A stretch of DNA of 54,909 bases. Source: a virus. Lineage: Duplodnaviria; Caudoviricetes. Positions 1 through 54,909 of the stretch are shown here, in pieces (positions within the stretch are counted from its first letter, which is position 1; the number at the start of each line of letters is the position of its first letter). A model generated the notes under the pieces. The model ran no database searches, was not told the origin of the DNA, and saw only the letters and a list, made by a program, of their open reading frames with translations. Where the stretch lies: the IMG/VR virus record IMGVR_UViG_3300050132_000156, positions 1 to 54,909 of that record. One strand, given 5' to 3'. The translations under genes were made by a program, and so were the position numbers.

Positions 1-181
1 GAATATGGAGACTGCTGCGAGGGACGACTTAATATGGCTGACGTAAGAAGTATTAATAATCACCGCACGCTCGCGCCGGATCAGGCGACGGTGCTGCAGT
101 GCAAGGCTGGCGGCGGGGAGTACACTCCCATCGGCGGTGAAAATGGAAAACAGTGCATGCTGTGCGCGATGGACAAGAAGG
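1..181. repeat. Terminal direct repeat, left copy (circular assembly overlap)
   Basis: Identical to 54729..54909 except position 54 (T) vs 54782 (C). Confidence 0.95.
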
Positions 182-399
182 AACACGCCACCATCCACCT
201 GCGGCCGAGGTGCCAGCACTGCGGCGGGGACGGCACGCGCCTGGCGGCGATCCCGATGCGGCTGGGGCCGATCGACGGATTTCAGATCTTCTGTACACTT
301 TGTGGACACACTGTCCACTACGGCGTCCTCGGAATAGCGCAGCAGCAGAGCCCGGTGCTTGCCCCTGATGGCGGCCCTTTGATTATGGGAGGGCGGTAA
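34..399 (+). CDS. Cys-rich zinc-finger protein
   Basis: CxxC pairs (CMLC, CQHC, CTLC); tightly packed with the next gene. Confidence 0.6.
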   Translation: MADVRSINNHRTLAPDQATVLQCKAGGGEYTPIGGENGKQCMLCAMDKKEHATIHLRPRCQHCGGDGTRLAAIPMRLGPIDGFQIFCTLCGHTVHYGVLGIAQQQSPVLAPDGGPLIMGGR

Positions 400-400
400 C

Positions 401-1021
401 GTGCTCGACGTCAGATTCCGGCCCATGGAGGATCCGCGCAAGCACCGCTCCCGCAAGCGCTCGACGTTCCGCTCCAAGTGTAACGACACGATCAACCTGA
501 TCGAATACGAACTGGGGCGGCTGTCGGCGCGCGACATCGTGATCGAGGCGGGATTCCGGCTGACCCAGATCCGCAATGACGGCTGGCCTTACGCGGCGGC
601 GGTCCCTTCCCATCCGGCGGTGCGGCTGTCGTTTAGTTCTCGCGGCAAGCCGATGGCATTCCCGTGCGACACCTACCTGACCATCGACGACAACCTGCGT
701 GCGATCGGCCTCACGCTCAAGTCTCTTCGGGACATCGACCGCTATGGCGTGACGCAGGACGCGGAGCAGTACAAGGGCTGGCTGCGGCTGGAGGCCCCGC
801 CCGCCGAGGACACACTGGATTACCGAAAGGCACTACAGTTCGTGGCCCTGCACAGCGGCATCTCCCCCAAGACGATCATGTCCGACGATGGCATGCTGAA
901 GTTGGCCTTCCGGAATGCGGCTAAGAAGCTCCACCCGGATACCGGCGGGAACGAACCCGAGTTCAAGATCCTGCAGCAGGCTATGACGATCCTGGAGGGC
1001 GGTACGAATGCCACTCAATAG
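401..1021 (+). CDS. Phage protein with C-terminal DnaJ (J) domain
   Basis: AFRNAAKKLHPDTGGNEPEFKILQQA, canonical HPD J-domain motif; GGGAGG RBS before GTG. Confidence 0.8.
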   Translation: MLDVRFRPMEDPRKHRSRKRSTFRSKCNDTINLIEYELGRLSARDIVIEAGFRLTQIRNDGWPYAAAVPSHPAVRLSFSSRGKPMAFPCDTYLTIDDNLRAIGLTLKSLRDIDRYGVTQDAEQYKGWLRLEAPPAEDTLDYRKALQFVALHSGISPKTIMSDDGMLKLAFRNAAKKLHPDTGGNEPEFKILQQAMTILEGGTNATQ

Positions 1022-1793
1022 CGAGAAAATCCCCAACAACCCCCTGACCGGCGTGGAGTTGCAGGCCCGCGTGCTCTACGTCCTGCGCAAGCTCTTCGAG
1101 GAAAGGTTGCCGCCGCCGATCGACAAGGCGTTCCCGTCGATTCCGCTGGCGATGCTTGACCTCGAATGCCGCAACGACTACATCTTCTCGGCCATTGTGA
1201 TCTACCCTTCCGTGAGTTGGCTCGCGACCTTCAAGGCGCATTTCACGGCTCCCGATGTCGAGCCGCTGGCGGTGCAGTACTCCCTCTCGGTTGAATTCAA
1301 ATTCAGAAACATAACCATGCCGAAGCACCTCGTCAAGGTGCGCTCGACGCCTCCACCGCTGCCGACCAGCATCGTGGAGCGAGCCGAGACTGGCGTGGTG
1401 GCCTTCACGGTCTCCGAATCCGTCGAGAACCCGAATTTAATTCGCGTCAACTCAGGGATCCCCATCACGATCACCCGGGCGATCCGGCCCGAACCTGGCG
1501 AGTTCATCGGCAAGATCGAGCGGCACGACATCCAGTACGACAAGACGGACTACCCGGAGCCGCCGGAGCCGGTGGTGGTGGACATCTCCGAGGAGTGCCG
1601 GCGCGAGTGGGGCGTTCCGGAGCCGAAGGTGAGCGAGCCGTTGGACCTCGATTCCGTCGTGCTCAAGCCCAACCATCCCATCTCGGAGCACTTCTTGAAG
1701 CAGGCGAAGGAGCGCAGCCAGCCCGCCAAGACCGCCGGGAAGTACAGCCTGAAGGACAAGGCGGACCTGGACGCCATCGGGCAAGAGGAGTAG
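1008..1793 (+). CDS. Hypothetical protein
   Basis: 261-aa ORF with GGAGGG RBS, overlapping the previous gene. Confidence 0.7.
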   Translation: MPLNSEKIPNNPLTGVELQARVLYVLRKLFEERLPPPIDKAFPSIPLAMLDLECRNDYIFSAIVIYPSVSWLATFKAHFTAPDVEPLAVQYSLSVEFKFRNITMPKHLVKVRSTPPPLPTSIVERAETGVVAFTVSESVENPNLIRVNSGIPITITRAIRPEPGEFIGKIERHDIQYDKTDYPEPPEPVVVDISEECRREWGVPEPKVSEPLDLDSVVLKPNHPISEHFLKQAKERSQPAKTAGKYSLKDKADLDAIGQEE

Positions 1794-1794
1794 C

Positions 1795-2031
1795 GTGACC
1801 GGCATGGCCCTGCTTCGTCTCGTGGTTTGGCTCAAACGTATCGCCTTGGCGGTCGAACGTCTCGACGCACGCGATCAGATGCGCTACGACCGGGACTACC
1901 CGCCGGTGGGGGTGGACCCGCCCGGCAGACGTAAAATGGAAGTCTACAAGGTCAGCCTTGAAGAGCGCGAAGTCGCGGCCGAGCGGCGGCGAGTGGAGCG
2001 GCTTACGGGGATGAACCAGGACGAACTATAG
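1795..2031 (+). CDS. Hypothetical protein
   Basis: GAGGAG RBS; fills the operon gap. Confidence 0.55.
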   Translation: MTGMALLRLVVWLKRIALAVERLDARDQMRYDRDYPPVGVDPPGRRKMEVYKVSLEEREVAAERRRVERLTGMNQDEL

Positions 2032-2762
2032 TGGCAAAGGGTAAACGACTCGAATACGGCCCGACCGAGCAGATGGAGCAGAATGCTCTCGACAAGCTCG
2101 AAGTGACCCGCGAGGCCGTCTCGAACGTCCCGGCCATCTCGCACATCCTGAAGTCCGCGGCGGTCGATCCGTGGCCCTACCTCGAAGGCTCCGAGGATGT
2201 GAACGCGCGCCGGCTGATCGCGACCCGCCGCAAGATGACCTTGACGGAGTTCCGGCACTCGACCATCGAGGCCATCTGCCTGAGCGCGGGCGTGCCAACC
2301 AAGCAGGCCCTCTCGGTCATCATGGCCGAGGTCTTTCAGCAGTCGGGGCGCGCGGCCGAGCTGCTGTACGCGGCGAACCACCAGGGCGTGGTGCAGGCTA
2401 CCATCGACTCAGCCAAGACGCCGTTCGGCGCCGCCGACCGGAAACTGTTGTTGCAGCATCAGGGGTTCGCGCCGGTCCCGAAGACGAACATCGTCAAGAT
2501 CTTCGGTGGGCAGAACGTGCTCGGCGGCGCGCAGACCAACCAGACGGCGGTGCTTGCGCCGATGGAGGATAAAGCCAAGCGGCTGCAGGACCGGTTTAAC
2601 GAGCGGCTGGGCCTGCCACCCACGGGCGAGATGGCGCGGATTGAAGCGCCGGAGCCGGAGCCGCTGGATGACTCGGGCGGGGACGACCTCACGGTTGAGA
2701 ACGAAGACGACATCGAAGTTGAGGGCGACGAGATCGAGTTCGAGGAGGACACCGACGACTGA
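2031..2762 (+). CDS. Probable terminase small subunit
   Basis: Directly upstream of and coupled to the large terminase; acidic C-tail; function from position only. Confidence 0.45.
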   Translation: MAKGKRLEYGPTEQMEQNALDKLEVTREAVSNVPAISHILKSAAVDPWPYLEGSEDVNARRLIATRRKMTLTEFRHSTIEAICLSAGVPTKQALSVIMAEVFQQSGRAAELLYAANHQGVVQATIDSAKTPFGAADRKLLLQHQGFAPVPKTNIVKIFGGQNVLGGAQTNQTAVLAPMEDKAKRLQDRFNERLGLPPTGEMARIEAPEPEPLDDSGGDDLTVENEDDIEVEGDEIEFEEDTDD

Positions 2763-5071
2763 TGTACTGCAATGAGGTAGTCGAGCAACGTCTGGAGGCC
2801 GCCCGCGAAGAGAACGGGTGGTTGCCGGAGTATCACTCGATCCCAGACATAGAGGCGTTCGATGCCAAACTGCTCGCGCGGTTCCCCAAGGAGCACGAGG
2901 AGGCCCGCCTCAACTCGGTCGGCACCGAAGACCCATCCAAGGCATTTCAACTCTCGATCACGCGGGCGCTGAACGATCCACGCAATCCCCGGCTGAATAA
3001 GGATGAAATCCGCTTCATCGACAACGAGCAGGCACTTGTGCAGTGCGATGCGGCGTACTATTTGACCCGCTACTACAAGATCAAGAATCGGCAGAACCTC
3101 ATCCAACACTTTAGCTTTCAAGGTGGGCAGAGGATTCTGTTCAACGTGATTTCGGAATTGGAGCGGATGGGGCGCTCAATTGAGATCCTTATCAACAAAG
3201 CTCGTCAACTCGGGTGTAGCACGCTGGCGCAGGGTCTCATTGGGCACAAGGCCGAATTCTTCTACGGCACCAGTGGCGTCGTCGCCTCGGCAGACAAGGC
3301 CAAGACCGGCGAGATGGTCAAGATGATGCTGATGGGTTACGACATGCAGCCCTGGTGGCTACGGCCGCTGACCAGCCGGCGCGTCGAGAGTCAGAATGGC
3401 ATGATTACCTGGGGTGCCATGAACTCAGGTATCAGTTTTCAGCACGGCAACCAGGTGAACCCGATCGCCATGGGCTCGACGCCGATCACCTACCACCTCT
3501 CCGAAGTCTCCAGCTTCTACGACGCGGCTTACGAACTGATCGACGTAGGCTTGTTCAAGTGCGTCCACCCCTCGCGGCATGTGCTCGGGTTCCTGGAATC
3601 AACGGCCAAGGGGAACACGGGATACTGGGCCGACACTTACTGGGGATCCAAGGCCGGATGGGAAAAAGGCACTTCTCGTCTGATGGCGCTTTTTTTGCCC
3701 TTCTTCTGTGCTGACGACATGTACCCGAACCAGACCGAACTGGAGACGCATCCGGTACCGGAGAACTGGCGGCCAGAGGACGAGACGCGGCAGATGATCG
3801 CCGAGAGCGAGCTGTACATCAAGTCAAACCCGATTCTTGAGAAGGTTCTGAAGCAAAGGTCCGGCCAGCCCGGAGACTGGAAGATGCCTCGCGAGAAGGC
3901 GTGGTATTGGGAGTGGAACTTCCTCGAAGCGCGCGGAAAAGGCCGAGAAAAAGACTGGTACCAGGAAGTCGCGCATACTGACAAAGCCTCCTTCCAGGGA
4001 AGCTATGACAACGTGTTCGGGCGCGAAGTCATCACCGAAGCCTGGGCCAATCGTGACACGAAATACTCCGTCTACGGCATCGTCGGGCAGTCGATTCAGG
4101 AGCGACACGAGCCGGACCCGGAGGACGTGGATAACAGTCTGCCGCGGCTCACAGTCAAGCGCGACAACCGCAAGGGAGAGCCGTTCCAGTGGGAGTTTGT
4201 GCCGCTGTTCTGGGAGGAGCCTTTCAAGGATCTCGACGACAAGGAGTTGTTCGAGAACGAATCCCACATGGGCAAGCTGTTCGTCTGGATGGAGCCCGAG
4301 CCCGGCTACGACTACTCGATCGGCGTCGACACCTCCAAGGGCGTCGGCAAGGACGGCACGGTCGTAGCAGTCAGCCGGCGCGGGCGCTCGCCCTCGGAGC
4401 GGGACATCCAGGCGGCGGAGTGGCGCGACAACTATGTGAGCCACGTCGAGGCGTGGTCCTGGGTGCTGGCGATTGCGTCGTACTACTCGCGCTACATGGG
4501 CCAGCACGGCATCATGTTCCGAGAGCCCTACGTGGCAATCGAGCAGATCGAGGCTGTGGGAGACACCTGCCAGGACCAGATGAGTCTGTGCGGCTACTCG
4601 CGGTTCCACCGCATGATCCGCTACGATTCGATGCCCAAGCAGATGAAGAAGTCCAAGGCCCACAAGCGCGGCTGGTTCACCTCCGGCTGGTCGCGCCCGA
4701 TGCTGACGGACGGCTTTGTGGTCAACACGCAGAACGGCTGGTATCAGGTCAACTCGCCGTACACGATCTGGGAGATGGACCACTGGGAAGTGCATTACAC
4801 GCGGGCCGGGACGAAAGAGAAGTTCGAGCACGGCGAGGACACTACAGACGACGGGATTTTCGCGAACGCGCTGGCGTCGTTCTGCCCGAATGATAGGAAG
4901 ATGCAGGCCGACCGGAGCGAGAACAAGTTCCGGCAGGCCACGTCGCGAGCGCCGGAGTTGGACCTAACCCCAACGAAATCAGGGTACTTTGTTCCCGAGA
5001 TGGGCTATGATTCGAGTAGGGACAAAGACATTCGCAAGATGCTGAGTGGAAGCGTGAGAGGGAGACGATAA
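2762..5071 (+). CDS. terL: Terminase large subunit
   Basis: Walker A-like KARQLGCST, Walker B HLSEVSSF, coupling motif ESTAKG, RNase H-like IGVDTSKG and DDGIFA. Confidence 0.92.
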   Translation: MYCNEVVEQRLEAAREENGWLPEYHSIPDIEAFDAKLLARFPKEHEEARLNSVGTEDPSKAFQLSITRALNDPRNPRLNKDEIRFIDNEQALVQCDAAYYLTRYYKIKNRQNLIQHFSFQGGQRILFNVISELERMGRSIEILINKARQLGCSTLAQGLIGHKAEFFYGTSGVVASADKAKTGEMVKMMLMGYDMQPWWLRPLTSRRVESQNGMITWGAMNSGISFQHGNQVNPIAMGSTPITYHLSEVSSFYDAAYELIDVGLFKCVHPSRHVLGFLESTAKGNTGYWADTYWGSKAGWEKGTSRLMALFLPFFCADDMYPNQTELETHPVPENWRPEDETRQMIAESELYIKSNPILEKVLKQRSGQPGDWKMPREKAWYWEWNFLEARGKGREKDWYQEVAHTDKASFQGSYDNVFGREVITEAWANRDTKYSVYGIVGQSIQERHEPDPEDVDNSLPRLTVKRDNRKGEPFQWEFVPLFWEEPFKDLDDKELFENESHMGKLFVWMEPEPGYDYSIGVDTSKGVGKDGTVVAVSRRGRSPSERDIQAAEWRDNYVSHVEAWSWVLAIASYYSRYMGQHGIMFREPYVAIEQIEAVGDTCQDQMSLCGYSRFHRMIRYDSMPKQMKKSKAHKRGWFTSGWSRPMLTDGFVVNTQNGWYQVNSPYTIWEMDHWEVHYTRAGTKEKFEHGEDTTDDGIFANALASFCPNDRKMQADRSENKFRQATSRAPELDLTPTKSGYFVPEMGYDSSRDKDIRKMLSGSVRGRR

Positions 5072-5073
5072 AC

Positions 5074-5562
5074 ATGGCTGAAACCGGATTCTCCAACGGC
5101 ACGCTGAACCCCATTATCTACTTCAAGCGCGGCTCAGACGGCTACGTGATCCTGGCGCCGCACGAAAAGGGCCACGGCCTTGAAGTCGCCCACATGCTCT
5201 ACGACCAGCGCTACCGGCACGAGTGGGAGTGGTGCGAGGCTCACACTTTGCGCGAGGCGCAGCAACTTGAAAAGCAACTGATCGAGCAGGCCATGCGCGA
5301 GCGCGAGCACCAGGCCGAAGTCGTGGGCAGAGAGCGCGAGAACGTCAAGAAACAGGTCGCAAGCGCCATGTACGCGCGGCTTGTTTCGTCCAGCACCTCC
5401 GAGTACGAGAAGGAGTTCATCCGCTGCTGGATGGCGCTGAGTGAGAGCAAGCGCGACAAGTACGCGCAGCGGCTCAAGGAGCACAACGACTACCTTTGGG
5501 CGCTACAGATGGACTCGGGAAAGAAGATCGAAGACCGCATGATCGGCGACAACTCACTGTGA
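5074..5562 (+). CDS. Hypothetical coiled-coil protein
   Basis: 162-aa ORF between terminase and portal. Confidence 0.7.
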   Translation: MAETGFSNGTLNPIIYFKRGSDGYVILAPHEKGHGLEVAHMLYDQRYRHEWEWCEAHTLREAQQLEKQLIEQAMREREHQAEVVGRERENVKKQVASAMYARLVSSSTSEYEKEFIRCWMALSESKRDKYAQRLKEHNDYLWALQMDSGKKIEDRMIGDNSL

Positions 5563-5570
5563 GGTTTTAA

Positions 5571-7661
5571 GTGCCCCTGACCGTCCCGAAATCCTGGCAG
5601 TGCCCCTCGGCGGAGGAGCCCGAAAAATACCGCCTCGGCTGGCTCGACGAGCAGTGCCAGGAAGGCGAGCGATGGACCAAGTCGCAGCGCGGCGTCCAAA
5701 ACGCCCAGGAGTACCGTCGCGCGCTCGACATTATCTCAGGCCGGGAGTCCTCTCGCGAGCAGATCGACGGTCGCGGCCGGATCACCGGCAAGCGGCTCAA
5801 GACCAACATTCGAGTCTCGATCTCGGGTCTCTCGAACATCCGCCCGATCTGGGGCTGGCACGCGGCCAAGGCATACGCCAACTACGCCAGCATGATGAAT
5901 AAGACGGCCCGGGCCCTGTACCTGGAGGGCAGTTGGGACCGCTCCGTCAAGGAAGTTCTGGCCTGGGCAGCGGCGACCTGCACCGGCTGGATGCGGCCGG
6001 TCTACATGCGCGACCAGGCCGGGCGCGGCAAGGGCTCGATCAAACTGCTCACCTACGGGATGCCCTCGGTCCTGCCGACGCAGGTGCCCATGAATGGAGA
6101 CTTCCAGGAAGCCTACGCTATGACGCTGCTCGACGAAGTGCCGATTTACATGGCGCACTCGAAGTTTCCGGACTTCCAGGACCGCTTGAAGCCGACATCT
6201 TCACGCTATTGGTACGCGAGCGAGATCCGCGGTGCCGCTAAGCAGAACGCCTGCCAGCGGGCGTCGTCGCTGTTCCGCAAGCGCGACAACGACGAGATGG
6301 CCGACACCTACATCCCGATCCGGTGGACGACGGTGATCGACAACAGCCTGAACCTGAGCGGCCACACCCTGCCGATGGGCGAGCCCGGCAGCCCGTGGTA
6401 CTACGAAGTCCCTTCTATCGGCCAGGAGATCCCTGCCGGCCGCGACGAGAGCGGGCACGACCTGACGCGCCGGGCGAATGAGAACGACGCCCGGATGTAT
6501 CCCTACCGCCGGCTGTTCATTGCCTCGCAGGATTGCATCATGTACGACGGGCCGGCCTTCAACTGGCACGGCCAATGCGACCTGATCCCGTTCGCGCTGG
6601 ACAAGTGGCCGTGGGAGCCGATCGGCTTCAGCCTCGTGCATGACGGATGGGCGCTCCAGGACGCCATCGACGAGATCGACAACGGCGCGCATACCAAGAT
6701 CACGGCCGAGATGAACATGCCGCTGGCCTACGATCTGAATGCCGTCACGCTGAAAGAGGCCAAAGAGGTCGATCCGTTTGAGCCCAACGGGCGCTACGGC
6801 TACGACGGCAATTATGTGGACGGCAAGCCCTTCCAGAGTGTCGTCGGCCCGGAGGTCTACCAGATCAGCCCGCAGACTCTCGCCATGCGCGAGGCCTACC
6901 AGGAGGAGTTGGACTATCAACTCCAGGTCCGCGACATCGTGGAACTCGGCAAGGCCCGCGCGCTCGGCAAGGGCATGGACCAGATCGAGGCGCTGGTGGC
7001 GGCCAACGGTCCTGTCGTGCGCGATATGTGCCGGGACATGGAGATGTCGCTCGGCAAAGTCGGCGAGCAGGTCGGGTGGCTGGTACTGCAGTACGAGAAC
7101 ACGGCGCGGCTGATGCAGATCGTGGGGCCGGAGTCGATGGATAACCAAGTCTTCGACTACAACCCGGCGGACATCACGCCGAGCCACCTGCCCGACGAGA
7201 CGATCCACGATCCGGTCACACAAGTCCTTATTCCCTCGAAGTACTCCCAAGCCCAACGGGCGCGCTGGTTTGCGGAGAACGTGCGCTACTATCTGATGCC
7301 TCACTCGGCGCACGAAATCACACAGATGGCCTACCGCCTGATGCTGCTACAAGGTCGCCAGCGCGGCCTGCCGATCAGCGCGGCGACGACCATGCAGTCG
7401 ATGGAGATCCCGGACACCGGGATTCCGGACGGCAACACCGAGCAGGAGCGGTTCTACAACGAGAAAGAGGTCGAAATCCACCACGCCGCGCGGATCCAGG
7501 CCATCATCAAGGCCGAGGCGATCGACAACAACATCGTCGAGGCGCTGGGCGGCAAGCCGAGCGGCAGCACGAAGTCCGGCGGTCGTCCTCCGAGCAACAA
7601 GACAGCGCCGCACCAGGAAACCAAGAGCGGCGGGCGGCCGATCATCAGCACCAGCGAATGA
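5571..7661 (+). CDS. Portal protein (P22-like size)
   Basis: 696 aa, follows terminase; helical content and low-complexity C-tail typical of podovirus portals. Confidence 0.75.
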   Translation: MPLTVPKSWQCPSAEEPEKYRLGWLDEQCQEGERWTKSQRGVQNAQEYRRALDIISGRESSREQIDGRGRITGKRLKTNIRVSISGLSNIRPIWGWHAAKAYANYASMMNKTARALYLEGSWDRSVKEVLAWAAATCTGWMRPVYMRDQAGRGKGSIKLLTYGMPSVLPTQVPMNGDFQEAYAMTLLDEVPIYMAHSKFPDFQDRLKPTSSRYWYASEIRGAAKQNACQRASSLFRKRDNDEMADTYIPIRWTTVIDNSLNLSGHTLPMGEPGSPWYYEVPSIGQEIPAGRDESGHDLTRRANENDARMYPYRRLFIASQDCIMYDGPAFNWHGQCDLIPFALDKWPWEPIGFSLVHDGWALQDAIDEIDNGAHTKITAEMNMPLAYDLNAVTLKEAKEVDPFEPNGRYGYDGNYVDGKPFQSVVGPEVYQISPQTLAMREAYQEELDYQLQVRDIVELGKARALGKGMDQIEALVAANGPVVRDMCRDMEMSLGKVGEQVGWLVLQYENTARLMQIVGPESMDNQVFDYNPADITPSHLPDETIHDPVTQVLIPSKYSQAQRARWFAENVRYYLMPHSAHEITQMAYRLMLLQGRQRGLPISAATTMQSMEIPDTGIPDGNTEQERFYNEKEVEIHHAARIQAIIKAEAIDNNIVEALGGKPSGSTKSGGRPPSNKTAPHQETKSGGRPIISTSE

Positions 7662-7897
7662 CATCCCCGACCCCAATCCGAAGGGCCATCAAGGAGACCC
7701 GGCATGTGGTCCGGAACCGCAGTTTTACGGTCGATGACGACTCCCTGGCCCGTGCTTCCGCGAGGCTTTTGTCAACTATAATTGACGGCTCCAGCTTCAC
7801 CGGAACGATCACGTTGCACGTGTTTCGGGGCGTGGCGACGGCGGTCTGCGCGGAGGACCGGGCATCGGTCGATCCGCATTCTCCTGCAAAGCCTTGA
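7658..7897 (+). CDS. Hypothetical protein
   Basis: ATGA overlap with the portal stop. Confidence 0.55.
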   Translation: MTSPTPIRRAIKETRHVVRNRSFTVDDDSLARASARLLSTIIDGSSFTGTITLHVFRGVATAVCAEDRASVDPHSPAKP

Positions 7898-7923
7898 CAG
7901 GCAAGGAAATGTAGGAACATAAT
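7894..7923 (+). promoter_or_regulatory. Sigma70-type promoter upstream of head genes
   Basis: TTGACA (7894-7899), 18 nt, CATAAT (7918-7923). Confidence 0.65.
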
Positions 7924-7999
7924 TCAAGCAGCAAGCACCATCTTTTCCAGGATTGGTGTGCGAGTGACGGGAAGCGGCCTCTCTTTGCATCAGCATCAG

Positions 8000-8038
8000 G
8001 CGCCCCGAACGGAATAGATACCCGTTCGGGGCGTTTCT
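8000..8038 (+). terminator. Intrinsic terminator/attenuator-like hairpin in the head-operon leader
   Basis: CGCCCCGAACGG-9 nt-CCGTTCGGGGCG followed by TTTCT. Confidence 0.6.
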
Positions 8039-8079
8039 GCGTTTGCGGGGCACCGATCCCGAGAAAGGACAACGACATC

Positions 8080-8151
8080 ATGGATCTCAACTTCCGCAAG
8101 GGCGGCAAAAAGGGCCACAAAAAGGGCGGCAAAAAGCACGGCCGTAAGTAG
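8080..8151 (+). CDS. 23-aa Lys/Gly-rich micro-peptide MDLNFRKGGKKGHKKGGKKHGRK
   Basis: Translated by hand; GAAAGGA RBS 10 nt upstream; absent from the ORF track. Confidence 0.65.
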   Translation: MDLNFRKGGKKGHKKGGKKHGRK

Positions 8152-8267
8152 TCATCCCCTCGATCCCGGAAACGAGTTGCTCACAAGGCGGCTCCCCGAG
8201 ATAAGGGTCAACCGGAATAGAGGGGCGGACGCGAGTTCACCCCTCCCTCCCAAACAAGGAGATCGAA

Positions 8268-8372
8268 ATGAAGCACAAGGGAATGGGAAAGAAGCGTCCG
8301 GGCTTGAAACTGAAGGGTGATGCCTTCCAGAAGGACAAGCTCAAGAAGCACGGCGGGAAGGGCCGCATCTAG
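8268..8372 (+). CDS. 34-aa basic micro-peptide MKHKGMGKKRPGLKLKGDAFQKDKLKKHGGKGRI
   Basis: Translated by hand; AAGGAG RBS. Confidence 0.7.
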   Translation: MKHKGMGKKRPGLKLKGDAFQKDKLKKHGGKGRI

Positions 8373-8374
8373 CC

Positions 8375-8524
8375 ATGAAGCGAGCCATGAAGGGCAAACC
8401 GATGGCGATGGCGAAAAAGTCCCGGCGTCGCACGCTCGCCAGCCGAGTTCTCGGCAAGGGCGAGCATACCCGCGGAGGCTTTGGCAAGAGAATGGCGTCC
8501 GGCGGCAAAGTCGGGCCGAGGTAA
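8375..8524 (+). CDS. 49-aa basic micro-peptide MKRAMKGKPMAMAKKSRRRTLASRVLG...
   Basis: Translated by hand; starts 2 nt after the previous stop and ends 3 nt before the next gene. Confidence 0.6.
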   Translation: MKRAMKGKPMAMAKKSRRRTLASRVLGKGEHTRGGFGKRMASGGKVGPR

Positions 8525-8527
8525 CAG

Positions 8528-8827
8528 ATGGCGTCAGGCTACCAGGGCGGGCCGGTAGGACCGATGGGAGAGGGCGCTCCGGGTCCACCTCAGGACGGCG
8601 GCCCCGGTCCCGCGGGCAGCATGATCTCCCCGGCTCCAGCCCAAGCAGACCCGAACACCATGGCTCTCGGCTGGATCCGCGACGTCGTATCGAACGCGCG
8701 CCGGATCGGGATGAAGTACCCGGCCGCGGCCGAGGAAGTCCGCACGATCAACAATGCTGTGCAACGCATACAGCAGAAGATTCTCCAATCGCAGCCCGCG
8801 CCCGAAGCGCAGGCGCCTCCCGTCTAA
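8528..8827 (+). CDS. Hypothetical Pro/Gly-rich head-region protein
   Basis: GAGG RBS; precedes the scaffold. Confidence 0.65.
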   Translation: MASGYQGGPVGPMGEGAPGPPQDGGPGPAGSMISPAPAQADPNTMALGWIRDVVSNARRIGMKYPAAAEEVRTINNAVQRIQQKILQSQPAPEAQAPPV

Positions 8828-8839
8828 CAAGGTGACTCA

Positions 8840-9706
8840 ATGACTCTCGAACAAATTCTCAAATCCAAGGGCTACACGGACGCAGACCTCGAAGCCCTGA
8901 AACCGATGTTGAGCGATTCGCGCTTTCGCGCCTCGATGGAAGAGCAGCTCGGCGCTCTCGAAAATGAGCGCAACGACTTCAAGGCGAAGTACGAAGGCAA
9001 GGAAACCGAGATTGAGGACTGGCGCGCCAACGTGGTGAATCCGCGCATCGCCGCCGCCGAGCAGGAAGCCGTCAAGGCCCGCCAGGAAGCAGCCCTGCTT
9101 CGAGAGCAAGTCCAGATCGCCAAAGACTACGGGCTGATCCCCGAGGGCGAGAAGCCGGCCGCTCCGCCTTCCGTGAGCGCGACTCCGGGCAACGACTTCG
9201 ATCCCTCCAAGCACAACCTCGTGACGCGCGACGAAATCGGACGCTTTGCCGACCTCGAAGGCCAGGCGATCGCCATGGCGTCCGACGTCCTCGAAGAGTA
9301 CCGCTACCTCAGCGGCGGCAAGTCGCTCTACGACTACGTGGCGCCGGACGGCAAGCGCGGGATGCAGGCCCTCCGCACCGAGGCCGTCAAGCAGAAGATG
9401 CCGCTCGATCAGTTCGTGGCCCAGAAGTTCGATTTCGCCGGCAAACGGCAGGCAATCGAAGCCAAGCGGCAGGAAGAGCACGACGCGCAGATCAGCAAGG
9501 AAGCGATCTCGAAGTACATCACCGAGAACGGAGCGAATCCGAACACCCGCACGCCGGGGCCGTCGCGGAACCCGTTTATCCCGCGCCAGCAGGGATCGAG
9601 CCCGGCGGGCGGGGCCAAGCAGCCGTGGGACGTCCCGGCGCAGGAACGCAAGAACGCACGCCAGGAGCGGGCCATGACCCGGCTGGCGACGGAAAGATTG
9701 AATTAG
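8840..9706 (+). CDS. Probable scaffolding protein
   Basis: Charged coiled-coil protein immediately upstream of the capsid gene. Confidence 0.65.
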   Translation: MTLEQILKSKGYTDADLEALKPMLSDSRFRASMEEQLGALENERNDFKAKYEGKETEIEDWRANVVNPRIAAAEQEAVKARQEAALLREQVQIAKDYGLIPEGEKPAAPPSVSATPGNDFDPSKHNLVTRDEIGRFADLEGQAIAMASDVLEEYRYLSGGKSLYDYVAPDGKRGMQALRTEAVKQKMPLDQFVAQKFDFAGKRQAIEAKRQEEHDAQISKEAISKYITENGANPNTRTPGPSRNPFIPRQQGSSPAGGAKQPWDVPAQERKNARQERAMTRLATERLN

Positions 9707-9752
9707 AAAAGGAGATAGAGGTAGCCAATTAAATCGCTAACTCTAACAAAAC

Positions 9753-10904
9753 ATGGCAGATCCTCTCTTTGACCAGTTGAGCGCCGTAACTTTAAGCGAC
9801 ATGCAGCGCGACGTCCTCGTCGACAACTTCTTCGTCGACGGGGCGTGGCAGCGGCTCACGCGCTACTACGCCGCCGAGCGTCCCTTCACTGGCGGTCTGT
9901 TCATGCAGATCCCGTTTCAGTACGACCGCGTGAACGGCGGTGCCTACACCCCGGGCGCGGACGTCCAGGTCGTCGAGAAGCAGATCATCGGCGCGATGGG
10001 ATTCATGCCCAAGGCATACAAAGAGGACATCGCCCTCAATCTGTTCCAGCTCGGCGTCATCAACAACGGGCCGGCCGCCGCGGTGAGCATCTACGATGCC
10101 TACTACGAGAACGCGACCTCGGCGATGAGCACCGATCTGAACATCGACGCCTATCAGCACGGCCAGCCCAATTCCTCGACGGTACTGCAGAACCGCACGC
10201 CGTTTATGGACGGCATGGACGAAGCCTGCAACGACGGCGTGAATCCGGGCTTCATGGGCAACGTCTACCCGCTCTACGGCGGGAACACCCGCAACGGCGT
10301 GGTGGGCAACACGCTGAACTCCGTGCCGCTGTGGGCCGGCGACCAGAACGGCAACCCCGGCCAGGTGACTTACTCGCTGCTGTTCGGCGCCTACCTGAAC
10401 TGCGTGCGCCCGCCGGACACCGGGCTGTGCAACAAGGCCTGCTTCCAGTACATCGGCGCGCGCAACGAGCCCAAGCAGATCTTCGCACAGGAAACCGACG
10501 TCCGCATCGGCCTGACGGGCTTCAAGATCATGGAGGCCTACATCCATGTTGACAAGCTCGCCCCGTCCACCAAATACGGGCAACTCCTGCCCGCCGGCCT
10601 GTCAATGACCACGGGCGTGCAGCCGCCGACGAGTTTCACAACCTCAGCCCTGACCGCCACGCAGAAGGCGATCTCGAACTACCCGGCCTCGACCGCCTGC
10701 AAACCCGGCGAGCCGTTCTGGTGGCTGCGGATGCAGGAGTGGCAGATCCGGCCGACCGACGATCCGGAGTACAACCACAACTTCACTCCGCTGATCCGGT
10801 CGCAGAGTAATCCGGATCTCGTTGTGGCCTTCTATAAACTGGCCCTCAACTATTACACCGAGTCCCCGCGCGACAACGTGGAGATCGTGGGAATCGGTTA
10901 CTGA
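9753..10904 (+). CDS. Major capsid protein
   Basis: 383 aa; follows the scaffold; strongly biased codon use. Confidence 0.75.
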   Translation: MADPLFDQLSAVTLSDMQRDVLVDNFFVDGAWQRLTRYYAAERPFTGGLFMQIPFQYDRVNGGAYTPGADVQVVEKQIIGAMGFMPKAYKEDIALNLFQLGVINNGPAAAVSIYDAYYENATSAMSTDLNIDAYQHGQPNSSTVLQNRTPFMDGMDEACNDGVNPGFMGNVYPLYGGNTRNGVVGNTLNSVPLWAGDQNGNPGQVTYSLLFGAYLNCVRPPDTGLCNKACFQYIGARNEPKQIFAQETDVRIGLTGFKIMEAYIHVDKLAPSTKYGQLLPAGLSMTTGVQPPTSFTTSALTATQKAISNYPASTACKPGEPFWWLRMQEWQIRPTDDPEYNHNFTPLIRSQSNPDLVVAFYKLALNYYTESPRDNVEIVGIGY

Positions 10905-10952
10905 CAACTTCGCAACCGCTTCGACCCTGGGCGCATACAAGGAGATTGAACC

Positions 10953-11693
10953 ATGGCATCCGGCAGATTCAGTAAGCAGGCTGCTCCGTTTTTCGGACAA
11001 GGCCGCGCGATCAATAACGGCTCTGGCGATTCGGTCGTCGGAGGCTCCCTCACGGGCGCCCCGTCCGGCATCGGCGCTACAGCATGGCAGCAGAACTTGC
11101 CGGGCGACCGCGTGATCTTCTCGCCCTCCGACGCTCTGGCGTACTCGAACAACAGCGTAGGCAATCTCTACACGGGAACCTACCGCTACGTCGGGACGCG
11201 CAACAACTCGACGTCCTCGCCGGTTCTCGGACGCGCGGCGTTCTGGGACTGCACGGCGACCGGGACGGGCAACAACATCAGTTCGGCGGCCTGCGATGCG
11301 CTTTATCAGGTGAACAGCGACGGCAACGCGACGGGCTACACGAACTCCCTGTTCGCCGGCGTCTACATCAACAACATCGCCAAGGGCAACTGGTGGTGGA
11401 TCCAGGAATCTGGCAAGGCAACCTGCCAGTTCCGTGCGGGGATCACCGGCACGGCGGCGATTGGAGCGGGCGTTTACGTCGTCGGCGGCGTGAACAACAA
11501 CAACGCGACCGACAACGGGGCCTTCGATCAGGTTTCCGGAGCGAACATCGGCACAGGCGGCGCCGCCGCGGCGAACTTCTACGCGAGCGTCGAAGCATTG
11601 CTGCTGGCGCATGTCGGGGTGGCCGAGACGCTCCCGGCCAACAACAACCTGGCGCTGGTCGACCTGTTCCCGATGCGATTTTTCCGTTGGTAG
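10953..11693 (+). CDS. Probable capsid decoration/cement protein, Asn/Gly-rich
   Basis: AAGGAG RBS; follows MCP; beta-rich composition. Confidence 0.55.
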   Translation: MASGRFSKQAAPFFGQGRAINNGSGDSVVGGSLTGAPSGIGATAWQQNLPGDRVIFSPSDALAYSNNSVGNLYTGTYRYVGTRNNSTSSPVLGRAAFWDCTATGTGNNISSAACDALYQVNSDGNATGYTNSLFAGVYINNIAKGNWWWIQESGKATCQFRAGITGTAAIGAGVYVVGGVNNNNATDNGAFDQVSGANIGTGGAAAANFYASVEALLLAHVGVAETLPANNNLALVDLFPMRFFRW

Positions 11694-11704
11694 GATTCGA
11701 GACA

Positions 11705-11731
11705 GCCGCCCGCAGGGGCGTGGATTGAAAC
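11705..11731 (+). CRISPR. Solitary type I-C-like CRISPR repeat unit 1
   Basis: GCCGCCC-GCAG-GGGCG-TGGATTGAAAC: stem-loop plus the type I-C 11-nt handle. Confidence 0.7.
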
Positions 11732-11768
11732 GAGACGGATTTCTTCCGAGTCACTTTGCAGCAGCCTT

Positions 11769-11797
11769 GGGGAGTAGGAAACTACTCCCCTCTTTTC
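11769..11797 (+). terminator. Intrinsic terminator of the capsid operon
   Basis: GGGGAGTAG-GAAA-CTACTCCCC followed by TCTTTT. Confidence 0.8.
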
Positions 11798-11805
11798 ATG
11801 TTTGA

Positions 11806-12072
11806 GTGTATGCTGATGGCATGCTGATCCGCATGGGCGCTTGCCCCGACACTCAGATCTCCGTCAGTTCCTTCGACGACACCGTGGCCCGCGAGAGGGG
11901 CCGGTTGCTTGCGGCCCAGGCAATGGCGAACAATCCCGAGCAGAAGCGCGTCGTGGAAGACACGTTTGGCGTTCAGTATTGCCGGAACCGTTACCCCGAG
12001 GCGTACTACAGCACGCTCAAGACGGGCATCGGGCGGCTTCTCGACAACATGAAAATCTTCCTGACGCAGTAA
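11806..12072 (+). CDS. Small hypothetical protein (start uncertain)
   Basis: 88-aa ORF ending at the -35 of the next promoter. Confidence 0.55.
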   Translation: MYADGMLIRMGACPDTQISVSSFDDTVARERGRLLAAQAMANNPEQKRVVEDTFGVQYCRNRYPEAYYSTLKTGIGRLLDNMKIFLTQ

Positions 12073-12101
12073 TTGACACCGTAAGCGGAATAGCTTATGA
12101 T
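12073..12101 (+). promoter_or_regulatory. Near-consensus sigma70 promoter for the HTH-HNH-methyltransferase cassette
   Basis: TTGACA, 17 nt, TATGAT; GTG start 7 nt downstream. Confidence 0.75.
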
Positions 12102-12108
12102 CTGAGGT

Positions 12109-12360
12109 GTGGAAAACAAAGAATGGCCCCGTCTACAGACCGCAATCCGGGACTACCGGGCCGTTGGTCTCAACGCCACTACGCTGTTAGAGATCATCAT
12201 ATGCCGACTCGTAAAGATCGTGAGCAATGACGGGCTAAGTGCCACTGCTCGCAGGATCGGCATAAGCGCCCAATACCTCCACGACGTAATCCACCACAAG
12301 CGCCCCGTTTCGGAGAACTTCCTCGACAAGATCGAAGAAACGGCAGGAGACGGGCTGTGA
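12109..12360 (+). CDS. XRE/Cro-like helix-turn-helix protein
   Basis: LSATARRIGISAQYLHDVIHHKRPVS HTH pattern. Confidence 0.75.
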   Translation: MENKEWPRLQTAIRDYRAVGLNATTLLEIIICRLVKIVSNDGLSATARRIGISAQYLHDVIHHKRPVSENFLDKIEETAGDGL

Positions 12361-12797
12361 GTTCAATCCTGGAGAAAATCATGGATAAGGTATCTCCTGA
12401 GCCCAACTCTGGATGTTGGCTGTGGATGGGTGCCCTCGGAAGGGACGGATACGGGCAGACGTCATTCCCCTATTTGTCTAAAAGCAGGAGGGCGCATCGG
12501 ATATCTTGGGAATTGTTCAGGGGGGAAATACCGAAAGGGATGGTCTTGGACCACTTGTGCCGGGTCCACTCTTGCGTAAACCCAGACCACCTACAGGTTG
12601 TTACGTCAGCGGAAAACATAAAGCGTGGATTTCGGGACAGAGCGCACAAGAAGCCGGATTGTTGCACCAAGGGCCATCCGTACGATGCGGAGAACACCTA
12701 CTTCTATGGGATCAAACGGGAGAAGCGAGGATGTAAGGCCTGCCGCAGAAAGAACGTTTCCAATTTCTGGAAAAGGAAGAGAACCGCTAGTGCCTAG
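12357..12797 (+). CDS. HNH homing endonuclease
   Basis: SGCWLWMG...RAHRISWE...LDHLCRVHSCVNPDHL, plus C-terminal CxKGH...CKAC. Confidence 0.88.
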   Translation: MSSILEKIMDKVSPEPNSGCWLWMGALGRDGYGQTSFPYLSKSRRAHRISWELFRGEIPKGMVLDHLCRVHSCVNPDHLQVVTSAENIKRGFRDRAHKKPDCCTKGHPYDAENTYFYGIKREKRGCKACRRKNVSNFWKRKRTASA

Positions 12798-14142
12798 CCT
12801 ATCGAACCGCAAGACCTTTTACACCCTCTCAGTCAACGACTACGAGCCCATGATCCAGGAACTCACGTTCCCGCTCATGGAGCAGTACGCCTTGAAGATC
12901 GGTGCCGACTTCGAGGTTATCGAGGAGCGCGAGTTCCCCTCTTGGCCGGTCCCGGTGGAGAAACTGCAGATCTCCCAAAAGGCAAAGGAAAACAGGGACG
13001 AGTGGAGCATCTATGCCGACGCGGATTGCCTCATCAGCCCGGACATGTTCGACGTAACCGAACATCTCCGCAAGGATACGGTCTGCCAGAACGGGCGGGA
13101 CTTCGCCGGAGTTCGGCTCAACGCGGACAAGTATTTCCGGCGCGACGGCCGCTGGACCGGGTGCTGCGGTTGGTTCACTGTCGCCTCGGACTGGTGTGCC
13201 TCCGACCTCTGGCGCATGCCCGACGACCTCACCCCCGAGCAGGCCATCCGCAACTGCCATAGCACCGTCGCCGAGCGGCTGTCTGGAGTCTGCGATGAAG
13301 GCCACCTCGTTGACGACTATCTCCTCGCCCGCAACATCGCGCGCTTCGGGCTGAAATACAAGACCGTGACCGAGATCTGCGCCGAGATCGGCTGGAAGAC
13401 ACCGGACGGGCGCGGCTTCAACCCGGCGCTGTGGCACATCTACGCCCTGCCGCGGGAAGAGAAGATTCGCCGGATGCTCTCGGTGCTCTACACGGAGCAT
13501 CAGCGGGTCATCCCCGACCCGGAGAATCCAAACAAGCCGCCAGTGGGCTCGGGCTGGGGCCTCATGTCGCACGACCAGGCAGCGGACTACATGGAGCGCT
13601 GGAAGAAGGAGATCTACTTCCCGCCGGCGCCCGAGATCCAGGGCTGGATGACGCACGTGGAACTCGACTGGCTGTTCAAGCAGGCCCGCGCACACCAGCA
13701 GATCGTCGAGATCGGCTCCTGGTTCGGCCGCTCCACGCACGCGCTCTGCACGGCCTGCGACGGCCATGTCTCAGCGGTCGATCACTTCCAGGGCTCACCG
13801 GCGGAACTGGCAGGACCGCATCAGTTCGCCAAGACCGGCGACGTCTTCGCGGAATTCTGGAAGAACTGCGGCGACTTCGACAACATGGAAGCCTTCAAGA
13901 TGCCGAGCGCGGAGGCTGCAGCACAGTTCGGGGACGGCTCGCTCGACATGGTGTTCGTGGACGGGGACCATACCAAGGCAGGCGTCCTGGCCGACCTGAC
14001 GCTGTGGCGGCCCAAGCTGCGCCCGGGCGGGCTGCTGTGCGGCCATGACCGTTACCAGGATGGCGTGCCGGCGGCGCTCACGGAGTTCTTTGGCGAGGCT
14101 CCTGCGGCGGTCGCGGGAAGTATTTGGGCAACGTCTGTATAA
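12790..14142 (+). CDS. Glycosyltransferase-like domain fused to a class I SAM methyltransferase
   Basis: DxD motif YADADCL; C-terminal EIGSWFGRST, AVDHF, DMVFVDGDH, LRPGGLLCGHD; start placed at GTG 12790. Confidence 0.78.
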   Translation: MPSLSNRKTFYTLSVNDYEPMIQELTFPLMEQYALKIGADFEVIEEREFPSWPVPVEKLQISQKAKENRDEWSIYADADCLISPDMFDVTEHLRKDTVCQNGRDFAGVRLNADKYFRRDGRWTGCCGWFTVASDWCASDLWRMPDDLTPEQAIRNCHSTVAERLSGVCDEGHLVDDYLLARNIARFGLKYKTVTEICAEIGWKTPDGRGFNPALWHIYALPREEKIRRMLSVLYTEHQRVIPDPENPNKPPVGSGWGLMSHDQAADYMERWKKEIYFPPAPEIQGWMTHVELDWLFKQARAHQQIVEIGSWFGRSTHALCTACDGHVSAVDHFQGSPAELAGPHQFAKTGDVFAEFWKNCGDFDNMEAFKMPSAEAAAQFGDGSLDMVFVDGDHTKAGVLADLTLWRPKLRPGGLLCGHDRYQDGVPAALTEFFGEAPAAVAGSIWATSV

Positions 14143-14147
14143 TTTTT

Positions 14148-14174
14148 GTCGCCCTTCTGGGCGTGGATTGAAAC
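14148..14174 (+). CRISPR. Solitary type I-C-like CRISPR repeat unit 2
   Basis: GTCGCCC-TTCT-GGGCG-TGGATTGAAAC; differs from unit 1 only at position 2 and in the loop. Confidence 0.7.
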
Positions 14175-14388
14175 AAAGTTGGTGCTTCAGGTGCATACTG
14201 ATAAGCGTATGAGCCATCATGATGAGCACGTGCCGCATTGGGTGCGCGAGATCGAGGAACGGCTCAATTCGTTACTGCACTCACGCCGCGAGATTATCGA
14301 ACTGCTCGAATGCCTCTTACATCCGCGCAGACGTCCTCGTCTGGCATTCTCTATTTCCTTTGAAACCGTTCGAGTCCAAGGAGTTAAC

Positions 14389-14733
14389 ATGACGTTTACG
14401 ATGCTTCCGACGCAGAACGTGTCGGCTGTGATTTCCCCCGTTCAGGCTGATGGCGTGACGCCTTCACTGGCAACGCTTTCGGCTCAGACCTACACCAGTT
14501 CGGATCCTTCCGTCCTCACGGCAGTGCAGGATCCGACCAACCCGAGTGCAGTTATTATCACTGGCCTCGGCGTGGCTGGCTCCGCGATCGTCACCGCGAC
14601 CGCGACTGCCACCGAGCCCGATGGTACGACCACGGAGGTCATCACCGGTGCCGTGACGGTCATCCTGGCCGTTCCTCCGCCCGCTCCGGCAGCCGCACTC
14701 GTGTTCACGTTCGGTACGCCGGTCGCGAACTAA
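14389..14733 (+). CDS. Ig-like (Big-2-type) virion protein; possible in-frame extension from ATG 14209
   Basis: AAGGAG RBS; TYTSSDPSVLTA...AIVTATATA beta-sandwich pattern. Confidence 0.6.
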   Translation: MTFTMLPTQNVSAVISPVQADGVTPSLATLSAQTYTSSDPSVLTAVQDPTNPSAVIITGLGVAGSAIVTATATATEPDGTTTEVITGAVTVILAVPPPAPAAALVFTFGTPVAN

Positions 14734-14769
14734 CGCTACACCACAAAGAGGGGGATAGCATCCCCACAT

Positions 14770-14809
14770 GCACGTAGGGCCGGAGGGGAAACTCTCCGGC
14801 CCTACGTGC
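14770..14809 (+). other. 18-bp GAAA-capped hairpin without U-tract
   Basis: GCACGTAGGGCCGGAGGG-GAAA-CTCTCCGGCCCTACGTGC. Confidence 0.75.
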
Positions 14810-14875
14810 GTCTGGCCTCAAAGTCCTTGAGCCTCAATCGTTTCTCCCCTATGCTGAAGGTGAGGTATTGCGTCC

Positions 14876-15238
14876 ATGGCTCTCAACAAGATCCCGGTCC
14901 AGGGCTACCCTTTTTCCGGTTCGGTGAAACGCCAGCAGTGGCTTGGCGACCTGACTGGAAACAACAACTACCAGCAGGCCGGAGATGTGATCTACGCCCG
15001 GGATTTCGGGATGGGCGGTTTCGAGACGTTCGGAATCCCCTTTAGCGGGTATTCGAATTCGGGGACTTATTACGCTCGGGCGTATCCTCCGACGACCGCA
15101 TCGAACTACACCGAGACGTTTGCCCCGGTCTACAACAACGTCACGGTGCATTGGTACTACGCGGCCAACTCTGCCGAAGTCGCCAACAATGCGAACCTTT
15201 CGGCGGAAGTGATTCGGCTCGACCTGCGCGGCGTCTAG
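14876..15238 (+). CDS. Putative virion protein
   Basis: GAGG RBS; Asn/Tyr-rich; within the structural block. Confidence 0.6.
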   Translation: MALNKIPVQGYPFSGSVKRQQWLGDLTGNNNYQQAGDVIYARDFGMGGFETFGIPFSGYSNSGTYYARAYPPTTASNYTETFAPVYNNVTVHWYYAANSAEVANNANLSAEVIRLDLRGV

Positions 15239-15248
15239 GAGGCTCGCG

Positions 15249-16238
15249 ATGAGCTTCGCCTCGATGGCATCGGAGGTCTCCGGCTCCGTGCCGAAGATGC
15301 CCGTGGACTACGCCTACACCTGCGTTAGTAGGGCGTACAAGGATGTCCGGCGGCAGAACCTCTGGTCGTTCCTGCTCTTCGACGCCAACTGGACCACGCC
15401 CTCGATCGTCAACGCCGGGACCGTGACTGTCACGCAGGGCACCAAGACGGTCGTATTCGACGCCGCGGCCTCGGCTGCGATCACGGCCATCGGAGCGTTC
15501 CCGAGCGCGGTTACGCAGCGCCAGTTCCGCATCGGCATCGGGACGATCTACAACATCTGGGCGATCAGCACAACGCTCGGGATCGTCACGCTCACGCTCG
15601 ACCGGAACTACCAGGAAGCCTCCGGGGCGGGCATCGCGTACATGATCTATCAGGTCTACTACGCGGCACCGATGCAGGATTTCTGGAGTTGGCTCTCGGT
15701 CATGGAGACGACCAACTTCAACGACCTCTTGACCACGAAGAGCCGGGCCTGGCTGAACGGAGTCGACCCGCAGCGCACGGTGTTCTACCTGCCCACCCAC
15801 GTCGTCCCCTACCAGAAGGATGCGAACCCGGCGAGCCCGACGTTCGGGTTCATGCTGTTCGAGCTGTGGGGCAGCCCGACGTTCAACCTGACCTATCAGT
15901 TGTACGGCATCCGCAAGGGGCTCGACCTCGTGAACGACGCCGACAATCTGCCGGCCGAAATTGGCGAGGATTGCGTCCTGGCGCTCGCCAAGAAGTACGC
16001 CTACGAGTGGGCCGAGGCGAACAAGGGCGACATGCCGCGCGCCGTGGGGTCGGACTACCGGTTCCTGATCGGGGACACAAAGAGCGAGTACAAGCGGCTG
16101 TACATGGAGTACCGGAAGCAGGACCGGGAAGTGGTGGACAATTGGCGGACGCGGCTGCGGCGGAACTGGACCTGGGGCACGCTTGAGGGCTACTACAGCA
16201 GCATCGCGGGCATAGCGAGTCCAGGGGCAAGTTGGTGA
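15249..16238 (+). CDS. Putative head-tail adaptor protein
   Basis: AGGAGG RBS; helical ends with a beta insert; function from position. Confidence 0.5.
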   Translation: MSFASMASEVSGSVPKMPVDYAYTCVSRAYKDVRRQNLWSFLLFDANWTTPSIVNAGTVTVTQGTKTVVFDAAASAAITAIGAFPSAVTQRQFRIGIGTIYNIWAISTTLGIVTLTLDRNYQEASGAGIAYMIYQVYYAAPMQDFWSWLSVMETTNFNDLLTTKSRAWLNGVDPQRTVFYLPTHVVPYQKDANPASPTFGFMLFELWGSPTFNLTYQLYGIRKGLDLVNDADNLPAEIGEDCVLALAKKYAYEWAEANKGDMPRAVGSDYRFLIGDTKSEYKRLYMEYRKQDREVVDNWRTRLRRNWTWGTLEGYYSSIAGIASPGASW

Positions 16239-16243
16239 AGACT

Positions 16244-17584
16244 ATGAAACAAATCATTGCAATTCTGTTTGTTGCTTGCGGGCTTCTGAGTGCGCAGGTG
16301 AATCCGCCGACCATCTGGCGTTCGTCCCGCACGACTCCGAGCGGGAACTGCGCTGCGGGGACGGGCGTCGAGACCATCCCCGGCGGCGTGCTCTACACCT
16401 GCCAGGCTGGCACGTGGGTTCAGATCTCAGGCGGCGGCGGGTCGAGCATCGCGCCCTTCACCACGGACGGGACGAACGTGACGCTGCCGAACGGCAACCT
16501 TTCGGTGGGGAATACGGTGCTTGATCCGGTGCAGGGAGTCAGCAACCCTGTGGCCGCCATGCTGCCAAAGTGGCGCCTAGCATTAGCCAATGTCAGGGCA
16601 GGCATTGCTGATGCCAACATTCTCTGTATGGGTGATTCAACGACAGCGGGAGCGGGGGGGCCGAATTCTGCTACAGTACCGCAACTTGATTCCGCCTGCT
16701 GGCAACTAGGGGTAATGTTGGCAACGGATGGCATACCCTGGGCTCCGGGGTTTTTGCCGATGGGCAACCCGGCTCACCCAGTCCATAACGCTCAGCTGAC
16801 ATATGGGACAGATTGGACGGACGCTACATTTGGGTTCTCTGGGTCATCGAGTTTAAAGACTACAACGGACGCATCCAACTTAGTGTTCACGCCCGCCGGT
16901 GGTTTCGCATATGACCGCTTTGACGTTTACTACGTTAGGAACACTGGGGATGGCACACTGACAATGACCGCTACGGGAGGCACGCCTGTTGTGCAATTAA
17001 CTGCTGGCACCGGCGCTCTGCTGAAGGTGACCGTGAGTGCAGCTACTGCCGCAACCAATAATACCCTGACAATCGTCCCAAGCAGTGGAACCGTTTACGT
17101 CTGGGGGATTGAGCCGTGGCTATCGACAACGAAGCGAGTACGAATAGGAAACGCAGGGCAGTATGGCACGACGAGTTCCCAGTGGGCTTTGACCGGTCCA
17201 TTCTATACTCCGGGTGCGGTAACCCTGTACTCTCCTAATTTATCTATCTGTTCACTCGGCATCAACGACGCGACGACCAGTGTATCGCCTGCCACGCTGC
17301 AAACTAATTTGCAGGCAATTATTACCTCTGCCGAAACCACAGGAGATGTGATGCTTTGGACAATGCCCCCATCCAGCGGATCTCCATACACGACAGTTGA
17401 GCCAACGTATCAGGCCGTATATGCGAGTCTCGCCACAACCAACAATGTTCCGCTGGTAGACATTTGGAAACGATTTGGGGGTGTGTGGAACTCATCGTGG
17501 ATGAACGATTTTACCCATCCAAATCTAGCGGGTTACTGGGATATTGCCAGCGCAATCTATAGGACTCTGCGGCAAGCGCAGTAG
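16244..17584 (+). CDS. SGNH/GDSL esterase-domain protein with signal-peptide-like N-terminus
   Basis: GDSTT block I, SLGIND block III, DFTHPN block V; MKQIIAILFVACGLLSAQ. Confidence 0.8.
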   Translation: MKQIIAILFVACGLLSAQVNPPTIWRSSRTTPSGNCAAGTGVETIPGGVLYTCQAGTWVQISGGGGSSIAPFTTDGTNVTLPNGNLSVGNTVLDPVQGVSNPVAAMLPKWRLALANVRAGIADANILCMGDSTTAGAGGPNSATVPQLDSACWQLGVMLATDGIPWAPGFLPMGNPAHPVHNAQLTYGTDWTDATFGFSGSSSLKTTTDASNLVFTPAGGFAYDRFDVYYVRNTGDGTLTMTATGGTPVVQLTAGTGALLKVTVSAATAATNNTLTIVPSSGTVYVWGIEPWLSTTKRVRIGNAGQYGTTSSQWALTGPFYTPGAVTLYSPNLSICSLGINDATTSVSPATLQTNLQAIITSAETTGDVMLWTMPPSSGSPYTTVEPTYQAVYASLATTNNVPLVDIWKRFGGVWNSSWMNDFTHPNLAGYWDIASAIYRTLRQAQ

Positions 17585-17655
17585 GCAACCTTTTCGTTTT
17601 GGGCAGTGCTCGAATGGGCGGAGCCAGTACGGCGTCCGCCCACAGTTGGAGGCGG

Positions 17656-17904
17656 TTAGATGTACGAGGGAACGCAGCGGTTGTAATCCGCGCGGATGTT
17701 CTTGTTGGTCGGGTGCAGGTAGTAAGACATAGTGGTCGAGATAAACGTGTGGCCAAGCAACGCCTGAATCGAATAGACGCTCGCCCCACGGCTCAGGAGC
17801 GAAGTGGCAAGCGAGTGCCGGAAGAGATGCGGCCACACCCGGCCCTCAATGCCGCATCGCTTTGCCATGACCCTGACGAACTTCCGAATGTCTTGGGTCT
17901 GCAT
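17656..17904 (-). pseudogene. C-terminal fragment of a XerC/D-like tyrosine recombinase
   Basis: PHLFRHSLATSLL...IQALLGH...STTMSYY; in-frame stop just upstream; N-terminal part absent. Confidence 0.8.
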
Positions 17905-17940
17905 CTGGTGATGGTTCCGTGGGAATTAAGTACCTGAACC

Positions 17941-18228
17941 ATGCTGAAACTCACCGAAGTAATGCTTCACGAAGAGCGCCCGCAGCGCCGGTCTTCTGAC
18001 GTGGAGCAATGGATTCGGCTTGCGGTATCCGAGCATCCACACATCACGGTAGATGATTTTCTGTGTGGCGAGCGGGACGATCACGGCCATGTGCGGCCGA
18101 CGGGCTACACCGGCTGGTTCTGGCTTCTTGGCAGGGGCTCGTCGCCCGCTTGTGTGTCGCGGGTGTGCTCGCAGATGCAGTGCTATCCGGCAACGCCGGT
18201 TGCGGATCTTCTGGAGGTTACGGCATGA
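17941..18228 (+). CDS. Hypothetical protein
   Basis: ORF with ATGA coupling to the next gene. Confidence 0.45.
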   Translation: MLKLTEVMLHEERPQRRSSDVEQWIRLAVSEHPHITVDDFLCGERDDHGHVRPTGYTGWFWLLGRGSSPACVSRVCSQMQCYPATPVADLLEVTA

Positions 18229-18389
18229 CGGACGCTGAACGCATTGCGGAACTTGAGGCGCAAGTCGCGCAATTGACCAAAGAACGCGACGAGGCGAGGT
18301 GCGGGCTGGAGATCATGGAAGGCGCGGCGAACATTGCCATTGCGGCTGCGAAGCTCGCGGCAGCACAATTAGAGCAAGCGAGCAAGTGA
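18225..18389 (+). CDS. Small coiled-coil protein (MTDAERIAELEAQV...)
   Basis: GGAGG RBS; heptad pattern. Confidence 0.55.
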   Translation: MTDAERIAELEAQVAQLTKERDEARCGLEIMEGAANIAIAAAKLAAAQLEQASK

Positions 18390-18487
18390 ACCATATTGAA
18401 AATCCTCACGGATTCCGACGTTCACATTCCGCGGCCGCATCCGTTGCCGCCGCCTCATCCGCCGAACCCCTATTGAGGAGAATCCGC

Positions 18488-18925
18488 ATGACGACTACAG
18501 CCCCCTTATTTTCCGACCCTGTGGCCATTGCGCTCATTGGGATGATTGGCACGTTCCTGACGGCGGCACTTGGTGTAGCGACGGCTTACCTGACGCGGCA
18601 GAATGCGAAAGGCTTGGCCGCTACCCAGGCGAGTGTTGACGCGCAGCACGGGACCATCGCGGCGTTGGAGAAGAACACCAACTCGATCAAAGACGCCCTG
18701 GTCAAAGTAACAGGAGAGAGCGAGTTCGCAAAAGGCTTGAAGCTCGGCACTGACGCAGCCGGGGGAAGTGCCGCTGGCGTTGCGGCCCTCGCAGCGGACG
18801 TTCAGGCCAAGGCAGCTCATGCTCAAGGAGTGGCCGAGGGAACAGCCGCCGAGAAGAATCGCGCCAATGCCGAAGCGGCGGCGCATGCCGATCCGGGGAA
18901 GACCGTGGAGGTCCAGCCGAAATGA
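18488..18925 (+). CDS. Membrane-anchored protein, putative lysis cassette
   Basis: GAGGAG RBS; one TM segment followed by an Ala-rich coil. Confidence 0.6.
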   Translation: MTTTAPLFSDPVAIALIGMIGTFLTAALGVATAYLTRQNAKGLAATQASVDAQHGTIAALEKNTNSIKDALVKVTGESEFAKGLKLGTDAAGGSAAGVAALAADVQAKAAHAQGVAEGTAAEKNRANAEAAAHADPGKTVEVQPK

Positions 18926-19104
18926 TTATCTACCACAAGGGCAAGGGCCGCAAGCACACAGCCTGGATTGAAGATGAAACCGGCAAGATCATATGGAGCG
19001 CGGGTGGCGTTTCGGAAGCGGATGCCATCTTCAATCTGCTCTATGCTCTTACGCAGCGCGACGATCCTACCTTGGAGCCTCATGTGGAGATCGTGGAGAA
19101 ATAA
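18922..19104 (+). CDS. Hypothetical protein
   Basis: GGAGG RBS; ATGA overlap. Confidence 0.5.
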   Translation: MIIYHKGKGRKHTAWIEDETGKIIWSAGGVSEADAIFNLLYALTQRDDPTLEPHVEIVEK

Positions 19105-19105
19105 G

Positions 19106-19375
19106 ATGAAGCCACTGTCCTGGAAGACGACCGTTTGCGGCATCATCACGGCGCTGGCGGGCTGGGTCGCATTCAGCCCTGAGATATTTCAGCACTGGCC
19201 GTGGGTTATCAGCCTGGCGAAGTACATCATGATCGGAGGTTTTGCTGGTTCCGGCATTCTCAGCAAGGATTACTCCCAGCACTCGACACAGGCCGAGGTG
19301 ACGCAGGCCACCGTGGACAAGTCTGCCGCCCTCAACGCGGCAGCCACGAAGGCCGCCAATGAAGGCGGAAAGTAA
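19106..19375 (+). CDS. Putative holin
   Basis: SWKTTVCGII...GILSKD, two TM segments, 89 aa. Confidence 0.6.
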   Translation: MKPLSWKTTVCGIITALAGWVAFSPEIFQHWPWVISLAKYIMIGGFAGSGILSKDYSQHSTQAEVTQATVDKSAALNAAATKAANEGGK

Positions 19376-19778
19376 ATTGAACCTCCCCCTCTCGGTCCCG
19401 GATACCGTCATCGCGGTTTTGGGATACGCATGTCTGAATTACGTACAGATCCCGCTGAACTTGACGGCGGAGCAAGAGACGTTCAAGTGGCTGGTCTCCA
19501 TCGCGGGAGGGCTCCTATTCTGCGGATTTCTGGCAGGCCGAATCTGGCGAGAGTTCGTCAGTTCCAGGAGTAAACTGGCAGCCGACGACATGCGGATGCG
19601 GTCGCACGACAAGCGCCTCCGCGCATTGGAGATGGAACGCGCGGCGCTGCGGGCGACTTTCGTGGCGTTGCTCGGACGCTTCGACATTGAGAAAACAAGG
19701 CTCTCGCAGATCAATGCGGAAATCGCCCGCTACGACGTGGATGAAGATCCGACCGACGACGGAACCGGTTCAAGTTAG
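19359..19778 (+). CDS. Two-TM protein with coiled-coil tail (holin/antiholin-like)
   Basis: Two hydrophobic segments followed by a charged coil. Confidence 0.5.
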   Translation: MKAESKLNLPLSVPDTVIAVLGYACLNYVQIPLNLTAEQETFKWLVSIAGGLLFCGFLAGRIWREFVSSRSKLAADDMRMRSHDKRLRALEMERAALRATFVALLGRFDIEKTRLSQINAEIARYDVDEDPTDDGTGSS

Positions 19779-19803
19779 TCCAAGTCGGGCGTAAACTATT
19801 GTC

Positions 19804-21156
19804 ATGGCGTATGCTTGGCAGACTCTCGCGGGCGCTCAGTCGGACCTCGCGGCGCGTCTGTATGACGCCGGGCAGCAGTGGTGGGGGCCGGACGAACTAA
19901 CCATCCGCATCGTTGAGGCCCTGCGGACCTGGAATGCCCTCACGTCGTTCTGGCGCTCCGACATGAGCCTGACCATGGCCTCCACGACGGTATGGTACGA
20001 CATCTCCGCAGCGACCGGCTCTCCGCGCCCGATGACCGTCACCGACAACGACCTGCTTCAGTCTATCGAATACAGCCTCGTGGAGCCTCCGACCGCAGCC
20101 TATCCGCTGGTCTGGACCGGAACCGATCAGTTCAACGTCAACGACATCCTGACTGCGATCCAGCGGCGGCGCGACGAAACTCTTTCGACGACGGGCTGCA
20201 CGGTGACACGCCAACTCGTCACGGCTCCGATGGGCGGGCGCATCTCTCTTCCCGACAACGTGATCGACATCCGGCGCGTGGCGTGGCTTCCGTCTGGGAT
20301 CATCTACAAGCCCACCGCTCTGCGGCAGGCCGATGCGATGTCGAAATCCTTCTACGACCGGGGCTGGATGGGAGCCGCCGCCGCGCCTCCGCGAACCTAC
20401 CTCCAAAGCTCCCAGCCTCCGCTTAGTTTCGACGTGGACCGCACGCCGCCGGTCGCGGGGAACTATGAGGTCATGGCGGTTGAGGCCGGCGCGGCGCTGG
20501 TCACTACGGCGCCCGCTGTGCTCGGGGTTCCCGACGACTGGGCTTGGGTCATCAAATTCGGAGCCTTGTCCGAATTGTTTGGCCTGGAGTCCGAGGCCAA
20601 GGACCAGATGCGCTCGGACTATTGCGCCTGGCGATACAAGCAGGGACTCGCCTTGATGATGGACGCTCCAGCGGTATTGAGCGCTCAAATAGGTAGTTCG
20701 ATCTGCGCCATCGACGCGGTTGCCAACGCCGACGACTTCAACCCTGGGTGGCAGGCATCTGTGCTCACGGGGTTGCCACGTAGCGTTTATCTGGCAGGGC
20801 AGAATATGCTCGCGCCGAGTTCTCCCTGGGTCAGCGGAATGACGCTCCAGGTAGTCCAGAACGCGCCCATCCCGTCCGTGTCGACCGATCCTATCCAGTT
20901 GGGCCGCGAGGACTACGCGGCGGTACTCGACGAGGCACAGCACCTCGCCACGCTTAGCCTGGGCGGGTCCGAGTTTATGGCGACGGTCGGGCTGCACAAG
21001 CGCTTCATCGAACGCGCGGCGCTCTACAATTCCAAACTCCTCGGTTTGGGCGACTACCCGCGTTCGATGTACGAGATCAGCCAACTCGAATCAGAGCGGG
21101 CCCCAGTCTACGGCGGCGTGAAGCCGCAGGAGGTGCTTGGTGGCGGAAACCAGTAA
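19804..21156 (+). CDS. Putative tail adaptor/tubular protein
   Basis: 450 aa, upstream of the large tail gene; function from position. Confidence 0.5.
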   Translation: MAYAWQTLAGAQSDLAARLYDAGQQWWGPDELTIRIVEALRTWNALTSFWRSDMSLTMASTTVWYDISAATGSPRPMTVTDNDLLQSIEYSLVEPPTAAYPLVWTGTDQFNVNDILTAIQRRRDETLSTTGCTVTRQLVTAPMGGRISLPDNVIDIRRVAWLPSGIIYKPTALRQADAMSKSFYDRGWMGAAAAPPRTYLQSSQPPLSFDVDRTPPVAGNYEVMAVEAGAALVTTAPAVLGVPDDWAWVIKFGALSELFGLESEAKDQMRSDYCAWRYKQGLALMMDAPAVLSAQIGSSICAIDAVANADDFNPGWQASVLTGLPRSVYLAGQNMLAPSSPWVSGMTLQVVQNAPIPSVSTDPIQLGREDYAAVLDEAQHLATLSLGGSEFMATVGLHKRFIERAALYNSKLLGLGDYPRSMYEISQLESERAPVYGGVKPQEVLGGGNQ

Positions 21157-24100
21157 CCCGGTTGCAATTCGTTTTGCGTTTGGTGGGATGAACCTACGCG
21201 ACGTGGCGGACGCGCTCCCTTCCGGCAAATTCTCCATGGGGCAGAACATCCGCGACACGGCAGCCGGCTCGATTCGCACGCGACCCGGCTACGTCCCTGC
21301 ATTCTCGACGGGCAACAATGCCATTACGGACATCCGCTCCTACGCCACGCTGGAAACGGACAATAAGCCCCGATTCCTGGCACGCGACACCGCCGGTGAG
21401 GTCTGGCTGGACAGCGACATGAGCGTCGTCACGCTTGGCGGAAACAACCATGGTGCGGGCGTGCGCATGATTCCGTTCCGGCCGTCCTCCAGCCCGCAGT
21501 CGTGGATGTATGTCGTCGATCAGGGCGACTACCAGAAGATTTCCGCGCCCGACGCGAACAACGCCGTGACCGTCCAGAAGGTCGGCATCGCCGAGCCGCA
21601 GTTCCAGTGTGAGGCGGCTCCATTGACCCTGGCGTATACGGACTTCTCCGCACCCGCAAACAACTGGACTCCCGGTGGCACCGTCGCTACGCCCACAGAC
21701 GAGAACCGGACCACGGACACGGCGGGATCTGTCCTCACGGACCCGATCAACTCGAACCGTTCCAGCGTCCAGGTCTCCACTACGGAAGCCTACGTGATCG
21801 GGCAGACCGTGAGCTTCGGGGCGAACAATAACAACAAGGCTGCGGTGATACAGGATGTCCTGCCGCCGGCCTCCAACGTCTCCCTGCAGTCGGTCTATTA
21901 CTTCGCGGGGAACAACGGAACGTGTTTGGTCGTTCCCTCGCAACTCCCGGTAGGGCAGGCCTCGGTAGTAAATCAGCTCGGCTACCTGCGCCGCGGCGCG
22001 CTGATTAAGTTCAGCGGCAACAACGAAGTCGCGTTCGTGCAGAGCGTCACGGTCGGCCCGGACGGCTCGCAGTGCGTGCAGACGGCGACTGTGGGCGCTC
22101 ACAATTCGAGCGAAACGATCGTTGGGCTCCCGACCATCGTAGTGGATGGAGCCGTTGCCGCGGCTTCTTCCGTGCTCAGCGTGGACGTGAACACGACAGC
22201 CACGCCGGGCATCGGGACATTGCTCCAGACCTTCGCCACGAACCCGTTCTCCAAGCCCATGGGCACGGGCGGTCCGCTGCCGCAGCAGGACGACTACATC
22301 CACTTCTCCGTGAATGTGTCGGACTACACACAAGTCCTGGAGATTGACTTGCGTTTCAACGTCGATCCGGTCGATACGACGGTAACGCAGAACTACTACC
22401 AATGGGTCGTCACGCAGGACATCCTGGCCGCGGCCGTGGCTGGGGCGTCTTCGAGTATTCAGACATCGGCAGCGACCTCTACATCGGGATCGACCGGCGC
22501 GCTGGCCTCCTTGCAGCAACAGCTCACGGAATTGCAGAGCCGGCTCTATCAAGTCCAGAACAACCAACCTGGACAATACTACGATGCCCCTGCGTATGTC
22601 AGGAGCGGCATCATCGCTGGCCTCCAGCAGGCGATCTCGTCCATCAATTCCCAGATCGCCTTCCTGTCCCCGAGCACGACAAGCACGAGCACAAGCGGCG
22701 GGGCGACCGCGGTAGCAGCGGAGCAGTGGGCGGAGATCATGATCCCGATCTCTTCGCTAACCCGCATCGGCGGAGACGCCTCACGTAGTCTGTCGGACTG
22801 CAGCGCGGTGCAAATACGCATCAACACGACCGGAGCGGGAACGGCGACGTGGCAGGCCGCAGCGTCCTACTCCCTGAACCAGGAGATCCTGGACGCCACC
22901 GGGCACACGCAGAAAACCATTACCGCCGGCGTGAGCGGGCTCGTCGTGCCCACATGGAACGACACGGGCGGGACCACGACGGACGGAACGGTCGTATGGG
23001 CGGATCAGGGCGTCGTGGCGGCCTCCACGGTCCTGCGCATCGGTTCGTTCTGGGTAGGCGGCGGCAGCGAGCCCGACACGGGCAGTGGCGGGGCTCCGTA
23101 TCGTTACCGCGTGGTCCCTTACTCCAGCCTGACCGGAGCGAAGGGCAACCCGTCGCCCGACATGAGATACGGCGTGACGCCGCGGCGCCAGCAGGTCACG
23201 GTGTATCTTCCGGACTCGACCTACGACCCGCAGATCGACACATGGATGATCGAGCGTTACGGCGGGACGGTCACGAGTTGGCGCTTCATTGGGAGTTGTC
23301 TCTCCGCGGACCAGGCCTTCATCGACAAGTATTTCGACGACACGGCAGAAGGCGGCTCGCTCATGGAGACCGACAACTTCGAGCCGTGGCCGAGCGTCGA
23401 TGTCCCATACAGCCCTTCGACGGTTCCCGGTTCTTCGCCGCTCACGTTCGGAGTGACCGTCTGGGGTACGGTGGTCGTCGCCACCAATGCGAGCGGGGTG
23501 TGGCCCGCCACGATCGACAACTGGTTGCCCGGGACGCTCATCCAGGTGGCCTACCAGAGTGTCTACACGCTGCGTGCCCGGCCAACGAAACTGACCGACT
23601 ATTCGTACCTATTCCAGATTGAGGAGTGCGGCGGCTTTCAGAACCAAATCTTCGGATTCATCGTGGCCGAGCCAATCGTCGCCCGGGCCTTCGCTCCAGG
23701 ATCATGGGGACCGGACGCGCAGGGAACGGTCTTTGCGGTGCTAGATCCGATGCGGCCGGGCGTGGTGAACTTCTCGAAGCAGTACAATCCGGACGCCTGC
23801 CAGAACGCCGCCCTGGAACTCGTGCCGCCATCGGAGCCGCTGATCGGCGGGGAGGTTCTGGCCGGGCTGAGCCTTGTCTCTTCCAGCGCGCGCTGGTGGG
23901 CGCTGTATCCGGCCTTCCAGTCGGCGCAACTCTATGAGCCGATCGAGCAGACGGTCGGGCGCGGGCTGGTGAGTCCCTTCGGAATCTGCACGGACGGGGC
24001 AAAGATCTACTTCTGGGCCAAGGATTGCATCGCCTCCCATTCCGGTGGCGGGTACGAAGACCTAACCTCCGAGGACTTGGAACCCCTGTTCCCGCACGAC

Positions 24101-24685
24101 GGTGTGCAGGGCATGGACGTGACGCGCAATGGTGTCACGATCCACACTCCGGACTACTCCAAGGCCGGCACATTCCGGTTGCGCTGCGTGGGCGGCTACC
24201 TGTACGCCGACTACGCGGACTCGACCGGCGGGCGCTCTACGCTTGTGATGAATCTGCGCACGAAGGCCTGGATGTCGGACGCCTACAACGAAGCCATGAC
24301 GGTCCACTACGGCCCCGAGCAACAGGAGGGGACACTCCTGGCCGCGACTCCGGCGCTGTACCCAACGCTCCTGATGGGTGACGCGGAGGGCAACGTCTGG
24401 AAGCAGCAGGCCGACCATAACGATGGCACGACCGGGATCTCCTGCGTCGTGGGCACGCGCGAGATGGACGGCCAGCAGGGACCGTCGCAACTGTGGCGGA
24501 ATCAGTACCTCGACCTTGTTTCGACGGGCGGGGCAACGGCGGTCCCGGTCAACATGGGAAATCCGGTCACCACGCCGACGACCATCCCGGGTAAGCCCGA
24601 CCGACAGTTCGCGATGGTGCGCGTCGGTCCCGGCGCCGCGAGTCGATTCCTCGGAATGCAGATCAACTGGACGGACGCCTTCTGA
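21137..24685 (+). CDS. Large tail/nozzle protein with inserted domains
   Basis: 1182 aa; FGGMN...GSIRTRPG start resembling tail tubular B/gp10-type proteins; beta-rich. Confidence 0.6.
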   Translation: MVAETSNPVAIRFAFGGMNLRDVADALPSGKFSMGQNIRDTAAGSIRTRPGYVPAFSTGNNAITDIRSYATLETDNKPRFLARDTAGEVWLDSDMSVVTLGGNNHGAGVRMIPFRPSSSPQSWMYVVDQGDYQKISAPDANNAVTVQKVGIAEPQFQCEAAPLTLAYTDFSAPANNWTPGGTVATPTDENRTTDTAGSVLTDPINSNRSSVQVSTTEAYVIGQTVSFGANNNNKAAVIQDVLPPASNVSLQSVYYFAGNNGTCLVVPSQLPVGQASVVNQLGYLRRGALIKFSGNNEVAFVQSVTVGPDGSQCVQTATVGAHNSSETIVGLPTIVVDGAVAAASSVLSVDVNTTATPGIGTLLQTFATNPFSKPMGTGGPLPQQDDYIHFSVNVSDYTQVLEIDLRFNVDPVDTTVTQNYYQWVVTQDILAAAVAGASSSIQTSAATSTSGSTGALASLQQQLTELQSRLYQVQNNQPGQYYDAPAYVRSGIIAGLQQAISSINSQIAFLSPSTTSTSTSGGATAVAAEQWAEIMIPISSLTRIGGDASRSLSDCSAVQIRINTTGAGTATWQAAASYSLNQEILDATGHTQKTITAGVSGLVVPTWNDTGGTTTDGTVVWADQGVVAASTVLRIGSFWVGGGSEPDTGSGGAPYRYRVVPYSSLTGAKGNPSPDMRYGVTPRRQQVTVYLPDSTYDPQIDTWMIERYGGTVTSWRFIGSCLSADQAFIDKYFDDTAEGGSLMETDNFEPWPSVDVPYSPSTVPGSSPLTFGVTVWGTVVVATNASGVWPATIDNWLPGTLIQVAYQSVYTLRARPTKLTDYSYLFQIEECGGFQNQIFGFIVAEPIVARAFAPGSWGPDAQGTVFAVLDPMRPGVVNFSKQYNPDACQNAALELVPPSEPLIGGEVLAGLSLVSSSARWWALYPAFQSAQLYEPIEQTVGRGLVSPFGICTDGAKIYFWAKDCIASHSGGGYEDLTSEDLEPLFPHDGVQGMDVTRNGVTIHTPDYSKAGTFRLRCVGGYLYADYADSTGGRSTLVMNLRTKAWMSDAYNEAMTVHYGPEQQEGTLLAATPALYPTLLMGDAEGNVWKQQADHNDGTTGISCVVGTREMDGQQGPSQLWRNQYLDLVSTGGATAVPVNMGNPVTTPTTIPGKPDRQFAMVRVGPGAASRFLGMQINWTDAF

Positions 24686-25305
24686 TGATTTCTTCTATCT
24701 GCGCATCGAATCGTCCCTCGCTTATCCCGCAAGTCATCGCGCAGTGGAAGGCGCAGACCTACGCTGACCGCGAACTGGTCATTGTCCAGAACGCCGACGA
24801 AGCGCCCGCGCCGGTCCCTGCTGGCATCGTAAGCGTGATCGCGCCCGCTGGCACTCTCCTGGGCCAGAAGCTCAACTTGGGCATCGCGGCGGCACACGGC
24901 GACCTGTTCCATAAGTGGGACGATGACGATCTGTACGAACCGGGATTCCTCGCTCGCGGCGTCTCGGCGCTCGCGGACGGCAAGGCGGATTTCTGCACCT
25001 GGACGCGCAACCTGCTCTACTTCCCCGGAGACATGCGCGTCATCCTTTGGTTCGGCGTGGGCGGATCCTCGATCTTCACGCGCAAGCTCGCGGCCAAGTG
25101 CCCCTACCGCAACGTGGCGAGCGACGTGGACGGCGGGCTGGTCCAGGACATGCGGCGGGCCGGGTTCCGCGCAATTGGCGTGAGCGACTCGCCGGCGCTG
25201 TTCACCTATGTTCGGGATGGGAACAACCTCTGGAAGACGATGCCATGGGGCGAGCCCGTGGACGACTACTTGAAGCGTTGCTCGTCTCCCTGGAGAACTG
25301 AGTAA
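24685..25305 (+). CDS. Glycosyltransferase family 2 (GT-A fold)
   Basis: ISSIC..NRP, QTYADRELVIV, LGQKLNLGI, HKWDDDDLY. Confidence 0.85.
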   Translation: MISSICASNRPSLIPQVIAQWKAQTYADRELVIVQNADEAPAPVPAGIVSVIAPAGTLLGQKLNLGIAAAHGDLFHKWDDDDLYEPGFLARGVSALADGKADFCTWTRNLLYFPGDMRVILWFGVGGSSIFTRKLAAKCPYRNVASDVDGGLVQDMRRAGFRAIGVSDSPALFTYVRDGNNLWKTMPWGEPVDDYLKRCSSPWRTE

Positions 25306-27557
25306 TGCCAGTCTTAACGCCAGTATCCACGACGCTCGACGGGGATACCTTCCAGATCGACTTGGGATCTCCCACGGCGTTTGATTCCGTCGTCTATACA
25401 GATGGCGGATCGACGGGAATCCTAATCAGCGTTACGGTCAATGAGGTTGTCGGCGACGACCTATCTGCGAATTTCAGTTCTGCGGGATTTGCTAGTACCG
25501 TGAGCGGAACTGCGTACGCTTCGGTCGGCCCTTACACGGAAGGCCCGTTTGTTGAGCCCGGGACCCCCGACACCTACGGAACATCCATACTCACGGCAAA
25601 CTCTAAGCGGCGTTACATCCACGTGACCATCATCGGCGGGACGCCGCCATACGGGACAGTCAGCATTGGACAGGGTGTTCCAGACCCTAACCCGCCCGCG
25701 CCCGTCCAGAATCCAGCCCCGACCGACGCTGCAAATCCGGCCATCATGGCTGGAGGTCTCTCGGCGTCCTGGGTCGGTCCGATCCAGTACAACGGGCTGC
25801 TTTACGTGGTCCAGATCGACGACAGTGCAACTACCCGTATCTATAAGTTCAATTTGGACGGAACGGGGTGGACGGAATCTGGCGTGGCCTGCCCCATCGT
25901 CGGTAACTACGGTGAAGGCAGCGCGACACCGTGGTGGGATGGCGATCACACAATTACGCTCGCGGTGATGGATGGCAGTTCAGGGAGACCGCAGTTGGCC
26001 GATTTCGATTTATCCGCCGAGACGTGGGGCGCGGCTTACGGCACAAGCGAAGGGCCGCCACTGAAGTCGGCTTATGCCCTGTACAAGCGCCCGGACGGAT
26101 CGCTCTTGCTCATCGGTGAGAAAAGCACCGGGGCGGAAGTCCTGCCCGCTTGCGTGTATTCTGCCGGGGCGTGGGGAACACCCTTCGATGTGGCCGCGAA
26201 TGTTGTGGCGCTCGGTTACGTTCAGCCTTCCGAGTTTGTTTACCAGAACACGAATCCGCCGAAATCCTGCATGGACGCGAGCGGGAACGTGTATGTCTTC
26301 TTCCAGGCCAAAGGACGCACGTCGTTCCCAAGCAGCACCGGAGCCGGGCCTGACAGCGCATGGTACGGAAGGGCCTTTTACCAGCGCATCCCCATTGACA
26401 ACAGCATCCCGGCTGGCGCAGGGAACTTTCTGGACTTCCCCGGCCAAGACTCCGTGGTTGATGCGGGCGGCACGTTCCCCACGTTCAAAGACGGCGATCT
26501 CGCCTGGAACGTTCACAAGGGCAGTCTCGCGGGGCAATCGTACCGCGACAGAGGCGGCGACTGCTTCGGCAAGCCAACCTTCATTGGCAGCAAGCTCATC
26601 GTTCCGATTCGGCGTAAGATCCCCGGAAGCTCTGGGTTTTACGACGCGAACACCGACGAGCAATTGAACACCTACTGCACGCTGCTGGTCGGGAACGGCT
26701 TGCCTTCGCCCTCGTTTACCGAAGTGGCGCAGGGCGTCGAACCGGGAATAGCAACTGCAAGCCCGAACAAGTGCGATGCTGTGGGGCGGGCCTTCTACGA
26801 TCCTGGGACCGGCGTCCTGTCGGTCGTCTACTTGTATTCGACCATCGCCACTCCAGACACTTACACGACCAACAACACGGCCATGCAGCGGGCGGTGCGG
26901 CTGTGCCAGTGCCAGGACGTGACAGGCGATCCGGGGACGTGGGCCTGGAAGAGCGTCACCATCTACGACATCGACAGTCCATTCTCGCTCCCCGTCCCGT
27001 TCGGAATGGATGCGGTTTCCAACGTCACCTTCACGCTGTACGGCAGCACAGTTGTCGTGATCGCCGACGCCATGTTCGTCTTCGGATGCGGCAGTTTGAC
27101 TGGCAGCGGAGTTCACATCTTCCTGGGTCTTGGGCTGGGGCCGATCCAAGCAGTCCGGTCCTTATTCGCCCCCGTTTTCATCGCCGGCACGACCGAACTT
27201 TTCCTGTGGCTCTACCAAGGCGTCCCGAACGGAGTCCTCGAATGGGCTACGCAGCCGTCGAATCTGGGCATCCCCGGATTCAAATCCATTGTCCGCATGG
27301 AGTTCGTCTACACCGCGAACGCCGACGTGACGTTCCTGGTGACTTCCGACGGGACATCGCCCGCGACCCTGACGCTGCCCAGCACCGGCGGCCTGGCGGC
27401 GCATGTCTTCTTGACGCTTACACCCAACAAGGGAACGCTGTACGCCTTCGCGGCGTCCTCCACCGACCTGTTCCAGATTATCCAGGCCGAGTGCGACTTC
27501 TCGGTCGCGCAGTGGGGCCGCACAGGCGAGATGGCACAACTTCACGAGGTAGTATGA
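25305..27557 (+). CDS. Tail/receptor-binding protein, beta-propeller-like
   Basis: 750 aa, beta-rich, coupled to the GT gene. Confidence 0.55.
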   Translation: MPVLTPVSTTLDGDTFQIDLGSPTAFDSVVYTDGGSTGILISVTVNEVVGDDLSANFSSAGFASTVSGTAYASVGPYTEGPFVEPGTPDTYGTSILTANSKRRYIHVTIIGGTPPYGTVSIGQGVPDPNPPAPVQNPAPTDAANPAIMAGGLSASWVGPIQYNGLLYVVQIDDSATTRIYKFNLDGTGWTESGVACPIVGNYGEGSATPWWDGDHTITLAVMDGSSGRPQLADFDLSAETWGAAYGTSEGPPLKSAYALYKRPDGSLLLIGEKSTGAEVLPACVYSAGAWGTPFDVAANVVALGYVQPSEFVYQNTNPPKSCMDASGNVYVFFQAKGRTSFPSSTGAGPDSAWYGRAFYQRIPIDNSIPAGAGNFLDFPGQDSVVDAGGTFPTFKDGDLAWNVHKGSLAGQSYRDRGGDCFGKPTFIGSKLIVPIRRKIPGSSGFYDANTDEQLNTYCTLLVGNGLPSPSFTEVAQGVEPGIATASPNKCDAVGRAFYDPGTGVLSVVYLYSTIATPDTYTTNNTAMQRAVRLCQCQDVTGDPGTWAWKSVTIYDIDSPFSLPVPFGMDAVSNVTFTLYGSTVVVIADAMFVFGCGSLTGSGVHIFLGLGLGPIQAVRSLFAPVFIAGTTELFLWLYQGVPNGVLEWATQPSNLGIPGFKSIVRMEFVYTANADVTFLVTSDGTSPATLTLPSTGGLAAHVFLTLTPNKGTLYAFAASSTDLFQIIQAECDFSVAQWGRTGEMAQLHEVV

Positions 27558-27760
27558 ACGCCCCCACCCAGGCGCCGTACCGTCCGCAGAAAACGGGGAA
27601 CGCCGTGATGGATGAGGCGCTACGCAAGGCGTTCGACTACATCTACGTCCTCCAGGCGCAGGTCAACACGCTTCTCGCGGCGCAAAGCTCGGCCGCGGCC
27701 AGCACGAAGACCACGACACAGGCCACCACCGTCGCTACGGTGCAGACCAAGAGTTCCTGA
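27554..27760 (+). CDS. Small coiled-coil virion protein
   Basis: GAGG RBS; ATGA overlap. Confidence 0.55.
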   Translation: MNAPTQAPYRPQKTGNAVMDEALRKAFDYIYVLQAQVNTLLAAQSSAAASTKTTTQATTVATVQTKSS

Positions 27761-27817
27761 GCTACGGAAGCCATTCCAAACGCGGGACTTCTGCTGTACT
27801 ATCGACTTAGGTGAACC

Positions 27818-28264
27818 ATGGCTCTCTCCGTCCAAAAGAACAGAACCGGCGTCGTCTGGCCGCTCGGATTCGTCAAGGTCACGACACCGGGAACTCCCGT
27901 TTGCATCATGGCGAACGTGGACGCGAACAACGTCAATGCGCCTGGCGTGCCGACGAGTAACCTGAGTTCAGAGTACAGCCCGGCCGCGCGCGGATTGGGG
28001 ATTCAAGCATTCCTGCCCAACGCCAACAACTCGGGGATGCAGCAGACCACCGGGAACATCTACCTGCTAGTTCCGGCTGCGGGCGGCAACGGAAACCTGA
28101 CGGACTTCGGAAGCATGGTCAAGATTATCGCGAGTGGATCCGACTTCTTCTTCCCTCCAGAGGGCTGCGGCGTCGATCTGTTCAACCCCTACGGGCTGTT
28201 CCTGGACGCCGATGTGGCGGGCGACGGGGCGCTCGTGACGCTGTACGGAGGCGTGAATCCATGA
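27818..28264 (+). CDS. Putative virion protein
   Basis: 148 aa, Asn/Gly-rich. Confidence 0.6.
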   Translation: MALSVQKNRTGVVWPLGFVKVTTPGTPVCIMANVDANNVNAPGVPTSNLSSEYSPAARGLGIQAFLPNANNSGMQQTTGNIYLLVPAAGGNGNLTDFGSMVKIIASGSDFFFPPEGCGVDLFNPYGLFLDADVAGDGALVTLYGGVNP

Positions 28265-28659
28265 CGCTGCGTTGGCTCGACGGCGGCGAGGCTGTCGACC
28301 TGCTCAACCCGATCATCGAAGCGCAGGGCTGGACGCCGCTGAACGACCGGACCTGCCGCGTTCTGGTGGCATTCGACGATGGAGAGCCGGAAGCAGTCCT
28401 CGGATTCCTGGTGCTCCAACTCTTCCCCTTGCTAGGCCCGGAGTATGTCGATCCGGCGGCGCGTGACGCGGGCGTGATGTTCCAACTCCACGCCGAGATG
28501 CAGAAGTTCCTCGTCAAGGCGCAGGCCCGCGGCGTGATGGTCATCGCCGAGTCCGAAGTCTCGAAGCGGCTTTGCGAACGGGCGCGCATGACTCCCATCG
28601 AAGCACCTGTCTATATTGCCACCGAGTTCGGCGGTTCGCTCGACCAGGAGGTGAACTGA
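28261..28659 (+). CDS. GNAT-like acyltransferase-fold protein
   Basis: VLVAFDDG..VLGFL...EYVDPAARDAGV resembles GNAT motif A; usual position before podovirus ejection proteins. Confidence 0.55.
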   Translation: MTLRWLDGGEAVDLLNPIIEAQGWTPLNDRTCRVLVAFDDGEPEAVLGFLVLQLFPLLGPEYVDPAARDAGVMFQLHAEMQKFLVKAQARGVMVIAESEVSKRLCERARMTPIEAPVYIATEFGGSLDQEVN

Positions 28660-29279
28660 TGGGCGGGTTCATGGGAATTGGGGGTTCATCGGCAAAAACC
28701 GATAGAGGCCAAACGCTCGGCGATTACGGCAAGCTCAACAACGTCTTTTCGCAGGGCATGGCGATCGGAAACCAGCAGGAGACCGCCGGGCAGGGCATGG
28801 TCCAGAACGCGCAGAGCACCCTCGCGCCGGCAGAGACCTACTATCGCAATCTGTTGACCGCCGGGCGCACTCAGACGGCAGAGCAGGCGGCTCCGGCCAT
28901 TCAGGGTGCACTCGCTCAGTCCGACGCAGCCAAGCGGGAGTCCGCGGCGACGGGGACCAGCCGCTCAGGCGGCACGGCAGCGGCAAATGCGGAGGCGGGC
29001 TCGAAAACCGGCGCGACCATCGACAACATCATCAACGAGAACCTGATGGGCGGCAAGAAGGCCGGGGCTGAGGGCCTGATGGGCGTGGCGAAGGACAAGG
29101 CTGTCCTGGGAAACATGACGCTCGCGAACGCCATGCAGGCGCTCGGGCTCGGGGCCGGAGCGTCGGAAGACACGCTCGCGGCGAGCATCGGTTCTCGGCA
29201 GCTCTCCGATCAGATCGGGCAGGAGACGGGAGCGGCATACGGGCAGTTGGCGGCCATGATTCTGACGGGCGACAGATAA
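28659..29279 (+). CDS. DNA ejection (pilot) protein
   Basis: AGGAGG RBS; Gly/Ala/Gln-rich; starts MGGFMGIGG. Confidence 0.6.
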   Translation: MGGFMGIGGSSAKTDRGQTLGDYGKLNNVFSQGMAIGNQQETAGQGMVQNAQSTLAPAETYYRNLLTAGRTQTAEQAAPAIQGALAQSDAAKRESAATGTSRSGGTAAANAEAGSKTGATIDNIINENLMGGKKAGAEGLMGVAKDKAVLGNMTLANAMQALGLGAGASEDTLAASIGSRQLSDQIGQETGAAYGQLAAMILTGDR

Positions 29280-29289
29280 GGAGATCAAG

Positions 29290-29568
29290 ATGGGCGGATT
29301 CAGTGGGTTTGTATCGGGCTTGTCGGGCGGCGGCGGTGGCGATGCCATCAAGAAGCTCAAATCCAAGTTCAAGCAGAAGAAGGGACCGGGCGGTGCGGAC
29401 TCCGGGACCAACGCCGCATCCTCCGGCGAGACAGAAGGCGGCGGGCTCGGCGTCCCGGCCATGAAGAAGGGCGGCCCGATCAAGAAGACGCGGACGTACT
29501 TGCTCCACAAGGGCGAGCGGGTCTTGAACAAGAGCCAAGCCAAGCGGTACAGCAGGAAACGGGGTTAG
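29290..29568 (+). CDS. Small basic internal virion protein
   Basis: AAGGAG RBS; MGGFSGF...MKKGGPIKKTRTYLLHKGERVL. Confidence 0.6.
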   Translation: MGGFSGFVSGLSGGGGGDAIKKLKSKFKQKKGPGGADSGTNAASSGETEGGGLGVPAMKKGGPIKKTRTYLLHKGERVLNKSQAKRYSRKRG

Positions 29569-29570
29569 CC

Positions 29571-31364
29571 GTGGGCGGATTCGCGGGATTCACGAAGGGC
29601 TTCACCGGCGTCATCGAACCGAAGCTCGAAGCCAATCGCCAGAAGAAGGACGCGCAGGACTCCGAACTGCGTAAATACTGGCTGGGCGTAGCTCTGTCGA
29701 TGGACAAGGACACGCCTGACGCGATCCGGCAGCAGGCCGAGAAGGAACTCGGTAAACTCTACGGAGACAAGGAATCGAAGTCGCTCATCCAGCGCGCCGC
29801 CGGGATGGTCGGCAAGATTCGCGGCAAGGTCCACGGCCAAGGCCAGCAGCAGGCATCACCCGCCGGGGCCGTCCCTCCGATGCAGCAGAGCGGCCAGCAG
29901 CCGTCCGCTGCCGACGCCTCGGGCGCAGAGACCGGAGGCACGCCGCAGTCGCCGGCGCAGGCACCAGCGCAGGGCCAGCCGATGAACGGAGTCCCACCGC
30001 GACCGCAGGCGCAGGCGTCTCCAGGCGCGGTCCCGCCACGACCGCAGGCACCGCCGGGTCCAGGGCAGTCGATGGTCGCGGCGAGCATGGAGGCGAACGC
30101 GGCCAAGCAGCGACAATCCGAGCAGACCGCGCAGTCGGACCAGGACCGCAAGGACAAGAGCGCTGTGAACGTCCACAGGCAGGAGAAGGCCGTTGACACC
30201 CAGTCCACGATGGATGTCTACAAACAGGAGCGCGAGTACGACGCGGCGCATCCCGACCCCAATAAGGTAGCTCCCAAGAAGACAGACATCCACTACCTGA
30301 GCAAGGCCGATGGCGAGTGGCATCTCGGCAAGGAAGACGCGCAGGGCAACAAGTTCACGCAGGACGAAAAGCCCGTCGATCCCACCGACGTGATGGACGT
30401 GAGCAAGAGCGGGCCAAAACCGGAGAAATTCACTGGAGAACTCGGGCAGAGGCTCGCGGCGCAGGCGATCATCGACAATCCAAAGTCCACGCCGTCTGAA
30501 GTCAAGCAGGCCAAGGCTCAGTTGAAGAAGCTGGACGCCGCCGCCACCAGCGTTACGATCCGCAATGAAGTTGCTCGCGAAAACGCGGGAGTCCCAGTCA
30601 CTACTTGGGACAAGACCGGCGAGGATGCGCTTAAGGGGCAACCTGAAATAGTGAAGGCCCTAGTGCGTTCAGTCGCACATTACGACCAAAAGCTCCCATC
30701 CGGCTTTGCGCTGAAGAGTGAACCGTGGAAAAGCGTTGCGGCGCTTGCTCCGCTCTATTCTGGGGGCAAGTGGAAGGAATACAACTACGACATCGCCCGT
30801 TCGATGAAGCAGGACTACACCAACACCAAGGGCAACGCGACCGGAGCGAAGATCATCTCGCTGAACACCCTGACGCAGCACCTCGACACCTTTGAGCAGG
30901 CCGCGAACGCCATGAATGCGAAGGACACGCGGCTGTTGAATAAGTTCATCAACGAGATCCGCACGCAAACAGGATCGAAACAGGTGACGAACTTCGAGAC
31001 CGCCAGAACGGCGATTGCGGACGAACTCGCGACGGCCCTCAAGCAAAGCGGTGCCACTGACGTGACCATCGGCCACTGGCGCGAGAACTTCCAGCAGGCG
31101 TCCTCCAAAGGGCAATTCAAGGGTGCAATCCAGGAAGCCTACAACCTCATGGCGGGACGCCTGAAGCCGCTTAAAGAAGAGTACGAGCAGGTCATCGGGA
31201 ATCTCGACGTACCAATTGTGCTGAAGTCTTCGAAGCCTTACTTTGAGGCCCATGGCATCAATCCGGACACGCTGGAGCCGAAGCAGCAGGCGTCTCCGAA
31301 GGGTCAGGTCGGCCCCATGGTCGATCCCAAGGTCAAAGAACTCCGCAATAAGTACAACTACTGA
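29571..31364 (+). CDS. DNA ejection protein
   Basis: 597 aa, Q/P/A linker, helical; starts MGGFAGF. Confidence 0.6.
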   Translation: MGGFAGFTKGFTGVIEPKLEANRQKKDAQDSELRKYWLGVALSMDKDTPDAIRQQAEKELGKLYGDKESKSLIQRAAGMVGKIRGKVHGQGQQQASPAGAVPPMQQSGQQPSAADASGAETGGTPQSPAQAPAQGQPMNGVPPRPQAQASPGAVPPRPQAPPGPGQSMVAASMEANAAKQRQSEQTAQSDQDRKDKSAVNVHRQEKAVDTQSTMDVYKQEREYDAAHPDPNKVAPKKTDIHYLSKADGEWHLGKEDAQGNKFTQDEKPVDPTDVMDVSKSGPKPEKFTGELGQRLAAQAIIDNPKSTPSEVKQAKAQLKKLDAAATSVTIRNEVARENAGVPVTTWDKTGEDALKGQPEIVKALVRSVAHYDQKLPSGFALKSEPWKSVAALAPLYSGGKWKEYNYDIARSMKQDYTNTKGNATGAKIISLNTLTQHLDTFEQAANAMNAKDTRLLNKFINEIRTQTGSKQVTNFETARTAIADELATALKQSGATDVTIGHWRENFQQASSKGQFKGAIQEAYNLMAGRLKPLKEEYEQVIGNLDVPIVLKSSKPYFEAHGINPDTLEPKQQASPKGQVGPMVDPKVKELRNKYNY

Positions 31365-33391
31365 TGCCCCCCGAACTCAGCGAAGAGAACCGGACTAAAC
31401 TCGACGGCATCGTTCAGCAGATGACGGTGAACAAAGAGTCCGACGACAACGTGAAACTTGTCGTCGAGGACTTCAAAAAGAAGTATTCCGGGCAGGGCAG
31501 CGGGCAAAAGAAAGAACCGGGATTTCTCCAGAATGCGATGGGCTATGCTGCGGGAGCCTTCGCCAATCTCACCAAGACCGCTCCGATCACCGGAGCGCTC
31601 AAGGGCGCGGCGCACACCGCTACCAATCTCGCGGACATCGGGAACATGGCGGCGGGCGACTTCAGCAAGCAGCCCGGTCGCGAAAAGATCGACAAGGCGA
31701 TCACCCCGACCAAGGAAGAGAAGCCCTGGTACATGGGCGAGCAGTTCGCGGAGTTCTTCATTCCGACCGGCACCGGCGAGATCAAGGCTGCGGCGAACGC
31801 TCCGCGCTGGATCAAGGCGCTCGTGGGCGCGGGACGCGAAGCGCTCGACATCGGCATGAAGACCTTTGCGCAGACCAAAGACCCGATGGCGTCCCTCAAG
31901 GCGGCGGGCATCGGCGGGGCGGTCGGAGCGGTAAGCGGGGGTCTGGCGGGCAAGGATCTCACCGTGAAGTCCAGGCTCTCCCCGAAGTCGGAAGCGGCGC
32001 AGGCCGAAGTAAGGGCACAAGGAATCCCCAGCAGCGTCGGGGACAGGACAGGCAATCCGAATTGGAGAATGAGGGAACAGAGGACTGCGTTGAAGCATGG
32101 CGCAGTCGGCAAGATGGAGGACTTTGCGGAGAGGAAGTCCACCGAGTCGATGAGGGCGATCAAGGAAATACCCGCTCGCGTCGGCGGCAAATCCGGCACT
32201 GAAGTTGACGCTGGGGCCGACATCGAGAGAGGCGTGAAGGGTCGCTATTCCGAGCAGAAACAGATCGCCGACAAGGAATACTCGACCGTGCGGGAGACTG
32301 CGGCCAAGGCTAGCAAGACGGCTCAAGTCGGGACGAAGAGGAGTTCCGTTCTGGACTCTCGCGGGAACCCCGTAGAAACTCCGATCATGGGCACGGTCGA
32401 GGCCCCGGTCCCGATGGCCCCGATCCGCTCCAAACTGACTCCGTATTTCGACGAACTCACAGGAACGCTCCCGCAGGCAGTCAAAGACAACTCTCCAGGC
32501 TACGCCGCTCTGAGAGACATCGTGCAAGGCAAAGAGGAGTCGATAGATGCCCTGAAGCTCGACAAGAGCCTGTCTGCGCTCAAGGGCTTCATGCGCAAGT
32601 ACGGCGGCGGGCCGGTGGACAAGTCTGGGCGCTACGCGATGGCGACCATAGAGGAGCTTGAGGGCGGCATGGCGGCGGCGCTGAAGAAGGAGGCTTCAGG
32701 GGCATACGAGGCCCTGCTGAGAGGCCGCGCGGCCGTGAAGAAGTACGCCTTCGCCAACGAACTCCTATCTCGTCTGCTGCCGGAGAACGCAGCTACATCG
32801 GTGATCTTTGACAGGCTTACGGCGGCCAGCGGACGGATGCTGCCCGACCTGAAGGTGCTCAAGGGGATAGCTCCCGAGGAAGTCAAGACGGTAGGCCGGA
32901 CGTACCTTCAGGGCTTGGTAGACCACATGACTGAGGGCGGCAAGACAGAGCGCGTCAAGTCGGCCCTAAATAAGTTCCGAAACCTTCAGCCCGAGGTCCG
33001 CGAGATCCTGTTCGGCAAGGCGCAGTCGGAAAAGATCGACAACCTGCTGCAAGGCATACGCGACAACGGGATAGACACGAACCCGTCTGGATCTGGCAAG
33101 TGGGGAATGCTTGAAAAAGCCATCGGTGGAACGGCTGCCGTTAGCGTGCCTAGCTTTATGTCGGCGGGAAAGCCAGAGATGGCGGCGTATGCGGCCGGAA
33201 TTGGCGCTGCTACGGCAGCGGGTAAAGCACTGTTCAACAACCGCCTCGCATGGCTGATGACCTCCGAGCGGGGTATCCGTATGCTCACGAATACCCTCAA
33301 ACTGCCGGAGAACACCTACGGTTTCAGCCGCGCTCTGGAGGCTCTGGGGGCGGAGGCAGCGAAGGCGGATCAGGAGGAGACTGTGCCATGA
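31364..33391 (+). CDS. Large DNA ejection protein
   Basis: 675 aa, helical with Gly/Ala hydrophobic stretches; last gene of the structural block. Confidence 0.6.
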   Translation: MPPELSEENRTKLDGIVQQMTVNKESDDNVKLVVEDFKKKYSGQGSGQKKEPGFLQNAMGYAAGAFANLTKTAPITGALKGAAHTATNLADIGNMAAGDFSKQPGREKIDKAITPTKEEKPWYMGEQFAEFFIPTGTGEIKAAANAPRWIKALVGAGREALDIGMKTFAQTKDPMASLKAAGIGGAVGAVSGGLAGKDLTVKSRLSPKSEAAQAEVRAQGIPSSVGDRTGNPNWRMREQRTALKHGAVGKMEDFAERKSTESMRAIKEIPARVGGKSGTEVDAGADIERGVKGRYSEQKQIADKEYSTVRETAAKASKTAQVGTKRSSVLDSRGNPVETPIMGTVEAPVPMAPIRSKLTPYFDELTGTLPQAVKDNSPGYAALRDIVQGKEESIDALKLDKSLSALKGFMRKYGGGPVDKSGRYAMATIEELEGGMAAALKKEASGAYEALLRGRAAVKKYAFANELLSRLLPENAATSVIFDRLTAASGRMLPDLKVLKGIAPEEVKTVGRTYLQGLVDHMTEGGKTERVKSALNKFRNLQPEVREILFGKAQSEKIDNLLQGIRDNGIDTNPSGSGKWGMLEKAIGGTAAVSVPSFMSAGKPEMAAYAAGIGAATAAGKALFNNRLAWLMTSERGIRMLTNTLKLPENTYGFSRALEALGAEAAKADQEETVP

Positions 33392-33713
33392 TGAGAGGCA
33401 GATCCAATGATCGCAATTTCTCGGTCTCCAGGATGGCCTTGACCCACCAAGCCGCATCTGATCCAGGCTGACGCGGCTCAGGTACAGAATGGACCCTATC
33501 GATCGTATCTATCATGACCCCAACGACATGGCATGGACGCCCAGGTCCCGACATATCTTCCCGCAAGATCGGGAATATGAGTTGTTTCTCGGCGTCTTCT
33601 GGAAATGCCTTGCATTCCCAGTCTCCGCTTGAATTTTTGAACGGTCTTGCGATGCAATAGCCTCTATACGACCGCTCTAATTCTAAGCCAAACAGCGGCA
33701 ATTTATATTTCAT
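33324..33713 (-). CDS. Hypothetical protein
   Basis: GAGGA RBS; lower GC. Confidence 0.5.
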   Translation of the reverse strand: MKYKLPLFGLELERSYRGYCIARPFKNSSGDWECKAFPEDAEKQLIFPILREDMSGPGRPCHVVGVMIDTIDRVHSVPEPRQPGSDAAWWVKAILETEKLRSLDLPLIMAQSPPDPPSLPPPPEPPERG

Positions 33714-33719
33714 GATTCC

Positions 33720-33956
33720 TCAACCCTCCACTCCAGATTCAGCCTCCGCAATAAGCCTGCGCTGCCGGAACAATTGAAGGTCTAGCCTCCAACCAGCCAC
33801 TTTCCACTGAGGGCCGAACCACTTGTCGTCCGAGGACGCAATTTCCAACATGAGGTCTTCTGCCTTGTTGAGTAGTTCCTCGGCCTGTTCCTCGAATGAA
33901 GCCGCCGGGTTCAGCGACCCAGAAAACGTCAACGACGGATGTAACGGTTCCAGCAT
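33720..33956 (-). CDS. Small hypothetical protein, paralog A (..EEQAEELL..FRQRRLIAEA)
   Basis: GGAGG RBS before ATG 33956; similar to 34341..34652. Confidence 0.6.
   Translation of the reverse strand: MLEPLHPSLTFSGSLNPAASFEEQAEELLNKAEDLMLEIASSDDKWFGPQWKVAGWRLDLQLFRQRRLIAEAESGVEG
33741..33771. repeat. 31-bp exact direct repeat, copy 1 (copy 2 at 34392..34422)
   Basis: AGCCTCCGCAATAAGCCTGCGCTGCCGGAAC occurs twice. Confidence 0.9.
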
Positions 33957-33957
33957 C

Positions 33958-34389
33958 TCAGCCTCCTGGCCGCAGCCGTCTCTTGTTGGGGCCGCCGCAG
34001 CGCAAATCGGGCAGTACGCTTTCGTGCCACATGCCGAATTCAAACACGAGTTCACGAAGCCTGTCAGGGTAATGCCCCGGCTCATTGCGAAGACACACCA
34101 CCTCGCGGCAAAGAGATATTGTAACCGCAGACTCCCAATGGCAGTCTGTCGTGAATTCAGCCAACTCCACTTCGTCCATGTCTCCGATCTGCCGCTCGGA
34201 TGCAGGCCCTTGCGAATCCCAGAATTTGAGCACTGCGACGCCTCGGCCATCACGGATGACCGTGCCATAGTATTTCCCGGCAAGCGGATCTATTGACCAC
34301 GGAGCGGGAAATGACTCCAAAACCGCGCCGAACCAGTCCTTTACCGACGAGAAGCCCCATCGTCCTCGGTCGTCAAATCCGTATGACAT
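33958..34389 (-). CDS. Hypothetical protein
   Basis: GGAGG RBS supplied by the 31-bp repeat. Confidence 0.55.
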   Translation of the reverse strand: MSYGFDDRGRWGFSSVKDWFGAVLESFPAPWSIDPLAGKYYGTVIRDGRGVAVLKFWDSQGPASERQIGDMDEVELAEFTTDCHWESAVTISLCREVVCLRNEPGHYPDRLRELVFEFGMWHESVLPDLRCGGPNKRRLRPGG

Positions 34390-34652
34390 TTAGCCTCCGC
34401 AATAAGCCTGCGCTGCCGGAACTTCCAAAAGTCGGCGGTCCAGCGTTCGATGATCGCCCTCCGGCATTGGGATAAATCATCGCAAGCGGTTGCGATCTGA
34501 AACGCCGCCTCCGCGCGCTCCAGCAACTCCTCCGCCTGCTCGTCGAGCGAATACGCCGGGTTCAGCATCTTGCCTTCCTTCCTGTTCCTGAATTGCATCC
34601 GGACAACGCGGCCCTGGTACATCAGGTTACTGCGCGGCTTACCACGGCTCAT
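34341..34652 (-). CDS. Small hypothetical protein, paralog B
   Basis: GGAGG RBS; LNPAYSLDEQAEELL..FRQRRLIAEA. Confidence 0.55.
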   Translation of the reverse strand: MSRGKPRSNLMYQGRVVRMQFRNRKEGKMLNPAYSLDEQAEELLERAEAAFQIATACDDLSQCRRAIIERWTADFWKFRQRRLIAEAKCHTDLTTEDDGASRR

Positions 34653-34759
34653 CAAAACCTCCACCTGACTAACGTACTTCCCATCCACGGCCACCAAAGC
34701 CACGGCCTCTCGCCTCGGTCAAACACGCTGAAATGGAACCACGGGCAATCAATCGTCAC

Positions 34760-35086
34760 TCAGCCCTCCAGCCTTTCTTTAATCTTCTCCTCCACGTGCT
34801 CATCCTGCCCATCGTTGGACGTCAGCAACCGTGCCTTCAACTCTCGCGGCGCTTCTTCCAGCATCTCCTCGACGCTCGCCTCTTCAGGCGCGGGAACATC
34901 CCGAAGGCCCTCTTTCCTATTGACGCTCAAAGCCTCTAGGATCTGATCCAGCGCGTAGCACATGCAGACGAAAAGCCACATGAACGCGAGTCCCAAGTTT
35001 CCGCGCGCCAGAAGCGTGCAGAACACCAACGGTGGGATAACGATCCATGCCGTGAGAGTCAGCACGAACCTAAGAAACGGAACCAT
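34760..35086 (-). CDS. Two-TM membrane protein with acidic tail
   Basis: Hydrophobic N-half, Glu-rich C-half; GGAGGGG RBS. Confidence 0.55.
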   Translation of the reverse strand: MVPFLRFVLTLTAWIVIPPLVFCTLLARGNLGLAFMWLFVCMCYALDQILEALSVNRKEGLRDVPAPEEASVEEMLEEAPRELKARLLTSNDGQDEHVEEKIKERLEG

Positions 35087-35087
35087 C

Positions 35088-35981
35088 TCACCCCTCCACT
35101 CCGTAACACTTCCACTGCCACTGGCACGCATACGGCTTGTCGCACGCCGGCCTGAAGATCGGCAACTCCCGGTAATCTTCCGGCAACGCCTCCAGCCGCG
35201 CGGCTTCTTGCCTGACGTGCTCCACGTTCCGTGCGCACAGTTTCTCTGACGCCTGCTTCAGATTCCGATGGTGGATCAGCCGCACGTTGTCGCGCTCCAT
35301 CATGTTTACCCAGTCCTTCGCATTGTTCGCCGTCGAATCCTGGAACCAGATCGGTTTCCAATCGCCCTGCAACGGCCTGCCGTCCTGCTTCTGAAAGGCG
35401 AACCGGCCTGCCACTGCGGGATGCTTGTACGCCTTGCACCAGGCCGTGTGCTGGTGGCCGTGGCGCTGGCTGCCGATCTCGACGAGGTGCAACTGCATCG
35501 GCACGCGCGCCGCGAGCATATCGCCCGAGACGTACCAGGAGTGCAGTTCGGCCATTGGAATCGAGTCCTCAATCTTGTCGATAGTGGCCCAACGGTGTAG
35601 CGTGCCGGTGTCGTCCTGAAAGCAGGAGCAACGCCACCTTAACTCTCCATCCAGGATGATCGTCGGCCCTGGCTTCAAACTCAGGATCGTCTCGCGCGAG
35701 ATCGCCTCCAGGATCGTCTGCAGCATCGCGATGTAATCCTGCGCGATGGTGAACGGGTCGCGCCCGGTGTCGAGCCCGGGCGACTTCGCGGCCTTCAGGA
35801 ACATCTCGACGGCCACCGCAGTCGCGTTCGTGTTCCCTTGCGACAGGGTATATATACCAGAGCGCAGGCAGCGGTCGAAGAGCACCTTCGGATACCAGCG
35901 GCGCTCGGCTTGCTCGGCGTTGAGGATCGCGAGGCGCGGGCAGCGCTGGAGGTTCGTCAGGAGAGGGGCGGATAAAATCAT
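35088..35981 (-). CDS. Cas4/RecB-like PD-(D/E)xK-fold protein, catalytic motif not evident
   Basis: N-terminal LQRCPR and C-terminal CDKPYACQWQWKC Cys arrangement. Confidence 0.55.
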   Translation of the reverse strand: MILSAPLLTNLQRCPRLAILNAEQAERRWYPKVLFDRCLRSGIYTLSQGNTNATAVAVEMFLKAAKSPGLDTGRDPFTIAQDYIAMLQTILEAISRETILSLKPGPTIILDGELRWRCSCFQDDTGTLHRWATIDKIEDSIPMAELHSWYVSGDMLAARVPMQLHLVEIGSQRHGHQHTAWCKAYKHPAVAGRFAFQKQDGRPLQGDWKPIWFQDSTANNAKDWVNMMERDNVRLIHHRNLKQASEKLCARNVEHVRQEAARLEALPEDYRELPIFRPACDKPYACQWQWKCYGVEG

Positions 35982-35992
35982 TCAAAAACCAC

Positions 35993-36022
35993 TTGACATA
36001 AGCGTACTACCGGAACTACAGT
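35993..36022 (+). promoter_or_regulatory. Sigma70-type promoter for the recombination/replication operon
   Basis: TTGACA, 18 nt, TACAGT in a divergent gap. Confidence 0.6.
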
Positions 36023-36043
36023 GGGTCAAGGAAAACGTATTAC

Positions 36044-36214
36044 ATGGGAAGAAAAAAGAAGCCGGACAAAATGCAGGTCGTCTGCACCAAGATGCCGCCG
36101 GGCCTCATCGTAGCGCTCGACCGGCTTGCCCGCAAGCTCAAGGGAACGCGGTCTGTGCTGATCCGGGCCGTGCTGATTGACCACGTGGCGAAGGAGAAGC
36201 AGGTCTATGACTGA
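36044..36214 (+). CDS. Ribbon-helix-helix (CopG/Arc-like) regulator
   Basis: Translated by hand: MGRKKKPDKMQVVCTKMPPGLIVALDRLARKLKGTRSVLIRAVLIDHV; AAGGA RBS; not in the ORF track. Confidence 0.7.
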   Translation: MGRKKKPDKMQVVCTKMPPGLIVALDRLARKLKGTRSVLIRAVLIDHVAKEKQVYD

Positions 36215-37133
36215 GCGCGAGAAGTTCCTGGCCGAGCGGCAGTTGGGCTGCGGCGGCAGTGATGCGGCGAGCCTGTTCAACCTTGGATGGGGCTGCCAGC
36301 GGCGGCTCTGGTACGACAAGACCGCGCAGGAGGTTGACTCGCCACGCAAGCCATCCCCAATCATGGAAATCGGGAACTTGCTAGAACCTCTGTTCGCTCG
36401 GATGTATCACGACGCAACCGGCAGTTTGGTCAGCATGGAGAAGGTCTTCGTCCAGGACAAAGAGGCCCACATCGCGGTCCACATTGACGCCTGGGTGATT
36501 TCTGATCGCGGTAACCGCGGAGTCGCCGAGATCAAAGCATGCGGTCGCGGCGCGTTTTACAAGTACAAACGAGAAGGGCTGCCCGAAGACTACGTGCTGC
36601 AACTTCAGACCGGCATGGGCGTTACGGGCTCTGAATGGGGCGTTTTTATTATTGGCTGTCGGGATAGCGGTGAGATCCTACATTGGGAAGTGGAAGCGCG
36701 AGGGGGTATTTACACCGAGATCCTGGCGGCGGCGGCGGTGTTCTGGAAAGACCTGAAGGCCGAGCAGAACCCCTACGAGCGCCTGGAGCCCGACGACAAG
36801 CGCTGCGCCTCGTGCTCCTACCGAACGACCTGCCAGGGCGAGCACATCTCGCTCGCGGCGGCTGGCCTGACGGCCAAGGACGGCTACGAGATGGATAACT
36901 CGATCCTGCCGCTGCTGATCGAGCGGGCCGAGCGGTCAGCACTGAAGAAAGAAGCCGAGAACCTGTTCGACGAGACGAACGAAGAGATCAAGGCGCGGCT
37001 CGGAGACCGGAAACTGGTCTGCACCGAGCAGGGGCACAAGGTTCAATACTATTCGTTCCACAAGGCCGAGTACGTTGTGAAGGCTCACGACGAAAGGCCG
37101 CTGAGAGTGTACGCACCGAAGGGGGAGAAATGA
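36207..37133 (+). CDS. YqaJ-like (lambda-Exo family) exonuclease
   Basis: RQLGCGGSDAASL, GNLLEP, HIDAW..AEIK, YVLQLQ. Confidence 0.88.
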   Translation: MTEREKFLAERQLGCGGSDAASLFNLGWGCQRRLWYDKTAQEVDSPRKPSPIMEIGNLLEPLFARMYHDATGSLVSMEKVFVQDKEAHIAVHIDAWVISDRGNRGVAEIKACGRGAFYKYKREGLPEDYVLQLQTGMGVTGSEWGVFIIGCRDSGEILHWEVEARGGIYTEILAAAAVFWKDLKAEQNPYERLEPDDKRCASCSYRTTCQGEHISLAAAGLTAKDGYEMDNSILPLLIERAERSALKKEAENLFDETNEEIKARLGDRKLVCTEQGHKVQYYSFHKAEYVVKAHDERPLRVYAPKGEK

Positions 37134-37444
37134 GCAAGGTATTTCACAAGGCGAAGGACATCGGACCGCCGATAGATCCGGCTCTTATCGCGCACAAACA
37201 AAGCTTTTTCAACGCAGGCATAAATACCTATAACCTTCCTCCGCGTTCGCCGGAAGAGGAAAGGCGAGTCATCGCCGAAGTGAACTGGGAGCGGTCCAAG
37301 AAACAAGAGCGCGAGCGCTGCGCCAAGATCGCCGAAGACGCTTACCTGCTGACCGAGCCGTACTCGCACAACGTCCAGAATCAGTCAGTGCGAAAGAAGT
37401 TCGGGAAACTGATCGCTGCAAAGATACGAGAGGAGTTGAAGTGA
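37130..37444 (+). CDS. Hypothetical protein
   Basis: ATGA overlap; ERERCAKIAE motif common in small phage proteins. Confidence 0.6.
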   Translation: MSKVFHKAKDIGPPIDPALIAHKQSFFNAGINTYNLPPRSPEEERRVIAEVNWERSKKQERERCAKIAEDAYLLTEPYSHNVQNQSVRKKFGKLIAAKIREELK

Positions 37445-38715
37445 GCACCCAACCATTGCCGGGCGTCCTCTACGGATTGACCCATACTGAAGAAGGCGTG
37501 CCGATTATTCGCGAATCCCGGCTCCTGAAGGTCTCCATCGGCTTGCCACGCGGCAAGGCGCTGAACGTCTGGACGGTGAGCCAGGACGGCGCGCTGAAGT
37601 GGAAGATCGTCCGAGGCTTCAAGCGCGATGCGATGAAGACCTGGACTTTCGACACGCGCCAGCAGGCCGAAGAGTTTTACTCGAAAAACATCGGAGACGC
37701 GCCGATCTGCAACTACCCGCGCAAGATCCCCTTCTACACCTTCACGCGCCCGGTGCTCGGGGAAGATGGGACCGAAACGTTCCTGCCGGACTTCGCGGCC
37801 ATCGAGGCCCACGGTCCATGCCCGACTGAGATCGACGTTGTCTTCTTCGACGACAACCCGTTCAACGGCGCTTATCAATTCTGGAGTACGTCCGAGTTGA
37901 AGTGCAAGGGCGACGGCATTAACGCGATGCGCGTGCTCACCATGGCGCCGCCCGACGTTCAGAAGCAGTTGGCCGGTGAGAAGTACTTCAACATCGTAGA
38001 GGGCTGCTGGACGCGCGGCTGCCAGTACGCCGGCAAGGAATGCAAGCCGGGCGGCGACCTGAAGTTCCAGCTTGCGAACAACATCCGGCTCGGCGGGACA
38101 GCGTACTTTCACACGACCGGATACCGCTCGATCTCGCAGATCTTTTCTTCGCTCGAACGGATCAAGACGCTTACCCGCGGCCGTCTGGTCGGACTGCCTC
38201 TCAAGATGACGCTGCGGCCGTACAAGGTCACGGCTCCCGATGGCAAGCCCACGACGCAGTATGGTGTCTCGCTGGAACTCCGGGCCGAGGATATGGACCG
38301 GCTGCGTAAGATGCTGTTCTCGAACCTCTGGGATCAGGCGGGCCAGATCGCGGCGGCGCCGAAGATGATCGAGGAAGCGAGCACGGCGGCCGAGGAGCCG
38401 ATCCTGAGCGCGGCTGCGATCACGGCTGAGTTCTACCCCGAAGCCACCGACGACGCAGAGGAACAAGCGCAGGCCGAGCCGCCGAAGCCCGAGATCGCCA
38501 AGGCGACCGAAGCGAAGACCGACGCGCTGGCGGACAAACTGAAGGCGAAGCGCGCGCCGAAACAAGAGGCCGCTCCGTCGCCTGGGCAAGCACCGGAACC
38601 GCCGAAGCCTCCGGCTCCCGCACCGCCCCCTGCACCGGCTCCCGCGCCGGCGCAAACCGCAACGCAACCCGGAGTGATCCCTCCGGCGACGTACAATCGC
38701 GACGATCTGTTTTAA
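37441..38715 (+). CDS. Putative recombination/annealing protein (recombination-directionality-factor-like)
   Basis: Follows YqaJ; CKGDG, CQY..KECKP..LKF, HTTGYRSI pattern; Pro/Ala-rich tail ending DDLF. Confidence 0.55.
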   Translation: MSTQPLPGVLYGLTHTEEGVPIIRESRLLKVSIGLPRGKALNVWTVSQDGALKWKIVRGFKRDAMKTWTFDTRQQAEEFYSKNIGDAPICNYPRKIPFYTFTRPVLGEDGTETFLPDFAAIEAHGPCPTEIDVVFFDDNPFNGAYQFWSTSELKCKGDGINAMRVLTMAPPDVQKQLAGEKYFNIVEGCWTRGCQYAGKECKPGGDLKFQLANNIRLGGTAYFHTTGYRSISQIFSSLERIKTLTRGRLVGLPLKMTLRPYKVTAPDGKPTTQYGVSLELRAEDMDRLRKMLFSNLWDQAGQIAAAPKMIEEASTAAEEPILSAAAITAEFYPEATDDAEEQAQAEPPKPEIAKATEAKTDALADKLKAKRAPKQEAAPSPGQAPEPPKPPAPAPPPAPAPAPAQTATQPGVIPPATYNRDDLF

Positions 38716-39110
38716 CGGTCTTTCCTTCGGGCCAGTGGTTCCGCTACCGAGTGGACCCTGCGCGGATGGCTTAGCGAACCCGATAGCGAAGCCCTCAAGC
38801 CTGCACGAGTTGAGTGGTACGAGAACGCCGTGAACCAAGCAGCAGGCAATCGTGGACGAACCTGACTCGCGCCCTAGACGCGGATCGGCTAAGTCGGAGG
38901 CGTGACAATCCGGGAGAGACCGGCGCTGGGAGCCGCGAACCGGGCTCTGAGGGGATTCTTGGCTTACAAGGCCCCAGGTTGCACTACTGCGGCTTAAAGC
39001 AGGGTAGGGAAGGCCTCCGAAAATAGGCCTGACTCGACGGAGAGTAGTCTAGGGAACTCCCCTGAAAGAAGGAGTGACAAGCCGGGAGAGACCGGCAAAC
39101 TTACCTCTTG
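38716..39110 (+). ncRNA. Candidate structured non-coding RNA region
   Basis: ~400 nt without a credible ORF; many hairpins; duplicated 23-nt motif. Confidence 0.5.
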
Positions 39111-39118
39111 AGGTTTCC

Positions 39119-40519
39119 ATGAGACTGCAACACGTCACGATCACAGACATGGCCGGCTTCGCCGGAGTCCACGAATTCGACCTTCCGGCCATCTGCCTGA
39201 TCACGGGCAAGAACGGGCGCGGCAAGTCCTCGCTCCTGGACTGCCTGCGCTATTGCTTCGACTCAGGCCACGACGAGGACATGATCCATTCCGGCGCGGA
39301 GTGCGGCGAGATCATCGTCATTCTCGACGACGGCGGCGCGGTCAGGGCCAGGGCTGCGAAGGCCGACAACAAGACGACGCGCGACTGGAGGCTGCCTGGC
39401 GCGCGCAAGTGGAACATCAACCGCAGCTTCATCGACAAGATCAGCGCGGCGATCTCCTACAACGCGGCGTCGTTCCTGGACCTGCCGGAGCGCAAGCAGA
39501 TCGAAGCCCTGCTTGCGATGATGCCGATCAAGGTGGACACATCAGAGGTCAACGAGGCGATCGGCACAGCGGCGTCTCTGGTGAAACTCCCGGTCTTGCC
39601 GCCGACCGTCAACGGGCTTGAACTCGTGGACTTGAGTTACGACTCGATCTACGATCAGCGGCGCGAGTTGAACGTGGCCGCCGACACGCAGGAGAAGCAC
39701 GCCTCGGAACTGGAGCGGGCGCTGCCGCCGCCGGCACCGGAGGGCGAGCAGTGGAACGATCAGGTTCAGTCGCTCCAGGTACAGATCAAGGCGCTCGAAG
39801 ACCAGGAGCGTTCCGACCTTAACGAACTCACTGTTATGTTCCGTGCGGTCAAGGATGATCAGGCCGCGAAGTGCAGCAAAGCGGAAGCGGACATCAATGA
39901 GGGCATCAACGCAAAAATCAGGGAACTGGAATTGAACCGCGCGGACATGCTTGGAACCGTTCACAAGGACCGCGACTCCTACATCGAAGAGGCCCGCCAG
40001 ATCGGCGTCTCCGAAGCTGCCCGCATCCGTGGCGAGAATGCCCCGGTCCGCGAGCAGTTGACCGCTGAGCTTGCCACTGCCGAAGAACGGGCTCGCCAGC
40101 ACGAGCGCACCGAGGGAACGCGCGAGGCGGCCATTGTGGCCCGGCGCGAGGCCACCGACAAGAAGGCCAACTCCGAGATCCTGACCGAATCCCTCACGCG
40201 CCTGAAGGATCTGCGGCTCAAGGTGGCCGAGCGGCTGCCGATCAAGAACATCCGCATTCAGGACGGGCGGCTGTTCAACTTGGACAAGGTGGCATTCAAG
40301 CGCTGGAACACGGTCCAGCAGTTGATCTTCTGCCTGAAGATCGCCGTGATCGCGCACCGCGAGGCCGGGTTCGTCTGCGTCGATAACTTCGAGCACTTCG
40401 ATTCCCAGATGCGCGATGCGGCCCTTGCCGCCTGCCGGAAGTACGCAGAGGATGAGGGTATGCAGTTCCTTGTCTGTTCGGTGTCGGATGAACCGGAATT
40501 GAGCGTGAGGGAGGCGTAG
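39119..40519 (+). CDS. SMC/Rad50-like ATPase
   Basis: Walker A GKNGRGKSS, long coiled coil, Walker B VCVDNFE; start placed at ATG 39119 with GAGG RBS. Confidence 0.82.
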   Translation: MRLQHVTITDMAGFAGVHEFDLPAICLITGKNGRGKSSLLDCLRYCFDSGHDEDMIHSGAECGEIIVILDDGGAVRARAAKADNKTTRDWRLPGARKWNINRSFIDKISAAISYNAASFLDLPERKQIEALLAMMPIKVDTSEVNEAIGTAASLVKLPVLPPTVNGLELVDLSYDSIYDQRRELNVAADTQEKHASELERALPPPAPEGEQWNDQVQSLQVQIKALEDQERSDLNELTVMFRAVKDDQAAKCSKAEADINEGINAKIRELELNRADMLGTVHKDRDSYIEEARQIGVSEAARIRGENAPVREQLTAELATAEERARQHERTEGTREAAIVARREATDKKANSEILTESLTRLKDLRLKVAERLPIKNIRIQDGRLFNLDKVAFKRWNTVQQLIFCLKIAVIAHREAGFVCVDNFEHFDSQMRDAALAACRKYAEDEGMQFLVCSVSDEPELSVREA

Positions 40520-40520
40520 G

Positions 40521-41933
40521 GTGATTCCGACGCTCTGGCCCGACCAGGAACTCGACTTGAACCGCGTCCGCGCCTCCATGCGAGAGCACCGCGCCGTCGC
40601 CCTGGTGCGGCCCTGCGGATCGGGCAAAGGGACCATCGCGAGTTACGTGGTTCACTCTGCCGAGTCGCGCGGCAAGCGAGTCATCTTCGCCGTTGATAGG
40701 CGCGTGCTGGTTCACGACATGAGCATGCGCTTGGACCGGCTCGGGATCGAACACGGCGTCATCATGGGCGACGACAAGCGCCGCAAGCCCTGGCTCGGCA
40801 CTCACGTCGCGAGCATCGACACGCTCACCCGCCGCGAGGTTCTGCCGGTCGCGGATTTGATCATCATCGACGAAACGCACAAGGCGGTCGCTCCGAAGTG
40901 GAAAAAGGTTCTCGACCGCTACCCGCAGGCCAAGATTCTCGGTCTAACGGCGACTCCGATCCGGCTGGACGGGCGCGGCTTGGAAGAGATCTACGATGAC
41001 ATGGTGGTCGGCCCCTCGGTCGAGGACTTACTCAATCTGAAACTGATCGTGCCGAGCGTCGTGTTCGCGCCGCCGCGCCAGATCAACACGAGCAAGGCCA
41101 AGAAGACTGGCGGCGACTACAACAGCGCCGCCCTGGCCCATGTGTGCGACAACGCCAAACTGGTCGGCGACATCGTGGCCCACTGGCAGAAGCATGCCTC
41201 CGAGCGCAAGACGGCGTTCTTCGGAGTGGACTGCAAGCACGCCCGCAACACGGCCGAGCAGTTCCGCTGCGCCGGCGTCGAGACGGCCTACGTGGACGCG
41301 GACACGCCCGACGATGAGCGGCAGAAGATATGGGATGACTTCGACCGTGGAACGTGTCGGATTATTTGTAGCGTCGGCGTGATTGGAATCGGATGGGACC
41401 ACTCGATCTGTTCGTGCATCATCGACGGCTGCCCGACACTCTCGATCGAGCGGTTCCTGCAACGCATTGGGCGCGGATCAAGGACGCATCCGGGCAAGAC
41501 AAACTTCCTCATTCTCGACCACGCGGGCAACACGCACAGGCACGGATTCTATGAAGACCCGCGTTGCTGGAGTTTAACCGGCAAGGCGCTCAAGGAAGAA
41601 GAAGAAAAGTCCGAGTCGCCCTACACCTGCGTGGTCTGCCGGGCGGTATTCCGTAGAAAGGGTGCTCTCGCTTGCCCATATTGCGGCGCTGCAATACAGG
41701 TGAAGCATAGAGACATCACGGTAGTAAAGGGAGACTTGGAAGAACTCAGCAGGACTCAAACGGCTGAAAAATGGAGAGCGCTGACTCCAGAGAAAAGAGA
41801 AATAATGTACCGGCGGATGGTCATCACTGCGGAGCAGCGGGGATATAGTTCCAAGTGGCCGATGGCTAGGTATCACGCATTGTTTAATGAATGGCCGAGG
41901 AGAGAATGGAATGCCAGACAAACCTACGCTTGA
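40521..41933 (+). CDS. Superfamily 2 DEAD/DEAH helicase with Zn ribbon
   Basis: GSGKGT, IIDETH, LTATP, QRIGRGSR, CVVC..CPYC. Confidence 0.9.
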   Translation: MIPTLWPDQELDLNRVRASMREHRAVALVRPCGSGKGTIASYVVHSAESRGKRVIFAVDRRVLVHDMSMRLDRLGIEHGVIMGDDKRRKPWLGTHVASIDTLTRREVLPVADLIIIDETHKAVAPKWKKVLDRYPQAKILGLTATPIRLDGRGLEEIYDDMVVGPSVEDLLNLKLIVPSVVFAPPRQINTSKAKKTGGDYNSAALAHVCDNAKLVGDIVAHWQKHASERKTAFFGVDCKHARNTAEQFRCAGVETAYVDADTPDDERQKIWDDFDRGTCRIICSVGVIGIGWDHSICSCIIDGCPTLSIERFLQRIGRGSRTHPGKTNFLILDHAGNTHRHGFYEDPRCWSLTGKALKEEEEKSESPYTCVVCRAVFRRKGALACPYCGAAIQVKHRDITVVKGDLEELSRTQTAEKWRALTPEKREIMYRRMVITAEQRGYSSKWPMARYHALFNEWPRREWNARQTYA

Positions 41934-42795
41934 ACTAATGTCCGGGTTGAAGATCGGGGCATACACCCTGCTGAGAAAAATAGTAGACCCTGAGTCTCCT
42001 TCCCGATGGGAATGTCGATGCGATTGCGGCAACATCCGCACTGTAGCTTCGGGTAATCTAAGGGCTAGAAATAGCCTGTCTTGCGGATGCCTGCGAGGCG
42101 AGTTACGGGTGAAAACGAGGCATACGCACGGAGAGGCCGGCGTAAGATCCTCCCAGAGAACAGCAGAATACCGGGCTTGGGCTAACATCAAAAACAGATG
42201 TCACAACGAGCTTACACCAGCCTATGCTTATTACGGCGCTCGTGGAATCGCCGTTTGCGACAAATGGAGGAATAGCTACGAGTCGTTTCTGGCGGACATG
42301 GGCAGGCGGCCATCCCCAAGTCACAGCATAGACCGCATCGACAACGACCGAGGATACGAGCCGGGAAACTGCCGTTGGGCCACCCTTTCGGAGCAGCGCC
42401 GGAATACGAGGGCAGTCCAGAGATTTGAACACGGCGGCGACAAGCTGATGGCTATCGAGTGGCAGGAGAAAACTGGGCTTCGCTCCAAGATCATCAGACG
42501 CCGTCTGATCCGAGGTTGGTCGATAGAGAAGGCGGTTACGACTCCGAAGCTTGAGCCCGGAGAGGGTCACGCGAGTCAGTACGTCAGCAATAGGAACTCT
42601 TCTGGGTTCAAGGGCGTTTCCACTTCAGATAAAAAGAATAAACCATGGCGTGCCGTCGTTCGGCAGGATGGCCGGCAGTCCTTCGTCGGTTACTATGCCA
42701 CGGCAGAAGAAGCCGCGCGAGCTTACGACGCGAGAGCTATCTCCATCTACGGAGAGCACGCACTGCTCAACTTCCCCGAGGCGGTGCCCGCATGA
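41911..42795 (+). CDS. HNH homing endonuclease with AP2 domain
   Basis: WECRCDCG, SIDRIDNDRGYEPGNCRWAT, SGFKGVS...AEEAARAYD. Confidence 0.88.
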   Translation: MPDKPTLELMSGLKIGAYTLLRKIVDPESPSRWECRCDCGNIRTVASGNLRARNSLSCGCLRGELRVKTRHTHGEAGVRSSQRTAEYRAWANIKNRCHNELTPAYAYYGARGIAVCDKWRNSYESFLADMGRRPSPSHSIDRIDNDRGYEPGNCRWATLSEQRRNTRAVQRFEHGGDKLMAIEWQEKTGLRSKIIRRRLIRGWSIEKAVTTPKLEPGEGHASQYVSNRNSSGFKGVSTSDKKNKPWRAVVRQDGRQSFVGYYATAEEAARAYDARAISIYGEHALLNFPEAVPA

Positions 42796-43145
42796 AGCCC
42801 GCCGACGTCCTCACCAACGAGCTGCGCGTGGCGCTGTCGGCCAAGTATGGCCGTGATGCCTTCCTCCAGCGCGTCAACGTGATCGCCATGGCGACCACGA
42901 CGCGCGGCATGGTGCGGAGCTGCCAGCCGGGCACAGCGGACCTGCTCGGCGTCGTCAAGTGCTACGCCGTGGCAATCGAGGTCAAGGCGGGTAAGGACCG
43001 GCAGCGGGAGTCGCAACGCAATTTCCAGGAGTGCTGGGAACGCGCCGGCGGGATTTACCTGATCTGCCGGGATGTGGAAGAGACGCTGAAGCAACTCCAG
43101 GGGATCATGGATTCAGTCAAGGACATGCTGGCAAGGCACACATGA
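42792..43145 (+). CDS. VRR-NUC-type nuclease / resolvase
   Basis: PGTADLLG..AIEVKAGKDRQRESQ..F...WERAGG. Confidence 0.8.
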   Translation: MKPADVLTNELRVALSAKYGRDAFLQRVNVIAMATTTRGMVRSCQPGTADLLGVVKCYAVAIEVKAGKDRQRESQRNFQECWERAGGIYLICRDVEETLKQLQGIMDSVKDMLARHT

Positions 43146-43810
43146 GGCAGCCCCGCCAGATGGTCGTCCCCGACCCAGCCACAATCGAGCAGATCAAACA
43201 CTCGATTGACCTGCGTGCGTTCGTGGCCGAGTACATCCCGCTGCGTAAGCAGGGCGCGACCTCCAAGGGAGTCTGCCCGTTCCACTCTGAGACGGTCGGC
43301 TCTTTCGTTGTGCATGAAGACTATTTCAAATGCTTCGGTTGCGGCGCCGCGGGCGACGTTATTTCATTCGTCCAGCAGTTCGACCGCATGAACTTCATGG
43401 AGGCTCTGCGCAGCCTGGCCGAGTACACCGGCATCGCGTTGCAAACAGTGGACCGCAAGACCGCACTCCGCCGCCAGGAGTTCATCCGCCGCGAGGCCGA
43501 GTGCGTGTGGCATTTCTGGGGCGCGCTGTATTTGGAGTTTGAGACCCGCAAGCGCCGGGCGTATGCTTGGGTTCAGGTCGTGGCTGGAACGTGCCTCGAA
43601 GATGCATTCCTGCTGGACCTAGAAGAAAATGCGAAAGCTATGTTTCTGATCGAGACGGCATCGGCTCGTCAGTTGCTCGACATTTACCGCGAGCAGGTCA
43701 ACTCGGGCCACACCGTCCAGGTGCGCTGCGAAGACCCGCTCGACCGGCCGGGAATTTTCCTAAGATCTATCCGAACGGAGAACTACAGTGGAATTCACGC
43801 AAGCTGTTAA
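43142..43810 (+). CDS. CHC2 zinc-finger protein (DnaG Zn-binding domain, no TOPRIM)
   Basis: CPFHSETVGSF...FKCFGCGAAGDVISFV. Confidence 0.85.
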   Translation: MRQPRQMVVPDPATIEQIKHSIDLRAFVAEYIPLRKQGATSKGVCPFHSETVGSFVVHEDYFKCFGCGAAGDVISFVQQFDRMNFMEALRSLAEYTGIALQTVDRKTALRRQEFIRREAECVWHFWGALYLEFETRKRRAYAWVQVVAGTCLEDAFLLDLEENAKAMFLIETASARQLLDIYREQVNSGHTVQVRCEDPLDRPGIFLRSIRTENYSGIHASC

Positions 43811-44087
43811 AAAATGCCCCAAGGGGCACATCATCCCAGACGGGGACTACCCGCTCGACGAACTCGGGGAACCGCTCGCCGTCAAGGACAAGCGTACTGG
43901 CGAGATGGTCCTCGCGCATCGCACTAAGCCGATGATCTGCTGCCCGGAGTGCGCCAAGGCCGTCGAGGTGCCAGCCGGGGTGGCGAGGCTCTTCACGCCA
44001 CCGCCGCGTCTCGCCAAGGGCGAAGTCGTCAAGGAGCAGACCACGATCCGCGAGATTCTCGGCGAAGTCCCGATGTTCCACCTGTAA
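43788..44087 (+). CDS. Small Zn-ribbon protein
   Basis: CPKGH...CCPEC. Confidence 0.55.
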   Translation: MEFTQAVKKCPKGHIIPDGDYPLDELGEPLAVKDKRTGEMVLAHRTKPMICCPECAKAVEVPAGVARLFTPPPRLAKGEVVKEQTTIREILGEVPMFHL

Positions 44088-44096
44088 TCGGCTCCC

Positions 44097-45575
44097 ATGA
44101 AGCCGGATCCAGTCAAGCGCGAACTCGCGTCCGAAGTCGCCCCGTCGAACGTCACGGGCAGCGCTACCTTTGCCGCCCAGCAGGTCATTGCCGGCAAGGA
44201 CTCGCAGGCTGCGTTCAAGCCGGAGTTCATCCAGCGCTGCGCCCTACTGACAACCGAGGAGCTATGGGATGTCCGCCTGCTGCTGGCCCGGGCCTTCCCC
44301 AAGGACGGCTTCGGGCCGCGAGGTGAGTTCTCGCGCCGCGTCAAGGCCGCTCAGATCGACATGGACCCGATCGAGCGCCGGGCGGGTTGGACCGCAGGGC
44401 TGCTGCTTAGCGACAACGGAGCGGCCAAGCCGGTGCTCGCCAACGCCATCCTGGCGCTGCAGTTGGCGCCGGAGTGGTCCGGAGTGGTCGGATTCGACGA
44501 GTTTTCGCAGCGTTTACGCATTCTCAAGGCGGCGCCCTGGGAGCGCTCGGACTGCGACTGGCAGGACCGGGACGACACCGAGTTGTCGAACTGGCTGCAG
44601 CACCACGGCATCATGGTCTCCTCGGCGCTAGCGCACGAGGCCGCGGCGAAGGCTGGCTTCGAGAATAGCTACCATCCTGTCAGGGCGTACCTCAAGAGCC
44701 TGGAGCCGAGCGATGAGGTGCTGATCAACGGCTGGCTGGGCCAGTTCCTCGGCGTGAAGGCGGCCGACGATGAACAGGAGAGGTACGTCGCCGCGGTGGG
44801 GCGCAAGTGGCTGATCTCCGCCGTGGCGCGCATCTTCGAGCCGGGCTGCAAAGCCGACTGCTGCCTGCTAATCGAAGGAAAAACGGGAGTGGGCAAGTCC
44901 ACCACTCTATCAACTCTGGGCTCGCCGTGGTTCGCGGATTCACTGATGGTGCTCGGCAATCACGATTTTTACCAGACGATCCAGGGCAAGTGGATCATAG
45001 AGATCGCCGATTTGGCCGGGTACAACAAAGCGGAGATCGAGATGGTCAAGTCAGTATTCTCATCGTCGTGCGACACCTACCGCAAGTCCTACGGCCGCAA
45101 CGCCGAGGACCATCCCCGCCAGTGTGTATTTGCCTGCACCACCGAGGCCGACAATTGGAGCAAGGAAGCCTCGGCCCGCCGGTTCTGGCCGGTGGCCGCC
45201 GGCACGGTGGATATGATGGGCCTCAAGAATGCCAAGCACCAGCTCTGGGCCGAGGCCGTGCGCGCCTACAAAGACGGCGAGGCCTGGTATCTGGATGAAC
45301 CCGAACTGGTCAAGGCATCTCAGTCGGAGCAGTTGGACCGCTGGGAGCGGCACCCCTGGCTCAAGGCAATCGGGGAATATGTCGCCCAACTCGGCGATAC
45401 GTGTTCTGAGGACATCCTCCGTTCGGCCATCACTAAGCCCCTGGAGCGGCAGACACGCGCCGACCAGATGGCGGTGGGCGGGTGCCTGCGGTTCCTGGGA
45501 TGGAGCAAGCGGAAGACAACGGTTGGCGGCGGCCGGAGCGTGCAGCGGTGGTATCCGCCGGATACGCTGGATTAG
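44097..45575 (+). CDS. VapE-family helicase/ATPase
   Basis: YHPVRAYL, WLISAVARIFEPGCKAD, EGKTGVGKST, PRQCVFACTT, RRFWPV, QLWAEAV. Confidence 0.9.
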   Translation: MKPDPVKRELASEVAPSNVTGSATFAAQQVIAGKDSQAAFKPEFIQRCALLTTEELWDVRLLLARAFPKDGFGPRGEFSRRVKAAQIDMDPIERRAGWTAGLLLSDNGAAKPVLANAILALQLAPEWSGVVGFDEFSQRLRILKAAPWERSDCDWQDRDDTELSNWLQHHGIMVSSALAHEAAAKAGFENSYHPVRAYLKSLEPSDEVLINGWLGQFLGVKAADDEQERYVAAVGRKWLISAVARIFEPGCKADCCLLIEGKTGVGKSTTLSTLGSPWFADSLMVLGNHDFYQTIQGKWIIEIADLAGYNKAEIEMVKSVFSSSCDTYRKSYGRNAEDHPRQCVFACTTEADNWSKEASARRFWPVAAGTVDMMGLKNAKHQLWAEAVRAYKDGEAWYLDEPELVKASQSEQLDRWERHPWLKAIGEYVAQLGDTCSEDILRSAITKPLERQTRADQMAVGGCLRFLGWSKRKTTVGGGRSVQRWYPPDTLD

Positions 45576-45808
45576 GCCCACTCCCTTACCATTTCTTTCG
45601 GGTTCTCGATCCCCGCCTTCCGGCAGCAGTCGAAGCACCGCGCGATCGCCCGCTTCAGGGTGCTGCGGTTGCACGGACATCTCGGAACGTCCGCCTTGAA
45701 CTTGGCGCAGCCGGAGAGCGCGATCGTGCCGGCGCGCAGCCCGACGCCGCGGGCCTTTCCGCCGAGACGGCCGAGCGCCACGGCCGCCGGATTTTTTTCG
45801 TGTGTCAT
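45572..45808 (-). CDS. Small basic protein (KNPAAVALGRLGGK motif)
   Basis: GAGG RBS; basic, Cys-containing. Confidence 0.6.
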   Translation of the reverse strand: MTHEKNPAAVALGRLGGKARGVGLRAGTIALSGCAKFKADVPRCPCNRSTLKRAIARCFDCCRKAGIENPKEMVREWA

Positions 45809-45810
45809 GT

Positions 45811-46110
45811 TTACCTCTTCAGGTTCGCTATCAGGAGCGCGAGCACGACTGCCGCCAGGACCAGGAAGGTGAGGCGCCACCACGGCGTCATCTGGTCGTT
45901 TTTCCGCCCCGTCTCCCAGCTGACGAGGTTTTTCTGTTCGTCGAACGTCGCCTGGATGATCCGGCACAGGTCCACGCGCTCTTCGGGGAACAGCACGGCA
46001 TCACGCGCCACTTCCCACTCCGCCAGGATGCACATGGTGAGCAACACCGCCACCGGTGAGGCCAGCACGCGCGGCTCAGTTCCGCCTTTCAGGATTCGCT
46101 CAGCCCTCAT
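45811..46110 (-). CDS. Small membrane protein
   Basis: C-terminal TM segment. Confidence 0.5.
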   Translation of the reverse strand: MRAERILKGGTEPRVLASPVAVLLTMCILAEWEVARDAVLFPEERVDLCRIIQATFDEQKNLVSWETGRKNDQMTPWWRLTFLVLAAVVLALLIANLKR

Positions 46111-46342
46111 TTTCAGCCGTCCCTTCCGCGAACATCTCCAACTCGCCCTCTTCGAGGCTCTGTTCGTAGGCTTCCCGCGCCGCGAGCAACGCCCGCAGCC
46201 GGGCCCGGGCGTGCAGGGCATGCAGCCGCGCCGCCTTTTCCGCCGCCTCGCTCAGCAGCAGCGCCGGGATGATTTTCGTGAGCGCGTAGACCGTCGTCAG
46301 GATCGCCGCCGCGTATCCGCAGCCCGCCAGGAATTCGCTCAT
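46100..46342 (-). CDS. Small membrane protein
   Basis: GAGG RBS; N-terminal TM plus coil. Confidence 0.5.
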   Translation of the reverse strand: MSEFLAGCGYAAAILTTVYALTKIIPALLLSEAAEKAARLHALHARARLRALLAAREAYEQSLEEGELEMFAEGTAENEG

Positions 46343-46584
46343 TTCCAGTACCTCTCGATCACCAGCTCCGCGAACAGCGCCACAGCAACCGCCAGGCTGA
46401 ATAGCCCGGCGAGCCACAGCAGCCCGGCTTGCGCCCGCTGCGACAGGTTCGGACCTGCCCGCCGTTGCCGGAAGTGCAGCGCCTTTACGGGTTCTCTGGA
46501 CGCCGCAAACGGTTCGTCTGCCGCCATTCTCTTGAGCGCCGCCTTGGATGCCGCGCCCGCCCATGCCAAACCTTCGAGTTTCAC
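46339..46584 (-). CDS. Small membrane protein
   Basis: GGAGG RBS before GTG; C-terminal TM. Confidence 0.5.
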   Translation of the reverse strand: MKLEGLAWAGAASKAALKRMAADEPFAASREPVKALHFRQRRAGPNLSQRAQAGLLWLAGLFSLAVAVALFAELVIERYWK

Positions 46585-47348
46585 GGCTTCACCTCCGCCG
46601 GATAGAGCGCCTCGATAGGCTGTTCCGTGATGGCCCATTCCGCGATGGCAAAGAGGTTGAAGGCCTCCACCCACGCCTCCGCCCACGCCTCCACCGCCGC
46701 CTGCGCCGCCGCCGCCTCCCACGCCGCCGCCGCCGCCCTCGCCGCCGCCGCCGTGCGATCTTTTCCACTCAGCCAGCCGGTTGCCCGTTTTTTCCAGGCA
46801 ACTGAGGCTCGCGGCCAGGCGCAGCCGATTGCGAATCGCACGCGCTGCTCCGTTGTGATCTCCGGCAGTGGCAGCACTTCGACCGTCGTGAGCGCGCGGC
46901 AGCCGCATTTCAACGGCCCGTCGCGCTTGCCGATTTCGCCGCGGCACGACCAAAGCTGCGGGTTTTTCAGATTGGCGTGGATCGGGTTCAGCAGCACCGC
47001 CACGAGCGGATGCTCGTAGGCGTGGATCCAGGATGCCGAGCACAGCGGGCCATCGGCCGGCCCTTTCGCCTCGTGCGTAATGCCCGCGCCCCATTGGGTA
47101 TGATTAGTTCCGTCGCCGTGGGTCTGACCCTGAGCGTCGGTGAGTTTGTAGAGAGTTACTGCAGCCATCGTGTTCCTTCCGCTATTGTTACGCCGTGCCG
47201 CCATCCTTTCCAGCGCCGCTTTGGAGGCCGCGCCGGACCACGCCAAACCTTCGAGTTTCACGGCTTCACCCCCTTGAATGTTGATCGTTCCGCCGCCGTG
47301 GGTCTGGCCCTGAGCGTCGGTGAGTTTATAGAGCGTCGCTTCTGCCAT
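46581..47348 (-). CDS. Ala-rich early protein with duplicated N-terminus (second start at 47168)
   Basis: TLYKLTDAQGQTHG occurs twice, each after a GGAAGGA RBS. Confidence 0.6.
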   Translation of the reverse strand: MAEATLYKLTDAQGQTHGGGTINIQGGEAVKLEGLAWSGAASKAALERMAARRNNSGRNTMAAVTLYKLTDAQGQTHGDGTNHTQWGAGITHEAKGPADGPLCSASWIHAYEHPLVAVLLNPIHANLKNPQLWSCRGEIGKRDGPLKCGCRALTTVEVLPLPEITTEQRVRFAIGCAWPRASVAWKKRATGWLSGKDRTAAAARAAAAAWEAAAAQAAVEAWAEAWVEAFNLFAIAEWAITEQPIEALYPAEVKP

Positions 47349-47404
47349 GCGTGTTCCTTCCGTTATTTTGCCGCTATTCCGCCATCGGGTCAAGTGGAAA
47401 TCGG

Positions 47405-47674
47405 TTAACTGCCAGATCTATCCCAGAACATCGTCGCGTCGTCATAGGGCGTGCCGTAATCGCCCGCGCCCCGTTGCGTTTTCCGCTCGGAAAGCATAGC
47501 CTCCGCCATGCTATAAGCCATTTCCGCCATTTCAGACGGGAGCGCCTTGATTTCAGGGTTGGCGCAGAGTCCAGTCAGGGCGTGTTTCGCAAACAAGTCC
47601 AAGCTGGCCCAGTAAGCCTCCAATGCCTGCCGCCGCCGCAGTTCGACCCAATCTTCTTTTTTTAAGTCGGTCAT
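47405..47674 (-). CDS. Hypothetical protein
   Basis: DLFAKHALTGLCAN...AYSMAEAMLSER, a pattern common in small phage proteins. Confidence 0.6.
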   Translation of the reverse strand: MTDLKKEDWVELRRRQALEAYWASLDLFAKHALTGLCANPEIKALPSEMAEMAYSMAEAMLSERKTQRGAGDYGTPYDDATMFWDRSGS

Positions 47675-47738
47675 TGTCGCTTTCCGCCTTTCGTCTTTCG
47701 CTCGAACAGTTTCCGCCGGACATGCGGCACGAAGGCCG

Positions 47739-48050
47739 CTACTGCGCTGCTACGGCTTCGCCGCGATGCAGCCACAAGTTCGCCATCTCCGGAGTGCCCT
47801 CCAGTTCCGCAGAAACCTCCCAGCCACCCTTGCCGCCGAGAATGCCACTGCTGAGATTGATGGCCTTGATTGCTTTCACGCCGGTGGCATTGTAGCCGCA
47901 GCCACCAACACAGTACCCCACATGGCCGCGATAGCCGAGAATGGCTACCTTAAGGGCTTCTTCTTCGGTTGCTCCCTCGCCTACCAAGGTGGCTCCGCCG
48001 CCGAACGCGTCGAGCGAATGCGCTCTGAATTTCCAAACCATGTTTCCCAT
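47739..48050 (-). CDS. Hypothetical protein
   Basis: GGAGGAG RBS. Confidence 0.55.
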   Translation of the reverse strand: MGNMVWKFRAHSLDAFGGGATLVGEGATEEEALKVAILGYRGHVGYCVGGCGYNATGVKAIKAINLSSGILGGKGGWEVSAELEGTPEMANLWLHRGEAVAAQ

Positions 48051-48068
48051 TTTGTTTCTCCTCCCGGT

Positions 48069-48350
48069 TTAAGCCTCCGGGTGGCTCTTTCGCTCGAACA
48101 ATTTCCGCCCGTCGAGGACCGTATAGCGCCAGGCCGGATGTGCCGCCTTTTCCGCCAGCACCGGCCCGTCGTAGCAGTCCCCGCAAATCAGTTCGTGGAT
48201 TTTCCGCCCTTCCACCCCGGGCTCGACCTCGACCGCCTCGACGCTTACCGCCCGGCTCAGGCACAGCGGCGCCGCGCAGCGCCCGCAGAAGGGCTGACTT
48301 GTTACGCGCCGGCGCAGGGTGTCGTGAGCCGTGAGGGTGAGCCGGATCAT
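48069..48350 (-). CDS. Zn-finger protein
   Basis: CGRC...CGDC; coupled to the upstream gene. Confidence 0.55.
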   Translation of the reverse strand: MIRLTLTAHDTLRRRVTSQPFCGRCAAPLCLSRAVSVEAVEVEPGVEGRKIHELICGDCYDGPVLAEKAAHPAWRYTVLDGRKLFERKSHPEA

Positions 48351-48946
48351 GCGACCGCGATCCGTTCCGGCCTGAAGTAAGTTCCGCCGTATTGAATCGC
48401 CTCTGCAATGTGTTTCGCCTGTATCCGCTCGGAGGCTCCGAGGTTCGCAATCACGCGCGCCACGCGCAGCGCTTTCTGATATTGCCCGTTCGACATCGCA
48501 AGCCGGCGCAGCGCCATTTCCGCCGTTCGGCGCGCCATGCCATCCAATTCGAGGCCCAGGTGATTTTTCCCGAACTCCACGGCCGCGGCTACCCGCTTTT
48601 CCCGCCAGGTGTCGTCATCGGGCGCGTTCATCTGCCGCCCGAGCATATCCGCCGCGGTCGCCATGCAGGTTTCGATAATCAAGTCGAATTCTTCCGCCTC
48701 ACGCTCAAGCCGCCGGTACCAGCGGTAGAGCAGCCGCGCGCTGCAGGTACACTCGCGCCCCGGGTTCATGTAGTTTCCGCACGGGCAGGAATCCCGCTCG
48801 GCGCTTTCCACGTCGGGGAACGCCGCCCGCAGCGTGGTCTTGGAGCTGCCGCGCGGCCCGACCAGCATGACTTTCAGGCCGCCCGCTTGCGCCACTTCGA
48901 AGGCGCGTTTCGCCGTCGCGTTTCCTCGGATCTCGTATTGTTTCAT
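48347..48946 (-). CDS. Internally deleted ComM/YifB (Mg-chelatase-related) AAA+ homologue
   Basis: IRGNATAKRAFEVAQAGG..VGPRGSSKT, CPCG..CTCS, LRVARVIANL...HIAEAIQY. Confidence 0.8.
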   Translation of the reverse strand: MKQYEIRGNATAKRAFEVAQAGGLKVMLVGPRGSSKTTLRAAFPDVESAERDSCPCGNYMNPGRECTCSARLLYRWYRRLEREAEEFDLIIETCMATAADMLGRQMNAPDDDTWREKRVAAAVEFGKNHLGLELDGMARRTAEMALRRLAMSNGQYQKALRVARVIANLGASERIQAKHIAEAIQYGGTYFRPERIAVA

Positions 48947-49019
48947 CGTGTTTCCGCCTTTCCTCGTATCATCGGCACGTGCGGCCGCCCGCTGCGACAG
49001 GCGGCCTGGCTTGCAGACG

Positions 49020-49241
49020 CTACTTTTCCGCCCGCCGCTTTTCCCGCTGCAGTTTCGCGTGGAAGTAGCGCGCCCGCGATCCGTTCGCGTTGCTCGGCCG
49101 CCTGTAGTGGCAGTAGTTCGCCTCTACCAGCAGAACTTCCACTTGCGCCGTGTTCAGGGTGTGAAAGTCCACCGCTATGATGCCCGACAGGTCCATCGGT
49201 GGTACTTCCCGCGTTTCCGCCGTTCGCTGTGTCTGTTTCAT
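49020..49241 (-). CDS. Hypothetical protein
   Basis: GGGAG RBS; YRRPSNANGSRARYF. Confidence 0.55.
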   Translation of the reverse strand: MKQTQRTAETREVPPMDLSGIIAVDFHTLNTAQVEVLLVEANYCHYRRPSNANGSRARYFHAKLQREKRRAEK

Positions 49242-49401
49242 GGTTGCTATGCTCCCAGTACGCAGAACGCCTCACTGCCGTAGTCGTTTGTTTTTCCACT
49301 CGGCAGGGTGAGCTTGAAAAGTGTGTAGGCCATGGCTAAACTCCCTTTCGGTCAATTTCCGCACTCGTGCCCGCTGCGACGGGCACTGATTCGGGGACTG
49401 A

Positions 49402-49725
49402 TCAGACACTCACGTATTGCCCGCGCGCCACCGCGAACGTGGAGAACCGCAATTCCTGCAAGAGCGTGAAGTTTGCGTCTCTCCGCGCTTCGAAGTGGAA
49501 CGCGGACATGCCCGTGTCGATTTCCTGAATGCCCCACGTGGCGCAAGGGTATGTGTTGCCCGTGGACATGTTCTTGGCGATGCAAGTGCACCGCGAATCA
49601 GGCGCGCGCCTGTATCCGAGCGCTTTTAGTTCGGCGTCTAGCGTCGCAATGGACACTTGGCGGCCGCCATATTCAAGCGTCCGCTTCACTTCCAGCGTCA
49701 ATCCGATGCTCTTGTACTCTGGCAT
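49402..49725 (-). CDS. Hypothetical protein
   Basis: AGGAG RBS before ATG 49725. Confidence 0.6.
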   Translation of the reverse strand: MPEYKSIGLTLEVKRTLEYGGRQVSIATLDAELKALGYRRAPDSRCTCIAKNMSTGNTYPCATWGIQEIDTGMSAFHFEARRDANFTLLQELRFSTFAVARGQYVSV

Positions 49726-49733
49726 GGTGACTC

Positions 49734-50294
49734 CTAGACGATCGCCCATATCTCGCGCAACGTCCGACTGGTCTTGAAGTACAGCGTGACGTTGCCGTGG
49801 TCGTTTACAACAGCCACTTCACCACGAAACCATACAGGGACTTCGGAGAGGTCCGAAACCTTGATATTCTCGACGTCAAAGTCCCAAACGTTGCCACCAT
49901 TGACAAACGTCGGAACCGAGAACTCTTCGTCCCATTCTTCACTCAACCAAAACCCATAGTCGGAACCATCGCCGGGATGCGCGCCAAAGTAGAAATAAGG
50001 TGCGGCGTACTCGCCGAGTGCATCGCAGAGCGATTCGAGGTCGTACTCGGCGTCTTCGGACTCGTAATAGCCGATTTCGGCGTCGTCTTCCGTCTCTCCA
50101 CGTAACTCAATCCGTCTCTCAATCTCGCGGGCCAGCTTCGCGTGCTGGCGTCTGGACTTAGCTGGCAGGATGCCAGTCTGGCGCGCCAGACCTTGCAGCT
50201 CGTAACAGAACGTCGGGATCAAGTCCTCTTCGCGCATGGTGGCGCAAGAGACTGAACCCATTGGGTAATTGGCAGTTCGTTTGCCGGACTTCAT
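49734..50294 (-). CDS. Acidic early protein (YFGAHPGDGSDYGFW)
   Basis: AGGAG RBS; first gene after the leftward promoter. Confidence 0.7.
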   Translation of the reverse strand: MKSGKRTANYPMGSVSCATMREEDLIPTFCYELQGLARQTGILPAKSRRQHAKLAREIERRIELRGETEDDAEIGYYESEDAEYDLESLCDALGEYAAPYFYFGAHPGDGSDYGFWLSEEWDEEFSVPTFVNGGNVWDFDVENIKVSDLSEVPVWFRGEVAVVNDHGNVTLYFKTSRTLREIWAIV

Positions 50295-50334
50295 TGTAAT
50301 CTCCTATCGAATCGAACATCCTATCTACTCTTCT

Positions 50335-50363
50335 ACTATGCGCTCAATCCGCTATCGCGTCAA
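50335..50363 (-). promoter_or_regulatory. Leftward promoter of the putative early block
   Basis: Minus strand TTGACG, 17 nt, CATAGT. Confidence 0.6.
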
Positions 50364-50429
50364 GAGGTATTACGAAAATAGGTGGAAATAATCGGAGAGG
50401 GGCAAACGGGCAGGACCGCGACAGGTCGA

Positions 50430-50557
50430 GTGTGGTACTTTCTACCACACCTTTGGCAGTTAATACCACGCAAGGTGTGGCTTGATTGACACACTGTGGT
50501 AGAACGTACCACGCTGTATGTGTCAAACGGACCACGCTGGCAAGTGCCGCAAGGTGT
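50430..50557. promoter_or_regulatory. Operator-like palindrome cluster (GTGGTA-N5-TACCAC x2)
   Basis: Palindromes at 50432-50448 and 50496-50512; TTGACACA/TGTGTCAA flank the second. Confidence 0.6.
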
Positions 50558-51239
50558 AGTGAGAGATGAGGGTATGAAACCACGTTCGAGGTGTACAGCG
50601 GCTTCGCTGTGCGCGCGCGGAGACCTCGACAGCTCGCCGGATCGCCCGACGGCCGCAAGAATCAGGCGGAAACAGTCAACTTCTGATAATCACTATTACG
50701 TTAACTCCGACATGATAGCGGATTGTCCTAGCAAGTCGTTTGTAATCAACACTTGCAAGTGATAACGCGGAAATACGCGCCCATCTGGACCGCGATAATG
50801 GAGCTGATGCGCGACTATGCCGGCGTTTGAACGGGTTTGAACGGTGTTATCAGAAGTCAGGCGCGCCGCGGCCGCCGGCATAGTCCGACCGATCGGTTGT
50901 CCGATATGGTGATCGAGCGTAACAGTGGACAGATGCCCGCCGTCCCATTCCAAACGCCCTCTTGCATTTTCTGGTAGCTATATTTTTTGGGCCCGGCGCC
51001 ACGGAAAGAGCCGGAAGGCAGGATGCCTGCCTGTTCCATAAACGTGTCTGAGTTCCTCCCGCCTAGTTCCGTGCTCTCTTCCGGACTGATGCGCCTTGAT
51101 CGTAGCTGGCGCTTGACACTCCAGCCTGCTGGGTCTACTCTGGATCTGCGTGTTCCCCGCCGTTGGGTTGAGTTCCGGATCATTCTTCGGCCCGTCTGGT
51201 GATTCTGCCAGCCGGGCCGAAGTTGCGTCTGTGGCTCAG

Positions 51240-51493
51240 AATTCCAACCTCCCTACCATCGTTCGATGGTTGGAATTCCTGCAAGTCTTTTAGAAAACCT
51301 CTCCAACTCCCGTCCTACCAAATCGTGCGGCTTCATATACGCGCGTGTGTGCTATTACGCGCGTTATACACACTATTACCTATATAATCTTTTATCAAAC
51401 CAATTAGAAGGGCGGGAGTTGGGGAGGTTAAACAAAGGGCTTAGCGTCATTCCTACCTATGATTCAGGCAAGCTACGAGGTAGGACGGAATGC
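51240..51493. other. Probable replication origin
   Basis: AT-rich core flanked by a 21-bp inverted repeat (51296-51316 / 51409-51429, 19/21) and shorter CCAACC/CCTACC inverted pairs. Confidence 0.6.
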
Positions 51494-51540
51494 AGGTTAC
51501 GGTTATCCTTGCATGGTTCACTGGATCAATGGTATGGTCT

Positions 51541-51894
51541 ATGGTGGAAAGGATATGCGCAGTGAGCACAACGAAGGATGGGTTTTGGGCGCTGGAGGTG
51601 GGCAAGTCTCCAATTTGGAGCCGCCGCCGGCTTCCTGTTGTCGAGGCCGGGGTTCTGGAAGATTACTTGCTGCGGCTGCTGGATGCGCTGCGCGCAACTC
51701 CGGGCGCGATCAACTGCTTCTCGGTCGCTGCCATGCTGAAAGACCTGGGGATGGACGAGGGCCCGGCAAACCAGATGTGGCTGGGTGGCGAATTGCGCTC
51801 GCGCGGCTGGTCCCGGCGCAAAGTTTGGCTGGAGTCTTCCGGACCTAGGAACCGCTGGTTCCCGCCGATCATTCCCTTGGACGATAGGTCCTGA
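51541..51894 (+). CDS. Stand-alone VapE C-terminal-like domain, paralog 1 (start uncertain)
   Basis: QMWLGGELRSRGWSRRK...RNRWFPP. Confidence 0.6.
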   Translation: MVERICAVSTTKDGFWALEVGKSPIWSRRRLPVVEAGVLEDYLLRLLDALRATPGAINCFSVAAMLKDLGMDEGPANQMWLGGELRSRGWSRRKVWLESSGPRNRWFPPIIPLDDRS

Positions 51895-51896
51895 AT

Positions 51897-52520
51897 ATGC
51901 CACGAACCGCCCGTAGTGCCGAACAGATGGGAGCTTCAGTCGCTCGGGAGGAGTGGGCGCTCATTGCCCGCTCGCGCGATTCGGAGTGGTACGACGCCCT
52001 TGTGCGCGAGTTCCGGGAGAAGGGCCACGTCCGCATCGACCGCCGCTCGTCTCCTCCCATCCCGGTTTTGCGCGAAGAACTGCGTAAACGGCTGGCGTTC
52101 ACCGACGACCCCACGCGCCGTAAGTTTACCCTCAAATTGGCGATCCCGGCCAAGATCCCAGTTAAGGCCAACGGAAGGCCTGTCCACCAGAAGCGGAACG
52201 TACTGCTTCTCGACGCGATTCCTCCCAGCGTGCGGGTGAAGTCCACTTTAGTGCCGCAGCCTCCCAAACTGCTCGAATGCGTTTTGCCGGCTCTCTCGAA
52301 CGTCTGGGGTGAAGCACTTGCCGCCGATCCACTAACCCGCTGGTTCCGGCTGGTGGACGTGGCGGGGCGTGCCGGGGTCGAACCCACGCAGCGGAACCAC
52401 ATGGCCGTCGCCGCGGCGCTGCGCTATGCCGGCTGGACACAGCACGCCGTCAAGGATCCAGCGGCGGAAGGCCGACTGGCCCGGCGTTGGTTCCCGCCGA
52501 TCGTGCAGGAGGAGAAATGA
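51897..52520 (+). CDS. VapE C-terminal-like domain protein, paralog 2
   Basis: HMAVAAALRYAGWTQ...ARRWFPP. Confidence 0.65.
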   Translation: MPRTARSAEQMGASVAREEWALIARSRDSEWYDALVREFREKGHVRIDRRSSPPIPVLREELRKRLAFTDDPTRRKFTLKLAIPAKIPVKANGRPVHQKRNVLLLDAIPPSVRVKSTLVPQPPKLLECVLPALSNVWGEALAADPLTRWFRLVDVAGRAGVEPTQRNHMAVAAALRYAGWTQHAVKDPAAEGRLARRWFPPIVQEEK

Positions 52521-52855
52521 AGAATTTCATGCCGATCGGGAATGTGCTCCCGCGCAATGCTGTCCTTTTCGATCCGATCTACATCGACCGGGCGCAACTG
52601 AAGCGGCTGGTGGAATGGGACAAGCTCCGGCTGGCCGGCAAACTGGAGCGGCCCATCGAAGAGATCCCAGTCACGGTCAACCGGATCATGAGCGACCTGC
52701 GCATCTTCCCAGACAAGAAGAACCAGCGGATGATCGAGTCGTGTCTCAAGTCGATTGGCTGGATCTACGATAAGCCGCCCCGCAGGGCACTGAAACGCAT
52801 GCATGCCTGGTTCCCTCCGCCGGCCGCCCCGGATGCCGCAGCGGAGAAACCCTGA
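52517..52855 (+). CDS. VapE C-terminal-like domain protein, paralog 3
   Basis: QRMIESCLKSIGWIY...HAWFPP; AGGAGGAG RBS. Confidence 0.65.
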   Translation: MKNFMPIGNVLPRNAVLFDPIYIDRAQLKRLVEWDKLRLAGKLERPIEEIPVTVNRIMSDLRIFPDKKNQRMIESCLKSIGWIYDKPPRRALKRMHAWFPPPAAPDAAAEKP

Positions 52856-52920
52856 AAATTCCCGGCACGATTCCGCCCGGTCGGGAGTACACTTCAGATA
52901 GCTATTAGGAGATAGCTCGC

Positions 52921-53466
52921 ATGATCCACATGAACCGCTCCCGCTTCACGCCGTTCCTGGCGCTTACCATCATCCTCTGCCTGGCTCTCGCCGGCTGCCC
53001 TGCCTCAACGCCCGTCACGCCCGATCAGGCGCTCACCGCACTGGAGGCCGCCGTCGCCTCGGCCGAGGTCGTAGTCGTCGCGCTCGGGGCGACTGGCGTG
53101 ATCCCTGTCGACGTCGCCGCCGAGATCACCGCGGCGATGCTGCCGCTGCCCGGGATCTTCAGACAGACCGCGCAGGAGATGGCGAGCACGGATACCGACA
53201 TCGTCAAGTCGCTCAAGATCGCGGAGTACTTCCAACCCGAGATCCAGGCGTTGACGATACTGCCGGCTCAGGCGCAGGTCTGGACTGGCGCTGTGATGTC
53301 GGCGATCAAGGTGTTTTTGAGCTTCTATGTGGTGCCGCAGGGGATGACACTCGTGACAGCGCCCAGGGGCGGGCACGTCACGACGTTCGATCCGACGCAC
53401 CTGTCGACTGTCGCGCTGAAGATCGGCGCGTTCGACCAGCACGTAAAGGCAATCAAGGGTCGATGA
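52921..53466 (+). CDS. Lipoprotein
   Basis: AGGAG RBS; signal peptide with LAGC lipobox. Confidence 0.75.
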   Translation: MIHMNRSRFTPFLALTIILCLALAGCPASTPVTPDQALTALEAAVASAEVVVVALGATGVIPVDVAAEITAAMLPLPGIFRQTAQEMASTDTDIVKSLKIAEYFQPEIQALTILPAQAQVWTGAVMSAIKVFLSFYVVPQGMTLVTAPRGGHVTTFDPTHLSTVALKIGAFDQHVKAIKGR

Positions 53467-53702
53467 GCGAGATTCTGGGCCACGGCATCCTGACGCCCGT
53501 TATTGCCAGAGACGATGTGGAGAGAGTGGTCAACGCCTGCCCGGACTGGCGCTCGGAGCGGGAGATTATGATTGCGACGGGACTGGGGAAGGGACGGGCG
53601 ACTAGGGCTATCGTCTGCGCTGGGGATCGGTTGGAGCGAATGGCGCAGAACCGCAATACCTGCACGCAGAGATGGATCTGGAGGCGGCGTGGAACAGCCT
53701 GA
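53463..53702 (+). CDS. Small hypothetical protein, possibly winged-helix
   Basis: ATGA overlap; SEREIMIATGLG. Confidence 0.5.
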   Translation: MSEILGHGILTPVIARDDVERVVNACPDWRSEREIMIATGLGKGRATRAIVCAGDRLERMAQNRNTCTQRWIWRRRGTA

Positions 53703-53886
53703 CGGGTATCCGCCCGGGACCGAGTGCCAATGCCTGCGCTGCGGGAAGCCGTGGCGGACCCGGCAGGCCGGGAAGCCGCCGCAGTGTCCAAATTGCCACT
53801 CGTCGTATTGGGACAAGGAGCGGAAACCTCGCAAGGGGGTTTCACGTGGAACGGGAGGACCCGGTGGCACGATTCCTGGAAAATGA
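53689..53886 (+). CDS. Zn-ribbon protein
   Basis: CLRCGKPW..R...PPQCPNCHSSYW; GGAGG RBS. Confidence 0.65.
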   Translation: MEQPDGYPPGTECQCLRCGKPWRTRQAGKPPQCPNCHSSYWDKERKPRKGVSRGTGGPGGTIPGK

Positions 53887-54319
53887 AGGCGACCTGTTCG
53901 GCGGCGACCGCGGCAAGGTGATGAAGGGGATTCTGCACAAGCCCCGAAAGAACGCGGCCGCTCCGAAGCCACGTAAGAAAAAAGAGCCCGTCGTCGAGCC
54001 CTTGCTGAGCAAGGCGCCGTACAAGCAGAGGATTAAGGATCTGCTGCTGGCGACCGGTTGGACGGTCTACGACGAGGACTTCCTGGCGAAGTGGGGCTTC
54101 AGCGGGGATACCGTGATCCGCCAGATGAACGGAGCGTTCCAGGCCAACGTGCTGTTCGTGCGGCGGCTGGTCCGGCTGGAGGCGATGTTCGAGAACGAGT
54201 TGAAGGCGGTCCACGCCGGTCTTATCAAGATGGCCCCGCCGAGAAGGGGAGAGCGCCCGGTGCGGTTGGATCTGCGGCGGGTCAAAACGGTGGTGGAGGA
54301 CGGGAAGCGTGGGCTATGA
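53846..54319 (+). CDS. Hypothetical basic protein (start uncertain)
   Basis: ORF fills the operon gap. Confidence 0.5.
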   Translation: MEREDPVARFLENEGDLFGGDRGKVMKGILHKPRKNAAAPKPRKKKEPVVEPLLSKAPYKQRIKDLLLATGWTVYDEDFLAKWGFSGDTVIRQMNGAFQANVLFVRRLVRLEAMFENELKAVHAGLIKMAPPRRGERPVRLDLRRVKTVVEDGKRGL

Positions 54320-54504
54320 AGATCAAGGATTTTGACTTGGTGACAAGGCGGGTGGTCTATTTGGCGCACATCGTCGATCAACGCCCCACGCCCGACAACC
54401 TTGCTCGCTTGAGGTTGGCGCTGGAAGACTTCGATAGAGTCCACGAGGCCGAACGCACAGAGAACCTTCTTCGCGCTTTGCGGGAGGCGGACATTGAAGT
54501 CTAG
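54316..54504 (+). CDS. Hypothetical protein
   Basis: ATGA overlap. Confidence 0.5.
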   Translation: MKIKDFDLVTRRVVYLAHIVDQRPTPDNLARLRLALEDFDRVHEAERTENLLRALREADIEV

Positions 54505-54760
54505 GCTCGTAAGCAGGGAAACCCTTGACGCCCGCATCGGTCGGCGTTGGAGAAGATGGGCCTATTTGGGAGACAACTTCAAGGAACGGCACGAAGGTTG
54601 GATGCGCTATATATTACTGCGGGGCGTGACAGTGCGGACGATCCAAATCAACAACTTGGACGATCCTCTGCTGGGCGACTTGGACCGTGAGAGGCTTCTC
54701 TCTGATTATCAGGAGCGGAAGTCTAAGAGAATATGGAGACTGCTGCGAGGGACGACTTAA
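54494..54760 (+). CDS. Hypothetical protein
   Basis: GGAGG RBS; stop abuts the ATG of the gene that wraps to 34..399. Confidence 0.5.
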   Translation: MKSRLVSRETLDARIGRRWRRWAYLGDNFKERHEGWMRYILLRGVTVRTIQINNLDDPLLGDLDRERLLSDYQERKSKRIWRLLRGTT

Positions 54761-54909
54761 TATGGCTGACGTAAGAAGTATCAATAATCACCGCACGCTC
54801 GCGCCGGATCAGGCGACGGTGCTGCAGTGCAAGGCTGGCGGCGGGGAGTACACTCCCATCGGCGGTGAAAATGGAAAACAGTGCATGCTGTGCGCGATGG
54901 ACAAGAAGG
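54729..54909. repeat. Terminal direct repeat, right copy
   Basis: Matches 1..181 at 180/181 positions. Confidence 0.95.

Follow-up and report, generated by a model that had tools for sequence, protein, structure and literature searches.

Two solitary type I-C-like CRISPR repeat units in a peat phage genome as candidate RNA anti-CRISPRs

The phage genome (∼54.7 kb, from peat) is an IMG/VR virus record, and the window, that is, the whole stretch of 54,909 nucleotides that was analyzed, carries two short repeat units behind genes of its + strand (Table 1). The gene preceding the first unit belongs to the capsid module. Its homolog follows the capsid homolog in 23 of 26 metagenome loci, with the other three loci ending within or just after the capsid gene. 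These 26 loci are the relatives considered below, 14 of which cover the first site (within L124–L149; L and G numbers are our handles for loci and genomes). The 88-aa ORF had been called an orphan in an earlier note on this DNA, and a candidate anti-CRISPR (Acr) protein. The ORF is no orphan: it follows the same upstream gene in 14/14 relatives covering the first site, residues E30, G32, R33, E51, G55, P64 and E65 are invariant among the 12 sequences aligned, and its model is all-helical (pLDDT 68). As a conserved gene of the lineage, it is a poor Acr candidate. Searches of Pfam, PHROG and NCBIfam gave no match for 10953–11693, 11806–12072 or 14209–14733, and neither did blastn of 11000–15000 against phage records. 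The gene at 14209–14733 is absent from the 26 metagenome loci and from L119, and present in other viral contigs.

The 88-aa ORF lies upstream of the promoter, TTGACA-17-TATGAT, which matches the consensus at 11/12 positions and is the single promoter-like site within 10800–14900; the genes for the HTH protein, the HNH nuclease and the transferase follow in this order, which was examined as a possible acr-aca operon layout. The functions assigned to these three genes in the earlier note stand to different degrees. The HNH nuclease is well supported (PF13392, E-value 1.4e-15; phrog_826, E-value 4.6e-48) and is probably a free-standing homing endonuclease. The HTH protein is HTH_3-like by Atlas features and structure and has a weak NCBIfam match; with no Pfam match, the assignment remains at the level of a lead. 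In the fusion protein, the methyltransferase is supported by PF13578 (E-value 6.5e-21, residues 306–420), and the glycosyltransferase by fold alone: its model (pLDDT 64) matches GT-A enzymes at an E-value of ∼2e-4, the aligned sequences all keep a D-x-D motif, and a sequence search of the PDB with the transferase gave no match. An in-frame stop divides the two portions in L125 and L129. The HTH-HNH pair was inserted separately; it is low in GC (0.52–0.55 vs ∼0.63) and has its own promoter, and in L124 and L134 homologs of the HNH gene are located elsewhere.

The glycosyltransferase comes after the 88-aa ORF in seven relatives, either alone or followed by the methyltransferase. In L140 and L147, the next homolog after the 88-aa ORF is that of 15249–16238, and the remaining relatives end too early to show what follows. 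In no metagenome relative covering the sites was the repeat unit found, and there is thus no sign of its conservation. No RNA run is among the sequencing runs listed for this stretch. When contigs of four sequencing runs were placed on the window, no joints were seen; the pieces listed leave unit 2 partly uncovered, and a contig of run X8 departs from the window at 14133, just ahead of this unit.

Table 1. Features at and around the two repeat units (positions in the window)
Feature	Coordinates	Strand	Description
Putative major capsid gene	9753–10904	+	Directly upstream of 10953–11693
246-aa gene	10953–11693	+	Directly follows the putative major capsid gene; ahead of unit 1
Unit 1	11705–11731	+	27 nt, GCCGCCC-GCAG-GGGCG-TGGATTGAAAC; 5-bp stem and tetraloop, type I-C repeat layout
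Spacer-like tail	11732–11768	+	37 nt between unit 1 and terminator
Intrinsic terminator	11769–11797	+	9-bp stem, GAAA loop, then TCTTTTC
88-aa ORF	11806–12072	+	Small helical protein, kept across this phage lineage
Sigma-70-like promoter	12073–12101	+	TTGACA-17-TATGAT, start of low-GC insert
Cro/XRE-like HTH protein, 83 aa	12109–12360	+	Stop overlaps HNH start
HNH endonuclease	12357–12797	+	PF13392, phrog_826
GT-A-fold glycosyltransferase and class I methyltransferase fusion	12790–14142	+	Ahead of unit 2
Unit 2	14148–14174	+	27 nt, GTCGCCC-TTCT-GGGCG-TGGATTGAAAC; 5-bp stem and 4-nt loop
174-aa accessory gene	14209–14733	+	Downstream of unit 2

The two units have the same orientation and share the pattern GYCGCCC-N4-GGGCGTGGATTGAAAC, which has exactly two matches in the window and none in 100 shuffles; a looser search with a 12-nt tail found no third copy in the window. 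Each consists of a 2-nt lead, a 5-bp GC hairpin and an 11-nt tail, UGGAUUGAAAC. The units differ at 5/27 positions, namely position 2 and all four loop bases, and the earlier description of a conserved stem and handle with a variable loop is accurate. All five differences fall within the six unpaired 5′ and loop positions; by simple arithmetic, a random placement of five differences would do so in 6 of 80730 cases (∼7e-5). As also pointed out before, the units are shorter than usual type I-C repeats: 66 of the 72 distinct array repeats that contain the same 16-mer have a 7-bp stem and a length of 31–32 nt. Short repeats of 28–29 nt do occur in real arrays, in L154 and L198, and the 3′ 22–25 nt of unit 1 recur unchanged in array repeats of L261, L056 and L198. 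The Rfam model CRISPR-DR9 scores 21.7 bits for unit 2 and 19.1 bits for unit 1, against a gathering cut-off of 45, and no Rfam family reaches its gathering threshold in the window. The pair is not a CRISPR array or a viral mini-array: it consists of just two units, and the 2,416 nt that separate them hold genes instead of ∼30–40-nt spacers.

Both units follow a stop codon closely, as the earlier note had it: unit 1 begins 11 nt past TAG 11691–11693 and unit 2 begins 5 nt past TAA 14140–14142. Both are solitary and intergenic, lie inside + strand transcription units, and have no promoter of their own. No terminator follows unit 2, whose tail continues into the next gene; the start codon of this gene is ∼34 nt downstream. 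The Cas5d and Csd1 families have no match in the window, Pfam scans of the larger window ORFs found no cas family, and no tRNA genes were found. Being repeat-like, intergenic, viral and apart from any array or cas gene, the two sequences have the properties of solitary repeat units (SRUs).

Repeats of real arrays end with the same 16-mer. Genome G003 has an array with a ...GCGGATTGAAC-like end (GGCGCGGATTGAAAC) ∼6 kb from a Cas5d gene. Among 116 viral contigs with the 16-mer, 105 have one copy, seven have two or three, and four have arrays. Placement shortly after a gene is common among these viral units, with 36/83 evaluable units at most 40 nt past the stop of a co-oriented ORF, vs 306/1660 random positions, and a terminator-like hairpin downstream of 9/83 units vs 67/1660 random positions. 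A stem of 3–6 bp is found in 33/93 solitary viral units, compared to the 7 bp that is usual for array repeats (66/72).

The same mini-repeat also ends a ∼125-nt dispersed element that is present in 20–40 copies in some betaproteobacterial genomes. In Rfam, this element has only a sub-threshold CRISPR-DR9 match, and none of the papers listed in a literature search describes it, as judged by title or abstract. No Cas5d was found in 3/5 element-bearing genomes searched, the assemblies being small and probably incomplete. In Rhodoferax antarcticus, a few dispersed copies coexist with an array and a Cas5d gene.

Based on their sequence and predicted fold, the units are best read as isolated, slightly miniaturized copies of a type I-C repeat in a phage in which neither cas5d nor csd1 was detected. 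Recognition by Cas5c needs the base of the stem, the UGG past the cut and the 3′ overhang, and neither the loop nor the 5′ overhang, according to the accessible part of PMC8524198. This rule agrees with which positions are conserved and which vary between the two units. In both, the 3′ base of the hairpin abuts the overhang, as in a I-C repeat, but the stem has 5 bp where 7 are typical, the loop 4 nt where 5 are typical, and the total is 27 nt rather than 32; the 11-nt 3′ overhang ends in ...GGAUUGAAAC, and the UGG directly follows the predicted cut. Cas5c is predicted to cut unit 1 between 11720 and 11721, and unit 2 between 14163 and 14164.

On balance, we consider it somewhat probable that the two units act as RNA anti-CRISPRs (Racr, like RacrIC1) against a host type I-C system. 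They would be transcribed within + strand mRNAs, either at the 3′ end or between genes. Unit 1 comes after the capsid-module genes and before the terminator, and unit 2 after the glycosyl/methyltransferase gene, downstream of the promoter at 12073. Host Cas5c (Cas5d) would bind the UGGAUUGAAAC tail together with the base of the stem and cut after 11720 and 14163. The products could sequester Cas5c, and perhaps also Cas7 and Cas8c, in complexes that are non-productive, which would lower type I-C interference and primed adaptation, as RacrIC1 and RacrIF1 do. Together with the 37-nt tail and the hairpin of the terminator, unit 1 might yield the shape of a mature I-C crRNA, in which an 11-nt handle is followed by a stretch as long as a guide and by a hairpin at the 3′ end. 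Of the anti-CRISPR island suggested in the earlier note, the link to type I-C CRISPR and anti-CRISPR biology is thus retained, with the repeats, rather than the genes between them, as the likely agents.

Several points weigh against this RNA anti-CRISPR function, among them the Rfam scores far under the gathering cut-off, the absence of the units from relatives and the lack of promoters of their own. Unit 1 ends what is presumably a late capsid operon, which would be poor timing for shielding incoming DNA, and the 5-bp stem is below that of the Cas5c substrates described in the parts of the literature accessible to us. A Cas-independent role of the mini-unit is possible, since it ends the dispersed bacterial element and no Cas5d was found in three of the five element-bearing genomes searched. 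A capsid profile search of a genome collection gave no prophage relative and hence no clue to the host, so that no matching I-C system can be assigned to the phage.

The units could instead be passive remnants of a mobile REP/MITE-like element or recombined host repeats, perhaps serving as recombination sites, with no RNA function in the phage. They are lineage-specific and lie at junctions where relatives differ in gene content, the run X8 contig leaves the window immediately before unit 2, and the multi-copy bacterial element ends in the same unit. However, only the 27-nt part is present and the rest of the dispersed element is missing, the genes between the units are ancestral rather than cargo, and the orientation and post-stop position follow the general pattern of viral I-C SRUs. 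Also, all five differences between the two units lie outside the stem and tail. We regard this origin as unlikely.

Somewhat more doubtful is a guide function, in which unit 1 and its 37-nt tail would form a crRNA-like guide (a Cracr/crlRNA or a one-repeat mini-array) that is loaded into host I-C Cascade and represses a host cas or toxin promoter, or targets a competing phage. A repeat followed by a 37-nt stretch and an intrinsic terminator would give a crRNA-sized product, the layout is similar to that of CracrVA1, and I-C Cracr arrays are reported in the accessible text of bioRxiv 10.1101/2024.10.29.618823. Against a guide, viral contigs contain no exact match to the first 20 nt of the tail, and blastn-short of the window against all other loci compared returned the repeat itself as the sole match, leaving the tail unmatched. 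Unit 2 also lacks a terminator, and the sequence after it continues into the next gene.

It is also improbable that the units are sites of mRNA processing or stability, one behind the capsid-module gene and the other between the transferase gene and 14209–14733, at which host Cas5c, another RNase or the hairpin alone cuts or protects polycistronic phage mRNA, such that expression differs between I-C-positive and I-C-negative hosts. Their position inside + strand transcription units directly past stops, the short distance from unit 2 to the next start codon, and the dispersal of the mini-unit 20–40 times in some bacterial genomes would agree with such a role. Yet all relatives lack the units despite conserved genes on either side, copies dispersed in bacterial genomes lie no closer to downstream ORF starts than random positions (48/94 vs 419/940), and the literature consulted gave no precedent for Cas5c acting on mRNAs. 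A broader proposal, to which we give a similarly small chance, is that the 27–29-nt mini I-C repeat is a portable module for recognition by Cas5c that also serves purposes other than immunity and decoys. The phage would carry it within operons of its own, host Cas5c or Cascade would cut or coat the phage mRNAs, and the unit 1 RNA, of crRNA shape, would reprogram Cascade. Should this hold, the phage units and the dispersed element would together suggest that type I-C biology has a layer not yet described, either Cas5c-dependent RNA processing or mobile elements that make use of Cas5c.

Finally, it is highly improbable that the units delimit a swappable or mobile cassette of 2.4 kb, as the earlier note had considered for these direct repeats of the same orientation, because a comparison with relatives contradicts it: the 88-aa ORF and the glycosyltransferase are in place there without any repeat, the HTH-HNH part is an insert of its own, and a viral pair (L010/L078) has two I-C SRUs 3.7 kb apart around the portal gene, a core gene. 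The ancestral state of the genes between the units also led us to reject an IS200/IS605-like element, in which direct subterminal hairpins would surround cargo. The comparison cautions that genes between two SRUs do not necessarily form a functional island.

If the units are active as RNA anti-CRISPRs, this soil/peat phage lineage would join the phages with RNA decoys against type I-C CRISPR. A 27-nt version with a 5-bp stem that keeps what Cas5c needs would help to define a minimal Racr, and two operon-embedded copies without promoters of their own would widen the layouts to look for.

The canonical I-C repeat has a 7-nt stem, a 5-nt loop, and overhangs of 2 nt and 11 nt (PMC8524198, in the part available). 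The units share with it the 2-nt 5′ overhang, a GC stem that reaches to the cut site and, on the 3′ side, 11 nt of overhang with UGG; they differ in the 5-bp stem, the 4-nt loop, the 27-nt length and their solitary state without spacers. In CracrVA1, as the accessible text of bioRxiv 10.1101/2024.10.29.618823 describes it, one repeat-like unit is followed by a spacer-like stretch and then by a terminator; Cracr arrays of type I-C are also reported there. Unit 1, its spacer-like stretch and its rho-independent terminator are similar in layout. In contrast, the single-repeat layout there is of type V-A, and membership among Cracr/crlRNAs rests on a partial promoter match, in which the spacer-like part has at least 9 PAM-proximal matches to a host cas or creT promoter.

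Phage elements that act as RNA decoys have already been described. RacrIC1, from a Bifidobacterium pseudocatenulatum prophage, lies 11 nt past an acrIC5 homologue, with which it is co-transcribed, and inhibits type I-C alone, as far as the available part of Camara-Wilpert et al. 2023 (PMC10651486) describes it. It differs from the present case, known from sequence, in that the units here follow a conserved gene of the capsid module and a transferase gene rather than a known Acr, and in that there are two units per genome, with a 5-bp stem vs the usual 7. Like RacrIC1, however, each unit is a solitary mimic of a I-C repeat on a phage, a few nucleotides past a co-oriented gene and with no cas genes nearby. 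The viral SRUs catalogued with SRUFinder on IMG/VR3 are likewise intergenic, repeat-like and outside arrays, and the present record is itself an IMG/VR contig.

The pattern GYCGCCC-N4-GGGCGTGGATTGAAAC has exactly two exact matches in the window, a 54,909-bp IMG/VR virus record, both on the + strand, compared to none in 100 dinucleotide-preserving shuffles (0/100), which bears out the pair of matched units claimed in the earlier note. A search with the 12-nt tail, allowing up to two mismatches, gave no credible further copy in the window. Each of the two units forms a 5-bp GC stem capped by a tetraloop, and its 11-nt tail is unpaired. The five differences between the units affect position 2 and the whole four-base loop, so that all are confined to the six positions that belong to neither stem nor tail; the probability of such confinement is ~7e-5 in a simple calculation that assumes random differences. 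The same note had described a conserved stem and handle with a variable loop, co-oriented placement 5–11 nt past stop codons, and a size below the usual (27 nt with a 5-bp stem, versus mostly 31–32 nt for array repeats), and these descriptions hold. Unit 1 is followed by a 37-nt tail and then by an intrinsic terminator.

Features of the repeat-unit region of the window and loci with the dispersed bacterial element
Feature	Position or loci	Strand	Remarks
Unit 1	11705-11731	+	11 nt past TAG of ORF 10953-11693
Unit 2	14148-14174	+	5 nt past TAA of ORF 12790-14142
Promoter, small HTH gene and HNH gene	12073-12797		low-GC block
Dispersed element in bacterial genome G001	L158, L160, L168, L176, L178, L183, L185, L195, L204, L219, L221, L269		

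Both units are laid out like a type I-C CRISPR repeat. The 16-mer GGGCGTGGATTGAAAC is also the 3′ end of repeats in real arrays of viral and bacterial contigs; these repeats are mostly 31–32 nt long, and 28–29 nt in loci L154 and L198. Array repeats of L261, L056 and L198 match the 3′ 22–25 nt of unit 1 exactly, and Rhodoferax antarcticus (G003) carries an array with a near-identical repeat ending ~6 kb from a Cas5d gene. The Rfam family CRISPR-DR9 matches at exactly the unit coordinates, with scores below threshold (21.7 bits for unit 2 and 19.1 bits for unit 1; cut-off 45). The window gave no match to the Cas5d family, or to the Csd1 family in a search that also matched none of its control genomes, and Pfam scans of its larger ORFs identified no cas families.

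At least 116 viral contigs contain this 16-mer, with one copy in 105, two or three in 7 and arrays in 4 of the 116 matches listed. Among the matches listed, 36 of 83 evaluable distinct viral units lie ≤40 nt past the stop of a co-oriented ORF (≥60 codons), compared to 306 of 1660 random positions from the same loci, and 9 of the 83 have a terminator-like hairpin downstream (67 of 1660 random positions). The stem measures 3–6 bp in 33/93 listed solitary units and is missing in 6/93, whereas it is 7 bp in 66 of the 72 array repeats listed. In placement, then, the two units of the window are typical, and in size they are among the shorter ones. Loci L010 and L078, apparently one virus sequence, hold two full-length I-C-like solitary units in the same orientation, 3.7 kb apart, which enclose a portal gene with two small ORFs; a terminase-like gene and a sigma-factor gene lie on either side. 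As these units bracket a portal gene, two units per genome need not delimit accessory cargo.

The best-supported reading is that both units are solitary repeat units (SRUs) that would act as RNA anti-CRISPRs (Racrs), making them type I-C SRUs and Racr candidates. According to PMC10651486, viral SRUs mimic repeats and draw Cas proteins into aberrant complexes; RacrIC1, a type I-C unit 11 nt past an acrIC5 homologue and co-transcribed with it, inhibits type I-C on its own. The units here would be transcribed from the upstream genes, unit 2 possibly from the consensus promoter at 12073, and Cas5c (Cas5d) would cut after 11720 in unit 1 and after 14163 in unit 2. The unit 1 product (11-nt handle, 37 nt and 3′ hairpin) would then be shaped like a mature I-C crRNA, which would allow this RNA a guide-like (Cracr-type) role. 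Several observations argue against the Racr reading: both units lack a promoter of their own, unit 1 lies in a presumably late operon, the stem is short, and the relatives compared lack any unit. Since SRUFinder was run on IMG/VR3 (PMC10651486), the supplements of that study may already include this record.

The relatives comprise the viral locus L119 and 26 metagenome loci, with capsid-protein identities to the window of 55–75%. Their common order is a homolog of ORF 8840-9706, the putative capsid gene, homologs of ORF 10953-11693 and of the 88-aa ORF, a glycosyltransferase and, further on, a homolog of ORF 15249-16238. The 88-aa ORF has a homolog in 14/14 loci covering the first repeat site and is therefore a conserved lineage gene, not an orphan as previously described; the glycosyltransferase lies 3′ of it in seven loci, and alone in some. 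The first site itself is variable, with a gap of 8–641 nt between the flanking homologs that carries other small ORFs in several relatives; in the window, unit 1, its 37-nt tail and the terminator occupy this gap. ORF 14209-14733, 3′ of unit 2, is present in unrelated viral contigs and was not found in the compared relatives.

The HTH and HNH stretch has a GC content of 0.52–0.55, compared to ~0.63 around it, and is headed by TTGACA-17-TATGAT, the consensus promoter already reported between the units; no other promoter-like site was found in 10800-14900. A low-GC block with a promoter, HTH and HNH fits the expectation for a mobile homing endonuclease, and HNH homologs occupy other intergenic positions in related phages (L124 612-854; L134 2885-3268). 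The simplest explanation of the stretch is that a free-standing homing endonuclease inserted between two ancestral genes. With the ancestral genes at the same place without repeats, the 2.4-kb stretch is thus a mosaic: it consists of ancestral genes apart from a single later insertion, and the repeats do not bound it as a unit. The link to CRISPR and anti-CRISPR biology made in the earlier note is supported, but its cassette reading and its Acr and Aca assignments lack support; none of the compared loci contains a repeat unit, and the ORF offered there as the Acr candidate is a conserved lineage gene.

The transferase fusion (12790-14142), two genes downstream of the putative capsid gene, joins a GT-A-fold glycosyltransferase (predicted model) to a class I methyltransferase. 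The D-x-D motif of the glycosyltransferase is invariant, and its model resembles GT-A enzymes, including the PBCV-1 glycosyltransferase that acts on its major capsid protein. In relatives L125, L129 and L136, each domain is encoded by a gene of its own, and the gene next in line has a CxxxCxxC motif, radical-SAM-like as read from the DNA; in L125 and L129, the methyltransferase is in the same frame as the glycosyltransferase, past a stop codon. The transferases may represent a virion glycosylation module.

Near-identical DNA occurs in peat and permafrost sequencing runs, among which no RNA run is listed. Unit 1 is present without difference in contigs of three other runs (X4, X5 and X8). One contig of X8 (permafrost) is identical to the window as far as 14133, shortly before the stop codon that precedes unit 2, and then continues into unrelated sequence, which points to a strain variant whose junction immediately 5′ of unit 2 differs. 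A direct repeat of 181 nt at the contig ends (1-181 and 54729-54909; 99% identity) indicates that the contig is probably a complete genome of ~54.7 kb, terminally redundant or circularly permuted, although its record entry gives it as linear and 83% complete.

The short-stem form is also found at no fewer than 120 loci in bacterial genomes, and most of those listed hold one copy each, spread across many contigs of a few betaproteobacterial genomes. In G001, a ~125-nt element has the unit at its 3′ end and two more hairpins upstream. The dispersed element ends in GT-CGCCCG-N4-CGGGCG-TGGATTGAAAC, its stem has compensatory variants (CGCCCG/CGGGCG and CGCCCC/GGGGCG), and AT follows next in 62 of 94 listed cases. 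The 15-mer has 21–40 matches, on both strands, in each of four genomes. About 20–40 copies of the element per genome occur in a few betaproteobacterial assemblies (G001, G002, G004 and G005); the names given for such assemblies are Accumulibacter, Azoarcus, Zoogloeaceae and a betaproteobacterium. Across 121 genomes of one family, dispersed copies occur only in the starting genome, arrays in three and a single copy in two. Cas5d was found in two of five element-bearing genomes searched. The element has no Rfam family, and a limited literature search found no published description.

In type I-C repeats, according to PMC8524198, the stem measures 7 nt and the loop 5 nt, with overhangs of 2 nt at the 5′ end and 11 nt at the 3′ end; the stem of the units here has 5 bp and their loop is a tetraloop. 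Recognition by Cas5c, in the same paper, needs the stem base, the UGG directly past the cut and the 3′ overhang, with the loop and 5′ overhang being dispensable. The parts common to units 1 and 2 are those that this recognition needs (PMC8524198).

Follow-up and report, generated by a model that had tools for sequence, protein, structure and literature searches.

Two solitary, shortened type I-C CRISPR repeats were identified in the genome of an uncultivated peat phage. They are best explained, with a probability that we put at about 55%, as a pair of Racr-type RNA anti-CRISPRs acting against a type I-C host, the first of which (unit 1) would be a crRNA-sized, non-targeting competitor. The observations behind this reading are the anatomy of the two units, the pattern of their conservation, the existence of a family of such units elsewhere, and their association with cas8c in bacterial genomes.

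The DNA analysed here, referred to below as the window, comprises an entire IMG/VR virus record (54,909 bp, 61% G+C) that is classed as linear and 83% complete. Its ends carry a direct terminal repeat of 181 nt (window 1-181 versus 54729-54909, 99% identity), which terminal redundancy or a circular assembly may explain, and the genome is then perhaps complete. No related DNA was found among reference phages, and in the protein atlas the phage proteins match viral clusters only. The phage occurs in DNA runs from peat and permafrost, and no RNA run is listed as containing its sequence.

Anatomy of the two units

Unit 1 is placed between a gene of the capsid operon and the terminator of that same gene, in the following order:

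10953-11693, plus strand: gene upstream of unit 1 (246 aa), which follows the major capsid gene (9753-10904)
11705-11731, plus strand: unit 1, a solitary shortened type I-C repeat of 27 nt (GCCGCCCGCAGGGGCGTGGATTGAAAC)
11732-11768, plus strand: tail of unit 1, 37 nt (GAGACGGATTTCTTCCGAGTCACTTTGCAGCAGCCTT), called the spacer in the sequence-only reading that preceded this analysis
11769-11797, plus strand: intrinsic terminator closing the capsid/decoration operon, with a GAAA loop on a 9-bp stem and TCTTTTC behind it

The stop codon (TAG) of the upstream ORF occupies 11691-11693 and is separated by 11 nt (11694-11704) from the unit, which is composed of a GC overhang, a 5-bp stem (CGCCC/GGGCG), a GCAG loop and an 11-nt tail of its own (TGGATTGAAAC). 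The 5-bp hairpin is present in both the MFE and the centroid folds, and Cas5c is predicted to cut between 11720 and 11721. The terminator hairpin proper spans 11769-11790, and the terminator scan scored it as the best of the region. The earlier reading had described this layout as a 27-nt hairpin repeat 11 nt after the stop, then 37 nt, then a GAAA terminator, and the sequence agrees with that description base for base.

The second copy, absent from the earlier reading, lies further downstream:

14137-14142, plus strand: perfect TATAAT hexamer, overlapping the TAA stop of the upstream ORF and ending 5 nt upstream of unit 2
14148-14174, plus strand: unit 2, a second solitary shortened type I-C repeat (GTCGCCCTTCTGGGCGTGGATTGAAAC)

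Unit 2 begins 5 nt past the TAA stop of ORF 12625-14142 and has a GT overhang, the same stem as unit 1, a TTCT loop and the same 11-nt tail, with the Cas5c cut predicted between 14163 and 14164. The intergenic region whose 5' end it occupies measures about 245 nt and shows poor coding signal, and the next gene probably starts at ATG 14389, with AAGGAG upstream. No 3' hairpin was found at a distance matching that in unit 1. The TATAAT hexamer is a possible -10 box; a good -35 box is absent and the promoter scan made no call there.

Likeness to type I-C repeats

According to published work on Cas5c (PMC8524198), the canonical I-C repeat is 32 nt long; a 7-bp stem with a 5-nt loop is flanked by overhangs of 2 nt on the 5' side and 11 nt on the 3' side. 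In the same account, processing is impaired by mutations at the stem base, at U22-G23-G24 and in the 3' overhang, is not inhibited by mutations in the loop or the 5' overhang, and yields a mature crRNA of 65 nt. The window units are 5 nt shorter than this canonical form (two stem pairs and one loop base are missing, leaving 5 bp and a 4-nt loop); judged from sequence, they retain all the determinants reported in PMC8524198, namely the 3' overhang, the UGG and the base of the stem (CGC/GCG).

The units were also compared with two genuine arrays, one in a Verrucomicrobia MAG (L013/G006; 32-nt repeat, period 64-67, 4-6 kb from a cas8c gene) and one in L067 (33-nt repeat, period 65-67). The last 12 nt are common to the window units and to the repeats of both arrays, and the L013 repeat additionally matches the preceding 4 nt (its last 16 nt being identical to those of the units) as well as the first 7 nt. 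The 11-nt tail stands directly after the stem in both units and equals the tails of the L013 and L067 array repeats. The 3' tail, the stem base and, for unit 2, the GT overhang are thus identical to those of canonical I-C repeats, whereas the units are 27 nt long and solitary and canonical repeats are 32-33 nt long and arranged in arrays, within which they are mutually identical; the two window copies differ in the loop. The earlier view that unit 1 is type I-C repeat-like is borne out by the ends shared with the L013/G006 array repeat and by the conservation of the positions read by Cas5c. It gained nothing from the comparison with curated repeat models that had been suggested alongside it: Rfam yielded no more than a match to CRISPR-DR9 below threshold (19.1 bits, gathering score 45, E 0.44).

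Two copies, chance and constraint

A search of the window with the pattern CGCCCNNNNGGGCGTGGATTGAAAC (21 specified bases, at most 2 mismatches) gave 2 matches, versus none in 100 dinucleotide-preserving shuffles, and the occurrence of the units is not due to chance. They lie 2443 nt apart with no further copies in the window and no array arrangement, both are intergenic, after stop codons, and both are on the strand of the surrounding genes. Their flanks show no relationship, which fixes the length of the conserved unit at exactly 27 nt. Within it the copies differ at 5 of 27 positions, namely the four loop bases and base 2 of the overhang; by our own arithmetic, five random differences would all land in the six positions of loop and overhang with a chance of 6 in 80730. 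The confinement of the differences to positions that Cas5c does not read suggests selection.

Neighbouring genes

The 246-aa protein encoded upstream of unit 1 is conserved in relatives (55% identity to its homologue in L005) and has no Pfam or PHROG family match; "decoration" is a name given to it by the earlier reading. Downstream of the capsid operon a further transcription block begins:

12073-12101, plus strand: strong sigma-70-like promoter (TTGACA, 17 nt, TATGAT; 11/12)

This promoter heads a block comprising p83, an HNH endonuclease gene and a 505-aa gene, and the block ends at unit 2. In the stretch from the promoter through the HNH endonuclease (window 12073-12797), the latter (phrog_826, 4.6e-48) overlaps the annotated start of the 505-aa ORF, and the 505-aa gene itself (ORF 12625-14142) encodes a Methyltransf_24 domain. 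Both p83 and the HNH gene are missing at this place in relatives. The 83-aa p83, considered as an Aca-like regulator, gave only sub-threshold helix-turn-helix matches (YdaS and HTH_3) and has 2 homologues, and no acr gene is recognisable near the units.

Regarding the rest of the genome, the sequence-only reading had stated that no cas operon is present. For Cas5d this holds, as Cas_Cas5d (PF09704) has no match anywhere in the 54.9-kb record; the check covered that part of an operon. An ORF at window 36177-37133 resembles RecE-like and Cas4-domain exonucleases (phrog_434, 1.1e-31; phrog_1990, 8.3e-17) and sits in the replication module, alongside helicase and primase genes. The 28 ORFs scanned did not include an integrase.

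Relatives and the origin of the tail

Relatives were represented by 34 loci with capsid proteins 55-75% identical to that of the phage, of which L005 and L020 represent one contig, and L018 differs little from L019. None of the DNA fetched for these 34 loci contains an I-C-like unit; in particular, a unit is present in none of the 14 relatives that cover the unit 1 site (the gap after the decoration-like gene) and in none of the 3 that cover the unit 2 site (the end of the 505-aa gene). The conservation in related phages that the earlier reading had named as a mark of function was therefore not found, and the absence indicates that the units are a recent and dispensable trait.

In populations from peat and permafrost, the region of unit 1 is free of differences in contigs of three runs (X4, X5 and X8, of which X4 shares its study with a possible source run), and a 151-nt contig of X5, covering the coding stretch just upstream of unit 1, carries 21 differences. 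One contig of X8 diverges from the window after position 14133, just ahead of unit 2.

These findings bear on the possibility that the units have no anti-CRISPR role at all and are recombination scars from a host array, CRISPR-array attachment sites, or hairpins that stabilise or process mRNA ends. The units are missing from all relatives and both lie at mosaic junctions, with a variant departing at 14133 and a gene content after the 505-aa gene that differs from that of the relatives, all of which speaks for this view; moreover, hairpins at operon ends can stabilise mRNA. A scar, however, would be expected to be a canonical 32-nt repeat decaying at random, whereas both copies are shortened alike and keep every base relevant to Cas5c, and attachment sites fit poorly with a genome in which the 28 ORFs scanned include no integrase and neither unit adjoins one. 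We consider it rather unlikely that the units are without such a role. A further idea is that the phage may use the host Cas5c for processing of its own mRNA, which would give defined, hairpin-capped 3' ends to two transcripts.

The gap after the decoration-like gene is variable among relatives, containing a tRNA, extra small genes or a terminator alone, and in several relatives the terminator is preceded by a CU-rich motif. Pairwise local alignments, each with 1000 shuffles, were used to compare the tail of unit 1 with the 3'UTRs of relatives. Positions 9-27 of the tail match the pre-terminator 3'UTR of L018/L019 at 18 of 21 positions, a score reached by 11 of 1000 shuffles, and the score against the L040 3'UTR was reached by 38 of 1000; comparisons with L045, L044, L023 and L037 were not significant. 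This suggests that unit 1 was inserted into an existing 3'UTR, in which case the "spacer" and the "3' handle" would be older than the unit. Because the tail resembles the 3'UTR of relatives without a unit and the terminator stands at its ancestral place, the tail looks inherited rather than shaped by selection for guiding.

With the sequence TTCCTCCG or TTCTTCCG, the CU-rich motif resembles an anti-Shine-Dalgarno sequence, and it sits shortly before the terminator of the capsid operon. Its positions are as follows:

CU-rich motif: window 11739-11750; L018:6922-6945; L040:1195-1215; L045:8632-8645

Search for a target

The sequence-only reading had allowed that unit 1 could be a real guide. A blastn search with the 37-nt tail against 50,697 phage records returned only chance matches (17-22 nt, E values from 2 upwards), viral contigs contained no exact match to the initial 22 nt of one or the other tail, and the 37-nt tail has no match elsewhere in the window. 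Without a protospacer among these sequences, and with a tail of which positions 9-27 resemble the 3'UTR of relatives without the unit and which is followed by an ancestral terminator, that option finds no support.

One form of it is a mini-array, in which the unit would yield a true crRNA directing the host Cascade-Cas3 against a rival phage or plasmid. Virus-borne mini-arrays are known in virus-virus conflicts, and a mini-CRISPR array has its spacer between two repeats, matching a related mobile element. No second repeat follows the tail of unit 1, and neither the reference phages (chance matches only), nor the viral contigs (scanned for exact matches of the first 22 nt), nor the window itself offered a target. 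A mini-array guide is thus very improbable.

Another form is a guide-bearing regulatory mimic of the Cracr or crlRNA kind. Through some 10 or more of their PAM-proximal bases, unit 1 and perhaps also unit 2 would pair by way of their tails with a promoter of the host, and the hijacked Cascade would silence cas genes, the CreT toxin or a CRISPR-supervised defence system. Several known systems have a comparable layout. CracrVA1 is described as a single repeat-like unit with a spacer-like stretch and a terminator hairpin, as is unit 1; type I-C Cracr arrays are reported to exist; and host type I-C crlRNAs (bioRxiv 10.1101/2024.12.27.630466) are reported to have the same arrangement with an 11-nt handle and a 3' hairpin end. 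Among the matches listed in the family search below, 5 of 17 terminator-bearing members have pre-terminator tails of 33-43 nt. The inherited look of the tail (positions 9-27 and the ancestral terminator) speaks against a selected guide, as do the tails of unit 1, unit 2, L003 and L004, which have nothing in common, and unit 2, which lacks a 3' hairpin at the matching distance. We regard a guide of this kind as unlikely.

A family of solitary units in viruses and bacteria

The 27-nt unit, with other loops, occurs as a solitary element in two unrelated viral contigs. In one of them (L004/L177) a promoter (TTGACA..TATAGT) stands upstream and a tail of about 33-35 nt is followed by a strong terminator; this unit has the appearance of a stand-alone small-RNA gene and is arranged like unit 1. 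The recurrence of the shortened form behind a promoter in an unrelated virus argues against the view that the units have no role. In the other contig (L003:2880-2950, minus strand) an I-C-like unit is followed, after 15 nt, by a different hairpin unit, consisting of a 7-bp stem and then GATGAACCG, which presumably resembles type I-E repeats and for which Rfam made no call. The L003 pair may be a two-type decoy RNA.

A search of 185,579 species genomes gave 13 matches in 12 loci, with no regular arrays of identical 27-nt repeats. Cas8c (TIGR01863) was present above the curated cut-off in 7 of the 10 bacterial genomes carrying a unit, as compared with 32 of 301 in an even sample of one phylum, a background to be read with the fact that the 10 genomes belong to several phyla and are not all independent. 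In a set of 19 distinct units the stem base and the tail are invariant, and variation is limited to the overhang and to the loop, which changes freely (by our own count, UNCG-type or GNRA-type loops occur in 9 of the 19); the pairing found in 100% of these units arises by construction, since the selection filter required it.

A wider scan with GCGTGGATTGAAAC revealed at least 118 viral loci, with 21 duplicates removed before sorting. Among the matches listed, 69 are array repeats and one lies at a contig edge, 57 are solitary units with a hairpin against the handle, and 46 are solitary without a hairpin, 37 of the latter inside long ORFs. Hairpin sizes among the matches listed have two modes, at 19 nt (at least 21 units, the canonical size) and at 14 nt (at least 10 units). 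A terminator within 150 nt downstream was found, again among the matches listed, for 17 of 59 solitary hairpin-bearing I-C units versus 3 of 45 hairpin-less ones. The distances from unit to terminator in these 17 matches are 17, 17, 25, 27, 33, 37, 38, 39, 43, 50, 51, 66, 66, 67, 75, 91 and 121 nt, and so a tail of crRNA-like length is common but not the rule in the family. At least four contigs carry two dispersed solitary units, which means that the two-copy arrangement is not unique to this phage.

Several further arrangements of I-C-like units were observed. The Verrucomicrobia MAG mentioned above contains, by cas8c, a 32-nt I-C array broken by an insert of about 1.5 kb (L013:2400-3900), which is made up of about 28 shorter, mutually different repeat-like units that keep the 11-nt tail, vary in stems and loops, and recur with periods of 50-62 nt. 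A Ruminococcus MAG contig (L007, 666-3976), from a genome with Cas8c, holds four I-C-like units on one strand, 400-1100 nt apart and different in stems and loops, a dispersed pattern as in the window. In L057 (5050-5220) two I-C-like units lie 84 nt apart with different loops and clearly related tails, as described for Cracr arrays.

In addition, genomes of Thiothrix, Thiofilum and Rhodoferax each carry several copies of a conserved element of about 100 nt with three hairpins, which ends in the same 27-nt I-C-like unit:

Three-hairpin element: L009:2818-2930; L010:2895-3007; L011:883-995; L015:2644-2756; L016:4540-4637; L017:2892-2995

Changes between copies preserve pairing in hairpins 1 and 2, Cas8c was found in 3 of 4 of the genomes, and no Rfam family covers the element.

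Proposed action and comparison with known systems

From these features we infer the following course of events for the decoy reading. Both units would be transcribed within phage mRNAs, unit 1 in the 3'UTR of the capsid operon and unit 2 behind the 505-aa gene. Guided by the 11-nt tail, the UGG and the base of the stem, the Cas5c of a type I-C host would cut after G11720 and G14163 and remain on the new 5' handle, and Cas8c and Cas7 would next assemble on the tail. The product of unit 1 would be about 70 nt long (a handle of 11, a tail of 37 and a hairpin of 22 making 70), near the 65-nt I-C crRNA, with the terminator hairpin serving as the 3' hairpin of the released RNA. Such an RNA would be an abundant, non-targeting competitor that could soak up a full set of Cascade subunits and in this way inhibit immunity. 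The earlier description of a "complete crRNA mimic" holds in part: the 70-nt geometry fits and recurs in L004, and the hairpin is 5 nt shorter than the canonical one.

The closest precedent is RacrIC1 (PMC10651486), an inhibitor of type I-C immunity that stands 11 nt behind a gene and is transcribed together with it; in that study interference was also reduced by a non-targeting crRNA. The Racrs, RacrIC1 included, share with the window units the form of a solitary viral repeat look-alike, intergenic and with no neighbouring repeat, and the action proposed for the window units, competition for Cas proteins, is that of Racrs. RacrIC1 and unit 1 are furthermore both of type I-C and both 11 nt past a gene stop, co-transcription of unit 1 being presumed. 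Unlike the case of RacrIC1 (PMC10651486), this phage has two dispersed copies with different loops, located in the case of unit 1 in the 3'UTR of a structural operon, and no recognisable acr gene. The hairpin shortened to 5 bp and a tetraloop may also set the window units apart.

A Cracr combines a repeat-like unit, a spacer-like stretch and a terminator or a second repeat-like unit, a layout seen in unit 1 only, and is recognised by a match of 9 or more PAM-proximal bases to a host promoter, be it that of cas genes, of creT or of a defence system. Unlike Cracrs, which are defined by such a partial match to a host cas or creT promoter, unit 1 has a tail that looks partly inherited from an older 3'UTR. 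Host I-C crlRNAs (bioRxiv 10.1101/2024.12.27.630466) resemble the predicted products of the window units in the Cas5c cut 3' of the hairpin, the 11-nt handle, the short guide and the 3' hairpin. They are reported there to lie inside cas operons, to be 48-50 or 57 nt long and to have established promoter targets, whereas the window units are viral and the predicted RNA is about 59-70 nt.

The precedent of RacrIC1 and the recurrence of a unit with a 33-37-nt tail and a terminator behind its own promoter in the unrelated virus L004 point towards decoys. Several features point the other way. A position in the 3'UTR of the capsid operon implies late expression, which is ill-timed for the protection of incoming DNA; the hairpin has only 5 bp and 4 nt, the Rfam score is far below threshold, relatives are without the units and no acr gene lies nearby; and tail lengths in the family range from 17 to 121 nt among the matches listed.

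A bolder version would have the 27-nt form be a distinct, virus-adapted "minimal I-C repeat" that spreads between unrelated phages. Here it would make a crRNA-sized RNA out of the 3'UTR of the capsid mRNA, with the tail of unit 1 as a working guide that steers the host Cascade to silence a host defence promoter; the result would be a type I-C Cracr made from one repeat and a borrowed terminator. We hold this to be unlikely.

Implications

The Racr and Cracr concepts, type I-C included, have already been published, and the gain from the present case is therefore incremental. Its additions are modest: a second copy in the same genome, a 27-nt form that recurs in unrelated viruses, and a variation that mirrors the specificity of Cas5c. 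This natural variation marks the positions that would be essential to a decoy (the stem base and the handle) as opposed to those that can be trimmed (the upper stem and the loop), a pattern that may be useful for the design of small I-C inhibitors or of Cas5c processing tags. The units also predict a type I-C system in the host of this phage. Should they prove active, the range of RNA anti-CRISPRs directed at type I-C systems would come to include uncultivated phages of peat and permafrost.

Follow-up and report, generated by a model that had tools for sequence, protein, structure and literature searches.

A co-oriented octamer array in the distal part of a leftward operon of a soil phage

Results

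The DNA analysed here (the window) is a 54,909-nt stretch from a soil phage (IMGVR_UViG_3300050132_000156). It encodes a leftward operon of about 11 small genes (45572–50294, minus strand), delimited using open reading frames and GC3 and searched against Pfam, PHROGs and NCBIfam. The operon converges on a VapE helicase gene that ends at 45575. With the exception of a truncated YifB/ComM-like protein (48347–48946), its genes lack annotation, and these searches placed the block proteins in no informative family and yielded no candidate factor. The first operon gene (49734–50294, minus strand) encodes a 186-aa member of a widespread phage protein family whose function is not known. Immediately upstream of it, on the minus strand, is a sigma-70-like promoter sequence (TTGACG-17-CATAGT, 50335–50363; a consensus match only). 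Two perfect palindromes of the form GTGGTA-N5-TACCAC were identified at 50432–50448 and 50496–50512, with a half-site at 50464. These palindromes look like operators, and the leftward accessory operon appears from these features to be under operator control. The sense strand of the operon is 0.34 G and 0.28 C. GC content across the block is 0.61–0.66, and no AT-rich unwinding element was seen there. A DNA methyltransferase is encoded elsewhere in the window (12625–14142).

An exact search of the window recovered TTTCCGCC 13 times on the plus strand and GGCGGAAA four times on the same strand elsewhere. These 17 copies compare with 3.07 ± 1.85 (largest value 8) in 100 dinucleotide shuffles. Read on the minus strand, the 13 are copies of the octamer GGCGGAAA, and they form an array confined to one strand and to one 3.5-kb gene block (45756–49221), where the density is 3.75 per kb and the spacing is irregular (29–1284 nt). 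All 13 start positions listed in the original prediction are exact matches. Its four opposite-strand copies (19364, 21142, 21437 and 50665) are exactly those found, with no others, and its eight one-mismatch copies are all present. The array begins 181 nt past the VapE stop codon and fills the distal 3.6 kb of the operon; roughly the first 1 kb after the promoter, including the first gene, is octamer-free.

Based on our own gene models, ten block copies are genic and three are intergenic, and the array occupies all three reading frames as well as intergenic positions, as had been predicted. Copy 1 (45756–45763) encodes G-G-K in gene 45572–45808. Three copies encode G-R-K: copy 2 (45901–45908) in gene 45811–46110, and copies 7 (48102–48109) and 9 (48201–48208) in gene 48069–48350. 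The six A-E copies are copy 3 (46237–46244) in gene 46100–46342, copy 4 (47521–47528) in gene 47405–47674, copy 8 (48149–48156) in gene 48069–48350, copy 10 (48517–48524) in the YifB/ComM-like gene, where the residues A-E-M are conserved in five of seven homologues, and copies 12 (49025–49032) and 13 (49214–49221), which lie close to the end and at residue 7 of gene 49020–49241, respectively. The intergenic copies 5 (47681–47688) and 11 (48951–48958) are 6 nt and 4 nt upstream of the ATG of genes 47405–47674 and 48347–48946, and copy 6 (47710–47717) falls in a 24-nt duplicate of the surroundings of copy 7.

All 13 block copies read in the sense direction of the leftward genes, as do, for their respective genes, all 16 copies counted as genic across the whole window. 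A sense-strand bias alone is expected, because the octamer is easily encoded in sense as A-E or G-R-K. The three copies at 19364, 21142 and 21437 (19364–21444, plus strand) are sense-oriented relative to rightward genes and represent background, with 4 of 41 possible contexts realised outside the block. The lone copy at 50665–50672 (plus strand) is within the 1.2-kb non-coding region that separates the divergent gene sets. No copy in the orientation of the operon was found in the promoter region.

Neither chance nor protein coding explains the number of copies in the block. The original estimate from base composition (about 0.1 copies per 3.5 kb) is close to the value that we recomputed (0.19 for the 4.7-kb block). 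Markov models of order 1–3 predict 0.5–3.3 copies versus the 13 observed (0 of 500 simulations each), and an order 4 model predicts 6.3 (P = 0.012). For the ten genic copies, synonymous shuffling gives an expectation of 3.30 (maximum 9) and shuffling of codon order 0.74; neither reached ten in 2000 trials, bearing out the earlier claim that coding does not account for the array. Codon preferences outside the block predict 0.9. Amino acid contexts able to encode the octamer are three times as dense in the block as in the rest of the genome, and they are realised as the octamer in 10 of 15 cases in the block versus 4 of 41 elsewhere (Fisher P = 5.5e-5). The octamer is thus shown to be under selection at both the synonymous and the amino acid level.

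The excess is confined to the exact word. On the sense strand of the block there are 13 exact copies versus 1.52 expected, with no excess of one-mismatch (13 versus 11.8) or two-mismatch (55 versus 55.7) forms; the corresponding antisense counts are 0, 0 and 11. Sequences flanking the octamer show no consensus and random-level identity, so no information was found beyond the 8-mer. The only pair with related flanks among the 13 block copies is 47710/48102, and the block copies otherwise share nothing beyond the core, unlike the copies of a dispersed or tandem repeat element. In a scan of the window, GGCGGAAA was the only non-repetitive, strand-specific 8-mer with at least six copies per 4 kb and a small P value. 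Across 3.27 Mb of DNA from other phages and from Acidobacteriota, the maximum was three same-strand copies in any 3.5-kb interval.

A second array was identified in a distant relative with a complete genome (G307), whose TerL, portal and capsid proteins are 26–29% identical to those of the window phage. The first operon gene is 59% identical and in the same position, and it is the only gene that the two operons have in common. The word in G307 is GGCACAA. A 4.4-kb stretch of the syntenic operon contains 14 sense-strand copies (0.81 expected), and its one-mismatch forms number 16 versus 11.3 expected. The operon realises 11 of the 17 contexts able to encode the word, compared with 6 of 97 elsewhere (P = 1.7e-7), and uses all three frames. 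The layout resembles that of the window phage, with a word-free first ~1 kb and an array that reaches the distal end, and eight copies are in a tyrosine integrase gene. Some copies involve rare ACA codons inside this conserved integrase. Start codons are abutted by 2 of 13 copies in the window phage and by 3 of 14 in G307. Two of the G307 copies are just beyond the operon, where they are antisense to a convergent gene. Each phage lacks enrichment in the other's word.

The phenomenon is not general among relatives. The closest structural relative (G308; complete, TerL 42% and capsid 59% identical) lacks the first gene and has no comparable word, and no comparable array was found in G308 or 12 further loci. 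Among 14 loci with a homologue of the first gene (two of them alike), the array occurs only in L422. In three others with the same first gene (L426–L428), the most over-represented sense-strand operon word is AAAGGAG, and Tunturi_1 has only a ribosome-binding-site word, CTGGGAGG.

The octamer looks ordinary in the candidate host genomes examined. In 301 Acidobacteriota and five Bryobacterales/Terriglobia genomes, the top densities among the values read were 0.21–0.27 per kb, and among the ratios checked in the same 306 genomes, those of octamer to reversed word (a weak control) ranged from below 1 to about 4.4. Strand counts were 12:9 over 400 kb of one genome (G002), and 13:13, 14:10, 9:18 and 13:10 in four contigs of about 100 kb from the densest high-ratio genome (G094). 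In the complete genome G001, the first 100 of 249 matches to GGCGGAAAR (the octamer followed by a purine) are patchy, with 5+/17-, then 32+/33- over 1.7 Mb, then 13+/0-. The skew anticipated for candidate host chromosomes was therefore not seen as a consistent polarity in G001, G002 or G094, and in these genomes the strand of the octamer did not follow replication.

Discussion

We tentatively suggest that GGCGGAAA is a selected, exact-match, strand-specific cis-word that is read along with transcription by a phage-specific factor. The block may be one early transcription unit. A strictly sequence-specific phage factor would read the octamer in the direction of operon transcription, most likely from the transcript or from the non-template strand once displaced. 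This reader could cut RNA as an endoribonuclease, process it or control elongation, and the outcome would be a separate fate for the distal part of the early-left transcript. The restriction of the excess to the exact word is more in line with an enzyme or with base pairing than with a binding protein that tolerates mismatches. That a related phage uses a different word points to a phage-specific reader, which we infer to be phage-encoded. Its action would coincide with transcription or follow it, and duplex DNA would not be its target. Counting against this proposal, such arrays are not general among relatives, and the predicted RNA accessibility of the octamer copies equals that of other GAAA-containing sites. 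The folding around the complementary copy in the upstream non-coding region is of ordinary stability (z = 0.05 and -0.55).

The logic can be likened to that of T4 RegB, which cuts GGAG in early mRNAs, and to the sib retroregulation by which lambda controls the distal PL operon, with int at its end. There too, what becomes of early-operon RNA depends on a short exact word or site in the sense strand. Among the octamer copies, some are at ribosome-binding positions, and the genes affected would be distal early-left genes, including int in G307. However, RegB reads four nucleotides at mostly intergenic sites. No nuclease candidate for a RegB-like role was found, and specificity for eight nucleotides in such an enzyme would be new. 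The ops element of RfaH-type NusG paralogues, which begins GGCGG, is similar to the proposed reading in that the non-template strand is read during elongation, in an operon-specific manner, in long accessory or foreign operons. Ops is 12 nt long and is present in one or two copies per leader, in contrast to 13 mostly genic octamers, and the match is limited to the first five letters and may be due to chance. Phage early operons can also be rich in words tied to ribosome binding or translation starts. Here, 11 of 13 octamers are away from start codons (only 47681 and 48951 lie a short distance upstream of one), and the octamer lacks complementarity to the usual anti-Shine-Dalgarno sequence.

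Reading of duplex DNA by a phage-encoded protein that blocks or marks the operon by orientation, in stoperator-like silencing (e.g., in a lysogen), seems rather unlikely to us. The stoperators of Cluster A mycobacteriophages (L5, Bxb1) are asymmetric, co-oriented with transcription and vary in word between related phages (between immunity groups). The array is similar in that many co-oriented asymmetric copies of a phage-specific word, every one oriented with the block genes, lie in what would be lytic or early genes. In addition, G307 is temperate, with its integrase inside the array, and its two copies past the operon are on the same DNA strand. However, Cluster A stoperators are 13–14 bp, mostly intergenic and genome-wide, and match an operator at the early promoter. 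The array instead has just 7–8 informative bases with uninformative flanks, is genic in 10 of 13 cases and is limited to 45756–49221, and the putative promoter region carries GTGGTA-N5-TACCAC palindromes, which are unrelated to the octamer. Further, the first 1 kb after the promoter is without copies, one-mismatch forms lack enrichment, a stoichiometric binder would face hundreds of octamers per host genome, and no phage repressor suited to this role was identified. The two antisense copies beyond the G307 operon are better suited to reading at the DNA level, and they also favour a Chi-like or translocase-control word, which we judge improbable. Here an enzyme that processes DNA ends (of the host RecBCD/AddAB type, or a nuclease-helicase encoded by the phage) and moves rightward through the block would meet 13 oriented copies and stop degrading, so that concatemers or the entering end would be protected. 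Like Chi and KOPS, which are exact asymmetric words of 5–8 nt, the octamer is all-or-none, polar and present in all reading frames; exact-word-only excess and strict polarity are hallmarks of Chi. The leftward block is also one of only two places where minus-strand genes can encode the octamer in sense. But Chi is a property of the host genome, frequent and skewed with replication, whereas the octamer clusters in one phage block, the remainder of the window is not enriched, G307 uses another word, and the octamer is neither unusually frequent nor consistently strand-polarised in the candidate host genomes examined. The polar nucleic-acid signal of the original prediction is supported by the exact-word-only excess, synonymous selection, use of all frames and of intergenic positions, and the second phage's own word in the syntenic operon. 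Among the mechanisms offered with it, stoperator-like and antiterminator-type sites are candidates, and a host Chi-like word finds no support in the genomes examined.

An array without function, arising from block composition (a purine-rich sense strand and A-ending codons), fast-evolving proteins rich in A, E, K, G and R, codon-pair preferences and local duplications, has little probability in our assessment. The block does favour GCG, GAA, AAA and CGG outside the octamer as well (AAA 56% versus 19% elsewhere), and GCG-GAA is raised in A-E pairs that cannot form the octamer (4 of 13 versus 6 of 57). The order 4 Markov expectation is high, the region has recent duplications (one copy pair is a duplicate), and the octamer recurs via coding in unrelated phages, in A/E/K-rich or G-G-N repeat proteins. 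Yet no null reproduces the count, three copies are non-coding, the exact octamer alone is enriched and is the sole such word in the genome, and unrelated G307 genes show the pattern with a different word, including at rare integrase codons. Less probable still is a target cluster for an asymmetric DNA adenine methyltransferase acting as a methylation-sensing switch, analogous to the GATC clusters that serve methylation sensing in oriC or P1 pac. Recognition would be exact and asymmetric, neither word contains T and so adenines are on one strand only, differing words would track methyltransferase specificity, and the window encodes a methyltransferase. This enzyme, however, has no match in G307 at E ≤ 1e-6, and we know of no precedent for a cluster of asymmetric sites across 3.5 kb of coding sequence. 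Least probable, and by our estimate very much so, is a replication origin at which the adjacent helicase (VapE-type, SF3) and primase (DnaG-type) would use the copies as iterons or loading sites. The array does start close to the VapE stop, SF3 initiators such as P4 alpha use short asymmetric repeats, and in two unrelated GC-rich viral contigs (L189 and L193) GGCGGAAA is the core of tight iteron arrays beside primase/helicase genes. Those initiators, however, are unrelated to the VapE protein of the window, the spacing is irregular over 3.5 kb rather than a few hundred bases, the block lacks a visible unwinding element, and G307 has an array and no VapE homologue.

Returning to a word read along with transcription, it is possible, and we propose it with reserve, that some Acidobacteriota phages carry a previously undescribed cis-code: a private, exact 7–8-nt word that is read by an enzyme and serves timing or protection. 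If so, the distal early-left operon would have the word about once per 300 nt in its sense strand, at a cost in codon and amino acid choice even within a conserved integrase gene. As a reader with 7–8-nt specificity one could envisage a self-targeting endoribonuclease, an enzyme that reads the non-template strand or one that processes DNA in a polar manner, and the operon would bear a 'barcode' of its own, governing its timing or protection.

Genome organization and probable host

The window is a linear record of 54,909 bp, with completeness estimated by CheckV at 83%. Structural genes are encoded rightward over ~0.4–33 kb, as is a replication and recombination module (36–45.6 kb) that includes genes for a YqaJ exonuclease, a Gp3-like protein, an SMC-like ATPase, a helicase, a DnaG-type zinc finger and a VapE helicase. 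A block of ~11 small genes runs leftward from 50294 down to 45572, followed on the other side by a non-coding region of 1.2 kb (50.3–51.5 kb) and further rightward genes. Upstream of the block is a sigma-70-like promoter match. Also present in this non-coding DNA are two perfect palindromes, GTGGTA-N5-TACCAC (50432–50448 and 50496–50512, 64 bp apart, with a half-site at 50464), which are likely repressor operators. From the promoter match and the palindromes, we infer that the block is an operator-controlled, probably early operon. Its first gene (49734–50294, minus strand) encodes a 186-aa protein from a widespread phage family of unknown function, with 557 homologues and mostly viral Atlas clusters.

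The DnaG-type CHC2 zinc-finger protein (43031–43810, plus strand; Pfam E = 1.4e-26) is encoded directly upstream of the VapE helicase; thus, the primase and the helicase each have a gene of their own. An ORF at 41887–42795 (plus strand) has an HNH motif and a C-terminal AP2 domain (Pfam E = 7.6e-5, under the curated cut-off). Its GC3 is 0.60, compared to 0.75–0.85 in neighboring genes, and it resembles a homing endonuclease gene that has invaded the interval between the helicase gene and its next neighbor. No Rfam families and no tRNAs were identified in the window.

Near-identical DNA occurs in metagenome runs from peat and permafrost (20 rows, 18 studies). Pieces from the four runs compared (X5, X8, X9 and X10) show only 0–1 differences from the window and are thus uninformative on conservation. 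No RNA run was among the matches listed. The 383-aa capsid protein shares 31% identity with the major head protein of Tunturi_1 and Tunturi_2, Tunturiibacter phages whose host is an acidobacterium, and the nearest cellular homologues of two window proteins are from Bryobacterales and other Acidobacteriota. Thus, the host of this phage is likely a member of the Acidobacteriota.

Closest homologues share 84–88% (VapE), 85–88% (YifB-like) and 74–84% (first gene) identity at the protein level. At the DNA level, scans of viral and metagenome contigs using single proteins and alignments returned distant loci only, a 23-nt pattern from the block had no matches, and megablast of the window against GenBank phages also gave none.

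An exact word concentrated on one strand

The word, TTTCCGCC on the plus strand and GGCGGAAA on the minus strand, occurs in 13 co-oriented copies at 45756–49221. These and the four opposite-strand copies are all located where the original prediction placed them, and there are no others in the window. GGCGGAAA, the minus-strand form, is the commonest 8-mer of the block and its strongest outlier under a second-order Markov model (13 copies vs. 1.44 expected, P = 4.8e-9). No other non-repetitive, strand-specific 8-mer in the window has at least 6 copies in any 4 kb at small P. Its density in the array is 3.75 copies per kb. As background, distant VapE-bearing loci have 77 copies over 2.46 Mb, and five other sets (3.27 Mb in all) have 0.04–0.08 copies per kb, with a maximum of 3 copies on one strand in any 3.5 kb.

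The enrichment is restricted to exact copies: 13 were found vs. 1.52 expected, with one-mismatch forms (13 vs. 11.8, P = 0.37) and two-mismatch forms (55 vs. 55.7) close to expectation. The antisense strand has no exact, no one-mismatch and 11 two-mismatch forms. Sequences flanking the copies carry no information in a logo, and their pairwise identity is at random level except for the 47710/48102 pair, which is a 24-nt duplicate. Only two of the 13 copies are at ribosome-binding distance from a start codon, and no second promoter-like element was found downstream of the word. Predicted RNA accessibility of the copies equals that of controls, and folds around the complementary copy at 50665 are unremarkable.

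Ten copies are within genes, in all three frames (1 G-G-K, 3 G-R-K, 6 A-E), and three are between genes. It had been claimed that protein coding does not explain the array, with codon-shuffled controls proposed as the refuter. This claim is upheld, as shuffling of codon order predicts 0.74 copies in genes and reached 10 in 0 of 2000 trials. Shuffling of synonymous codons within genes (3.30 expected) also failed to reach 10 in 2000 trials (maximum 9), as did 3000 back-translations of the proteins using codon and junction preferences from the rest of the genome (0.90 expected) and 3000 using the block's own preferences (2.39 expected). Four-residue contexts able to encode the word are realised in 10 of 15 cases in the block vs. 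4 of 41 in other genes (Fisher P = 5.5e-5), and such contexts are three times denser in the block. Thus, both amino-acid order and codon choice in the block are bent towards the word.

Other features of the operon

The gene at 48347–48946 (minus strand) encodes a 199-aa "mini" YifB/ComM-like protein that lacks the AAA+ core and retains the first ~45 residues with the P-loop, a Cys-rich stretch and the C-terminal domain. Homologues with 54–88% identity are equally short, and full-length cellular relatives are mostly from Bryobacterales. A viral record that has a short YifB-like gene was considered as a further case of a word array and rejected, because its 11 copies in 41 kb are distributed over both strands (6 sense, 5 antisense) and do not place the word among the top-ranking words of that record.

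Nested, recent duplications of 78–80-nt units (80–87% identity) are present at 46400–47400, with an N-terminal unit doubled in a 270-aa ORF and a GCC/GCN-type run of 12-nt periodicity at 46663–46746. The interval 46760–47130 is ~10% diverged in other samples and the remainder is identical. At 47675–47738, past the stop of the gene at 47739–48050, another frame reads on as ...RRKLFERKTKGGKRQ*. This frame copies the C-terminus (GRKLFERK; 48086–48109) of the gene at 48069–48350. The arrangement may represent a duplicated gene end or, alternatively, a possible site of frameshifting. Contigs from other samples include joined forms (45944 to 46048; 47393 to 47675, side 23; and 48970 to 50311, in which 6 letters replace the first three operon genes). 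These hint at gene-sized deletion variants, although each form is a single contig and such joints need caution.

A second phage with a second word

Homologues of the first gene were identified in 14 viral loci. The most similar (59% identity; GC 0.61, like the window) is in L422, a locus of G307, a complete phage genome of 63,561 bp with a 127-nt terminal repeat. Identities to the window of 27% (TerL), 26% (portal) and 29% (capsid) make G307 a distant relative only. The G307 first gene nevertheless also opens a leftward operon, whose position with respect to the structural genes matches that in the window; the other genes of the two operons are unrelated.

The sense strand downstream of the G307 first gene has 14 copies of GGCACAA within 4.4 kb. 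Genome-wide counts are 16 on that strand vs. 5 on the opposite one, compared to 3 vs. 2 when the word is reversed, and L422 has 16 matches vs. 2.83 ± 1.63 in shuffles. Exact copies number 14 vs. 0.81 expected, with 16 vs. 11.3 for one mismatch, 62 vs. 80.8 for two, and none antisense. Contexts able to encode GGCACAA are realised in 11 of 17 cases in the operon vs. 6 of 97 elsewhere (P = 1.7e-7), in frames reading A-Q, H-K and G-T-[T/I/N]. Eight copies are within a tyrosine integrase gene (Pfam E = 3.9e-23), three abut start codons, and two occur just past the operon end, antisense to the convergent gene. There is no enrichment of either phage's word in the other phage. Common to both is a first ~1 kb of operon without the word and an array that reaches the distal end. 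G307 also has a 260-nt tandem hexamer array (GTCGGG, GTCGCG, GTCGTG) at 12311–12570 on the minus strand.

Distribution in other phages

No comparable array was found in the other 13 first-gene loci (two alike), where over-represented words are of other kinds. In low-GC relatives it is the ribosome-binding AAAGGAG; other loci have iteron-like arrays or coding tandem repeats, and some have nothing. In L424/L425 (6451–17320), a conserved ~40-nt element with the palindrome CCAAAGCGCTTTGG is located just before the start codons of at least 8 consecutive genes, among them the homologue of the first operon gene. This unit is phage-specific and resembles a promoter or operator.

Judged by structural proteins, the closest relative is G308 (complete, 63,818 bp; TerL 42%, portal 47% and capsid 59% identity), in which both the first gene and the block genes are missing. 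It has no comparable word, the best being an 8-mer with 6 copies, antisense in structural genes. Tunturi_1 has 8 copies of CTGGGAGG (as TCTGGGAGGA) within 4 kb (55–59 kb), on the sense strand of its leftward early genes, and 15 copies in the genome as a whole. This is an extended ribosome-binding word, and only a word of this type was found in that block.

A triple-word scan of viral contigs returned at least 119 stretches. Among the matches listed, most are tandem coding repeats or iteron arrays and none is window-like. Iterons centered on GGCGGAAA form tight arrays of 6–9 copies, spaced ~20–33 bp and including inverted copies at one end. The arrays are located directly at the 3′ end of primase/helicase genes in unrelated GC-rich viral contigs (L189, 1806–2023; L193, 814–1083; also L169, L200, L247 and L265). 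These are probable replication origins. A full-text literature search for both words gave primer-type matches only, among the matches listed, and a search of the accessible part of the Tunturi phage paper (PMC11924767) found no reference to motifs, promoters or termini.

Possible functions of the array

Most likely, the array is a genuine signal that is under selection, exact, strand-specific and linked to a single operon. The enrichment of exact copies only, and the presence of hundreds of copies of the same word in any host genome, favor a catalytic or base-pairing reader over a stoichiometric binder. The word differs between the window phage and the related G307, which favors a phage-specific reader over a host one. 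As the leading, though tentative, explanation, we suggest that a putative phage-specific factor reads the word along with transcription of the operon; recognition would be on RNA or on the non-template strand. Sites at which a protein on duplex DNA acts as a roadblock, as at stoperators, seem rather unlikely. It is quite improbable that the array is a functionless by-product; in favor of this explanation, block codon usage is distinct also outside the word (more GCG, GAA, AAA and CGG) and a fourth-order Markov model expects 6.3 copies. The chance that the copies are a cluster of methylation sites is small, and that they are iterons for the neighboring VapE helicase smaller still: G307 has an array but lacks VapE, and GGCGGAAA iteron arrays elsewhere adjoin unrelated initiators.

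For a Chi or KOPS-type word of the host, high frequency and polarity would be expected in host chromosomes. In five Bryobacterales/Terriglobia genomes, the word is 1.4–2.3 times as frequent as its reverse. Among the rows checked in a survey of 301 Acidobacteriota genomes, the highest densities are 0.21–0.27 per kb and word/reversed-word ratios range from below 1 to ~4.4 (three genomes, G030, G055 and G156, are flagged unpublished, and only the pooled density statement rests partly on them). An apparent one-strand polarity in the acidobacterial genome G002 (46 of 46 in an incomplete listing) was an artefact, as 400 kb of this genome gave 12:9, with no GC skew and balanced gene orientation. Strand counts on four contigs of G094, where the word is dense and the ratio high, are 13:13, 14:10, 9:18 and 13:10. 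For G001, a complete genome, matches to the word with a purine added after it (GGCGGAAAR) run 5+/17−, then 32+/33− over 1.7 Mb, then 13+/0−, counts that cover the first 100 of 249 matches and less than half of the genome. This pattern is patchy, neither two-replichore nor flat. The original interpretation is partly supported: the evidence favors a polar signal, given exact-only enrichment on one strand and the failure of the coding null models, and a host Chi-like role is without support in the candidate host genomes examined. We consider a Chi-like or translocase-control word quite unlikely overall.

Significance

Chi, KOPS, stoperators and ops are short, exact, polar words, among the few DNA or RNA signals able to reshape coding sequence, and each led to a mechanism. 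The finding is best filed with such polar exact-word arrays. Here, arrays of exact words, each limited to one operon, occur in two phages that are only distantly related and whose probable host phylum has received little study. The words differ, yet the statistics are alike: about two thirds of encodable contexts are realised and near-matches are not enriched. The codon-aware test used here, which compares possible with realised contexts, is applicable to any viral collection for finding further cases. A phage-specific reader, should there be one, would be a nucleic-acid enzyme or regulator of a new kind with 7–8-nt specificity, and would represent a new means by which phages set accessory early genes apart.
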